From positions 7,997,671 through 8,061,670 of the forward strand of contig JBNZDD010013721.1 in NCBI GenBank assembly GCA_050575255.1: 64,000 nucleotides of DNA. The letters are read 5' to 3'. Shown in pieces: positions 1-64,000 of this stretch. The stretch comes from Harriotta raleighana (taxonomy: Eukaryota). Under the pieces are notes generated by a model. The model worked only from the letters and a program-made list of their open reading frames with translations, did not search any database and was not told the origin of the DNA. Both the position numbers and the translations under genes were made by a program. Within the stretch, counting starts at the first letter, position 1, and the number at the start of each line of letters is the position of its first letter.

Positions 1-729
1 GATGAAAGAGGTATAGCGATATAAAGTTGTGTGTTCCAAGGAGGACAAATGAGTTAGAATGATTCCAATAACGTGAGGACTCAGAGAGGAGGACAATCAT
101 AGATTAGCTGAGTAAGATTACCTTTGAAAGAACGATGATCCTAATCAAATTTTTAACAAACAAGAGATGGACAACAAGAAGACCAAAAACGTTGAAAGCA
201 GAATCTAATTTCTGGCAGACTAGAGTATGCTCTGTGTGTTTAATATACACTGTATATGTGTGCATTATCCCTGGCAGTCTAGGCAGTCTAAAGAGATCCT
301 TTGCATCCAATTCTGCCAGGGTGCGGATTAGTGTAATCTCTATTCCCTGTGGCAGCATAGTGAGGCCATGAGCCTGTGCTTCCTGGCAATGTAGGATGCT
401 TTACATGCCAGTCACCCGGATAACATCTTTGCCCTCACTTATGTCTGCATTTTGAAAGGAGTGGATCAGAAACCAAAGGCTGCTGCTAACACCCTTGAAG
501 TTAGGCTGCAGAAATGATCGAGAGCAGAGAATCAAATGGAGAGCAGCATTCCCCAGCCTTTCAGATTAGAATCTCTGGCTGCTATGAAGAGGAAACTTAA
601 AGCATTGTGTGTTCTGTCAGACATTATGGTGTATGACAAATTATAGAGCATAACATTGTCCCATGATAAAACGTAACATCCTATTTTTCCATTCTGATTG
701 CTTTCAGCAACCTTGAAAAACGGAAACCG

Positions 730-1165
730 GAGATTCAGCCCATTGAGCAGTTTAATCTTTTACCCCCCTCACTTTCGCCTTGCTCCCTAATACCTCTACC
801 CTCCCCAAGAATCTGTCTTATCTTTTAAGCATCCCTATTGTTTTTGCCTCTGCAGCTTTGTGAGCCAGAGTATTCCACATCTTTGCATCGCTCTGTGCGA
901 GGAAATGTTTCCTGTCCTCCTCAGTCAAGACTGACTTGATTTGATTTTGTATGGTCTGATCGGAAGGCTATGTTCCCCCGTGAAATGGTTCCATTTACCA
1001 AAGGCAAGTGGTAAACGCCCACTATCCAACCTGTCAAATCCTTTCAATATTTCATTCACCTCAATCATATCACTCCTTAACCTCCTCTGCTCCATATAAC
1101 CCCAGCCTATCCAGCATTGCTTAATAGCTAAGCCCCTTCGTCCTAGATGTCAGTCTGGTGAAGAA
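730..1165 (-). mobile_element. CR1-clade LINE, decayed 3' ORF2 fragment
   Basis: Reverse complement of ~1024-1080 translates LRSDMIEVNEILKGFDRLD, matching the CR1 ORF2 C-terminal motif RLRGDMIEVxKIxKGxD; flanks resemble CR1 3' region. Confidence 0.8.
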
Positions 1166-3209
1166 CTTGCAAACTATATTTTAGCCATTTAGGAACACGA
1201 ATCTCTGAATCCTCCCACTGAGCAGGCAGTAGTGTAGAGTAGTTTGAGACATCCTCCCGACATGCACTATAGGTATTATGTAAATTTCCCCGAATGTTTC
1301 CTAAGCCTTTTGATTTTGTTGGAAACTGGCCTCAACCCATTCCTACAGACCAAGCAATATGTTTCTTCAGTGTAAGAGCATGGATTAGCGAGGGTTCAAC
1401 CCCCCATATCCAACTTCTCTCTGGTTTAAGCTAATGGGATGTTGCAGTCAATCAGTTGATTGAGAAGGAGTTGACTCACACACACACACACTCTGCCATC
1501 TTCAGGGGAAAGCGGTCACGATATACGAGAAGAATACAGCTCAGCTCAGCCCCCTCACAGGGATATTATTCACCCACAACCTATGTGTAAGAATGATTTC
1601 CTGGAGCTCATTTCCGCGAAGGAGGGTAGGGTGGGCAAGCGGCTTTGAATTCCATGTTATGAAATGATGTATGTGTCAGGATAGTGCTTACAGGAATTTT
1701 CAGTAATGATTATTTTTGTCAGGTGATGAGTCAAAAGAAATACCAATTACTGTAAAAATTTGAATACCGGCCATTGTGTACCCTTATTATATCAACACAG
1801 GAAATGTCAGTCTAATTTGTATTCCAACGCAATTTGCCTTTCATAATGGGTTAGATTATGGAGTCACGGCTGTACATGTGTACGTTCCGAAAAGGAAGCA
1901 CTGTCTTTTTAATTACATATTCATTTCAGAATGCCCTCTTCACCAAGACTCTTGCAGGGCTGGGCTGAACCACTGCCAACAAATGGTTTCGAGTGTTTGG
2001 GAGGGAAGAAGGCAAATTACGAAATACAATAATTTGGCGTTATGCTTATATCGAGCAAAATAAAGTTACCTGCAGTTGCGCAGTAAAAATGTCAGATGGT
2101 TAGCTATGAACAAAACACACAATTCCCTACCCTAGCCCAGCGCAGTTGTCCAACCATCACTGTAAAGAGCTTTTGGACGTCCTCCCTCCTAGGTCAGGGG
2201 GACAGATTCCCCAATTTATCAGAAATTGTCAATTATTATTGAAATATCAGTCAGTCCAGCTGGGCTCCCATTCCCATCAGACTGCAATAATAGGACTCCG
2301 AGTAAAATTCCATGAGATCTAGCAACTATCACGTGTTTCAGGCAATCCCAGATCAAAGAAGGGATCAGTCACTGCAGGCAGATTAAGTGCACATTTTAAT
2401 TGTAAATGCAACTGTGGTAATTGTAACTGTACAATCGCTGTTGCATCCCTTTGTGTTACACACGATTCTGAACAATTGCTCCCTTCCATTATATTCCAGC
2501 AACATTCACATTTGATCTAGACAATGAGAGTGGAGCTTTGAGCTGGTTTCTCATGAGTGAAAGCGAATGTGTAACTGAGGAGTGATAAAGGGGTGAATGA
2601 GTCAGCTAGCTGCCATGTTTAACTACTTCCATTGGAGTATTTCCTTGTTACAGTGTATATACATTGCAATTTCCTTGAGTTAAAATTTAGAATAAACTTC
2701 CTTCAGTGCAGTTGTGGATTGGTGTATGACGGTCTTTTATTGTTGCATAAATCAGCGCACAAATAGGAGCATGGCTGATGTTTGTAGACACTGGCCCAGT
2801 GAGAGAGCTTTACAGCTTTATTGATACAGCAATGGCGAGTGCATCATGTTAAAGATGCTTTGCTTTATTTGTGGTCGTGATGTCTACAGAATCTGCCACT
2901 TGCCGTGTGTTTCTGCTGCCGTTTGTCGCTGACTGCCGTGCAATTCCTTGAGTGTTTCTATCCTCCGAATCTCTAGTGATTGGGAGAAAAAGATTCTAGG
3001 TTGTGGTGTTGGCTGGTTTGTGTTGTATTGTATAATGTTCCTCATGGTGTATATTTTGTGACATCTTCTTTGACTAATCCTTCTTCCAAATCCTAACTGA
3101 GGCACCTACAACATTGGTTAAATTGCTTAGTTTAGTAGGGTGACAGTTTTCCACATCTCATTGTTTCACCACCCTGCAAAACCGACCATGTCGATCAGGA
3201 GATTGGGAC

Positions 3210-3265
3210 TGTTGGTGGAATTGTTTTGGGAGCCAAGTGTTGGTGGAATCGTTTTGGGAGCCAAG
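3210..3265. repeat. 28 bp tandem duplication
   Basis: TGTTGGTGGAAT(T/C)GTTTTGGGAGCCAAG x2, one mismatch. Confidence 0.9.
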
Positions 3266-3319
3266 CATACTCCCTCAGTAAATTCAACTCCAAACTGGCC
3301 AACACTTACACTCTGGAGG

Positions 3320-3560
3320 ACAACAACAACAAATTACATTTGATTAGTGCCTTTCACATCCTAAAACACTGAGCAGTCAGGGAATCCGCACCCAAAGCTG
3401 GTGGTTGGGGTCAGGAGAGGTGGAGGACTTGGAGGGAAGATGATCAAAGGACGATCGAAGAGGAGGGTCTTGAGATGGGTCTTGATGGAGGCAAGGGTAG
3501 GGGAGAGTTGGGAGTTCCATTGGGTGGGGGCAGAGAGATTGAAGGCCCCAACTGCCAATA
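3320..3560 (-). mobile_element. L2-clade LINE 3' end
   Basis: (CAA)n tail on + strand; minus ORF reads GAFNLSAPTQWNSQ...IKTHLKTLLFD, matching L2 ORF2 end RAFSxxAPxLWNSLP...FKxxLKTxLF. Confidence 0.85.
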
Positions 3561-5680
3561 GGACCCAACTCATAACTGATAAGATGGAGATGGCAAACAT
3601 AAAATACTGGACAGAATTTTTTTTTCTTTTACCTGGGAAAGAATTTCTTTCCCCACAAAGATAATCCAAGTAACTGTAATCTCCTTAGATAGAGAAAGGT
3701 TTGTGTTATCAAATNCCAAGTAACTGTAATATCCTTAGATAGAGAAAGGTTTGTGTTATCAAATTCCTGATCACACACAAAAAAATAATCACTCATCAGG
3801 AATTTACATAAATAGAATCTATTGTCCCAAACAAATCTAAATCGTTCACCAAGCTAAAGGGGAATAAGAAAAAAGCTGCAGATTTTAAGTGCTAATGAAA
3901 GCCATTGCATACTAAACTGATTAGTTCCTTTGTGCATTTTTTGTGGCTGTCAAGTCATAAACTACCTCTGGACATCACATCGCTGCCTCATAATAGACAA
4001 CTGACATTCGGTGGTAAATGGAAAAAGAACAGAGGAGAACAGCAAATATTCTAATGCGTTGACACTCACTTGCCCTCTATTGTTGAAGATGAGAAGCAAT
4101 CATCATTGTTCATCAAATGGCTCCTAATGCAGTTAAAGCATTCAGCTATAATTTCTTATTGCATTTATAATTACTGTCATAGACTATACACCTCAGTGAG
4201 CATATTAAAGCCATAAATTATGTAGGCCTTGCTTTAGCTGAGGAATTTGATTTTTCTGGCAGTAGTTATTTGTGAAGAAGCTTTCCTGTTCGGATTTTTA
4301 AAAAATGACTGAAGTGCTTGAACAGTACAGTTCTGCAAATACTTTGTTCAGTCAGTCATCTAGACTTGATTCGGGTAATTGCAAAACAACAAAGTTCCAG
4401 TGTTTTATTAATCCATTCCATTAAAACGACCGCATTTCACTGCTTGAGTGGCAGTTCAGTTAGAAATTGTTTTCCTTCGACTATGTGTTCTACATAAAGT
4501 AAATTGATATAAAAATGTTTTGCAGTAAAATACATATGAATGTTTCATTTCAGGTCACTGTTGAAGGATATTTTTTCGGCTTTTACGTCTTCACTAGTAC
4601 TCGTCGAACTTTACAATTGATGTCCTTTCTGGTTTGCTTATTTCCATTTTATCAATTTGTAGCTACCCAGCTACCTTCTAAAAGCTGCGAATGACATTTG
4701 AGTATTTGCCAAACCCGAGACACACCTAATCATAGCAACAAAGAGTGAAATGTTATACATGATATAACATGTAGGAAAGGCTTGGTGTCTTCCCATGATG
4801 GAATTGAGAACGCTCGCAGGTTAAACTGTTTCTTTGAGATTTCTTTTTGGTTTGTCAACAGATAAGCCTCCAAGGAGATGAGGACTTTTTGCTAGTCCCA
4901 AGTTCCTGAACCCATTTTGTAACTGATTGAATCAAACCCTATTAAGATCAAATCGAGACCCAAAAGCAATGAGGCAGCAACAGTCCTTAACATGAGGACA
5001 TTTAGTGAAGTTGATTCTAGCAGGACAGTGGGTTTGATTGTCACACAATACAATGCAGTTCATTCTAAAGTCTCAGCTATTCATTTGATTGAGGTACAAG
5101 GAAATTCTAAAAGGAAACCATTTTTATCCACCAGCAATTGAGAACATGGATTCTTGATTTGGCTCTGATTGAAAGTTCAAAGGATGAAGTTCTCCCAAGA
5201 AAGTTCAATAGCTCAGTCACTCAATGTCCTTCCCTCAATCTTGCATGTTGAAAGCCTTTGTTATTGGGAGTAAAACATTGATAGGTATTTTGGGGTGGAT
5301 ACCCGTTCAATGTTTGGCTGTTTGTGAAGCCCTTTTATTTGTAACGTTTCAGCCTTAGAAAGTGTCTGCCCATCTGTCACCTACCCTGACAGTGGAGCAC
5401 CACCTGCTAAATGTCAGAAGGCTTTCAGTTACTTGTCATAAGGGATTTCCGTTAACAAAAGTAGCAATTGGTGAAAGTAGCAATTTCCTATAAATAGAGG
5501 ATTCGAGACTGAACACGTGTGCGGGGAGGCTGGCTGATCGTTCTCCGCTTTGTGATTAAAATTTACCGGGCAGCAGAGGGTGAGAAGAGCTGACCCGGTA
5601 AGATTGGTACAGTTCCTGGCAGGTGGAGAAAGATTTGCTACACAGATACCAAAAGGATTGGAATTCAGCAAAGTGTGGTA

Positions 5681-6700
5681 CAGTAAAACCCCATTTATCT
5701 GGCACCCACGGGACCTGGCCAGTGGCAGTTAAACGTTTTTTTTTTGAACAGATTTTTTTTTTAAAAAAATTGCTTAAAAATATATATTTTAAAATTTTAA
5801 ATTATTTTAACCATATTTATTACAGATAATTAATAAATAAGAACAGAATATTGTATTAGTACTTTATTATTTATACTTAACTTCGCAATCGCAGCCCTCA
5901 CCCGAAGTTAAAAAAAACACAACTTTTAAAAGGAGCAGGAGCGATCTCTCTCTGTCTTTCTCTCTGCCTATGTGTGTCTTTCTCTCCCTCTTTGTTTGTG
6001 CATTTGTCTCTCTCTTTGTGTCTATGTGTGTGTTTCTCTCTCTTTGTCTTTGTGTGTGACTCTCTCTGTCTCTCTCTCTGTCAGTGCGTGTGTCTGTCTG
6101 TGTGTGGGTATGTGTGTGTGTGTCTCTCTTTCTTTGTCTCTCTATCCCTCTGTGTGTATATGTGTTGCTCTCTCTCTGTCTATGTTTGCGTGTGTCTCTC
6201 TCTCTATCTCTCCCCCCCTCCTCTCTCTCTGTCTATATGTTTCTGTGTGTGTCTCTCTCTCTCTGTGTCTGTATGTGTCTTGCTCTCCCTCCCTCTCTGT
6301 ATCTGAGTGTGTGTCTCTGTGTGTTTGTGTGTCTTTCTATCTGTCTGTGTGTCTCTCTATCTGTGTCCGTGTGTGTGTGTCCCTCTCTGTCTGTGTCTGT
6401 GTGTTTGTGTGTCCCTCTCTCTCACCTGTAATTGGCTGCATTTCAACCAAAACGTAGGATCCAGCGCTGCCCAGGACTCTGTGAGCATCTCGATTCCCTC
6501 TAACCATCTCACCAGTTTAGATCCGCCTAGCGGCCAGCCACAAGTACCTTCACCAGTATTCACTTGCAACAGTCTATTCATTAAACGCGTCATCACTATT
6601 TGCCGGATAATTTCCAGTTCATCGAATTGGAACTTTTTTTGAGATGGCGGTTGAACGGGTTTTCCGGTTCATCGAGTCACGGATAAACAAGGTTTTATTG
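5681..6700. mobile_element. Non-autonomous Tc1/mariner (Tigger/pogo-like) DNA transposon, MITE
   Basis: TA-CAGTAAAACCCCATTTATCTGG at left; right end reverse-complements to CAATAAAACCTTGTTTATCCG and is followed by TA: terminal inverted repeats with TA TSD; no transposase ORF. Confidence 0.8.
5945..6423. repeat. Compound (CT)n/(GT)n low-complexity microsatellite inside the MITE
   Basis: ~480 bp of interleaved TC and TG dinucleotides; explains the S/L/C/V-rich ORFs at 5972-6457. Confidence 0.95.
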
Positions 6701-7419
6701 TATTTGGAAAACTAGTCTGAAATAACCCAAATCAGGACACTTTTGGCCGGTTCAGTCACTTTCGATCTGGAAACCAGCCTGTCTGGGTTTCACTGCATCA
6801 CTAAAAGTTCCCTGTTAGATCACCAGCTTATTGCGCGAAGCTCTTTTATACATATTATGTTAAGTCAGGGCATTAAATACAATAAGGATAAATCCAAACC
6901 GATTCTTTGTGTCAGAAATAGATACATATATTTTTCAGATTAAACGTATGGTGGTAAAGTAGATTTACATAAACGCAGCTAGAACAGCTTGTTTTCAATC
7001 TTCCGGGCACATCTGTCCTCAATGCCTTCAGTTGAAGCATCAATTTCCCCTCGATCTTCCCTCCAAGACTCAGCCGGTATCATTGCTGTCTGATTGCATT
7101 AAAACTGCTGGATGTGTTAATAGGTTTCATGCAGTGCTGTGGCTCTTTATAGCTGTGATCATGCTTTTTGTCATTCGGCAATGCTGACCTGAAGAAATCC
7201 TGACTTCATTTTCCAAAAGATGTTGTCAATACACATGACACTGAATCAAATGCGCTATGTGAAACGCAAGGATTATTCGAGTGTAGGTAAGGGATAGCTG
7301 GTAGAATTAGATGAAAAAATACTCTGAGCAATGCAATCCTGCAAGATCCGAGTGAGGAAGTGTGAATATTGACTTCAAGATCAAATCATTTAACTATGAA
7401 ATAAATTGCAAGTTTTATT

Positions 7420-7632
7420 TGAGAGATGTTGGCCAGGACACCAGGTGGAACGGATGGATGGGATCTCAGTTTAATTCCTCGAGGACAGCACCTCCAACAA
7501 TGCAGCACGCCCCCAGCACTACATTCAGAGTGTCAGCCTAGAATGTGGGAGTTTTAAGACACAACATGGGGATTGAAGCCACAAACTTTTAAGTCTGGGA
7601 GGCGAGCCTTCTATAAATTGAGCTGGGCTGAC
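7420..7632 (-). mobile_element. SacSINE1-like Deu-SINE, 5' half
   Basis: Minus strand: GTCAGCCCAGCTCA head, CTAGGCTGACACTC, GCTGCATTGTTGGAGGTGCTGTC, GGTGTCCTGGCCAACAT; same family as 19512-19905 and 62242-62690. Confidence 0.75.
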
Positions 7633-8156
7633 TCACAACTTACTGACTGTAGTGGAGCACTGTTAGAATTGTTAAGGTTGGTACTTTTTCTGATAACTCG
7701 AAGAATGGGATCATTGACTAGGGGGGGACAGGAGTGGAAGAGGGATAGAAGAAACAGGTTGAGACATTTATCAACGAAAAACATGCTGTATAAGTGGCAT
7801 GTACTGTACATCATTCCTCTGAATTCCAGTCTTTTTGCTTGTTAGTTTCTGCTTTGGACCTACAGGCTCCACATAAATCTTAAAATATCACCTCTATGAA
7901 TTTAGGTCAAGAAAGATTCTGTTCATACTTCAGTCTGGCACTTTCAGGAATTCGTTTTTTTTCATCAATTCACAGTTTTTATTGGAATTTGGAAAATAAT
8001 AATAAATTTTCAGCATTATCCCCATCCAAAAAACACAATTTTTGATTTTTTTAAAATCTTAACGCCTTCCCCCAGTCTCCCCAACACCCAAACATTCACA
8101 TCCCACTTGCAGATAAACATTCTGTTAATGTTCATTTCGGTTCCTCCCACAAACCA

Positions 8157-8400
8157 TAATAATCCTTGCATTTTATATTTAATATAGTGCCTTATTGCGT
8201 CTTTGAGATGTCTCAAAGTGCTTCAAAGAAATATCCTGTCAAATGAATTGACTAGAAATTTTGTGAATGAAACGCGTCAACCAATTACACACAGCACAGT
8301 CGCACAAACAGTTTCAGCTCATTCACTTTCCAATATATTCTGTGAAGCGCTTTTGAGATACCTCGACAATGTGACGTCTCAATTCGAGGATTCTTATCAT
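8157..8400. mobile_element. Two SINE 3' fragments in divergent (head-to-head) orientation
   Basis: 8157-8312 minus (AATAATCCTTGCATT...CCAATTACACACAGCA); 8321-8400 plus (ATTCACTTT...ATTCTGTGAAGCGCTTTTGAGA...GGATTCTTAT). Confidence 0.75.
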
Positions 8401-10944
8401 CAATAGCTTCCCACCCTAATCTCCCCATGTCTGAGATGTCAGCAAGTCTGTGATACACCCAAGTGGAGCGAGTTTCAGACTGTTCCACATGTTAACAGCT
8501 CCATGGAAGGCTTGGGTACAACGTTACACCACAGGCCGCTTATGATCTTTACAATCAAAGTCTCAGCAGCATAGCAACAGATTGAAGGCTGGCTAACTAG
8601 CCTTCATGTACTTTGAAGATGTAAATTGCAACCAGTTGGCGTGTGTTTGGTTGAACAATTCTACAAAACACATTACCCAACAAACAAGGGAATGCTCAGC
8701 CTCTGATAGCCTGCACTTGCTGAGCCTAGCCTCTTCGAAGCACTTACCAGTGCCAAGTTGGGAAGCGTTTTCTCTGGGTACCTTTTGTCGTGACCACCAT
8801 TAAGGGGCATATGCCATTCTGCAAACCCCCTGTAGAGCAGCAGTTGGGCATTTAATGTACTCCATACAATGCTGTGGACCCCTGCTTGAATGCTGGTATA
8901 GGACAAGCCTCACATTATCAAACCTACCCTGCAGACCTGGATGTCACAGTAAAATAATCCCCGTATTTTTTTCTTTCCGCAACAAGAAAGGCAAATTAGC
9001 TTGAATCAGATGCGAGCAGGTAGGTTTCGACCAAATGTCAAGCTAATCAGACACACTATGAATTGGCCTTTTTGTCCTGAAGATATGTACTCTGTGGCTC
9101 ACAATGTGCTCTTGGATATTCAACAGCAAGAGTTTTTAGTGAGTAGATATAGTGACTCTTAGATTCCTATCCCCCCTCCTCCCAAAGGAGCTCAAATGGA
9201 ACCGATGCTTTGCCGCTAACAACCATATTTTTGGTTGATAAAATAATATGAAAGGTGAAATTATCAAATGGCATTCAGTTTCCTTTGAGCACTTTGAGAC
9301 ATCCTCCTGACATGAAAGGTGCTATGTCAAATGCAAGTATAATTATTATTGTTTTCTGTGTTTATTTCTATATTTATTGCATTGCTAAAAGAGGTTGCTT
9401 TCAAACCCTTGCTACTCATGCAGACCAAATTGCTTTGTGAAACACTTACTGGGCTGACTGCATCTCTTAAAGGTTCAATGCTAGACCAAGTTTTTCATTG
9501 TTTGCCAATTTGGGGCCAAGCCGAAACCATATCCCACTTTGCTGCGAGTTCTCATTGAGTCTATCAACGTCATTAATACCAATTTCCAGATGTCCTGGTT
9601 TGCCTCTTGTGGCTCGTTAGCACGTTATGTATTTCTTGCTGCTATAATTAAGTGGAGTAAGAGCCAGAGACAAATCTCTCCATCTCTTTGACATCATTTC
9701 ACAGCAGCCGCTTTGGATTCAGCTACATATTGCGTTGTGATGGAAACCTTCAATGCGACTTCCCTTTGTAATGTTGGATTGAATGAGAAGATGCCAATGC
9801 CTCTCAATTCATAACATGCAACTGGAATAAGGCAAGTTTCAATGGGGGGATCAAATGGGACCAATTGGCCTCTTATCTGAGTAGTAGAGATTCCTATCGT
9901 TCGATGTATAGTAAGTTCTCTGCAGCTTTAAAATTCGCCATCTTAAATTGTTGCACCATATTACATGAGACGAGGGTGGTCACAGACTACCAGCTCTGTG
10001 TGCTATTTTGTTAGGTTTGCTATCGATGGCCCTGTTTGGCAGAGGCCTGAGATCAGGATTCACCTGCAGAGACTTTTATCATAGGACTAAAAGGATTCAG
10101 TCCCAACGATGGGTGAACAGACTGGAGCAGAGGTGGGGTTGGGGGAGAGAGAAATAGATAGAGAGAGAGGAAGGAGTTTTTAACTACTGTACTACACTCA
10201 TCAGCTATTGTTTGAAAGAATCAGTGGAGAGTGCATATTAAAGAGCTTACTTTAAGCAGGGCCCGGATTGTAATCCATTGCTTCTTTTCAAAACTTTTTA
10301 AAAAAAAGTGACATCTTGCATTTAAACGTGTCGGATTCTCTCTTTGCATTGGAGCTTTGCAGACAAAGCAATACCGTTCACCCTCATCCCCCTCACCTCC
10401 CGTCGCCCCCAAAACACCTCTGAATAAAACAGCTACTTTTTTTTTCCTGTTGCCGATTTATTTTCATGGGTGTGGTGATTCTGTTAGCAGCAGGACATTT
10501 TTTAACGTAACCAATACGTACATTTTTAAACTATATATTATACGTATGTATTGATGCTTTCTTCCATAGCACAATTGTCAGCGTCTGGTGCTAAGTTCCA
10601 ATGTTTGCTGTTGCTATGTGCTGTTGCTAGAGTTGTCTATGGCTCTTTGGGGCTGGGGTTTCACACCATCTGTGGATTCACTTTATTTATAACAAGCAAA
10701 ATTGTTAGAACTAGTGTTATGTACAGACCAGGCCCCAGGTTTGAATACAACCGTAGTAATAACAATAATAATAATCATCCTTACTTTTGAAGAGTTTCTT
10801 TTCATGTCAGGAGAATATTTTAACAGTGCTTCGTAAGATATATGTACTGGAAAGTATAGAGACTATTCCAGTTAATGAATTAACTGTCCTTTACATTTCT
10901 AAACTTCCGTCCTCTTGTTTGCTCTACTGTCTTGGTGAATCCTA

Positions 10945-11295
10945 ACGATTCCAATCTGTGCTACATTAGCTCGTCTCATGCAGGACAGCAACGGGGAAAC
11001 TTCAGTTGGCCTTGGTGGGCCTGGGCAAGGGGGAAAGAGTAAATATCAGATCAGGTTCCAGTGACTCGTATGGGAAAGCGCACCTTTATGAACATGAGCG
11101 AGGAGAGAATGAGACTGAGCCACAATAGCCTGCCAACACTCGCTGGCGTCTATCAAGTGTCAATCGGTATAAATAGTGATCTTTCTGTCACTTGTTTGTA
11201 ATGGATGTGTGCAACACAGATCCCATTGTCAGCGCTCACACACAAAGAATGATCGCTCGAGTTAGATACTGATGGGCAGTATCTCACCAACTGGG
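10945..11295 (+). mobile_element. Degenerate copy of an older shark-type SINE-like repeat
   Basis: Motif order CTGTGCT..TTAGCT..TCTCA / TTGGCCTTGGTG..CCTGGG / TCCAGTGAC / AATAGCCTGCCAACACTCGCTG / GCTCACACACAAAGAATG recalls a widespread chondrichthyan repeat; family not confirmed. Confidence 0.45.
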
Positions 11296-12122
11296 CGTTT
11301 ATCCATGATTCCAGCACAATTCAAATCAAGGTTAATTACTTTTTTAAAAATGTAATGTTCATTGTTTGTTTGTTTGGAATCTATTTGCTAAAATGATGAG
11401 GGTTCGATGAGGTTGCCAGGAGACTGTCTGGCCATCGCTGCGCCTGACGGAGGGAAAGAGCGATATTAACATCGGTGAGATTTTCTTTAAACACTTATGG
11501 GGACATAAATTCACCTCCATTGCATTGTCGGGCTCAGAAGCAGTTGATGCTGATTCGATCATTGCTCAGAGTTTGTGTCTTTTAAAAAAAAGGGCAGAAA
11601 AGTTAACTGTGATTATTTTTAACGGCCTGATAATTAGGATGGGGTTAATGATCGTCAGACTCGTACTTTGAAAGGCTGGCAATTTGTCCTTATATCTGTT
11701 TGTACACCAATCAGCACTGTAAATCTACAACCGCAATAAATCAGTCTCGGGACTTTATTTTGCATTGACAAGGTGTCTTTCTTCATCAGGAGAAGCTTTC
11801 AGCTTGCTCGCCTGTTTCCCGCAGCTTTGGTACAATGCAAGCTGACGGAAACAAAATAAAGGTCATCGCACGGCTGATCCTCACAAAACTGCACAGTTGA
11901 GAGAGGAGAAAGGTGGACTTGGCAGCACTGTCTCCACTGCACATCTCCTAGCTGCATCAACAATGTCACACTTAGCAAACAATCTAATATTCAGGCATTA
12001 TAAGCGCACGAGCACAGATAATAAGGATGCGATCGGCAGGCTAAAGGTTAACACAGACCCAAATGTGGAGTGTTGTACTTTTGACTGTTAACATTGGAGT
12101 ATCTTCCACCTGATAGAAACAT

Positions 12123-12442
12123 CTCAGTGGTTAGTTAACTCAATAGTTAGAGCACTCTCCTTGCAAGTGAGAGACCTGGGTTTGATTCCCGGCAGAGCGA
12201 AATGTTGGGCAGGTTTGCTTACTCCACATGCCTCTGTTGCCCAACGAACACAATTGGTGGATTGCTTACCTGGGGTTAATAATTCATGACTGATTGTGGT
12301 ACAGTGCTGTGTGCAATTGGCTGCTGTGTTTTTTGCACATCAATATACAGTCAATTAGTTCACTGTACAATATATTCTGCAAAGCACTTTGAGACAGCTA
12401 GAAGATGTTAAAAGTGCTACATCAAATTGCAAGGATTCTTAT
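12123..12442 (+). mobile_element. tRNA-headed SINE (family A), near full length
   Basis: A-box-like CTCAGTGGTTAG, stem-loop CTCTC-CTTGCAA-GTGAG, B-box GGTTTGATTCC, body GCTGTGTGCAATTGGCTGC, tail AAAGCACTTTGAGAC...GCAAGGATT. Confidence 0.85.
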
Positions 12443-13089
12443 GTCCAAAGTACCATGGAGCCTTACGATTTGAGGAAGTGGAGTTCTTAATTAAACCACT
12501 CCACTACACTGTATATCCCCAGCGATGCCTGATATGTTAAAACGTGTGTATGATGGAGTGGGGTGGGGAGGGATTGGGGGGTGGGAGGGGGGCGTTGAGA
12601 GACATAAATAAAGGAGATTTTAAGCATCCTCTGGAGATAGACAAAAACAATGCATTGTCAGCCGTTTTGCGGACTAATTGGGGGAGGGGTGTATTGTGGT
12701 TTTGAGTTTTTTAACCACAAAAAACATTAATATTTTAATGAATCAAATTATCATAATTATTGAGCTGCTTGGATGTAAAGTTCAGCATGTCAGGAAGGAA
12801 AAAGGGAACTTATGTGTGAAGAGGAGAAAGTTCAGCAGCTTCAGGGAGACAGGAAGATTGTGGTCATCAAGTGGTACAGATAGACAGGAGATACTGAGGG
12901 TTACAGAAGCAGCAGCAACTTTTACTTAGGTTGCGCCCTAAACGCGGGGTAGAATTAGCCGACTCTTGAGTGGCCAGTGATGCGTGAACCATTTCCAGGG
13001 CAGTTGCTCAATGATGTCTGTACCCCACATGTCTGTACCCCAAAGCAGCTGTGGGCTAGACTCACTTCATTCCTGCAACTTAACCATAA

Positions 13090-13450
13090 GAATCATCATC
13101 AACATCCTTACATTTGATATAGACCCTTTCACACAGGATAGATGCCTGAACGATACACTGGAAAGTGGTGCGATTGTCCCTGTGTGTATTGTGGGTGAAG
13201 TTGGATGAATCGCCAAGGAAGTTATTAGATTTCAGTCCCACTGGAGTTATGACTGTTGCCATGACTTTAATGATAATAATCGTTTCATTTAATACAGTGC
13301 CTTATCACATCGTTGAGATGTCTCAAGTGCTTCACAGGATATATTGTAAAATACAGTGACTGTGGGTGTTTTGTTGGACAAACGCAGCAGCCAATTTGTG
13401 CACAGAAAAGCCCCACAAACAGCCGTGGAGCGAATGACCAATGTTATTAG
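13090..13450 (-). mobile_element. Two tandem SINE 3' fragments
   Basis: ATCCTTACATTTGATATAG at ~13104 and ATAATAATCGTTTCATTTAATACAGTGCCTTATCACATC...GCAGCCAATTTGTGCACAG at 13273-13440. Confidence 0.7.
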
Positions 13451-13769
13451 GAGGATTGTAGGCCAGAATACTGGAAGAAACTTGTATCTCTTATTATTGC
13501 ATGGTACAATTACTGTATAGTCAACTATGATATTTTGTTATTATTGGATCACACAATCTTAAAGTAGTAAATTGAATTTCAATTTTCGACTATGAGAAAG
13601 TAATATTTTTAATAATATTAATCCAGATACAGAGTTGTTCACTTTGGGAGGTCATCTCAAGGTACTTCATTGGATGTACAATGAAGCGTGTATTTCGTAT
13701 GCGAATATTATTAATGTTAATGTGGGAGCATGCTGTTCCTGACTATGCCAACTGTTCGCTCGCTGCACC

Positions 13770-14240
13770 TCCCAAGTCTTCCTGACACAAACTGCAGATT
13801 ATTCAGAAAACTCTGCATCTCGTGGCCTCGCCTGCACCAGGCTCTGGGAACCTATCACCCACATACTTGCCCAGCTTCACTGGGTCCCCATTCCTCAGAG
13901 AATCAAATACCAAACCTTTATTCTTACTTTCAAGGCCCTCCACGTTCTTGCTCCCCCCTACCTTTCTGACCTCATAACCCAATATCAGCCTGTCCACTCC
14001 CTCCGCTCTGGGGACACCAGCCTCCTTCAGTTCCCCTGCACCTCACCATTGGCAGTCAGACATTCAGCATCACTGCCACCACACTCTGGAACGCTATTCC
14101 ACAATTCCTCCACCTGACCCTCTCTCTTCCTTCCTTCAAGTCCCATCTGAAGACCTTTCTCTGCGACAACACCAATACTTTCTGGTGTTTGTTCTAAAGT
14201 TACTTTTCACAGCCTGGAACTGAGAGCGCTTCTCATGATG
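13770..14240 (+). mobile_element. L2-clade LINE ORF2 3' fragment (frameshifted)
   Basis: Translates in pieces KLQIIQ, PITHILAQLHWVPIPQRIKYQ, FKALH..PPYLSDL, LWNAIP, SFKSHLKTFL, all typical L2 ORF2 C-terminal motifs. Confidence 0.85.
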
Positions 14241-14384
14241 TCCGAACATATTTTGCTCTATCCCGTTCCCATATGTTCCCATATGTGTCCTCCACCTCAT
14301 TCTTTACACACCAGCACCTGTGCTATATGTGTGTTGATCAAGCGTTAAAGTAATAATTCCTTCCAATTTTTTTTAAAGAATTTG

Positions 14385-14550
14385 GTTATTCTATCTGTGA
14401 CTTTGTGGGGAAACTTCTGTGCGCAATTGGCTGCCGTGTTTCACCCACAAAATATACAGTCCATTCATTCTACACTATATTCTAAGAAGCGTTTTGAGAC
14501 GTCTCAAAGACATGATAAGGCAGTATATCAAATGCAAGGATTATTATTAA
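14385..14550 (+). mobile_element. SINE 3' half (family A)
   Basis: CTGTGCGCAATTGGCTGCCGTGTTTCACCCACAAAATATACAGTC...TATATCAAATGCAAGGATTATTATT. Confidence 0.85.
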
Positions 14551-15251
14551 AGATCTAGAGACTGGAACCTGATTTCCTGTCCAGTGGAAGCACCAAGATT
14601 TCACACAAGGATTATGGTCCAAAACAAATTCCATGCAGCGTTGCTCTACTTTTTCTTGGCAATGCATCTAAAGCACAGAAGAGCAATCTCACTAAACCAA
14701 TGTGGCAGTTCAGTTCTCTGTGATGACTGCCTAAAGTAAGGCTGCTATAATGCCACGCCAAACCATTGCCAGTTTTGTGCTCTAAACTTGTACCCTCCGG
14801 GATATGTCTTGTAATTGCCTTGAAATTTTTTGGCGTGTTTACCACAGGGCAGATGTGCAGCTTTTAGCGTTAGCTAATGTCACCACACAGTCTGCCAAGT
14901 GGAACACCATTGTCAACAACGCTGTTTAACTCTAAAGGGATCTTGGAGGTAGGTCTGCCCCCAAACTGAAGAACAAAGTTGTGAATTATTGGTTTGATGG
15001 GAAATATTAACGTTAATTGCGTGTTATAATGCGCCAAGATAAGATGTTGGCGTTCATTGGTGACTCGCCCATTAATTCCTCATCTGTGTATCTCTCCTCT
15101 CTGTAACGTTCTTTGTTTCCTATTCAGTGATGTGACATTTCAAGAGTATTGCTCACTGCTTTGTTCTTGTTTGTCAAGAGTAGTGGCCAGATTGTAGGAG
15201 GAAGAGAAAAATTGAGGAGCTAAAGAGTTGCATTTTCTGAGCTTCTGGGAG

Positions 15252-15631
15252 ATAATAATAATACTACTAATAATAATAATAATAATCCTAACATTTCATC
15301 CAGCACTTATCAGGTCTTCCAGGCATCTTAAAGCGCTTCACAGAATATACTGTAAAGTAAATTTACTATATGTTTTGTGGGTGAAACACGGCAGCCAATC
15401 GTACACAGTAGTGCTCCAACCGTGGATTGAGTGAACAAATTATTATTTTTTTTATTCAAGGAATTATTACCCACGGAAAAGCAATCAGCCAATTGACTAA
15501 CAACCGGGTTCCTACTTACTGGTAGGCGTGTGGAGTAAGGAAATTTGATCAATATTTCGCCCTGCCTAGGAATCGAGCCCAGGTCCTCTCACTTGCGAGG
15601 CAAGTGCTCAAAGCACTGAACTACAGGTCTC
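15252..15631 (-). mobile_element. tRNA-headed SINE (family A), full length
   Basis: (TAA)n tail on + strand; minus-strand head TGTAGTTCAGTG...GAGCACTTGCCTCGCAAGTGAGAGGACCTGGGCTCGATTCCTAGGCAGGGCGAAA. Confidence 0.9.
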
Positions 15632-16288
15632 TAGGGTAAGAGCTGGTTAGATGAGTGGTAGATAACAAAATTAAAAGTAGGACATAGAAACTAGGGAATT
15701 AGAGAACACAGAAATAAAGTGATAACTTTTCTTATTCATGAAGACGAGGAGACAAAGTGTCTAGATTGTAGGAGTCTATATCATGTTGATTTTAATAGAC
15801 AGGATTAATAGTGGAATATTACGGGATGTAGTTGCTACAGAGGCACAGAACAGATCAGTCGTTGGAGACGGAAGCCCAAAGACCTGTCGGTAATCCAAGG
15901 GTTAAGTCTTGATCCGATGATACGGGAAATGCTTCCCGTTACTGGTCTGCGTTTAGCTGAGCAAGCCTTGGTTTGGTCAAACCTAATCTAGAAAATATTG
16001 TCTCCCCGCGTAACAGATGAACCTTGATGTATGTTGTTTTTCAAGTTTGCGAGCTTTTGCCCAGCGCAGATAACAATCACAAATTGAATCAGCGTCACCA
16101 TCACTCAGTTAGAACCTCAGCTTTATTACCCTCCACTGTATTGTTAATATTCAAAAGCTATTGTCCTCAACAGCCCAGCCAGTCTCTGCTTTCAGAGCAA
16201 TACATTGTACGATTGAATGAATCCGACTGCTCTCTCAGGTGAGGTACTGTTTCAGATTCACTCTCAGCAACGCCGGACGTGCTCTTTA

Positions 16289-16309
16289 CACAGCGCCACG
16301 GACAGAACC
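16289..16309 (+). promoter_or_regulatory. RE1/NRSE (REST-binding)-like motif
   Basis: CACAGCGCCACGGACAGAACC versus consensus TTCAGCACCACGGACAGCGCC: canonical spacing, right half-site GGACAG intact, one mismatch in the left core; lies in non-repeat sequence. Confidence 0.4.
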
Positions 16310-16880
16310 CCGAGGGATCAGGCGACTCAAAAGGCCGATGTTGATTTTCCGAGCGACAGTGAAATATGATGTGCTTGTAAGGAGGATTTTATCATCGAGC
16401 CAAGGAATTAATCCGACACAATGCCCAGTGAGTGCTCAAGTAGACCCGACAGTGTCCTCCGAGTTCATTATTTCTATTCGATCACATTTTAAGAGCAAGA
16501 GCTCATCTCCTTCGGTCAAACAAAGATGCTATGACCAATAGTCACCATGGGAACAAGCCTGCACATTGAGACACAGGACCACAGATGAGAGGTTGTAGGG
16601 CTGCCAACTATCCGGTTTCAGGGGAAACTGTGGAGTCTCCGGTGGGCAGCATGAACAGACACCAAAAGTCTGTTTGCTGCCCGCGGTCTATAGACGAAGG
16701 AGAGGAAAGCAAGTAATGGAACTGCATCTCCCAGTGTCCCACTCACACTATGTTTGCACAGAGCGCAAAGCATGTACATTAAATCATATAGTACTTTACT
16801 ATTATTATTATTGGCTGGTTTTGAGCAACTGGAACGTTGGCAACTCTATAAGAGGATATAAGGTTCAGACCCCGACAATG

Positions 16881-17213
16881 AATAATAATAATCCTTGTAT
16901 TTGATATAGTGCCTTATCACGTTGTTAAAACGACCCCAAGCTCTCCAAAGACTGTATTGTAAAGTGGATTGACTGTGTATATTGTCGGTGAAACTCGACA
17001 GCCAATTGTGCATAGCAATGTCCCACTAACAGTCGTGGATTGTTTGACCAAATTCTCATGTATATTTGAGGGGGGAAACAAATTAACAGTTCCTTCTTAC
17101 TGCTGGTAAACAGAGATGTGTGGAGTAAAGAAACTTGCCTCAGGTTTGACCCCAGCTGGTAAAGAAACCAGATCCTCTCGCTTGCAAGGCGAGCATGATA
17201 ATCATTACGCTAC
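16881..17213 (-). mobile_element. tRNA-headed SINE (family A), full length
   Basis: AATAATAATAATCCTTGTATTTGATATAG tail; head with CTCGC-CTTGCAA-GCGAG stem-loop; an L2 tail follows at ~17218-17285. Confidence 0.85.
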
Positions 17214-18394
17214 CCAACATCAACAGCAAATTATATTTGTTTAGCGCCTTTCACATCGGGAGGACATCACAAGACGTTCCACCAATGGGTTAAGAATCAC
17301 GGCATTGATTTTCACTGTTGGAGCTGATACAAATCTTCCTCTAATAACCCTATCAGATGCCCTTTTTATACTGTGCCATCCACATCAATCCAATGGGAAA
17401 ATTGCACAGAACAGACGCACAGAAAAAAAAACCTACACACAGTATAAAACATGTTTGAGGCACGAGATCTCGCAGGGATTTGCCCTGGAGGCTTCCTGTC
17501 CAAAATCAACTTGAGGAAAGGGTTTTGCCAGGAAACTGCAAATTAATTCAGCGTTTGCTAAATTTGGGCTGCTTATAAATTCTCAGGTGATCTATTGAAC
17601 ACCCCCCCACACACTTTTCTGGAGTTGAATGTAATGTTATTTAAGAGTCAATCACATCTTCCGATTGTTCAATAACATTTATAAGCTGTGGTTAGCACAG
17701 CTCTCCATCTGAACTTTTTTTGCGAATGTCTTGAGCTCTCGTCAGCCAGCCCCTGCCTGGCAAGAGGAATTGGTTTCAGGAAATATAACTCAAGCTTTCT
17801 TCTCCCACTCACTCCACCACTGATAGGGATATGACATAAAAAGGAACGTAACCTTAAATGCTTGCACTTGATTGTCTAATCCAGGAAGCAGCTCCTTCCA
17901 AATAGCTCTGGTTTGGGATTCCCTGAGCAAGTCCAGCCAATTGCATTCCTCAAGTTTCTGTACATGGGGACAGTTATGGCAGCATCTGTCTGTATAGCCT
18001 AAGACCCAATTAATATGAAAGGAGAGAATTACATGTGCTGAAGAAGCAGACTTTGCCCATCACAAAGAATAATGAGATCAATTAAAGCATGTTCACTCAC
18101 TCACTTTGAGCATACTGTGATTAAAATTGTTATTCATGTTATTGGCTGCGGAGGCTTCTCCACCGCAAAGTGCATTTGCAGCGGGAAAACAACACGTGAT
18201 GAAAATGTTTCCCCTTCCACCCCCCAACAAGAAATGAAAAGTTTCACAAAAGCGACATTGGGCTAAATGTGATCCTAGAGAATCGTAAATGACAAGTGAT
18301 CAAGTCTGCCTTTCCTGCGAGTTTCTGCATCGGTATTGTCTGCAATTATAATAAATTTACCAGAAGCTGGTGATTTTGCTTAAACTGACACCGC

Positions 18395-18783
18395 AACAGC
18401 AAACAACAAAAAAATATATATTTGTAGAGCGCCTTTCCTGTCAGGAGGACTTCCCACTATGGGGCAGAACTGGGGAGCTTCACATTTACAAAGCTGTCCC
18501 CGTTCAGATGAGATGTCCCCTATCTCTTCAGGTAGATGTTGATCAGTATCCGAAAAGGCAATGGAGTTTTTTTCCCCAGTGTCCTGGCTGACAATCTTCA
18601 TAATCAAATTGGTCATTCACTTCACTTCAGTAGTTTGTGGGACATCTAAGTATACAAATTGGCATCCATTTTTGCCTGAAAATACACAGTTGCCACACTC
18701 GACAAAAATATCGAGTGCAGCTCAATTGAAGTTGAATGCACCAGATCAAATGCAAGAATTGTATTATTATTATTATTGTTATT
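18395..18783. mobile_element. L2 tail (minus, ~18395-18455) plus decayed Deu-SINE (plus, ~18503-18783)
   Basis: GTAGAGCGCCTTTCCTGTCAGGAGGAC; TTCAGATGAGATGT...CAGGTAGATG...CCCCAGTGTCCTGGC...ATCAAATGCAAG-(TAT)n. Confidence 0.7.
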
Positions 18784-19511
18784 AATATGCTTTCCTTGTT
18801 TCATAAGTAACTACTAGACATATGAAGTGAAAATGTCATAGGCATTTGTGCAAAACAATGTTATGTGGATTTAAAAGAGAAATTGGGTGCCTTTTGCTGA
18901 GTGGAAAGATCGCACGAGAAAGTGCAGAGGAATGAAGAAATGAGAGGAAGGGCAGAGCCATACTCACACTGAATGATGCATTCGGCTGTCGAGCCAGCCT
19001 ATCCATTCTACATTCTGGCAAAGAACACTGAAGCAGTGTTTAATGAGATGCTAAATAAATGAGGACCAGACTGAGATCATAACCTGGATAAACTCACAAT
19101 TATGAGTGCGAACAAAGCAGCCCATTTGGCTGAGAATGAATTGAACTTTCCCCCCTACAACATGCTGGAAACATCAGGCAGCCTCTTAAGTAAATTTTGA
19201 AAGATGTAGACAAGGAAGGGCCCGATTTAGTTGCTCTTCGAATCTCCACTTTCCAGATAGATTTCTTAGCGAATATATCCATCAAGTCTGACCAAGTACA
19301 CAAGGTACAACAGAGTGTACCTTGTGCTTGAGAGATAGCACAAGCCATTCACCTGACTCCCCGTGCAGTTAATTCTCTCTATCATCCCCCTCCCCTCCCA
19401 CCACCCCACATGATAGAATTGCTGATGCTGTGAGATTCCTCACCAGGAAAGAGGTAGGATCAGTGGGAGATTTCTCACAGACTTTCCTCAGTAAATAATA
19501 AATAAATGCAG

Positions 19512-19905
19512 CAATAATTCTTGCATTTGATACAGCAACTTTCAGGCCGGGAGGGAGTCTCAAAGTGCTTCACAGGGATTTTATCCTCAGTGTAGTGACC
19601 GTGCATTTATTAGGCAAATGTGGCAACCAATTTATGCATGACAGTCATAAATGCATAAACAGTCATGACGTGAATGGTCAATGTTATATGGGGCGATTGT
19701 TGGTCAGGACACCAGGAGAAACTCCTTTCTCTTTTCAAATTAGTGCCATGGGATCCTTAACGTCAGCAAGTACAATTTAATGTCTCATCCGATGCAGTGC
19801 TGCATTGATGTGTCAGCCTTGACTGTGATTTCAAAGTCCAGACATGGGACTTCAACCCACAACCTTCTGGCTCCAAAGCCAAGTGTGCTACTGACTGAGC
19901 CAGGT
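19512..19905 (-). mobile_element. SacSINE1-like Deu-SINE, near full length
   Basis: Minus strand: CCTGGCTCAGTCAGTAGCACAC (A box), AGAAGGTTGTGGGTTGAAGTCCCA (B box), Deu domain GATCCCATGGCACTA...GGTGTCCTGACCAA, L2-like tail. Confidence 0.85.
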
Positions 19906-20232
19906 GTGGAGCAGTATTGCCAGAGGCTTGTAACAAGTTATACACTTTCTCTTCTGAGTGGCAGCCACAGGAGATACCTAGGAAAACAAGAGTAAAACAC
20001 GTGAAAAATAAGATTTAGCAGATTTTCTATATCTTGGAGTACTGCACGCTGCAGAGTATAGATTTCTCATCTTTACGAGAGAGTTTTGCTCATTTCATTT
20101 GAAAACACAACAGTATTTAAATTGTCCTACCACACATTGAGTGCCTGGACTTGTTTCCAGGGTCTGGTGTGTTCACTGGATACAATCGTCAGGCCTCGAT
20201 TGGTTTCGGAGACTTTTTAACCAGGGAGCCAC

Positions 20233-20530
20233 AGCAACGATTTGCATTTGCATAGCGCCCTTCACATAGGCTAATGCGCCGGGGCACTTCATCAAGACAG
20301 GGCTGGGAATGGGAGAAGCGGCCATACTTGCAGTCAAAGAGGTAGGTTTTAAGGAGGAATTTAAAGACAGTTAGGAGAATGGATGAGACAGAGAGAGAGA
20401 GAGATGGGACGGTCCAGAGGTAGTTGCTGTTTGGCCATTGATGGTGGCTTGGAGATCGTGTGGAGAACGTGAAGCAAACCTGAGTTAGCTGAGCGGAGCA
20501 CAGTGGTACCACTCTGCATCCACCTGTATC
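20233..20530 (-). mobile_element. L2 3' end
   Basis: Tail GAAGGGCGCTATGCAAATGCAAATCGTTG on minus; ORF reads VFKFLLKTYLFD. Confidence 0.75.
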
Positions 20531-22109
20531 TATAAACCTGAGACACGACTATCCATCCTTCAAGGTCGGACTGTTGGAAATAAACCGAATGATCCTTTCT
20601 AGCACCACGTCTTTCAGAACGCTGCCTGTCAATATCTCGTGGTGGCAATGGTTATTCCAATGTTCAGAGATGCATTGTTCCCATTATTGTGGTCTATGTC
20701 CAACCTACCATGCAACGCTCTCAGATTGCATCGTGTGCCACCACTGACCAGTGACTTTGTCGTCCATTTTGTCTCTGCCTTCACAATTCCTTTCAACACG
20801 ATAGAACTTTATTCTCACTCTAATCAGTTCTGATTAGTTTTCCTAATCCCTTTCATCTCCTAAACCCCTCTGTGCCTCTAAAAATGTTGTCATCTTTTCT
20901 TATTGTGTTCGGTTGAATGAACGCAAAAAACATCACTGGAACTTTAGCTTTATCCTTTAGTGCATTGTTAATATTAAAATGTACTAATAGCACAGTGGAG
21001 AAATCAAATTATGCACATAAATATGCTTGCGTAGCAGGAATAAAACTGAAGTTAGTGACAACGATGCCACTTCACATTTGCAAATCTACCATCAATCTGT
21101 CATTAAATATGTTATCAGAGAATGCTAAGTGTATGGTCCTTGCTTGCGTTGCTGCTTATTCATGATGCTGATGTGCAGTAATGGGGCAATGTACATTAAC
21201 ATATTCTTGGTTGAATGAACACAAAACATTCCTAGAAGCTTCTGCCTTGATTCCCCCTGTGACTAACTAGCAAGTGTGGCATATCCTCAAATTGCCAGAA
21301 AAAAGCAAAAACACATTACTTTTAATTAATAGTCCCATCACTTATTTATCAGTTGAATCCTCCTGTCCCAGTGATTTAAGTGATACATAAACCATAGGCC
21401 ATTTGATTTATTAACTCTTCGGGCACTGAGTTATGACTGTGCTGCATGTGAGCGGGCAGAGCCTCGTTGGTATTTATTCAAAAATATATATTGTTTTATG
21501 CGGCTGATCATGAATAATTAAAGAGGAGAATATAAATTCATATCTCTTCATTAACCTGATTAATTCTGATTGTGCCATTTACTGTCACAACAGGAACCTG
21601 GTAACCCATTCATTTCCGCTGCTCAACAGCCCCTGAGAATAAACAGATCTGGCCCCAGAAAATCATGCTGTAAATTAAGAGAATTGTGTGTGTGTGAGAC
21701 CGGGATGGGATGGCATTTCTGCAAGGCACAATATAAGAGGCTTATCAATAAACCAGCAGGAGTAGGTCTGTGTGTTATTTAGCCCCAGACTTGCGACAAC
21801 AGGCAAGCTATTTTGGGTGCAGTTCATTAAGGAATTTGACGTTGAGTTCTACTGAGTTTCTGGAGTACAGTTTGTGTTATCCACATCGGCTGAAATAGCT
21901 GCTTCCTCTTTTTTAATAGTAATTTTTAAAAAAAAATTAATAGTCTTTATCAGAAGGTGGGCATGTCTTTGTGTTGGGTGAGGATAGTATTGGGGTTAAC
22001 TGTGATGCGGATTTCCATTGTCTTGGCTCTAACATGAAGAATAATTACATGGGCAGGGCACTAAGGAGATAGCAGTTAGCTGTAGAACTAGATCCAACTT
22101 GACTTGATA

Positions 22110-22250
22110 TTAATAATAGCCTTTGCATTTGATATAGGGCCTTAACACTTCTAGGCATCTTCTAGGCATCTCAAAGCGCTTCACAGAAAATACTCTATAA
22201 AATAAACTGCCTTTATTTTTTGTGGGTGAAATGCAACAACCAATTAATGT
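22110..22250 (-). mobile_element. SINE 3' fragment
   Basis: TTGCATTTGATATAG...CTCAAAGCGCTTCACAGAA...GTGGGTGAAATGCAACAACCAATT. Confidence 0.75.
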
Positions 22251-22479
22251 CTTTAACAGAAAAAATTGAAAGATGAAAAAAATTTGACAAAACTCATAGC
22301 ACGATAGCAATTACGGTAATAATAAAAGTAACTGTTTTCAAATGTTTCAGTGTGAAAAATAATTGTTCGGAACAAAGTAAAGCTGTCCAGGGCTGATGTG
22401 TTTCAATCCCGCATAATAATATCATTATTCATTAGTTATTAACGCAGTAAGGTATCTAACAGAAAAATTATAAAGATTT

Positions 22480-22600
22480 ACAAAGAATGTACAGCACAGA
22501 AACAGGCCACTCAGCCCAATCAGTCCTTCGCAGTTCTTATATTCCACTTGAATCTCCACCCATTTCTTGTTCGCTCCCATACCCTTTTATTCCCCTCACC
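22480..22600 (-). mobile_element. CR1 3' terminal fragment
   Basis: AAAGAATGTACAGCACAGAAACAGGCCACTCAGCCCA is the reverse complement of the typical shark CR1 end GGGCTGAATGGCCTGTTTCTGTGCTGTA. Confidence 0.65.
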
Positions 22601-23519
22601 CTCATGTGAAGATCCTGGAAGCATCAGTACTTACTGACTCTATTAAATATGCTGGTATTTTGAACAAGTGCCAGAGAAATTCAGCAGCCAAATGATTAAC
22701 GGATCTTTTAACAAAGTCTGCAATATTTTGCAAAGGTAGGAGAATGGCTTGGTGTTGGAGCCACAGGAAAGGAATGCATTGGTCTAATAGCATCATCGTT
22801 CTGCTATGCTAACACATCGGTTCCAATTACTATTAAAAAAAAGGAAGCAGCCATTTCAGTCGATATAGATAAAACAAACTGTAACTCCAGAAACTCAGTG
22901 TCCTCCCTACCAATCAGAGCCAAGATCAGCATTGGGATCTCAAATATCACTGTATATTTGGATGATTTCATTGTTATTCACATGACAAAACACTTTGTAA
23001 TTTTACACCAGGGTTTAGGTTTGACATGTGAACTTGTACTGTAAATTTACCAAAGCTCTATCATATCTCATCCTTTCCTCCTGATTGATGTCATCATGTA
23101 TGAAAATGTAATGTGTTCGAACCTAGGGGGACATGTGATGTTCAGTGAATCATTTTGTGTGGAAAATAAATGGCTGAAAAACCCTGGTTCAGGGCATGGC
23201 CACAGATTGATACCATCTATGTTATTCCACTGTTACTGCTTGTGTTATCATGACAATGAGGGCAAACAGTACAGCTGTTCTCGTCAGCGCTTTCCCGTCG
23301 CTCTGTGGAGAGCAGACACAGTTGTGAATCCTGCCCACACCCCCCACCAGGCGACACCTGGGCAGCAAGACACCATGTTTGTTCTCGTTCGCGCTTGTGA
23401 TTTTTGTCACTGGCTCTGGAGGGAGCTGGCATTTCAATCCCATTTCACAGGATTAAAGTCGTAATTCAATCCCAACTGAGTGCCACGATCGTTAACAATG
23501 GCATTTGTGAACCCCAGCT

Positions 23520-23610
23520 CGGGTCTGAAATAATGACCGTCCAGCACCTTGGGACGTCATTCCCGACGTGAAAGCCGCTATACAAGTGTAATTTTGTTAT
23601 TGTTGTTGTT
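23520..23610 (+). mobile_element. L2 3' tail
   Basis: CAGCACCTTGGGACGTCATTCCCGACGTGAAAGCCGCTATACAAGTGTAATTTTG-(TTG)n; similar tails at ~27670-27735, 29556-29620 (minus), 36985-37050, 42612-42675, 44108-44175 (minus), 56983-57025 (minus). Confidence 0.8.
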
Positions 23611-25036
23611 TGGGAGCAGCTTTGGATCCAAAAATCATTGTTTGGAGTCAGGGTAGATTCCCATTCCCTCGCCCTGCCTTTAGAACAATGATTGGGCAAA
23701 AGATTTCAGCACTGTCGCTGAATTAGCAATAATCTTCTGAATTATGTCTTTTGGATTCAGTGCTATTAATGCAGGCACAGTGTTACCCCTAAAGCAACTC
23801 ATACCATTTGTTCTCTGAAACACACAGCAAGATGACAGAATATTTTATCTTTAGTATTGTATATACAATCCAACAGAACGTAAATGCCTCGATGTGTGTT
23901 CTGGGGCATTTTTAAATACTGCACCCTCTTTAAAGAAACATAGTCAGCGCATCAGATCACTGGAATCATCCCGGGGTTCAGGCTGCTTGGAGGGGTGCAG
24001 ACAGTGTCAGCAACCATGACTTAAGTTGCTGACTGCTGTTATTTGCTCATTTACAAACTGAGAGTGTTTAGCTGAATTTACTGTCAGGCCAGCTCCTCAG
24101 AGAAGACTGTCATTCAGTGTGACACATATCATTGAGGAGTGTAACGGATATCTTCCGTTTCCTCACTTTGTAAACAGCTTGAAGACTGTTAACAAACACA
24201 CATTCTGGAACTGTGGTTCGTCAGGTCCTGGAACTATTGTTGCCTGTTCAGAGTTGGGGGTGTTTCCTGTTCAAAGCTGTGAAGAATCCTGTTTGGAACT
24301 AGAGAGGAATGAGTAATGTGTCTGTCCTTGACTTGCCTTCCTTGACTAGTAGGGAATCAGCCATTTGAGAACATAGAGGTGACAGTGTTAGGTATGCACC
24401 AATATCCAACAATGGCTATAGATCATCTGGCGTGAAGATTCTGTTGGAAATCAACTGCTATTGAATCCCTTAAATTTAACGTAGCCTTTAGTGACTGATT
24501 CATGCTCAGTGACTGATTTGGGCTTGTGTGCAAATTGGCTGCCATATTTGAGTACAAATACACAGTCACTGTACTTTCCAGTAACTCTTTGAGAAGCACT
24601 CCTGACATCAAAGGTGCTGTAGATAACAAATGCAAGGTTTGGGTAAAAGAATTATTATTGTAATGTCAATGGAAAATAACCTCTAGTGCATCAAAAGACC
24701 CATGTTGGAAGATTTTGGATAGTTGTGATAAGTGAAACTTTGGCAGCATTTTTCCTATAACTGGAACTGTAGCATCAATAATTAGGAGTGCTTACTGGTG
24801 TATCCTGTAAAATGACTTCAACCAAAACCAATGTACAGAATAATAGTTTTTCTCATCTAAAGTCAGCAAAATGAAAGTGGGTGGGAAAAGATGCAGAAAT
24901 GGTAACTTGAAACTGTACAATATTTAAATGTGTCTTTTCTCTGTGTTTCTTCTACTATTTCGGCTCATTTTTACACTATTCTGCTCTCAAACTCTATACA
25001 CTTCACTCTGAGCTACACATTCTTTTGTCTCTTAAT

Positions 25037-25200
25037 GATAATAATAATCCTTGAATTTGATATAGTGCCTAATCACGTTGTTGAGCTGTCTCAAAGCATT
25101 TCACAGAATACACTGTCAAGTAAAATGACCGCATATTTTTTTGCTGGCAAAACGTGGCAGCCAATTACACACAGCAAACAGTCGTTGTTTGAGTGACCAA
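25037..25200 (-). mobile_element. SINE 3' fragment
   Basis: ATAATAATAATCCTTGAATTTGATATAGTGCC...GGCAGCCAATTACACACAGCA; related fragments at ~24515-24640 (plus) and ~25665-25820 (minus). Confidence 0.8.
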
Positions 25201-27460
25201 AGTCAAGGTGGCATAAAGCTATGTGGAGATGATCTGATCCTGTGTTCAGACTCGTCTTCGCTCCTTCACTATCAAATAGACAGATCTTCTACCATCAGGG
25301 TAAAACTCGATCTGTAACCAGAGTCTCTTCAGAATAAGTTCAAGTAACTGAGACTAGGATCCAAGAAAATCCAATGCACCAACTGTTTAAATATGCCAGA
25401 ACATCATTTAATGGTTGAAACACAGAGTTCAGTGTTCTGTTGAAACCTTTTATCTCTATACGAGATGGAATGAACACCTACATAAAACAGACAGGCTTTC
25501 CTCCTGTGGTACCAGCAGTGTCGTTAAATGGGTCACCTCCAAGTTACCTCACAGGGATTTTCTCAATATGTGCCGCAGTAAAGCAAAAGGACCTTTGGGA
25601 TTTATCAAGCACGAATCATTATAGGTCATAACCAAATTTAATAACAAATTACAAGTTGACACATAATAATAATCCTTGGATTTGATACAGCTTCTTTCAC
25701 ATTGGGAGGGTGACTCAAAAGCATGTAACACAGTACACCGTAAAATATAATGAGTGTGGATTTTACAGGCAAACACGGCAGCCAATTTGCGCTCACAAAC
25801 AGCCATGGAATGAACGACCATATTTTATTTGGGGGCAGTTGCTGGCCAAGTCAACAACTGCCCACACAACAAATGCCAATAACTAATGCGAGCTGTTTTA
25901 TATTTATGAAATATAAATTCCATCTGACCCAGACACCATGATGGAAGTCAGCTCATTCCTATTTAAGTACTTCATATAGATGAATCTCTGGCAACAATAT
26001 AAGGCATGGTATCGCAGTTTTATTTCCTTGACAACATCACATTAGGAACGAATGTCTTAAGCGGCTGATATTTATTTGTTTTTTCAGTGGAAAAGACAGC
26101 TTTTTGTGCAAAGGAAATCTGTACTAGCTCGTCATTTCTTGCTGACTGTAAATTAACCACAGCCATTTTCAGGCTGCTTGTCATCATACTCAGTTGGTAC
26201 CTTTCACTCGCTGTTCAGTGACCAGAGATAGAAATCTTGGTCATTCATCGGGCTATAAATGCAAGCAAAGAAGCATCTTCCACCAAGGCAAAAGGGTCCC
26301 TTTTACCCTCCAAACTCCCACTTGAAGGACAATTGGACAATTCCCAAAAGCCATGTGGGCAGCTTCCAATTTATCCGCAACTGTGTTTTGAGAACAAACG
26401 CAACAGATATTGATATGCATGGGAAGAGCATGGTGGCAGTCTGACTGTTACAAGATAGACAGTTGGGCGGTGGGAAATACATTGGCTAGATTAGCATCGT
26501 ACTTAAGGCCAGGGTGAGGAGGTGTGCAAAAGTGCACAGTAGGCCTTGCAAATTGGAAAAATAACCCTTTCATTTAAATGGACTATTTGCATCTCTATCT
26601 CATACACTATCTCATCATGACTTCTTGTCCAAAAGCTCATTGGTCTCGTTATGTGTCATTGAGCTCCCCAAGTACAAAATCACACAATAGTCAAGTGAGT
26701 ATTACCACAGCACTGAAGTGGGCTTGTCTGATTGTTCAAAATTATCCCAGCCAAAGGTAAGTCACTAAACAGCAATTTACCACAAGTGTATCCATTCGAT
26801 AACCTTCTTATGATCATTTATCAAGTAGTTAATGCTCCCACATTGATATCATGGGTAAAAGGCATGGCAGAGCATTGATCTAACATGCAAAACTTTGTTG
26901 TGACCTTCATTACCATCTGGTCATCAGCAGAGAAGACACAGGCTCCTCCCCAGCTCTCCGTCTGACCCAAATCATGTTATAAAATAATCACAGAGGATGT
27001 GACAATGTGAAGCTCAACTGCAGTAATTAGCTGGTGTCTTTGTTTTTTCCAGTTTGCAAGGGACCACATCAAGCATTTAAGCAGTGAATTTTAGTCAAAT
27101 CCTGATAAATGTATTGCTGGCGTCCACTGAACTGCAACCCTTCGATCAGGATTATGTTTGGATTAACACTTCTGCGGATTGGGAGTGACAAGTTGGAAGC
27201 CTATTCCTGGTCCAGGAGACTTGGCTGTATTCAATGAGGGTGGGAACTTGAGATAAAGTTTAGAATCATTTGACGTCATAGGCGAATGGCAAGATTTGCG
27301 CAATTTTAACATTGAGTCTCAAGAGTCGGAATTATACTGTGTAAGTGCTGTATAAGTGAGGCACAGATCTTTGGGAATTTGTCGTGTTCAGTATCCTCTG
27401 AAATACTACATTAATAGAATAAATCGAGACCCAAGTGAGATTTCTATACTCCCCCTCTCG

Positions 27461-27461
<1 letters not shown>

Positions 27462-27491
<30 letters not shown>

Positions 27492-27497
27492 NCCCCC
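27462..27497. repeat. poly(C) tract containing an N
   Basis: Homopolymer run; true length uncertain. Confidence 0.9.
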
Positions 27498-28362
27498 ACT
27501 CCCCACATGAATGATTTGATCCTCGATCTCAGTCAGCATGGCAATGAGGGGGGAAACTTCCACTGGTCTTGGTGGCCCTAGGTTTCGGAGGTGGAATATT
27601 GGTGAGTGATTCTTTTGAATGTTCACCGTCCAGTGTCAGCAAAAGGCTAGTGGTAGCCAAGGCCGAGCATTCAGTGCTTTAGGCCATTTTCCCGAGGTGA
27701 AAGGCTCTGTACAAATGTAATCTGTTGTTGTTGGTAGTCGAAGGTTATGAACCTACCCCTGGCCTATCGACCCTCGGTGATTAGTTACTGGAGAGCTGTG
27801 TATGTCATTGTTGTCTCTTCATAGGACAGTGAAGTCCTCGGGGAAACTCCAGCTCATATGCACCCTTAAACTAAAAATTAAAAAAGCGTGCAAAATAATG
27901 CCACTGCAATTTTTTTTAATGACTAATGAAATTGAGAGACAGATGTTGAAAATGTAAAAGTATTGTAGCTCACAGGACATCTTACAAGATCACAGAACAG
28001 CCACATTACTTGTGCCTCAAATACCTGTGTGACCAAAATCATCGACAGTTCAGCAAATATCAATACAATGACGTGTTGGAATGGCTCAGTTTTTGCCAAA
28101 CTCGTTCGGGATCATCTTGTACAATAATCTTTTCAAATGTATTTTTAAAACCTTCATAATACTCTTCTTATTGTTTAATGAAGTGGAAGCTTTTTTTCTT
28201 TTCAGTTAATTACCGCAGTCAGTTGGATGAGTGCTTCTTTTGTGTTTCACAGTAGCGACTGGGTTGCCTTGTGTCGTAGAGATTAAACAGGGAGGAGAGG
28301 AAAAAACAGGCATAATCATTGCTCCTGTGGGGCACAATTCCACCTCTGATTCATTTTATAAA

Positions 28363-28702
28363 ATAATGATAATCTTTGCATTTAATTCAGCGCATTCCAC
28401 GTCAGACAAATGCATCTCAAAGGGTTTCACAGGATTTTACCATAAAGTGTAGTGACTGTATATTGTAGGTGAATGTAGCAGACAATTTGTGCACAGCAAT
28501 GTCCCCACAAACAGTGAGAAGGGAGCATCCAAGTTTATCTGAGGGATTATTATTGATCTCGACCAGGAGAAACTTCCATCTCGTTTTCAACAGTGCCCAT
28601 GGGATCTTTACCACTCACCTGAACAGTCGGACGGGAGTTTGGTTTAATGTCTCATTCGAAGAATGGCACCTCCGACAATGCATCTTTCCTCCAGCACTGC
28701 AT
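28363..28702 (-). mobile_element. SacSINE1-like Deu-SINE, 5'-truncated
   Basis: Deu domain on minus: GCATTGTCGGAGGTGCCATTCTTCGAATGAGACATTAAACC...GTTCAGGTGAGTGGTAAAGATCCCATGGGCACTG. Confidence 0.85.
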
Positions 28703-28703
28703 T

Positions 28704-29005
28704 AATAATAGTCCTTCCATTTGATATAACGCTTTTCACATCCTCTAGATCTCTCAAAGTACTTCACAGAATATACTGTAAAGTGAATTGTCTGTATATT
28801 TGTGGGCAAAACGTGGCAGCCAATTGCATACAGCAGTGTCCCACAAACAGTCATGGATTGAAATAACCAATTTATTATTGTTTTATATTTGAGGGCTTAT
28901 TATTAGGTGGGTGGAGTAAGGAAACCTGCTTTCACCTTGCCTGGAATTGAACCCAGGTCTGTTGCTTGTAAGGCGAGTGCTCTAACCACTGAGCTACAGG
29001 ACTCC
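28704..29005 (-). mobile_element. tRNA-headed SINE (family A), full length
   Basis: Minus head GGAGTCCTGTAGCTCAGTGGTTAGAGCACTCGCCTTACAAGC...CCTGGGTTCAATTCC; its tail abuts the body of the preceding Deu-SINE. Confidence 0.9.
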
Positions 29006-30489
29006 ACAAGTATGGATGTGATGCTGATGAAATCACCATTGTTAGGTTGATCCCACCGATCTCAAATAAGTTTTGTGTGGAAACAGTAGTTATAACTTAC
29101 ACGTCAGTGAAGGGGTTAATTCCTCAGGATTATGCTAAACCCAGTAGAATTTGCAATGGGAGAATTAAGATCATTTTCACAACAAATGATACACAGAAAA
29201 GCAAGGCTTCTTCTTTAGGGCTTTATTAGTAAATGTTTTACTCTCTCTAAGGATTTTGTCTCGGCAGTGAATTATCTAAATTAGGAAAATTGCCACATAA
29301 AACAGTAGACGCTGCATAATATCAATGCACATCTCTGTTTTGTTAACTTGCAGCATTATTGTATTCGCCTCAGAAATTTTATATCTATTAGAGTAAACTC
29401 TGGCACAGACAGTTTTGCTATGGGGTATGGGGGAGGAAGGGGTGGTGCGGAGGGTAGAATTATACAGCCTGCAATAGGTCAAGGAGTACTTTATTTATTT
29501 ATAGCTTCCCTTTATTGAATTGTGATATGAAATAAACCATATTTTATCATGGAATACAACTACAACAATGACATCTGTAGCGCCTTTCATGTCAGGAGGA
29601 CGTCCCAAGGTGCTGAGGTAAAGAAGAATGCATCGGGAACCCGTATTAATGGGAACCTCTCTTTACCAGCCAATGTTTCAAAGTGACATTGGCATGATTT
29701 GGAATTGGAAACTGTCCAAAATTAACTTCTTGCGGACTGTGGTCGTGTCTCCACACTGGTCCTTTTATATTTTTTGTATATAAAAAAATAACTAATGCTT
29801 CTCTGATTATTGAGGGAAGGCAGTAACTCAAGTTGGAGGCACTCTCAGGTTCTGTGTACATCTTAAATTCCAGATTAAAGTACCGAGTCGTGGAATACAT
29901 AGCTCTGAGAGGCTCAGTGGTGCTGTGCTGAATTCCTGATCTCAGCTGCTTTAATGCCAGAAGGGAATATAAAATTTAACATCAGTTAGAATGATTAAGG
30001 TACCTAAGAAGGTTCTTTGGGATTAATGTTAAACCTCAGATATCCTTTGTTGTAAATTTATTCTACTTCTGGCAAATTTATAAACCAAAGGAAGGTTAAC
30101 CCACAGGATTCCCTGTTGATTGCTCACCAGGCACCTCCACTTACTTGCCTTCAGCCAGATGAGTGGGGGAGTGGGGGGGGGGGGGGCAGCCTGTCAGCCA
30201 TGGGCAACGCAAGACTTGGGCAGAACCAGCGAGAGGGAAAAGCACGAGTTGAAAGTAAAAGGTGACTTGGCCTTCAACAAAAGAAAGTTGCACAAGCCTA
30301 TTCTGCAGTTGTTCAGCTGAGAGCGTGTGCATTGTTGAAGCTGTAAGGAATGCTTGGCATGCAAACGAATGAGAGTCCCATTTGCCAGAACTGCTGAGCT
30401 TGACCTGCTTAGTATAAGTAGCCCTGGTTGACAGCCCCCTAGCATTTGAACTGAACCGAACTTAATTTCCTGCCTGCCTTGGAAAACGG

Positions 30490-30760
30490 TAGGAAGGGAG
30501 CAAGTCGGAAGGATAGACAGGCGAGTGCTAGCAGAATGGTCAGTAGGCTTTGAGAAGGTCACAGAGGTAGGGTGGGGCAAGACGCTGGAGGAGTTTAAAC
30601 GAGGCCGCAGAGATCTGGTGTAGGACAGAGCAAGGCGACCAGAGCGCAGGACGTTGATGTAGTCAAGCATGAACTTAATAAAAGCGTGGACAAGGCTCTC
30701 AGCGGGCCGAGGGGAGAGGCGGTGGTAGAGGTGGTGAGAAATAAAAGCCGTAAAGCAAAT
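30490..30760 (-). mobile_element. L2 ORF2 internal fragment
   Basis: Minus ORF contains LSPRPAESLVHAFIKFMLDYINVL, matching L2 motif AExLVHAFVTSRLDYCNSLL. Confidence 0.8.
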
Positions 30761-33700
30761 TCTGAGTAAACGGCCAGAGATAAAACATTGACAGTTCATT
30801 TCAGCAGGAGAACAAAAGTCAGTTGGGTGAAAAAGTTAGATCCAGCGTCACTCCAGAATTTAGTGATCATCCATGTATCAGTCAGTAAGGGTACACAATG
30901 CAAATGAGCCTTTACATCTCATAGCCTAAATCAATTTTTGCATATGAATGAATCGGGATTGAAGTGCAGTGAGGTAACTCAAATGCAGCTGATCTGACCT
31001 TGCCCTTGTGCTGCCTATTAGTAAGTGAGTAGGGGGGGGGGAGGGGGGGGAGTTTTGTACGATAAATTCACAATAATGTTTAACCTGCCAATTAGTATAC
31101 TTTGTGATTAAAGGCAATTTATAGGGGGCTGGTGAGGGGTGGGGAGCAGAAGGAGGAAACAGTCATGCAATGCTACATTGGAGATGAAAACAAGCCCCCT
31201 TCATTGAAGACGTCCTCAGCTTCATTCTCAATTAGAAATTGCCAACTTCAAAGAGCAGTTTTACAGCGGCTGTAGCAGAAATGAATGCCTCACAACTGCA
31301 ATGCACTACCAGACTCTACAGAGCCTTTAACTGTGACCGTCAACGAATCTGTTCACAATGTTTAATGCATCATTTCTGAGTTCTACTCTTAAAATGCAAA
31401 ATTTTCATTTAATTTTGTTTAAAAAAATATACAGGCTCATTCTTATCAAGAGCAAAAGAAAGCTTTGGACAATCCCCAGGGATTTCAAATGAGCTGGAAA
31501 GGAAAATGATCTACACGAACATATCATTGCATTGGTCGGAGATAGAATCCCAGCCATTTTTGGAATAGATTTCCTCCTTATTTGCTATGAGACTGTACCA
31601 CCCCTCCCCTCCCTCATCCAGGGAAAGTCTTTAACTAATTTCTTTCCTCAGTTAAACAGCAATCACTCTTCTGTCACCAGAGTCTTAAACTTTTGAACCC
31701 TGTCAGCAAAAAATTCCAACAAAACGTAACCAAAGATTCACAAGGGAACAATTCAGTACCATCAAAATGAACTGCTGCAATACATTAGTGTCTGTGTGCA
31801 GCACGGCGAATATTGAGCTCTGTGTGCAGTAATTGTCACGATGACAGAGCTGGGAAAGCTCTTTATAATTAGGATGGTTGTTTTGTCATGTGTAATGATC
31901 TGGAGAGGAGTCAGGGAGGGTAGAGGAAGGAGAGCTGCTTTTTTTCCCCCCGCAGCCTGCAGACAGAGCCGGCCGGCAGCTGGTAGATTGGCTCAGCAAG
32001 CCACCCATCAGCTGTCAGAGAATTGTGCGGCAGAGACTCGGACGAAATAAAGCCAATCAGTGAAATAATGAGCAAGGTAATATCCCCCCAGAGACTTCCT
32101 GCCGGTTTTGTCAAGCCCACCGCAACTGTCCAACTATTTGCTTTATTAGGAACAGTATTTCTCTATTGATAGGGGACGCCTTTGTTTCGCATTAGGAGGG
32201 AGTTAAGGTTGTGTGGGGGTGGAAGTGGGGTGGGGCGTTGTGGGTCTTGATTCAAATCACCATGCATTCTGTTTGGTTTGGGGTGGGGATGGGAGGGGGT
32301 GCAGTTGGTAAAAGCACCGTTGGAAATCCTTCATGTTGGGATCATTAAACTGTGCACAGGCACAGAAATCCAGGGCATTTATCAGCGCTCCAATCCCAAA
32401 CAACTTTCTTATTTGCTTTAATCATTTGAACTGATGTTAATTTCCCCCCTCCCTCAATCTCTTCGCTCCCCCCACCCCCACCCCGCACCACCACCACCCC
32501 AAGTCGGCTTTCTGTCCAGCACTCTCTAAAATTCCACAGCTGCCAAGTCAGTGGGTCCAGGACTTTCTTCCAAGCAGGAGTTTGGCTGTTCTGTCACTGA
32601 GCGTGTGAGCGTTCGCTGAACATCTTTGCATTTCTGGAAGGCTGCAGCATTTTAATTAAGCAGTAATGGATGCATAGGAGAACTGTCTTGCCACCCTGAG
32701 AAAAGGCTGATTGAAGGATCAGAGGTTGATTCTGTCAATCACCTGCTACCTTCAGCTAGCCAACATAGCACAGTACAAAGCCTGTCCATTATTGTGATTC
32801 AGTCGCACCTTGAAATCATTATCTTTCAGTGACTTATTTAGGCCTGAACTCTTTTTTTTTCCTAAAAAGTAACATTGTTTGTTTCCTTCCCTGCTCCCCC
32901 CACCCGCCCGAACACATATACACACTATTATCCTGAATAACAATCAAATTTGCACAATCATGAGGACCCTCTCTATGTTTATCCCAAATACTTCAGCCAT
33001 CCTGTATAATTCAGCTGTTCGCTCAGATGTGGTTGAGTTACTTTTGGTGAATAGGAGGAAATCAACTTCACAAACCCCAACCCTTAGCGAGTCTGCCCAG
33101 AGCCTGCTTGTCCTTGGAAATCCGTCTGTCCGTCACTCACTCCCTTAGCCTGAACAGCCATATCATCATCTTTTCATAACGCCCACTGATGCTCTTACAC
33201 AAACACACAATGCTGTCTCCGATGTCGCTCTCTATTGAGACATCACTGCTAACCTCCACTTTTGTCCGACTTCAATCCCTTTGCATATAATTTAAACGTA
33301 TTCGCAATCTGCAACAGCCATCAAAATCAGCCAGACATTTTGCACAGCACACTCCACTTTTGATTCTGTGATCACTCTGAATTACAGTTACAGGCACATT
33401 CCCACAGCAGAGAGTGCATTGTAGGCTAGTGCCAAGAGAAGCAGAACCATAGGGCCATCATTCAAAGCCCATGATGGCTTGAATACCGTCCTTCAGAATA
33501 TCAAATGACATGATTCTGATTAATTCATCATCTAAAACTAATTCAGGCAGTGTCACCAAAGGAGGTACTGCAGTGTCCAAAGTCAACTTACATTAAGGTT
33601 GAAGTGACCTAGTGGGAACAGCTACCTATCGCACTTTTAAGTACTTTGTAAAGTGACATGGGGTACCTTGTTTCACAAATCAACTGGAAATTAAATGATT

Positions 33701-34792
33701 GATTTTTCCTCACCGGCCTCCCACTGTGACTGCTAAACTGCCTTTCACATTCACTATTGATACCAATCCACGTTCATTTTCCTGGTCAACATGAACGCAT
33801 ACATAATTAATAATAACGTTGGCACAGCATGCGATCAGGTCGCGGAAATGAAATTGAGCGAGAAAACTGGATTTAGCCTAAATAGAGGAAGGAAGGATTC
33901 TACCACATTAGTGAGGAGTATATAGGGTGAATTTCGGTAGGAAATCCAATCCTCTGGGATAATGGAACAATAGCAGAATGACAAAAAGCTTCAGGAAGTG
34001 TTAGCTGGAGTAAAGCATCGAATAAGAGAACACAAGAAGGAAGAGAGCATTTTTCCACCAGCCTTTACTGGGCGTTAAAACCCCCATTTGCCTTTTGCCC
34101 ATTAAAATCAAGGGACAGAATGATTGATTTGCCAGCTTCGTTTGCAGGAAATGTGTGCGTATGTCTGTGAGTGTGTGTGTGTGTGTGTCGGTCGAGTTAT
34201 CCACATTTTAATTCTTGACGTATGACTTTAGGAATATTATAATGTTTTTATTTCATTGACTTTGGGGGTGTCCGCATGGAGCTTTAGTCTAGGATATTGA
34301 AAGCGTTAGTGAAGTTGTGATAAATTGGACTATGTGGGGAGGGAGTTGGCTTTATGGGCTGAATGACCTCTTGTTATATGATTTTGCAGCGATTTTTTTT
34401 GTAGCAATTTGTTTCCAGCGCAAATGCACCTTGGGCACTTCAAGTTATCACCAAAGGGAGAATCTAAATGGTTTCAAGTTGACTTCACTGAGACTGAAGC
34501 TGACTCAATGGACTCAATCAGAAGCAGAGTTCTCAGATCTGGGTTTCTTACCTATGAGTTGCTAATCTCAGTCGCGCCATCTCAGGAACTGGGGAACAAA
34601 AGGAAAAGGGGGGAAAACGTCAGATGCTTCAGTGTCCTACAAATCTCTGGTGTGACTTCCAGCCGTCACCTCTAGGATGCCTATGATCACCTGGGAATGC
34701 GCAATTATGTGGGAGACTGAAGATGGAGAAATTCCATTGAAAGTGGACAAAAATCACTCGATTTAAATCGGAACTAGAGAGCTAGGTAGAAC

Positions 34793-34912
34793 CGCGTTTC
34801 GCCCACAAAGATACAGTCAATTCATTTTACAGTATATTCTGTGAAGCGCTTTGAGACGTCTGTTTAGAAGGTGTGAAAGGCGCTGTATTACATGCAAGGA
34901 TTATTATTACTA
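34793..34912 (+). mobile_element. SINE 3' half (family A)
   Basis: CGCGTTTCGCCCACAAAGATACAGTCAATTCATTTTACAGTATATTCTGTGAAGCGCTTTGAGACGTC...GCAAGGATTATTA. Confidence 0.85.
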
Positions 34913-35730
34913 TAACCTGAGAAAAGCTCTCATTCTTCACACTTGGTTTTTCAGGCATTTTTTCCTGTCTCTTCTCATCAGATATTATATATTCTGCAGC
35001 GAATTAACAATGGGCTCAGTTGCAAAGGTGCAATGTCATCAGTGAGACTGTATTACGAGCTTTGGTTGCGCAAGAAAGCACATGATATCAACAGTCTGTG
35101 CGCGACCCAGCGGACGAGTGCTCCTGCAAAGTTGGCGTATTTTTTGTGGTGGAGGGGGCGGGGGATGGAGGTGGTGGGGGGGGGGGGGAACCACCAATAC
35201 AAAAACTGATCTTGACATTGTGCGTATCACATACAGGAAAATAAGATAGCTGGCAGTGCATTGCAAGGCTATCATTCAATCAGGCAGTTCTAATGATGTT
35301 GCAGAGCGTAAGAGGAAAATCTGAGCAATTTATGGACGACAGCAGGACCCCACGATTAAATCACTGCCTTAAGGTTGCTCCGAGCAATTTGCCATTGTGT
35401 TCACAGCCTGGCTCGTATTTTTTTATTTGAAAGGTAGCCTATTTTCTGCCAACTGCTCTGTACGGGAGTGCAGGTGGGGGGTTACATAACCAAAGAGGCA
35501 TGTCGGAGCATAAGGTTGCACCCAACGCTTTATTTTCTGCAATGGTTACCGCCTGGCAGTACGCAAATAAACTTAGGGGTGTATTGTTCTTTTGTCTTCC
35601 TTCTTTTGCACGAAAATAATCCTGGCTTCACGTAAACACAGTGATTCGTTCGCAATGATTATCACATTGACCAAACAACGTGTTCAAAAGTGGCCAACGG
35701 TTATCATTGCCCCCGGGGCTCACAAATCCT

Positions 35731-35778
35731 CCCCCCCCCCCCCCCCCCCCCCCCNNNCCCCCCCCCCCCCCCCCCCCC
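35731..35778. repeat. poly(C) tract with NNN
   Basis: Homopolymer run; source of the poly-Pro/poly-Gly ORFs. Confidence 0.9.
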
Positions 35779-38689
35779 ACCTTGGGCCTTTGGCTGCTTT
35801 TGACTTCATTTTGTGTCAATGTGATCATTATCATGGATGTTAATATAGGGTCCAACATTTTTCCCTTCACAAAGTTGCCTCGGGCAGGTTTTTGGGTCAC
35901 AATTCGTGCCAGTCTCTTTTATCGCCTCTGCCGCCCCGTCTTGTTGGGGGGGAGGGACGTACGGGGGGTCCTTTGTGATTTATCCACATACCTTGGAGAA
36001 GAGAATTAAATTGAATCACAGCCACTGTTCTTCGCATTCGTATATACTGTACTCTACATTGCTCAGTGTCAAACCAAGTGGATTGAACTAAAATCTTCAA
36101 ACACTTCAGAGGAAATGACTGTCACAGAGGTGTGAAGCAAGTGCTCGGCCTAGCTTTCACAAAGTACTGTACAAATCATATGGTTTTGTCCGGGGGCAAG
36201 GAAGCCAGGATTATCAGTTTAAAGACAGAAGGTGTAGAGAATCATTCATGAGCACAGTGATTGAAGTGTAAACCCTAATCCTTGTTTACATTAGTGGCTT
36301 TAAAGGTTGTGTGTCATCAGGAATTTCTGCCTTGCAAGTCAGAAATTCCTTACGTATAACATTTCAGAGCATGAAGACATTACTGCTGAGAAAGCAGACA
36401 GATGATTAATACCAAAGACACTGCCTGACAGATCAAGTCTACAATGATTTCTGTGTTAAAGGGGAACTCAACCTTATTTTAAAATAATACGTTTTAGCAG
36501 TCTGCTCCCAAACTGCGTCTTCAGCCCAGTGTTGTCCCAGGGGATGAGGGAGGGAGCTGAAGAGGGTTGTGTTTGCGGTATTTCTTAATGGATTTCTTAA
36601 ATGAGAAGTAAGTACAGATGTCCACAATACCAATCTGCAGGAATGCTACTGGATATCAGTCTGGAATTCATAAAGGATCCTTCGAGTTAGAGCAACTTAT
36701 TCATTTTAAAATCGGGTTTTGTATATGAAATGTTCAGTTTTACTTTAATGTTTGAATAATTGCAACAAGTTCACAATTCTCCCACATTCAATTTTAGACT
36801 AGAAAATTAATATTAATTCTTATGTCCGGGGTTGACGTGTCAGAACTTCTCATACCTTGCTTGTTCCCATGAATACCTATTCCGAGTAGTATGAGCAGTG
36901 GCTGAACCAATGTTAGATGCATATTGCACAACTCAACTGGACACAACTTCTGTTTTATCTTTATCTGCCCTGTTTACAGTGTACTGGGTTGCGACGTCTT
37001 GGGACGTCCTCCCGACGTGAAAGGCGCTCTATCAATGTAATTTTGTTCTTGTCAGGGTTTCAGACTGCAACAGAGAAGTGCTAAATAACCCATGTAGTGA
37101 CATGCAATATTGTCTCAAGGTTGCAATTGATGACTTTCATATTTGGCCATTGCGCTTTCCTGAACCTCGAGGGAGTTTCCTGATACCGACAAATCAATTT
37201 GAAACTCATGCCATCAGCCTGAGACACGGCAGCTAACCTTTGGTATTGCTGCCACCAATCCCACTCCCTTCAGAGATCTTGAGGATACCTGCTCTTCGGA
37301 CTAGCCTCAGTGGCTTTGAGAACAGGGGCCAAGCCTCATTTAAGTGCCACCAAAGTTGGGTCATGCTGTCATCAGTGCTCCAAGTTAAAAGTAGCATGAG
37401 TGCCCTTGATCCTGTTTTCCGAAACTGTGGACAGAATGCAATGAAGGAGCAACTTAACATCTACATTCACCAACAAAATAAGCAATACCCTGTCAATGTA
37501 TCTTATCAAGTGCTTTGAGATGTACTTCTAATTTGAAAGGCACTATAACAACAATATCTTGCGTTTAAATAGCACCCTTCACAGGTGGGAGGGAGATAGC
37601 ATCTACGTACACTTGAATATATCGAACCTAAGGATTATTATTTATTTTTTGGTAAGACATTTTGAAAATAGAGGCTTGTGGATTGCTTCATAGGAGCTGA
37701 TATGTCAGTGCAATTCATTAGCAAGGTCAATAATCCTGTTTGGAGAGAGCACATTGGATAGAAAGTTGATTGTCGTCCACCACAGCCTTCCCTCTACCTT
37801 GTCCAACTCGATAACACTGCAATCCCAGCCTACCCCGAAAATAGTCTCCCACCACTAGGTGACTGAGTGGGCCACCGGTTGTCCTTACTCATATGATAAG
37901 CTTCGAGGACTGCAATTGAATTATGAAGCGTTGATCCTGACTTGATACATGAAAGTGTCACACGGTTACAGAAAGAAGTTTAGTCCTGCAATCTTCCTTT
38001 CTTTTCGGGCACCTACTCCAGTGACATTTCATCGAGAATTCAAAGAGCAGAGCCTTAATGAAATGCATAATTAACATATTATAATTGTGCTGTGCAGTAT
38101 GATGATTTTGACAGAACTCACTTTCCATGGCTAATTCTATGCTAATTTAATCTGTTCCTCACTTGCCTACATGACCTTTCCTGATTGAGTTTCACAGAGG
38201 AATTTTTTTTTGATGGATTGATTTATCAGTATTGCAGAGACAACACATCAGAAGGGCTGTTGGTCGGAGGAAAGAACAGAAATTGTCACCGAATAGTGTT
38301 GTAAATTGCACTCAGAGCTTTCCAACTCTACTCCTCTGTTTAAAAAAAAAGACAGGTGATTTAATTACCAGTCAAAAGCAAATTCAAGGGGGGAAGAGAA
38401 GAAAAAAAAATCATTAAAACCTATCATGAAAAGTATCACCTTGATACATTTTCACATTGCCAGATTGTGTTATGTGACTGCACAGGCATAACTTGAGGCT
38501 AAAAATGATTGACAACCTAGTGTAATTTGAACACAGAGAAATTACCACTGGCCAAGCACCACTGTTTGACAATACCTAACTTTTCGGAGACCTGAAATTC
38601 CCCCTTGTCTTAGCTGTAGGACCATATTGCCTTAATATTAAACATTGCTAGAATTAAACGTTGCCAGAATGTTGCCAAATTTCATGCAA

Positions 38690-38900
38690 AAGATAGTGGA
38701 AATATGAAACTCTCTTCCCCACGAAAGGCTGTAGATGTTGGACCCCTTCATTGAAGAATGAGTGGATAGACTTTGGTTAGGTAAAGGTATCAAAAGATAT
38801 GGCCTGGGCAATTGGAGTTGAGGTAGAGATCAGCCTTGATCTAACAGAATTGCGGAACTGGCTTGAGGGGGTAAATAGCCTACTCTTGTTCTTATGTTTC
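38690..38900 (+). mobile_element. CR1 3' end
   Basis: GATAGACTTTGGTTAGGTAAAGGTATCAAAAGATATGG...GATCAGCCTTGATCT...GGCTTGAGGGGGTAAATAGCCTACTCTTGTTCTTATG, typical of chondrichthyan CR1 3' UTR. Confidence 0.8.
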
Positions 38901-40149
38901 CACAGTTTCTTACAAAAAAGTTTCCAAACAAAGACTGCCTTCAACTATTTCACAAAATACTGCGCCCATTAAATTTTACGGGAGCATGTTAGTACGCCCT
39001 ATCTTATCCTGTAAGGCTATTTTGACTTCAAATTTAAGATGGCCCAAAACTCAAAAATACTTCAACTCGGTCTGAATTTGAAAGCCTGTTCTTCTAAGAA
39101 TTGCGGAACAACAGCTGCAAAATTCAAAAAACCTTCCACAAAACTTAAGACTGTGAGGAATCTGGGATCCCGAAATAACCAGATTTCTAGAGGTTGACAC
39201 CAAATTCAACTGCTATAAACCGATGCAACTTGTGTGTTTAGAGTTTTTAATGCTGGGAGGATTTCTATACAGCGGCAACAAATGGTAGAAATTCGCAGAA
39301 ATGCTCATGTTGGTATATACTGTACTAGATAATAAAATGCTTAACAGTTAGCATTTCAATTATTTTATGTCATAAAAATTGGTAATATTAAGTACAGTGA
39401 TACTGGACCCTGCTGAAGGCCTAAAGCTGAACTGCCAGGAATCTGAAGTGATTCACCAGTAATTGTGTGCAACTTCCCGCCACCCACACCCACCCCTCAG
39501 CACGTTTGCAAAGATCATCTTGTGGGCTTCACTGTAGGCTACTGTCTGTGGAACCACTGCAGTGACAATGTTCCACGCGCATCAGTTAAAGAAACGGCTG
39601 TCTGTGATGACGTCCGGAATGTGTGCTTCATAGATGCAGACAATAGGGTTACAATTACAACATTATTGGCTTGGTTCATGGGTTAATTCTGGCAAAGTAG
39701 CTTTACGGTGTTATAACAAGCCTTCATTATGCAGTGTTTGGGAGCCTTCCAACATCTGCATTCTAACAAGGAATGCATTATATTTTTTAAAAATTGTTTG
39801 AGTCTTTAAGCAGTTTTTAACACGTCCAAAATGGCTGTTGTTCTTGCCCAATGTTCTTAAGAGTGTGTGAAATCACACTATTAGAAACCATGCTCGCCAT
39901 GTTTCGAAATGTGTGGCAAATGAATCCATCCTGGAAGTCTTTCAGACGTTTTCTCATTGTCTATGGGGCAACCGAGGAAAATTGAAGTTTTATATATTGT
40001 ATTTGTAATCAATATCGAATTCTAATTGTCCCAATTTAATGTATTTCTTGGGCTAGTTATTGGGTGATGGAGAATCTATTCTAGATTGAAAGTTGGGATT
40101 GAAATGCCAACACCAGATACCACCTGATAGCCTGCCCAATGATCCCCCA

Positions 40150-40317
40150 AATAAAAATTGGTCACTCACTTCATGGCAGTCTATAGGACATCGCTGTGCA
40201 TAAATTGTCTGCCCCAATTGCCTCTAAATACGTAAGTCACTTCACAGTGAAATCCTGTGAAGTGCTTTGAGCCATTTTAACAACAGGACTATATCAAATG
40301 CAGGAATTATTATTATG
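40150..40317 (+). mobile_element. SINE 3' half
   Basis: GGTCACTCAC...GCTGTGCATAAATTG...AATCCTGTGAAGTGCTTTGAG...TATCAAATGCAGGAATTATTATT. Confidence 0.75.
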
Positions 40318-40856
40318 CAGCGAATACCACGACCATTTCCCCTTCAACTGCACCCCTTCAAGCGTGCCAAACCACAACTAATGACTTATTTTAAAAATGT
40401 GTTCCAATGCAAATGCAAAAACACAAAGCTATTCTCAGTGATTGACAAAGCCAAAAGCCTTTTTTTCACCGGGACAATAACTGCTTGTTCTGCCCTCTTA
40501 CGAACAAACTGTAGTTGTGGGCGGGTAGGGGGGGGGGGGGGAAGTGGTCAGAAAGCCTGATATGGAAGGGCACAGGTTAAAGAGAATTGCTGATCACGTT
40601 TATCTCATCACCAGCCAATGCCAACCCAACTGCTAGCGAGATTTTTCAGGAGGATCACTGACTGAATGGCATTGACATAACATCCTCAGCAGGATTCGAG
40701 TTTTCTGCTTGTGAGGCAATGAGCTTCAAATTTGCAATGTTCACAAGCCCGTTGCAGTTAAAATCCCAAATCAGCAAAACCCTAAAAATACCTGCTGGTG
40801 AGTAAATCATTCAAGGACAACGAAGGCAACAACAACAACTTGCGCTTACATTAGAT

Positions 40857-40978
40857 GTTTTGCCCACAAATATACAGTCAATTCACTTTACAGTATATTC
40901 TGTGAAGTGCTTTTGAGATGTCTAGGAGATGCAAAAAACACTATATCAAATGCAAGGATTATTATTATATATTATTAT
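40857..40978 (+). mobile_element. SINE 3' half (family A)
   Basis: GCCCACAAATATACAGTCAATTCACTTTACAGTATATTCTGTGAAG...TATATCAAATGCAAGGATTATTATT. Confidence 0.85.
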
Positions 40979-41089
40979 GTATAAATAGAGGCTCACTATC
41001 CTATTCAGTTTTCTTGAGCTTCGTAATACAGTAGTAATAACAATAATATTTGCGTCTGATATACAGCCTTATCAAGCCATCAAGACAGC

Positions 41090-41313
41090 CTTGCCTGGCT
41101 TTCTCCCTTTCTTCCTTCAAGGCCAGTCTCAAGACCTTCCTCTTCGACTGCGCCTTCGGTTCTCCTCCAACTCTTCCCACTCTCCTTCCCCCTCCCCCTC
41201 CCCCTGACCCTCCCCCCCCCTGCTCGGGTGCCAACCTGACTGTTCAGCGCTTTGGTACGTCTTCCCGACGTGAAAGGCGCTATACAAGTGTAATTTTGTT
41301 GTTGTTGTTGTTG
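41090..41313 (+). mobile_element. L2 3' end
   Basis: SLSSFKASLKTFLFDCAF, then C-rich 3' UTR and tail GTGAAAGGCGCTATACAAGTGTAATTTT(GTT)n. Confidence 0.9.
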
Positions 41314-43221
41314 AGACACATCATCACGTTTCACGGGATGTACTGTAAAGTGAATTGTATTTTGAGAACAAAATTGTATACAATTGTTGAGAGCCTAGTT
41401 ATACATTTAACCTTTGCGATCTTTGCCCTGCGTTCCAATCTAATGCCCTCTCTTTGAATTGAGGCATATTGCTCATTCCCCAGTCCCTCCACTCCATCAT
41501 AGTGCCTCAGCTTTCACCCCACCTTTTCTTTCCACTTCCAAAAGCACTTTGGCCCACAAACTCTCTCCCCATTTTCAAAATCCTCTTGAAACCATAGCTC
41601 TTTGATTTCCGGTCTGTTTTCTGGCTTGTTGACTGAAGCGTTCCCTACGTGGAAAGAATCATAATTTTCTCATCAAAAGGCACAGAGTTACAAGACTGAA
41701 AGAAATGCCTCCAGGATGGCACAAGTCTATATTTAGATTTTGTTGCTATTTTCATACTTTTGAACAGCCAATAAAACTTCCCAAATGTTCAGTAAATAAA
41801 GAACGCAGGAAGCAGATGCAGTTCAATGCAGACATTAACCAAATTATTCCACAACAATCAGATAAAGAGGTTAGACTTCAAACGTAATGTCACAACAGAC
41901 AACAATTTATACTGCCAGTTTCTCCCTGAACATAGAGGATCGCTTCGGGGGTTGATGGAACATTTGGGGGCCTCTGCTTTGATGTGGGGCGAGGGGCTGT
42001 GGAGGCGGTGAGAGAGATACACTTGATGGTTCAGATTGACATCTTGCCTTTTCTGCTTTGAGCCAACATTCTGAATGATTTAAAAGCTTGTGTGTCATTC
42101 TAAGGGGGGCAGGCACAGGGCGTGGGGGAACGTAGGAACAGTGAATACTGTAATGTTATGGTAATAACTTAGAACAACCACAATGACGTGACTCAAGGCA
42201 ATGCAATCCGAAGATGTTCTTTATGGTCCACAAAGATAACCTTCGTGAAAGCTCACTTCAAAGTTGAATTGTTCCAAGGGTTGCTAACACCTGTCACCAC
42301 CTTTAATATTTCAGGGCAGATATCAGGAAGTAGTTATTTACACAGAGGTTGAGTTGACGACTAGACTGGCTCGCCAGGAAAGGAATGGTGGTAGAGAGCT
42401 GAAATTCCGCCTTGTCTTAGCTGGCAAGATCATTTTGTCTTTATCATTTTAAGGTTGCCACAGAATAGTAGGAAATTCTTAAACGCAGCCTTGATCTCGG
42501 AAACCCGCTTTCCACATCTTTCAAATTCAGCTGAAAATCTCACGTTGTGGCTGTCGGAAACTTGGAAGCCGTTTGTGACAAAAAAGATCCGGGGTGTCAG
42601 GCTCCGCCATTGTCAAGCGCTCTGAGAAGCTTCCCCGCGTGAAGGGCGCTGTATCAGTGCAAGCTGTTGTTGTTGTCCCTTTCACGAATGTGTGCAGAGA
42701 GAGAGAGAGAGAGAAAAAAGACGAAAATGCCAAATGAACAGTGCAGCATTTTTAGATTCTATTGTCACGCTTTGAAGTTTTCAAGCTCTCTCTGAAAGCA
42801 TTACCATTTTTATGACAACCTGCGTGGTTTCATGTGGATGTGTTTCTTTTTTAACCCAAATCCCAGGGCTGTTGCAATAGCATGTTACCTTTTTGTAGTT
42901 TATGGTATTGATCAGCATGAGAACGATGTACACTTGCCACTTCATGGTCTCTTGTAGTGCCAGGGACTTTAATGGTTCCACTGTCATTTGAGCGTCAGTT
43001 GGAGAGAATAGAGAGACCCGACATCGAGTGATGTGTTTATATCGCAGAGCGCTTCATTTGAAAGCAAGCTCTACAGCACCCTGGATGCCTGGTGCTGTGA
43101 AATTCATCCCATTTGAACGGATTTATATCCGACCAATTGTTGGAGTGTCACTTTCCGACTTTCATTGCTGCAGAAGAGCATCCCAGTCCAGTCATGAAAT
43201 TAACCCATAACTGAGAATAAA

Positions 43222-43380
43222 ATGCCATCCTTCGGGTGAGATGTTAAACCGAGGTCCCTGTTCTGCCTGTTCAGGTGGACGTTCAAGATCCCGTACCCAT
43301 ACTCAAAAGAGGCGTCCTGACGAACAATCCTCCAAACAATTTGTTTCATAGCTTATGGATACCGCCGTGTGCAAATGGGC
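43222..43380 (+). mobile_element. Deu-domain SINE fragment
   Basis: TGCCATCCTTCGGGTGAGATGTTAAACCGAGG...TGCCTGTTCAGGTGGACGTTCAAGATCCC. Confidence 0.8.
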
Positions 43381-43419
43381 CTCAAAGGAGACAGTGCAAG
43401 CGGAAAAAGTAATTTGTTT

Positions 43420-43597
43420 CAAGAGCAAATTAGGTAGATTTCTGCTAGAACATAGCTCAAGATACACAGTTCTTTTGTGTTTTGTTTACACAGTTATATA
43501 GTTTGGGACATGACATGTCAAGCAACTGTTAGGATGGTGGAAGGTGAACTAGATGGACCCTGGTCTTCTTCCGCCCAGAAAATTCTTATGTTCTTAA
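43420..43597 (+). mobile_element. CR1 3' end (second subfamily)
   Basis: AAATTAGGTAGATTTCTG...GAACTAGATGGACCCTGGTCTTCTT...TTCTTATGTTCTTA. Confidence 0.6.
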
Positions 43598-43933
43598 GTG
43601 CAGCAGCTATACTTGATAATCAACATTTTGAGATTTCTTTTGACTCTCGGGGGAGCTCATCAAATGCAATTCTTCCTCTTCCTTTCGAGCCTCTTGAGCT
43701 GCTACTTTCTCTATCTGCAATGTTTCCACTCTGAGTGATGCACATCCAGGTAAATGTGGTCTGAATCTCTGCCATCTGAGGTGGCACAAAGCACTGAGGC
43801 AATGGTTCGAAATCTGGAGCGTTTAAAGCAGAACAATCCGTAAAGGAGACTTTGAGGTAGAGTCCATTGTGTAAATGCTTAAGGCTTAGTGCTATTGAAA
43901 AGACTAAAGCACACTCTAGCCTTGAGTAGTTAA

Positions 43934-43995
43934 CTCATGAGACCACATCTGGAATATTGCATGCACTTTAGTTTCCTTGCTGCTTGAGGAAAGAG
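43934..43995 (+). mobile_element. CR1 ORF2 fragment
   Basis: Translates LMRPHLEYCMHF, matching CR1 motif LVRPHLEYCVQFW. Confidence 0.7.
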
Positions 43996-45909
43996 TGGGT
44001 GTCATCTGTTAAGTGAGGGAGGCCAGCTTTAAATAGGCAATACTCCCATTGTCAGTACTTTAACTCACAGTCCACACTCACATTCCAGGACAGTATAATA
44101 CAGTATAACAACAACAACAAAATTCCATTTGTATAGCGCCTTTCAGATCGGGAGGACGTCCCAAGGCGCTGGACAGTGCAGAGTGAGTACTGCATTACCT
44201 GAGGTGCCACATGTCACTTCAGATGAGATGTTAAACCAAGGGCAAATCTACCTGTTTCTGGAGTGGAGATTAAAGATCCTGCAGTGGAATTTGTTTGCAA
44301 TTGGGTGAAAGTTACATCGGGAACACATTTGAATTTGACTACGAGCTTTACATTTGAACGTATTTGACTATGAGCTTTAAATTCTGGTGATTCGGGAAAC
44401 GACAATTGAGCCAGGGTGACATGACGGGTGAGTTTGGGGAAGCTTGGGGTATCAGTTGCTGGATTTCAATGCAGTTTTTGCTGCTATTCTGACCGACCGA
44501 CCTCAGAGATAATTTGCTTATTCATCTCATGGCTGTTTGTGGGACATTGCTGCGTGTCACACCAAGGTCTCTAAGACTTAACCCTTAAGACTCATCTGTT
44601 TGATCACATTTTGGCTCATTCCCTCCCACCCCGACCCCCCCCATCCCCCCCCCACCACCCTCATGTGCATTAAGACATCCTCCCAAAGTGAAAGGAGCTA
44701 CACAAATGTAAATTGCATTGTGTGATCACTCTACTTGGCGGTGGTTACTGGCAAGTGCTTGGAAACATTGTATGTGATAGGGCGCTATAAATATTAAGAG
44801 TTGCCTTTTTTAACTAAAAGGCATGTGGGAATTGAGTGGATTAATATCATGGGTAGAGGGTGGGGTGGATGGGGGGGGATGTTATGTGTATCTTTTGTAA
44901 AACAAGAATGAAAAATTGTGTTCCACTGCAAGTTCGTTAAAGACTTTCTATTCTATGCATAGAAGCAGAGTGTAAGGACTTGATCCACAGCTCCAGTTTG
45001 TTGACTACACATCCCCAATCACACACACACACACACACACACCCCTTCCCACCCCCCCACTGCCCTGATAAAGTCACTAATAAATCACCGGCTTCGCTGA
45101 ATTACTGGTTCCATGGAGCATTTTACATTAATAATAAGCATATGTCCTATTAATGCACCGAAGATGACAGGCAATATTTCAGGAGGTCCACTTTTAAGGG
45201 CGGGGATGAAAGCTATTTATCAGCTGTAACACGTGTAGCATCCCAGTTCCAAACAGCCTCTGTAATATTTCTATAAATACAAGAAAGCTTCTCGGAACAG
45301 TCGCAGCAAAGGGATCAAAATGCCTGCGGGTAAGTGGGATGACATCTTCTTGTGACACCGCTGTAAGGGAAAAATAAGGTTAAATCACCCAAATTGGGAT
45401 TGTTTTCTACTCTCCCCAGTGTGCCCAGAGCACATTCTCACACTGTGTTCCCACTTGGTCGGCGCTCCTTCATGCAGCTCGAATTGGGCCCTGGGGATTG
45501 TCAAACATGAAAAGTGTGCTGAACTGGACATACATTCCACGGGGAAATTTGTTCACAACAACGCAAAGGGCCTCCTCCTTTACTCCCCCTCCCCACCCTT
45601 CCCCACCCCCCACCACCACCCACTACAACCCCACCCTACTCCTCCCTCCCCAATAAAAGTCATTGGTATACAAAGGGTAGATTTAAATTCTGTGTTCAAC
45701 GTGTTTAGAGTAATTGGAGAAAATAAAACATGTACTTGTAGTCTTGCATGGCTAGCCTGATGTTTTTGGTGTCGCCTCTTGAACCCATACCTCGATTCTA
45801 GGAATCCTGTGCTCGATTCTTTTAGTTGAGAGAATGGTAGATTCTTCCTGTTGACATGATCTGATACCGCCCATCCCCCCGCATCAGCTTCCCAAAACTC
45901 AGCTTCCCA

Positions 45910-46312
45910 TGTCAGCCTGGCTCAGTTGAAAGCACTGTCGCTTCCCAAATCCCCAGAATTTTACAGCTGATCGTCAAGGCAGACACTCCAGTACAGTGCT
46001 GGGGGTGCACTGCATTGTCACAAGTAAGATTTCATCTCTCTGCTGAGTTGGACATTGGAGATTCTATGGCGCGATTTGACAAAAAAAAGGATTTTGTCCT
46101 AGTATTTCAGCCAAGTTTATTAGTATTATTATTAAGAGCCCTGCAGGTAAAAAATAAATAAATGGTCATTTCACTTTGAAGCTATTTGTGGGCCAAATTC
46201 TTATTGCCTCCGCCTTCAAAAATATTTCACAGAAAACTCTGCAAAGCAATTTGTGAGATTTTGCCAGAATAAGTCCCTGTATCAAATACGAGAATTACTA
46301 TTATTATTATTA
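45910..46312 (+). mobile_element. SacSINE1-like Deu-SINE, decayed full length
   Basis: Head TGTCAGCCTGGCTCAGTTGAAAGCACTGTCGC, AGGCAGACACTCCAGTACAGTGCTGGGGG, tail TATCAAATACG..(TAT)n. Confidence 0.75.
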
Positions 46313-48219
46313 CTGTATACAGCCATTATATTATCAGCTTTTTTTTTCTGAGCATCTTTTCCACTAACTTAGTTTTAATATTTTATGAAATGTGGGGGGA
46401 AGGGAGGTGGGGGGGAATGGGGTTGGGGGTGGGAGAGGGTCGGAGGGTGGAAAAACCCCAGATGCAAGTTCCCTTAGGGAACTGCTATTTTATTTTTTGA
46501 TTCGAGTCTGAAGAATGGCTGTCTGCTCTGACTGAAGCCAGTATTGTACACAGCCGTGGAGCAGTAATTGAACACTGCTGCGCCCGCCCTCATTTGCATT
46601 TGCCTGCCTTTGAGTGACAGCTGTACACGAAATGCCACATCAGTTGCCAGTATGTTATGAGTCCGCACTAACAATCCCATAGCTCGGGGGAGACCTGCCA
46701 TATTGTGATTTGGCTATCAGGCATGAAGGAAATAATTTCAAGTGCCAGGAATATGAGGCTGAATAAATGTTTCAGTGCTTCTGTACGCTGGAGGTGACAG
46801 TTCTGATTTACTGTAAAGTAATGCCCTTTTATCTTCGGGATTGGCTTTTTTTCATAGTATTCCAGACATTTGTAAATTAAAAATGAATATTAGAATGATT
46901 TCATGCCAGGTCAGAACACAGCAAACTGAGTGGACTAACATTCTTAAAACAAATGCCACGTTTGTTATCGCACACGGAACAGTAATTGGAAATTAGTTGG
47001 GTAGAGGTGGAGAGCCACTTGTGTTTTTGGAGCACCTCATCGGGTAAGATCGTTCCACAGCGATTCACTGGTAGTTTCTCTTGACCAGTGTAGTGACTGT
47101 GTTTTTGCAGCAAGCAGCATGCTTGCTTGCACATTAGGAGGATGTCCCAAGGCGCTGGCAGGGAAAATAGAAACCAATCCAACACAAGGCTCCCTAGATG
47201 TTGACTCAGAGTTAACTCAGTAGGGAAGAGAGATTCATCCCTACCCTTTACTCATATGGAATAGGGACACATGGCTATTGAATACCACTAGACACACAGC
47301 CTCAGACACACCGCTCCACTGCAGACAAGACCAGAAAACTTCTACGTTTGGAGTAGTGATTGATATCCAGCTGCAAGCATCTGCCTCAGTGTGAACCTCT
47401 CGAGAGACAAAACTGTGCTGCACATGGATACCTGTGAACCCAATCCAAGTATGGGGGGGCCATTATCTTAAAGGGCCAGGCACACCTTAATGGCAGTCAC
47501 CCGAGCTTGGAAAATTCAAATGTGGTTCCGATGTAACTTTCACCCAATTGCTTTCAACGCGCATTCCTTCTTACAAGTTTGAATCACACCCCTGACTGCT
47601 GTTTCAACTCGCCGGCTTTCATTAAGTGATTTGTGGTCATTCCTAGGCCTGGTTCCTGGATGAAATACTGCTCAGCATCACAGAAGGGAGGGTGGAGTGG
47701 GGGAGGGGTGGTGTATTTTTTTTTAATTTCCTTGTCAAGGTGAGGGATGGTAAGATTGGGAAATGGAATACTTTCCCATTGCAGGTTGCTCGTGTAAGGG
47801 TCAGGAATGAGCACAGTATTGCTGTATATATACAGCAGAGAGAAACTCTGCTTCTCTCCCAGATGTAAAATAATGTGGAGTGGAAAGACTGATTTATATT
47901 TCCCGCTTCTATAAGATATTGGAATCACATCAGCCCCTAACCAAACAGGAAGTTGCTAGTCTGCATCCACACAACTATTAGTGTTTGCACTTTTAATGTT
48001 CTGAAAGATGCTCTTGCAATCTTAAGACTTTAATAAATAATAATCCTTCCATTTGACTTCTAAGGCTTATGATTGAAACTGATGTATGGATATTTAGGAG
48101 TCATCTGCGGTATATCTAAACTATTACTGTACCAACCTTGACAGGGGAATTTTATTTTCTTCAACTCTGGGTGCTAACTTGACCGACTTGAATATGCAAA
48201 CTTATGATGTGGAACCATC

Positions 48220-48395
48220 AGTGAATCGCCTCAAGACCCTCCTCTTTGATGGTCCCATCAGTCACCCTAAATCCCCTCCTTTCCCTCCACCTCCCCGTCC
48301 CCAGCTCGGGTCTGAAACAATGACTGTCCAGGGCCTTGGGACGTCCTCCTGACCTGAAAGGCACTATACTTGTGTAATTTTGTTGTTGTAGTTGT
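48220..48395 (+). mobile_element. L2 3' end
   Basis: CTCAAGACCCTCCTCTTTGAT (LKTLLFD), then GGGACGTCCTCCTGACCTGAAAGGCACTATAC...TGTAATTTTGTTGTTG. Confidence 0.85.
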
Positions 48396-49178
48396 AAGTT
48401 CACTGTGAATGGACCAAATAGTATTGAGGGCCGAGAGCAGATTAATATTCCTTACGTTTGAGAAAGTTGGCAGGATGTCTCAAAGCACTTTAGGGGATTT
48501 TACTATAAAGTGGCTGTATATTTTTTAGACTTAGTAGCCACACACATGGTAGAATTGGTAGGTATCAGGGAACAGTCACTGCACACCTTACATCAGGCAA
48601 CATACTGGCATAGAGATCGCGAACAGTAGGTGAGCATAACCTTAGAAAACAATTGTTATAAACAGTCTTTTGTTTGTGGAGAGAGGCAGAGAAAGAAAGA
48701 GAGAGAAAGTAGGTAGCAGAGCGGAATGTCACCCAATGGGTTTGCTGTGATTTATTTCATTCCACTTTGTGTTTGTGTCCAAATGAAACACGGTTTTTCC
48801 AGCACTTTATCATGAAAACAGTCAAATGCAGGATTTAGCCTTTAGACAAAAAAAAGTCACTCTTTTTAATTCTTCAAGTGCCAAAGAACTAAAGGCCTGA
48901 ATAGATGTGGTTTGTGCTGCAGATGTATTCTGTAGCCAATAATTTACAAATTATAAACACCGAAAGAGTGATATGAAAAGTATAAGCCGTCAGCATTTTA
49001 CTATTTACTGTGTATTGTAACATAAAACCTGGATCTTTCCACTCTGGGATGCTATCCTGCATGAGAGGCACTATTTAAATGTGCCTCTCATATATAAATA
49101 TATGGGTAATTGTTGTTGCTTCTTAAAGGGTACTTTGCCATTTGCTAGTTGGCTTTCAAACAGATCCGTGAGAGCGTA

Positions 49179-49405
49179 TAAGCAAAACGCGAAATACTGC
49201 AGAGGTTGGAAGTCTGAAACAAAAACAGAAGTCACTGGGAACACTCAGCAGGTCAGTTCAGCATCTATGGAAAAAGGAAAGTGGGTCAACGTTTCGGGTC
49301 CACGAGCTGAAGAAGGATCATGGACCCAAAACGTTGACTCACTTTTCTTTCTCCATAGATGCTGCCTGACCTGCTGAGTGTTCCTAGCGACTTCTGTTTT
49401 TGTTC
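49179..49405. mobile_element. Palindromic non-autonomous element, Penelope-like, with hammerhead ribozyme remnant
   Basis: Inverted arms ~49218-49305 and ~49318-49404; flanking direct repeat CCGTGAGAG(C/A)GTA at 49166-49178 and 49406-49418; homologous to 51509-51650. Confidence 0.8.
49304..49340 (+). ncRNA. Degenerate minimal type I hammerhead ribozyme
   Basis: CTGAAGA-A-GGATC.ATG.GACCC-AAAAC-GTT-GACTC; the GAAA box reads AAAA here but is intact (GACCCGAAACGTTGAC) on the opposite arm. Confidence 0.55.
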
Positions 49406-51134
49406 CCGTGAGAGAGTACTTTGTCCTGAAAGTATTCCACTATGGGAGTATGTGCTTTGGGAGTCTGCGAACAAAATGCACAGCTCTAAGGTAGATCTGT
49501 GAGCAACACTGTAAAGCTTTGCAAACTGCAATCTCTTATATTTCCACCTGAGTGTAAAAAGCCTTATTGTTCACTGACTGCTTGAGATTAGCCCGTGTAA
49601 CTGCCACGCGTCTAAAGTTCTTACACATGCTATTATTATCTTGCGATTGCACGGCAGTGAGAAAGGAGTTCAGGAGAAGTCTATGACAAAACTTCACAAA
49701 CAAAATATTGGTTGTCACGTCAATTTGGTGCTGTGTAAGTTAATATATTCATCATTATACACGTCGAAAATCATCAGCTACTCGGTGCATGTGGCTGATG
49801 CTTTCTGACACTTTGCTACTGATCCTGTTTGTTTATGTTGGCTTGCGGAGGAAGAGCTCTACACTCCAGTCCGACTCCTCTCAGCTCTTGCTCTCAGTGG
49901 AATAAGTGGAAAACAGCATCTTATCAAATCCCGTCCTGGCAATATGTCAACACAGACTGAACCACACTGCATGAGAGGTTACTCTTTAACTGAACAACAC
50001 ACAACAGCAACACTAATGAATCTGACAAGCCTGCAAACGTTTGATGTTCCTCTTTAATGGTGAAATAAAATGACAGATCTGAACCTTTCTTATATCATCT
50101 GAAAGGAGCTCAATGTTCTAAATAAGGCCTTAACGATTTGTTAAACAGGCTTAAAATGACGTACTGTAAATTAAATAGGACTGATGTTGGCGTCCGTCCA
50201 ATCAGTGAATGGTCAGTGCTTTTGCTTCTCTTCCCTTTCTACCTTTGCTGACTTGTGTCCATTATTTAAGCACTAATATTTCAGATTTCCTCCACCAATA
50301 AACTTTACCTTATATTTATGCATACTTTCAATTCTTTAGTTCATCTGTTTAATTTGCCTCGGTCTCTCTGACTGCTCTGAAATCTCACATGTATACATAG
50401 CACAATTAATTCTGTGACATTACTTAAGTGACACTACTATTGCTAGAAATACCATCCTACATGTCTGTCATAAACAGTCATAAAAACTTAGGAATAGAAG
50501 TAAAATGTGCTGTACCATTTTATTAGAGCTGATTTAAATAGAAGTCAACTTGACCAGATGTCAATGATCTTTACCTTCTTTTTGCCAAGACAGTTTCACT
50601 CCTGTTGGTTAAATTGCAATTAATATTATGAGCCATACACTCCTTTAAAAGTATCGCATGTAGAATTTTATACTGTACCCCAAAACACACAATCTGAGGT
50701 CCCTGAGCCTTGGTTCTTGCTAACTAATTCTGTCCAGAATTCGGTAAGCAGGGTGTTTCCCAGAGGGAAATTATCATGTTTGTGGAACTCTACTCCGTTT
50801 TGGATACTCTCAGACAATGATGATGGGTTTCCAGGTGTGTCAGATACCTAAGTATCCAAAACATGCAAGTCGATTAATGTGACCTGACGTACAGCTTTCA
50901 ATACTGGCTGTGCCTTATGACCTCTACACTCTTTAGATTACTATTGATAGCATTCTGCAAGTGTACTAAGCATTTTGCTCACTGCTGCTGTTAAATTATT
51001 TGGTCTATAATTACTCAGATCATGTCTTGCTGGCTCTTTCTGAACATCAGGATAGCAAATGGGATCCTCCTATGCTCAGCTGCTCACGACCCCTGTATTT
51101 ATGGCGCTTCTGAAAAGAGTAATCAAAGCCTTGC

Positions 51135-51450
51135 CTAGTTCACTCTATTTTCAAAAAGGACATTGTTGCTTTGACAGAAACTCGCAGCCGAACGATGATG
51201 ATAAATCGGAGAGTTAAGGCATTACATTTTGAAGGGACTCGCAAAACAGAACTTGTTTTCACTGGATAAAAGCGGAATCCGAAGGAACATGAATCAGGTG
51301 TTTGAGATGCTGAGAAAGATCAATAATGTAGATGTAAGCGAGTTATTTGTCTTGAACTGTGATGGCAGAATTGGGAGTTATGAATATAGAATTAATGAGC
51401 CTCAAGTGAGATTGAAGTTTAAACAAATTATTTTTTCCGCAGAGCAAAAA
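51135..51450 (+). mobile_element. CR1 ORF2 3' fragment
   Basis: ORF 51229-51453 NLFSLDKSGIRRNMNQVFEMLRKINNVDVSELF aligns by eye to CR1 LFSLEKRRLRGDLIEVFKIxKGxDxVD. Confidence 0.75.
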
Positions 51451-51508
51451 TAGAGAAGGGATCCCCTACAATTATAGTGATGTGTCAACCTGGATCAGTT
51501 GATAGCAT

Positions 51509-51650
51509 AGAACAAAACACAAAATACTACAGATGCTGGAAATCTGAAACAAAAACAGAAGTTGATGGGAAAACTCAGCAGGTCAAGCAGCATCCATGGA
51601 GAAAGGAAAGTGAGTCAATGTTTCAGGTCCACGACTCTTTGTCAGAACTG
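51509..51650 (-). mobile_element. Single-arm copy of the Penelope-like hammerhead element
   Basis: Homologous to 49182-49305; exact 11 bp TSD GTTGATAGCAT at 51498-51508 and 51651-51661. Confidence 0.85.
51613..51649 (-). ncRNA. Degenerate minimal type I hammerhead ribozyme
   Basis: Minus strand AGTT-CTGACAA-A-GAGTC.GTG.GACCT-GAAAC-ATT-GACT: stem I AGTT/GACT, imperfect stem II, GAAA intact; two CpG-type changes from CTGACGA and GAAACGTT. Confidence 0.6.
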
Positions 51651-52394
51651 GTTGATAGCATGTTCCCTTTGAGTCAGAAGGTTATGGGTTTAAAGCCCCT
51701 CCTCAGAACCTTTTGGAACGGCCACCGAAATAATCATAGAGATGACAAAACAGCCACAGATTTATGCCCTAAAGCAAGAGATATTCCATCAAGAAACATT
51801 GATATAAAGAGGATGAAATGTTAAACCTCAATCCCATCTGGCATTATTTGTAAAGAAACGTGAGTTTCCCCTGTCCAACAATGAACACAGCCCCAGATAA
51901 GAAAAAATTGGTCTTGAGCTCCATTGCTGTTTGTCAGGCATTTCTATGCACAAATTGGACGCTGCATTGCCTTACAAAAACAGTCGCCACATTTTAAAAG
52001 TAAATCCCATGAGAAGCCCTTTGAGATGTTTTCACAACGTGATAAGGCGTTATATCAAGCGCAAAGATTGTTATTGTTTTCAGATCTCAATTGTTTCCTG
52101 ATTAAGAAAGTGGTTTCGATTTAGAATGAAAAGGACACACAAGGATGTCGACTTCCTGTATGGAACTTGGTGGCATCTGAGCTCCTGTGGGCTGTGGAAA
52201 TGTCACCTATTGAAGACAACCGGTCTGGGTCAAAATGTAAAGCCTGCAGTGTTAGATTGATAAAGCAAAGATTCACTGAATTATCAGGAGACTGCAGGAT
52301 AAATCTCGCTCAATTTGTGGGGACCTATCATGCACTAATTTCCCATTGTAAACAGTTAACACAAACATTGTTATCAAAAGGCATTAGTGCCTGC

Positions 52395-52503
52395 CCATAA
52401 AATATACAGTCGATTCACTTTACATTCTGTAATGTGTTTTGAAATGTCTCCAAGACGTGATAAAGCAGTATGTCAAATGCAAAGACTAGGATTATTATTT
52501 ATT
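52395..52503 (+). mobile_element. SINE 3' half
   Basis: CCCATAAAATATACAGTCGATTCACTTTACA...GACGTGATAAAGC..TCAAATGCAAAG; further decayed tails at ~53205-53320, 54085-54190, 60590-60715. Confidence 0.75.
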
Positions 52504-53659
52504 ACAGATTCCCTTTACCTTGGTACGCTTTACCTCTGGTTTGAACACCTAAACCTGCGCATTTAATTTGGATGTGTTTACCGACATTGTAGTACGGGAA
52601 ATTACTTAAGTAACAATGGTAGTGAGACTGAAGGGATTTGAAGGTCAGGACCACATCTGAAAGTCGATCTAGTACAATCTCTGAGAGCTATGTTCTAATA
52701 ATGGATGTACCAATTGGATTTCTTTTATTTGAAAGCAGCCTTTGTTGCTTGCGCAACCAAAAGGTGAGCAGCATATGTGAACTCACGTTACAAGTGAGTA
52801 TGTCGGTAAACAAGTGATGGTATCACACAAGCAGCAGAGTGAAGCCATGTTCTTTCGCAGCTGGGTTTGAATCCAGCCAGACGGATGAGATGAAAAGGCT
52901 TGTCCCAAGAGGAAGTCCTGTGTGAAATGGCTTGAAGCTATCTTGTCCCGGTTTATAAGGGTCACCACCCCCTCAGCGGAAAAAGAAGGCTTTACAGTCT
53001 GCTGAGCTGCTGGAGTTAGTTCCATTCCCCCCCCCCCGTTTCCCCACCCCCAATCCACTCCACACACACGCACACAGACACACAGATTTTGCACTTTGTT
53101 TTGCATCCAAATGAAAAACTGTTGACTGTTCATTACTTTATAGCTTTGAATTTGCACAGGATCTAACATATATCCAAGACTACACATCGCCAGACTACAT
53201 GTCAGACATTGTGCATTTTCCTGCCAAATACACAGTCACTGTGCTATCAAGTAAATCCTGTGTGGTGCTTTGAGATGTCCTCCTCATAGTCACTACAGCA
53301 AATGCAGAAATTATTACTTACACAGTGCGACCATCAGTGTAACATCGCTTGTAACACAATTATAAAGGCACAATAAGTGACGATCATTTTGCTTACAAAT
53401 ATACTACAATAGCAATCACTTGCTCTTCACATAGGATAACATCTCAAAACCTGTACCTGAGAAAGGAAGAATGTTTTAAGTAGATTACAGACAATCCTGC
53501 AAAGAGCTTTGAGGTGTTTTGACAATGCAATAAGGCGCTATATCCATTGGAGGGGAGGGTGAGAGCTTTTGTGTGCGAATGAAAACTCATAAAGCAAATC
53601 AGAGAGAAAATAAAGTTTTTATTTGCTGTTTCTAATCTACAGCAAATGGACTGACAATC

Positions 53660-53912
53660 ACATTGAGAACAATAAAGATCAGGAAATAATTACATTGAGA
53701 ATAATAGATGCCAGGGAATGATCCTTTTGAGGAGAATAGTTATCGGGGAGTGATTAGCTGTAGAATAATCAATTGGGGCATGTGGTTATACTGAGAGTAC
53801 TAAACGATGAGCAGTATTTACATTAAAATAAAAGATACTAGGAAGTGATTATATTGAGAATAATTAAAGCCGGAAAGAGATTATGATGAGAATAATAAAT
53901 ACCAGAGTGATT
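53660..53912. repeat. Degenerate minisatellite, 8 x ~32 bp
   Basis: Approximate consensus AYATTGAGAATAATARAKRCCAGGRARTGATT; units of 32,32,32,32,32,31,32,30 bp. Confidence 0.8.
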
Positions 53913-54520
53913 TCACCAAGGGCACTGCTTTGTAAGGGGGTGAATAGGGGATAGTTTGCTTATTGCAATTAGTTTAACTGGTTTACAAATGTTCTCTGAA
54001 TATTATGCTTCAGCTGCTGTCTCTAACTCACTTTGTTCTATTTATCATTTTGTACCAGAATTAATTCCATCGGTTAATTGTTGAATGTTTACCTACAAAT
54101 ACAATCACCCCACTTTACACTAGATCCTGTGAAATGCTTTGTGACGTCCTCCTGAAGTGAAGCGGGCGAGAGCGAATGCAAAGGATTATGTTACCATTTA
54201 TTGATTTTGCTTTTCATTGAGCATTTTTATCCACTTCTGCAGATTCCTTTTGGTCTTGATAACTTGCAAGCACTCTGAAGCGTAATACATTGTCATGATA
54301 ATGTTTAACCCACCCACAGAACAACAGCATCAAGAGAGAGTGGTAGATTTTAACACCTTACTGAGGAATTGAAGCACATGAGAGAATGTTTTCAACGTGT
54401 GAATTATAGCATTACGATGCAGTCGCTTAATTTTACAGTAAATGATGCGAAACGCTTAAGATGTTTTCCAAATGGGAAAGGTACAATTTCAAACATCTGA
54501 ATTTTGTAAATTGTGTATTG

Positions 54521-54816
54521 TGTAGCTCAGAGGTTAGAGCACTCGCTTTACAAGTGACAGACCAGGATTCATCTGCAGGCAGGGTGCAACCTTGGGCAAG
54601 TATCCTTACTTCACACGTCTAATAATAATCCCTCAAAAAAATTTGATCATTTCAATCCACAAATGTTTGTGGGACACCACTGTACGCATTTGGCGGCCGT
54701 GTTTCGCCCACATATATATGGTCAATTCGCTTCACATTATATTCTGTGAAGCGCTTTGAAACGTTCAGAAGTGAAAAACACGATATAAAAATGCAAGGAT
54801 TAGTATTAATATTATT
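54521..54816 (+). mobile_element. tRNA-headed SINE (family A), full length
   Basis: TGTAGCTCAGAGGTTAGAGCACTCGC..., CAACCTTGGGCAAGTATCCTTACTTCACA, tail ATGCAAGGATTAGTATT. Confidence 0.9.
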
Positions 54817-55568
54817 GTGCTAATAAATAATAGCAAACTATAAATCATGAATATGAGGAACGCAGAACTTGATTTTATGACGCAACTAGGAGTGGGAAAC
54901 ATCCCTTTAAAGAAATAGTGAGAGATTTTTCACATTTCCCTTTAGCAAGCAGTATTTTCCAGTCCTCGTTCTCTGATCAGCAGGTTAGGAAGACAGATGG
55001 CTTCACGCAGTCTTTCTTTGCCTCTTCCCCTCTTGAACCAGCCACTGGAGGGTGCATGAGAACGGTGTGGCCTGAACCAGGATCATGCGTAGCCTTCCAC
55101 CCCAAATAGCCACTGACCCCATTGAAAGATCTTGCTGTGTGGGAATTGTTCAGCTCAACCCACCCACAGCTCCCTGGTGCAATGCATCAGAGAGCTGATA
55201 GGTTTACCAACAAAACTGTTCTTAACCCAATTCTGCACCTCAAAAGTATGAATAGCCTTCTTCAAGCATTGTTCGTTTGTAAGTCAGTTGAAACTCCATT
55301 CAATCATGCAGATGTATATATATATATATATATACACCGAGATTTAATTCTACTCGAGAAAACTAAACATCAGAACAAATCATTCTTAAATATAGTGATT
55401 TTTCACGTGTACGTTTCAAAGACGCTACATTGTAAATGTGTGCGGAATTTGTTCAATCCCAGAGCTGGGCTGCAATAACAGTACCGGAGACTCGCATTCT
55501 CGACATCTTGCTAAGATTTTGCCTGATCAACAGTAGCTGCACAGAGCAAACCACAGCAAGCCAAATAC

Positions 55569-55649
55569 CTTGGGAACGGATGGAAGAATAGCCAAAGAGC
55601 AGAGCATCAAACACAAAGTCTTGAAGGCAAAGGCACCCCCTTTGAACAT
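55569..55649 (-). CDS. Candidate coding exon segment, signal-peptide-like (unidentified gene)
   Basis: ATG directly after an in-frame TAG; 27 codons MFKGGAFAFKTLCLMLCSLAILPSVPK, then AAG|GTATTT donor; upstream acceptor TTTCTCTATCACAG| opening at 55772; no homology recognised. Confidence 0.3.
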
Positions 55650-56476
55650 CTAAAATCTTTTGTAGATTAGGAATAAAAGGAATGATCGAACGGCGATCGA
55701 ACGCACTGCGCGCATCAGTACCGACCCCTTGAGCGCAGAAGCCAAAGCAGGAACGGAGCAAGTACTCATTAACTGTGATAGAGAAATGCTATGACCAAAA
55801 TCCTTCAGTGATTTGGAATAGAGTGACCGAACCACTAATGCATAAAACAATGGAAAAGCCTCTTTTTTTTTATTGAACACAAAGGCTGCGCTAACTGTAT
55901 CGCACTTAATGTCTTAAAATGGAAGTGTCACTGAATTTAATGTAGTACAATGGCACAACCAGGGACATGACAAGAACGCTGTAAATAGAATTTGCATTAA
56001 ACCAGGAATGCTTTGAGTTCAAATATAGCCTTTTCTTGTACAATGTCATTTCTGGTACTCGGCTGTCTCAATTCACGTTTTTATTTTACTGCAGATAATT
56101 AAGAACATGTTTTACTGACAATGGTCTCCCATAAGCATCTACTTAAGACATCAACTTTCCCAAGTCTGTCTAGTCCAAAAAGTCTGAATCAAAGCCTCTG
56201 GTTTTGGCACGGAGCCTAAATAAATCATCCGAGTCTTTATCACTCTGCACAAACACATGCCTTTGTTCGCAGACTCTTCTTCCTCAGAATGTCTGCATCT
56301 TAATTAATCCACTGCAAACATTTGAGTCAACTGCATTACAGTTGATTGCTACTAAGTAAAATGGTGTGCGTGGGTGGTGTGGGGGGGGGGTGGCAGTGGG
56401 GGGAAAGAAAGAGAGAGGTGCAGGGAGTGGGAAATTGCTCAATGAATAATATTATTAATTTATGCAGAAGACGGTA

Positions 56477-56892
56477 CAGTAAAATTCCGATAATCCGGCA
56501 CGTTCGGGACCTAGGCTGTGCTGGGTTAGAAAGTATGCCGGATTATTGGACGTTACTCTTAGAGATGGGAGGATTTGAGTGTGNGTTAGAAAGTATGCCG
56601 GATTATTGGACGCTACTTTTAGAGATGGGAGGATTTGAGTGTGCTGTCACAGCACACTGAAATCCTCCCATCCCTGTGCTCTTATCTATGTTACATACCT
56701 GTATAGCACTTATTAAAGCGTGCATGCGCATTTATTAAACGTGACATCAGTGACGGGCCTCCGAGGAAAATGCACCGAGTAGTGTGAAGGCTTTCTGGGA
56801 AGAGATGCGCATAGAGGAAAAGACGGAGGTTCCAGATGCCGGATTATAAAACATTCCGGATTAACAGATGCCGGATTAAAGGAATTTTCCTG
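56477..56892. mobile_element. Tigger/pogo-like MITE
   Basis: TA-CAGTAAAATTCCGATAATCCGGCA ... TGCCGGATTAAAGGAATTTTCCTG-TA: 24 bp TIR (3 mismatches), TA TSD, subterminal CCGGATTA repeats. Confidence 0.9.
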
Positions 56893-57591
56893 TATTACAA
56901 AAATACTCACCATTTCGGAAACCCCTTGCAGCATGTTTGCAGAAATGACTGGCAAATGTTTCTGACTTAACGACTTAACAGCCACAACAAAATTAGACTT
57001 GTATAGCGCCTTTTACGTCAGGAGGGTGAAAACAATGCTGAAAACAATGCAAATATCAAATATTACCTCTTATTGGATCGAACAAGGATGGAGAGTGAAA
57101 ACTGTTTGCTTAGGCACCAGAATAAAATGTTGAGGCTACACGATTTAATGGATTAGAATTATTTGTAAAATTGCCTGGATCTGAAGGGCTGTGATGTAAA
57201 GGAATTTTATCTTCAGGTATTAAATTTCTGGTAGCTAATGTTTCTGTACAGATCTGGGTGTATCTATTTCGGCTTGCAGTACCTTGCTGCTATTCATTAA
57301 AATCTTCATCTAAATTATAGTTATAATGTGCTGGCCTTTGAAAATTTGTACATTAAAATTCTACCAACGATTCCACAAATGCATAGTTCGAGAGAGAAAG
57401 AGAAAAAGAGACACAGAGAGAGAGAGCAAATTTATAGCATTCCAATAGAATTGCAAGGTTAAAAAATATGCCAAACAAATTGGGTCCTGGAGATTGTGGT
57501 GATGATATATTGAGAAGGAAATGCTATTAAAAAGTTACTATGGTTTAATCGTCCCATCATGATCAAAGAATGCTAGTAGTGGACTCTGGCA

Positions 57592-57909
57592 AATAATAAT
57601 AATCCTTGCATTTGATATAACGCTTTTCATATCTTCTGGACGTCTCAAAGTGTTTCACAGAATACTGTATACTGCAAAGTGAATTGATTGCATATTTGTG
57701 GGCGAAACACAGCAGCCAATTATGCACATCAGTGTCCCATCAACAGATGTGGATTGAAGTGACCAATTTATTATTGGGTTTTTTTCTTGAGGGATTATTA
57801 TCAGGCCTGTGGAGTAAGGAAACTTGCCCAAGGATTTGCCATGTCGGGAATCGAACCCAGGTCTCTCACTTGCAAGATGAGAGTTCTAACCACTGAGCTA
57901 CAGGACTCC
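57592..57909 (-). mobile_element. tRNA-headed SINE (family A), full length, best-preserved promoter
   Basis: Minus: GGAGTCCTGTAGCTCAGTGGTTAG (A box) ... GAGACCTGGGTTCGATTCCCG (B box) ... CCTTGGGCAAGTTTCCTTACTCCACA ... ATCAAATGCAAGGATTATTATT. Confidence 0.92.
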
Positions 57910-59683
57910 AAATGGCCCATATGAATTCAGATTTGGAAGTGACTAGAATTTGGAGGAGGTGAGCGTGTGTGTGTATATGTGTGTGTGTGTGTGCAAGGGT
58001 GGGGGGAAAGTGGTTTGCACGCTCATATGTGCTCTCCCACACAATTGTATGTACACTGACACATACACACAAGCAATGAGGAGGCAATAAACCACAAAGA
58101 GATGCTCAGCGGTATGGCATTGTAATGCATTAACCACGCCTTTCAGGAGATTCCTAATTCAACAAGTTCAGCTGTAACGCTCATGGATAAGGCTTGTGAT
58201 ACATTTGGGGAGAGGCAGAAATCAATCGATGAGAGCTAGAAGGAAGAGGTATTCTTTTTCTCAAAGAGTGAAAATGAGTTTTGCATATTTTACATTCCAT
58301 TGCGCGTGCAAAGCTATAAAAAGGTTTAAGAAGCACCGACTTTTTGTCTTCTGGTGAGGAGACAATCACTTGACTGGCTCCTGTTGAAAGGAGATCAGTA
58401 AAATTGTCAGTTGATTACTTTGCCTTGATTAGCATTTATAAGAGTCCTACGATACATATTTGCATTCCTATTTAGCTGAGATTTTGTGGGGCAGAAATGA
58501 TTAAACTTGTCACCTAAGCTGATTGACAGGGTCAGATCTTTGCTTTATATTCTTTTGAAATTAAAAACAAATGTGTCAACTTCTTCACGCAGCTGAGTGC
58601 TGAGAAGCTGGGCTGCCTTGTCATCGGAGATAGGTCAGGAATGTTTTAATTTTAGGGATAGATTCTAGTTGTCAAGTGAGTCTGATGGCGTGTAGTTCTG
58701 AAGACAGGATGTGAAGGGTGTATAGAAGAAGGCAGAACAACAGACCAAGACAAACACTCTCGCATCATTATCACAAGCAGCGGATACTTTCTCTGACAAT
58801 TTAATCACTTTGAATGGAGGCGAAAGTCTATCAAGCAAATGAATGGCATGGTCTTGCTGGTCAGTTTAAAGAATGAAATGATATTTGCCATTCGGCTATT
58901 AACTTTTTCACTGCCACGTTGCCATTTAATACCCATTTGTTGCTCCTCTATTCTTTTTGGTGCCTATTGTACTGGCGTTTGGGCATTTTTCAGTACTGAA
59001 TGAAAATGATGTGAAATGGCACCCTGCTCTGGTTAACAAAATACTTCCTGGTATCTGTTCTGAAATTTCTCTTTGTTGCTCAAACCTGTGCCCTCTGTAC
59101 TACTGCCTTGCCGCTGAAGTAAAGATCTGGGTTGCTTTAATCAATCCCATTTAAAAATGCATCTCACCTCCACAAAGTCCCCTCTAAGACATCTCTGAGG
59201 GTATTGATGAGTCACACACCTCAAGCATTGACTTATTTTTCTCTTTCGGGGGATAGCCTGCTTTGAATGTGAAGCATTTTCTGCTTTCATATAAAGTAAA
59301 TATTCTTTTGAGACAGGTATCATTCATTTGCTCTTTCAATATCTCAGAATCCATCCATGTTTTAAGGTAGGAAACAGACAGCAGTCAGATGATTACTATC
59401 AACTTGAGATGTTTTGTTGAAAAGTAAATACAGGTCTGTGCCAAATGCACAATGCATAATATCTGTTGATCTTTGGCTGCAGAAAAACTTGGTTCAACAT
59501 TTGGCATTTTCAACTCGTTTGATTAATTTGTCTTCCACAAGAGTCCATTAGAAACTGTTGGCTTGAGTTCAAAGCTAGCAAAATTCAAATGTGCACAGCA
59601 GGTGGCTCCTCAATCTGTGCACAGGTAAGTAACATTTGATTTACTTACTACTTTGCTGCATCCGTGAAACATTGTCTGCTTTC

Positions 59684-60107
59684 GACTTCATTGGCTCCCT
59701 ATCCCAGAGAGGATCGACTTCAAGATCCTCACCCTTGTTTTCAAATCCCTCCATTCCTCTGCACCTCCCTATCTCTCTGATCTCCTCTCCCCCCAAACCA
59801 GCACCCGCTGCCTTCGCTCCTCTGGGATCTGGCCTCTTCCATGTCCCCCGAATCCTCCGCTCCACCCTCGGTGGCCGTGCCTTCAGCCACTACATCCCGA
59901 GGCTCTGGAACTCTCTTCCTCACTCACTTCGCCTCGCCTCCTCTCTTCCCAGTTTCAGGTCACAGCTGAAGACCTTTCTCTTCGACCGTGCTTTTGGTCA
60001 CCTTTCTGCCCCTGGCTCGGTCCCGGGATCCTCTATTGTGAAGCGCTCTGAGACCCCATCCAGCGTGGAGGGCGCTATATAACTTGAAGTTGTTGTTGTT
60101 GTTGTTG
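59684..60107 (+). mobile_element. L2 3' end, best-preserved copy in the window
   Basis: LHWLPIPERIDFKILTLVFKSLH..PPYLSDLL, frameshift, then STLGGRAFSHYIPRLWNSLPHSLRLASSLPSFRSQLKTFLFDRAF; (GTT)6 tail. Confidence 0.92.
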
Positions 60108-61179
60108 ACTGATCACTGTTTATTAAAAGTGGCCAGTAGGGTAACTCTCACTGTCTGTCTCTATACTGTATTGACACACAATTGTGTCCCTTGCCAAGGT
60201 TAGGTGTAGCCTTCAGCACCAAGAGGTCTGTGAGGCAGCAGCTGAGCTTGGCTACTCCAGCGGAGAGAGGAGCAAACTGTACCTGTGTTGTTGCTAGGAA
60301 TGGCACTGACCATCTTCTCAATTGTATAGAGTCTGTCAATTCAAAAATAAAATGAACACACAAAATCGTTTGAGTAAATCTGCTCTCAATCTCGACGTCA
60401 AACCCCAGTTTATGTGCCCCATCAACAATGGTATGGTTGGGAGGCAGCCAGTGTAGTAATCTGATTGTCTGTTGCCTGCAATGATACCTATAATATAAAA
60501 TATCAACAACCTTTACAGAGTGATACAGGAGTGAAACACAGCAAGGATACAAGGACAGTGTAAACCTTCAGCATGAACCTAACATTTCTCTGTGCAAGCT
60601 GACTGTCACATTTCATCCAGAAAATACACAGTCAAGCAGTATATCACGTGAAACGTTTTAAGATGGTCTCGATGATGTGATAAGGCGATACATCAAATGC
60701 AAGGATTATTAGTACGATATAATAGTGGGCCAGAAGTGATTCTGACTCTTTAATGTGGGCTTTTGTACTTGGAGCAGAATTGACCTGTGTGTGTGTGTGG
60801 GTGTGCGAGTGCATGCGTGTGGGGGTCGGTGTGGGGGTGCTCTTAATTATCAATCCGTGCAGTTTGGATTCTTTTCCCTTCAAAATTACATGAAGAAATC
60901 TCACTCTATAGCACCACAGAAAGCAGAAACTTATAATTACAATAAATCACCAGAACCATTGCCAATAAAAACTGGCCTCAGACCAGCGCTAATAGATGTC
61001 AAAGCGGTGCCCTGTCAAGTAGGTAGAGTTGGCTCTTGTGTCAACATTACAGTGAAATCTATGTTAAAACGTCAACTCAAAGCTGGGCTTCTTCCACTCT
61101 GTTAGTTTACTCTCTCTTGCTGTGCGGAAATGAAACCTCAATTAAACAGGCCTCACTCATGTGAATGCTTTCAGTGATT

Positions 61180-61448
61180 ATAATAATCCCTGCATTTGAT
61201 ATAGCACTTTTCACGTCTCCTAGATGTCTTGAAGCGCTTCACGGAATGTACTGTAAAGTGAATTGATTGTACATTTGTGGACGAAACGCTGCAGCCAATA
61301 GCGCACAGCAGTGTCCTACAAACAGTTGTGGATTCATATAACCAATTTATTATAAGTTTGTTTTGGATGGATTATTATTAGGCCTGTGAAGTAAGGAAAC
61401 TTGCCCAAGGTTTCACCCTGGATTCGAAACACAGGTCTCACACTTCAA
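61180..61448 (-). mobile_element. SINE family A, 5'-truncated within the tRNA head
   Basis: TAATAATCCCTGCATTTGATATAG...GTAAGGAAACTTGCCCAAGG...GATTCGAAACACAGGTCTC. Confidence 0.85.
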
Positions 61449-62241
61449 ACGTGATATTTAAATAGAAAATTCAATCTGTTGTTGGCAATAAAAACAGGAA
61501 GAAAGCAATACGCACTGCAGGTTGCGTTCAGTGAAGCCGCAAAGCATTTCTAAGCTGTCTGTGACTGTACATCACTACGTTGCAATGATTCTCAAATAAT
61601 GCGTATNGATTCGAAACATAGGTCTCACACTTCAAATGTGATATTTAAATAGAAAATTCAATCTGTTGTTGGCAATAAAAACAGGAAGAAAGCAATACGC
61701 ACTGCAGGTTGCGTTCAGTGAAGCCGCAAAGCATTTCTAAGCTGTCTGTGACTGTACATCACTACGTTGCAATGATTCTCAAATAATGCGTATTATCTAA
61801 CAATTGGCCTGAACATTTACCTCAGTAAATATAATGGATAATAGCACTCTGGCATTGATCTTGGTGACATTCAACCATTTCAAACATAGCTAAAGAGTAA
61901 AGTTGTTTTGTAGCAACTACACAAGCTGGAACTGCAGAAATAGCCTGAATACAGGGGCAATGATGTGTGTCTCTTTTGTATTGCTGGACAGATTCACGGC
62001 CATTGTCTTACATGGATAAGGCTTTGAAAAAGACATAGCAGAAGGACAATTATTATTACATGGCAAGGACAGAGCTGCTAGATGACTTTAAAACTTTAAA
62101 ACATAAAGCAAAAACAGACAAATTCAAAAAAGGCGGGGGGAAAATTGGGAAATGAATACGACACACCACATGATACTTCTCACCAGTGTTCATCAACAAC
62201 AATGATGTGATAATTATTTTTGTTTCTGTGAGCACTCTAGT

Positions 62242-62762
62242 CTCTGAGTTGGGAGCACTCTCACCTCTGAGTTGGGAGCACTCTCACCTCTGAGTTGGGA
62301 GCATTCTCACCTCTGTGTCAGAAGATTGTGGTTCAAGTTCTGGATCAGGACTTTGCGCCCATGGTCAGAAATTTTCAGCCATTATGGGGAGGCCTTCAGG
62401 GCTGGCAGCCTCCAGGTGAGGCATTAAACCAAGCTCCCATCTGCCTGTTCGAGTGGATGTTAAAAAGCCCATGGCACTGCTGTAAGATATAAATTAGTCT
62501 CTCCCGGTCTCCTGGCCAACAATCCTCCACATAACATTGGTGATTCACTTCACGTCCTTTTGTGAAACATTGCTGTGCGCAAATTGGATGGCACGTTTGC
62601 CTATAAAAATGCACAGTAAAATCCTGTCAAGCACTTTGAGACGCCCTCCCAATGTGAAAGGCGCTGTATTAAATGCAAAAGTGATTACTGTATTTATTTC
62701 TTCGAGGCATTTTGACGATGCGATAAGGTGCCGTTTCAGATGCAAGGACTATTATTTATTAT
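62242..62762 (+). mobile_element. SacSINE1-like Deu-SINE with triplicated head and a second tail
   Basis: 3 x 23 bp CTCTGAGTTGGGAGCACTCTCAC, then GTCAGAAGATTGTGGTTCAAGT, Deu domain GTGGATGTTAAAAGCCCATGGCAC..GTCTCCTGGCCAAC, tail to ~62690 and an extra tail to ~62762. Confidence 0.85.
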
Positions 62763-64000
62763 TGCAGACAGAGAGCAAACTAACTGTGAAGAAATGCTCA
62801 CCTACGACCTTGCCAAAAACAAAACCTTTGCAATTAAAGCCTCGCTCGGCAGAAGAAGAAAAACAGCGGCTGTGTAGATGAAGCCGATCTGCCCTGTCAA
62901 AGCGAAGGCATTTCATCCCCTCACTAATGCAGCAGACGTGCGTGCATTAGCAAGCGTTGGCTTTCCAGGCAAATAGGAGCCAAAGAAAAGGAGAGAGACT
63001 CGTAATATACTGCGGGGTTAATGACAGTCTCCAGATTTTCTCATAATGACAGGTTGTCGACAGGTTATTTACTCATTTTCCCCTTAATACGTTGTTAGAA
63101 TTTCACTTTCACTGAGGCTGACTGGGAAACAGTGCTGTTCTCGAAAGTAGTATTTCTCAACAGATGGGAGCTAAGACACGCTACTTAAATACATAATACT
63201 GCCAAACTTACAAGGTTCGCAATCACGTAATTAGCTGTAATTAAGGAACAGTAAGTGAAAAATAATTTACAGTTTAGTTTATTTATCACATTAGCTGGTG
63301 TCAACTTTTAGTCACACAGAACAGCGTGAATTCAATTATTTTTTTTGCCTTCCGCTGGGTTAATTTGAAAATGTAAGAGATGCAGTAAAGCGGGAGCTAC
63401 AGTAAGGGACTAGTTTTATACAAACTGGTTCACATAGAGCGCACATAATTAGTCCTGCCTTGGAGACTGTTCCCACTAAGAGTCTATACGTACCTGTTAA
63501 ATATACATCCTGCAGCGTTGCAATTTAAATTAGCGATTTTCTGGGCAAAATTTCTTTCAACAAATGTTTTTCAGAAGGAGTTGTGAATTGCTACGGATGC
63601 CCCACTTGTGCCAAATTGCTGGGTGGGTTTCTGCATAGTTAGTCATTATTTCCTTTTGTCGTCAAAGTGGGAGATGCGCAGGTCTGAGAAATAATAATAA
63701 TACAGTTGTGAGCTGATAATTATCACCAGTGAAACATTCTCTCCCGCCACCCCCACCACCCTTCTCCGACTCAGTTAACATGGTATGGCCTAAAAGCCTT
63801 TGATCCTGCCTCCATGCAGATCCCAGCATTTCAATGTCACCTCATGGAATACCATCTTTACCAGGGTCAGGTTTAATATGATATTCCCCAATTTGTCACC
63901 ATGGGCTCATTAACTGTGGAGATTAACATTTTGGAGTGAATCGCTTTAATGAAATCAGGGATAGGGACTCTCCTCCCATCCTCCCCCATTAACCTCCCCC

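What the first reader, a model, noticed from the sequence alone, without database searches (positions are those of the whole stretch)
49166..51661. Short mobile non-coding element carrying a minimal hammerhead ribozyme (retrozyme/Penelope-like), two independent insertions
Seen: two homologous 140-230 bp elements (49179-49405, 51509-51650) share the arm AAATACT(G/A)CAGA..GGAA.TCTGAAACAAAAACAGAAGT...CTCAGCAGGTCA..CAGCATC.ATGG. Each has a different flanking direct repeat (13 bp CCGTGAGAG(C/A)GTA; exact 11 bp GTTGATAGCAT), so they inserted separately. The inner end reads CUGANGA - stem II - GAAAC-GUU - stem I. The two copies are mutated at different positions and together rebuild an intact core, roughly AGUU-CUGANGA-A-GGGUC-NNN-GACCC-GAAAC-GUU-GACU. 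Established: type I hammerheads with an almost absent, palindromic stem III (GAAACGUH) occur in terminal repeats of Penelope-like retroelements and in non-autonomous retrozymes, and are proposed to cleave as dimers. Inference: this is a non-autonomous, ribozyme-processed retroelement family mobilised in trans. Long variable TSDs fit retrotransposition rather than a TA-targeting DNA MITE.
Basis: partly seen in the sequence, partly recalled or inferred. Interest (0 to 1): 0.85.

Follow-up and report, generated by a model that had tools for sequence, protein, structure and literature searches.

The report
Decayed Penelope retrotransposon ends with hammerhead
These are two old, short insertions of the end of a Penelope-type jumping gene, which is already known to carry a minimal self-cutting RNA, so the finding is real but ordinary.

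Summary
Copy 1 (49179-49405) is a head-to-head inverted pair; copy 2 (51509-51650) is a single arm. Both have true target-site duplications (13 and 11 bp); copy 2 splits a tRNA-like SINE whose empty site rebuilds with one repeat. No arm has an intact hammerhead and Rfam finds none, but together the arms match the published minimal-hammerhead consensus of Penelope-like elements (PLEs) (0 hits in about 60,000 simulated families). Two arms run 38-39 nt beyond the third: the PLE 'tail'. Inverted 5'-truncated repeat, tail, variable duplication and minimal hammerhead are all described PLE features. Best reading: 5'-truncated, decayed pLTR ends of a PLE; copy 1 probably arose from two cDNAs primed at the two target nicks. 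'Ribozyme-processed retrozyme' is not supported: no head-to-tail tandem, and all arms run through the uncut cleavage site. No RT/GIY-YIG partner could be shown. One loose end: all three 5' ends fall within about 16 nt inside the ribozyme, which may mean a short non-autonomous master or an RT stop. Known kind, low interest.

The parts
49166..49178 (+). Left target-site duplication of copy 1 (13 bp)
   Evidence: 12 of 13 identical to 49406-49418; null
49179..49305 (-). Copy 1, left arm: 5'-truncated pLTR, starts inside helix II of the hammerhead, ends with the tail
   Evidence: Alignment
49179..49216 (-). 38-39 nt 3' extension (PLE 'tail') absent from the right arm
   Evidence: alignment; 30-40 bp tail described in PMC8557442, PMC3846280, PMC11167929
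49284..49305 (-). 3' half of the hammerhead in the left arm (helix II 3' strand, GAAA, CG palindrome, UU, helix I 3' strand); scissile bond between 49288 and 49287
49306..49306 (.). Head-to-head junction, about one unassigned base between the two 5' ends
   Evidence: the exact left-arm start is uncertain by up to 3 nt
49307..49405 (+). Copy 1, right arm: 5'-truncated pLTR starting at C3 of the hammerhead, no tail
49307..49339 (+). Hammerhead remnant in the right arm: CUGANGA box intact, G12>A, helix II 4 of 5 pairs, no 5' strand of helix I; scissile bond 49335/49336
49406..49418 (+). Right target-site duplication of copy 1
51475..51508 (+). 5' piece of the tRNA-like SINE into which copy 2 inserted (includes left duplication 51498-51508)
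   Evidence: Empty site aligns across the junction to a SINE head at 19905-19851; profile of 4 heads scores one-repeat join 35.3 bits, two-repeat 29.5, no-repeat 17.5
51498..51508 (+). Left target-site duplication of copy 2 (11 bp)
   Evidence: 11 of 11
51509..51650 (-). Copy 2: single 5'-truncated pLTR with tail (51509-51546), starting one base before helix I
51613..51649 (-). Hammerhead remnant in copy 2: helix I 4 of 4 pairs, G8>A, helix II 4 of 5 pairs, palindrome broken; C3 at 51645, scissile bond 51617/51616
51651..51661 (+). Right target-site duplication of copy 2
51662..52101 (+). Remainder of the interrupted SINE
   Evidence: nhmmer hit 51657-52101 to the copy at 19480-19930, E 5e-17

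Best explanation
Both loci are old, dead-on-arrival insertions of the 3' terminal repeat (pLTR) of an endonuclease-positive Penelope-like retroelement. Inferred mechanism: the PLE protein (RT plus GIY-YIG) made a staggered cut 11-13 bp wide, the freed 3'-OH primed cDNA at an internal start site on uncleaved element RNA, and synthesis stopped after 100-140 nt inside the hammerhead. In copy 2 one cDNA (long start, with tail) was joined to the far end. In copy 1 both nicks primed a cDNA, one from each of the two start sites 38-39 nt apart, and the two 3' ends were joined head to head. The minimal hammerhead is a passenger of the pLTR; it has since decayed, partly at CpG sites, and in copy 1 a read-through RNA would fold into one long hairpin that hides it. 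Shown: anatomy, duplications, tail, motif match. Inferred: the PLE partner, twin priming, and that the master was autonomous.
For: Union of arms fits the minimal-hammerhead consensus of PMC4209133 Fig. S3 including the extra base after A9, G10.1-C11.1 and the palindromic 15.2/16.2 pair; 0 of 60,000 null. When helix II is read as its untied 3' strand requires, helices I+II form in the predicted minimum-energy fold (4 of 16 tie resolutions, 2 of them with an intact core). [quoted passage not shown] Head-to-head inverted 5'-truncated pLTRs with 8-10 bp duplications are described; paired minimal hammerheads on opposite strands and single motifs from truncated PLEs are described. The anole PLE protein cuts and extends both strands and starts at two sites that delimit the tail; uncleaved RNA is the main template. 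Duplication of copy 2 verified by empty site. 6 of 19 variable three-way columns are CpG-type, including G12>A and the broken palindrome.
Against: No RT or GIY-YIG sequence linked: no such Pfam match in 93 stop-free segments (87 from 43-58 kb, 6 elsewhere; 4 weak unrelated hits); element-encoded frames found no relative. No further copy at E<0.01 in the window. No arm is intact and no compensatory change is seen, so structure is supported by motif match only. All three 5' ends cluster in 13-16 nt, which random truncation gives in 0.03-1.8% of simulations; this favours a short master or a stop signal. In the anole element the RT start region is AC-rich on the RNA, whereas here the ends are GU-rich on the hammerhead strand.
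Confidence: 0.62

Rival explanations
1. A short non-autonomous, SINE-like derivative of a PLE pLTR (about 140 nt, from helix I to the tail) is the master, mobilised in trans by a PLE protein; copy 2 is near full length. Same enzymology as the best explanation, different master. This is the defensible part of the first reader's view.
For: 5' ends 18-21, 29 and 34 nt upstream of the scissile bond, p 0.0003-0.018 under exponential truncation (n=3, post hoc). No ORF remnant. pLTRs suffice in cis for mobilisation in trans (PMC3846280); non-autonomous PLE derivatives are described.
Against: A structured or protein-bound hammerhead could stop RT on a long template and give the same clustering (inference). 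The finding was picked for containing the motif, which biases the ends. No promoter evident; most PLE insertions are truncated to one terminal repeat.
Confidence: 0.25
2. Monomer offspring of a non-LTR retrozyme: tandem units are cut by dimeric hammerheads, circularised, and the circle is reverse transcribed through the ligated junction and inserted.
For: A re-ligated circle would also let cDNA run through the cleavage site. Monomers of retrozyme families are dispersed in vertebrate genomes, and retrozymes were reported in one cartilaginous fish (bioRxiv 10.64898/2026.07.22.740005).
Against: No head-to-tail repeat at either locus; hammerhead is minimal, while the characterised retrozymes carry canonical ones; head-to-head arms lie on opposite strands and cannot dimerise in cis; the hairpin buries the motif.
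Confidence: 0.08
3. A DNA-transposon MITE or foldback element (copy 1 has long inverted arms), the hammerhead match being chance.
For: Copy 1 is a 188-nt imperfect palindrome; single arms match the descriptor no better than chance; no Rfam hit.
Against: The inverted arms are not both terminal (38-39 nt overhang); copy 2 has one arm yet a perfect duplication; duplication lengths differ (13 vs 11); union test 0 of 60,000.
Confidence: 0.03

Closest known systems
pLTR minimal hammerheads of EN+ Penelope-like elements (Penelope/Poseidon, Neptune, Xena; Cervera and De la Pena 2014, PMC4209133)
   Same: Type I topology, CUGANGA+1, G10.1-C11.1, GAAA-palindrome-UH with no helix III, short helix I, U-rich flank; single dispersed motifs and opposite-strand pairs.
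   Different: No ORF attached at these loci; sequence family not among the representatives I read in Fig. S3 (and end); cores broken by decay.
Poseidon element of the green anole, PAc (Frangieh et al. 2024, PMC11167929)
   Same: Two 3' end classes separated by a tail; template spans the uncleaved hammerhead; both-strand priming would give copy 1.
   Different: PAc ORF starts in helix II and its start region is AC-rich; here that frame meets a stop within about 20 codons in all three arms and the ends are GU-rich on the hammerhead strand.
Adineta vaga Penelope insertions and solo/inverted pLTRs (Arkhipova et al. 2013, PMC3846280)
   Same: Head-to-head inverted pLTR, optional 31-bp tail, 8-10 bp duplications.
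   Different: Here nothing lies between the inverted arms; duplications are 11 and 13 bp.
Metazoan non-LTR retrozymes (PMC7229834; bioRxiv 10.64898/2026.07.22.740005)
   Same: Non-coding, type I hammerhead, tied to PLE pLTRs.
   Different: Those are head-to-tail tandems expressed as circles; none here.

Membership tests
Minimal type I hammerhead (PLE type) | CUGANGA and GAAA-NN-UH boxes in an individual copy | tested here: not met
   Each arm has a core lesion or is truncated
Minimal type I hammerhead (PLE type) | Boxes, helix I, helix II with G10.1-C11.1, extra base after A9 and palindromic 15.2/16.2 at family level | tested here: met
   Union of three arms, 0 of 60,000 null; G8 rests on one arm of two, helix I 5' strand on one arm
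Minimal type I hammerhead (PLE type) | Covariation in helices | tested here: inconclusive
   Three arms only; changes break pairs or give G-U, none compensatory
Minimal type I hammerhead (PLE type) | Self-cleavage after UH as dimer or with protein | not testable with these tools
   Only a predicted self-duplex of the palindrome (-4.1 kcal/mol in two arms, none in copy 2); cofold did not return the catalytic dimer
Rfam hammerhead families | Score at gathering threshold | tested here: not met
   No hit
EN+ Penelope-like elements | ORF with telomerase-like RT and GIY-YIG endonuclease | tested here: inconclusive
   Absent at both loci, as expected for truncated copies; rest of the genome not available
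EN+ Penelope-like elements | 30-40 bp tail at one end | tested here: met
   38-39 nt on left arm and copy 2, absent on right arm
EN+ Penelope-like elements | Inverted, 5'-truncated pLTR joined head to head | tested here: met
   Copy 1
EN+ Penelope-like elements | Variable target-site duplication | tested here: met
   13 and 11 bp; copy 2 verified by empty site
EN+ Penelope-like elements | Sequence match to a curated PLE family (Repbase/Dfam) | not testable with these tools
Non-LTR retrozyme | Head-to-tail tandem of at least two units, each with a complete type I hammerhead | tested here: not met
   definition
Non-LTR retrozyme | Expressed as linear and circular monomer RNA | not testable with these tools
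   No RNA data
MITE / TIR DNA transposon | Terminal inverted repeats at both ends and fixed-length duplication | tested here: not met
   Copy 2 has no inverted ends; 13 vs 11 bp

The most novel reading that the evidence does not exclude
The hammerhead fold sets the 5' boundary of the insertion without cutting: it acts as a reverse-transcription terminator (or marks the start of a ~140-nt PLE-derived SINE). Copy 1 would then be a natural record of twin priming from both target nicks at the two RT start sites, and such a family would be a large dataset for two open questions: what the PLE ribozyme is for, and how tail and head-to-head structures arise. A weak target preference (the two duplications resemble each other) would add to it.
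Probability: 0.2. Interest if true: 0.55.

Novelty: new member of a known kind. Interest (0 to 1): 0.2.

Why it matters
As it stands it matters little: minimal hammerheads in PLE terminal repeats occur by the thousand in fish, coelacanth and frog genomes (PMC4209133). Its use is as a compact example of PLE insertion anatomy (tail, head-to-head pair, verified duplication), and as a lead that cDNA ends may pile up at the ribozyme, which a genome-wide tally could test cheaply.

Tried and rejected
Rfam, whole window at gathering score (3 tRNA-like hits only) and 49000-51800 at E<=10 (7 chance hits): no hammerhead. Protein searches with element-encoded frames, hoping to reach a PLE ORF: opposite-strand 50 aa against longer proteins, 0 of 86 candidates at E<=1; hammerhead-strand frame, 0 of 1; 39 aa against 1.84 billion representatives, 0. 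These are weak negatives (short queries). Pfam on 93 of the 379 stop-free segments of 55 aa or more: no RT or GIY-YIG; the other segments were not scanned. A 22-nt element pattern in bacterial/archaeal genomes: 0. A 12-mer with 2 mismatches in the window: 11 matches against mean 5.8 by chance, only the three arms exact. Copy 2 as a whole folds no better than shuffles (z 0.54). Empty site of copy 1 matched no repeat in the window, so its duplication rests on statistics alone. Similarity of the two targets: 7 of 10, reached by 4701 of 200,000 random pairs (p about 0.02, post hoc): not accepted as target specificity. Pure snap-back self-priming for copy 1 rejected: each arm holds sequence the other lacks (inference). 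Sigma-70 scan is irrelevant to this host. Lunse et al. 2017 was not held.

Full report
Context. The window is about 41% G+C, without long ORFs (longest stop-to-stop 213 aa), and full of dispersed repeats (self-BLAST), among them tRNA-headed SINE-like elements. It reads as non-coding vertebrate DNA. From recall only, the repeat landscape resembles that of cartilaginous fishes; I did not test this.

Observation. Copy 1, however, is a palindrome: a left arm on the minus strand (49179-49305) and a right arm on the plus strand (49307-49405), joined at their 5' ends as defined by the hammerhead strand. It folds into one hairpin of -144.7 kcal/mol, z -17.6. Copy 2 is one arm on the minus strand. Pairwise identities are 80/91, 106/129 and 83/99, so the two arms of one insertion are nearly as far apart as the two insertions: all are old. 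A profile of the three arms finds no other copy at E<0.01 in the window; the next hits are 59207-59254 (E 0.025) and 30378-30415 (E 0.11).

Target-site duplications. 13 bp (12 identical) and 11 bp (exact). Random positions match this in 4 of 2500 and 9 of 2500 draws, counting the loci themselves. For copy 2 there is independent proof: removing the element and one repeat restores the head of a tRNA-like SINE that aligns across the junction with another copy at 19905-19851; a profile of 4 heads prefers the one-repeat join (35.3 bits) over two repeats (29.5) or none (17.5). The empty site of copy 1 matched nothing in the window.

The hammerhead. Against: Rfam has no hit; no arm is intact; the best single arm scores at chance level; there is no compensatory change. 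For: the lesions lie at different positions, several are CpG-type (6 of 19 variable three-way columns), and the union of arms satisfies the full descriptor, which 0 of 60,000 simulated three-copy families did. The layout matches the published consensus for PLE minimal hammerheads, including features that are more than the two boxes: an extra base after A9, G10.1-C11.1, a palindromic centre in place of helix III, short helix I (PMC4209133). Four columns are tied between two arms; in 4 of 16 resolutions helices I and II appear in the predicted fold, and these are the ones that pair with the untied 3' strand of helix II; 2 of the 4 also have an intact core. I conclude that the ancestor carried a minimal type I hammerhead and that none of these copies is likely to cleave.

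The feature that identifies the element. The left arm and copy 2 extend 38-39 nt beyond the 3' end of the right arm. A 30-40 bp tail at one end, an inverted 5'-truncated copy joined head to head, and 8-10 bp duplications are the described anatomy of PLE insertions (PMC8557442; PMC3846280; PMC8969392). In vitro the anole PLE protein cuts and extends both target strands, starts at two internal sites that delimit the tail, and uses mainly uncleaved RNA; its hammerhead cuts only with protein (PMC11167929). Applied here (inference): the left nick primed a cDNA from the outer start site, the right nick one from the inner site, both stopped in the hammerhead and were joined with about one spare base. 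Snap-back alone cannot give this, since the left arm has the tail and the right arm has more of the ribozyme. Copy 2 is the single-cDNA case.

All three arms contain the scissile bond, with 18-21, 29 and 34 nt upstream, so the copied RNA was not cut there, or was re-ligated. Retrozymes are defined by head-to-tail tandems; there is none, and opposite-strand arms cannot dimerise in cis. Lack of an ORF does not show a non-autonomous family, because most PLE insertions keep only one terminal repeat.

What I could not show. No RT or GIY-YIG partner: Pfam found none in 93 of 379 stop-free segments, and element-encoded frames found no relatives. PLE membership therefore rests on RNA motif and insertion anatomy, not on protein. 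No eukaryotic genome collection or repeat library was available, so copy number and whether the family is already catalogued are unchecked.

Loose ends. The three 5' ends lie within 13-16 nt of each other; exponential truncation with mean lengths of 60-800 nt gives a spread of 15 nt or less in 1.8% down to 0.03% of simulations. With n=3 and selection for the motif this is only a lead, but it points to either a short master or an RT stop at the folded ribozyme. The two targets share 7 of 10 bases next to the tail end (p about 0.02), also only a lead.

Literature seen. PMC4209133: parts 1-2 of 4 of the text and parts 1-2 of 3 of the supplementary PDF. bioRxiv 10.64898/2026.07.22.740005: parts 1-3 of 5; its supplements are closed and may list this family. 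PMC11167929: parts 1-2 of 4, supplements not opened. Passages only: PMC6155905, PMC8557442, PMC3846280, PMC7229834, PMC6765202, PMC8969392. Lunse et al. 2017: not held, seen only as cited in PMC6765202. Searches listed no paper whose title or abstract start describes this particular family or clustering of 5' ends at the ribozyme; the library lacks most subscription journals and Repbase.

Verdict. Real, correctly located, and of a known kind: decayed 5'-truncated PLE terminal repeats with a minimal hammerhead (0.62), or a short non-autonomous derivative moved by the same enzyme (0.25). Interest 0.2.

Noticed in passing
window 28932-29003, 57836-57907, 12136-12192 (heads); family also at 54521-54810, 61177-61445 and many shorter pieces: Abundant tRNA-headed SINE-like family of about 310 bp (Rfam tRNA hits; self-BLAST).
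   Followed up: no
window 19480-19930, 62290-62702, 7396-7626, 45916-46304, 51475-52101: A second tRNA-like SINE family of about 420-450 bp that shares its 3' part with the first; copy 2 inserted into its head.
   Followed up: partly
window 49166-49178 and 51498-51508: The two target duplications resemble each other next to the tail end (7 of 10; p about 0.02): possible cut preference or 3' microhomology.
   Followed up: partly
window 49340-49360 (+) and equivalents in the other arms: Just 3' of the hammerhead lies a pyrimidine tract ending in AG followed by ATG, and a second tract ending in CAG near the short 3' end; may be splice acceptors and the PLE ORF start, as pLTRs include the first codons of the ORF. 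Protein searches of this frame found nothing.
   Followed up: partly
window 59191-59254 (+) and 30378-30415 (+): Weak profile hits (E 0.025 and 0.11); the first has a faint hammerhead-like look. Possibly very old relatives, possibly chance.
   Followed up: partly
window 51205-51450 (+), 59633-60082 (+), 13743-14117 (+), 30194-30835 (-): Stop-free stretches that look like 3' ends of CR1/L2-type LINEs (label from recall; no Pfam hit).
   Followed up: partly
window 21851-21924 / 22825-22899 and 56621-56675: Other inverted repeats: 75 bp arms at 91% about 900 bp apart, and a 55-bp palindrome beside a 60-bp tandem with an N.
   Followed up: no
window 61421-61793, 3663-3764, 56524-56643: Near-perfect two-copy tandems, the last two with an N at or near the junction; may be assembly artefacts.
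   Followed up: no
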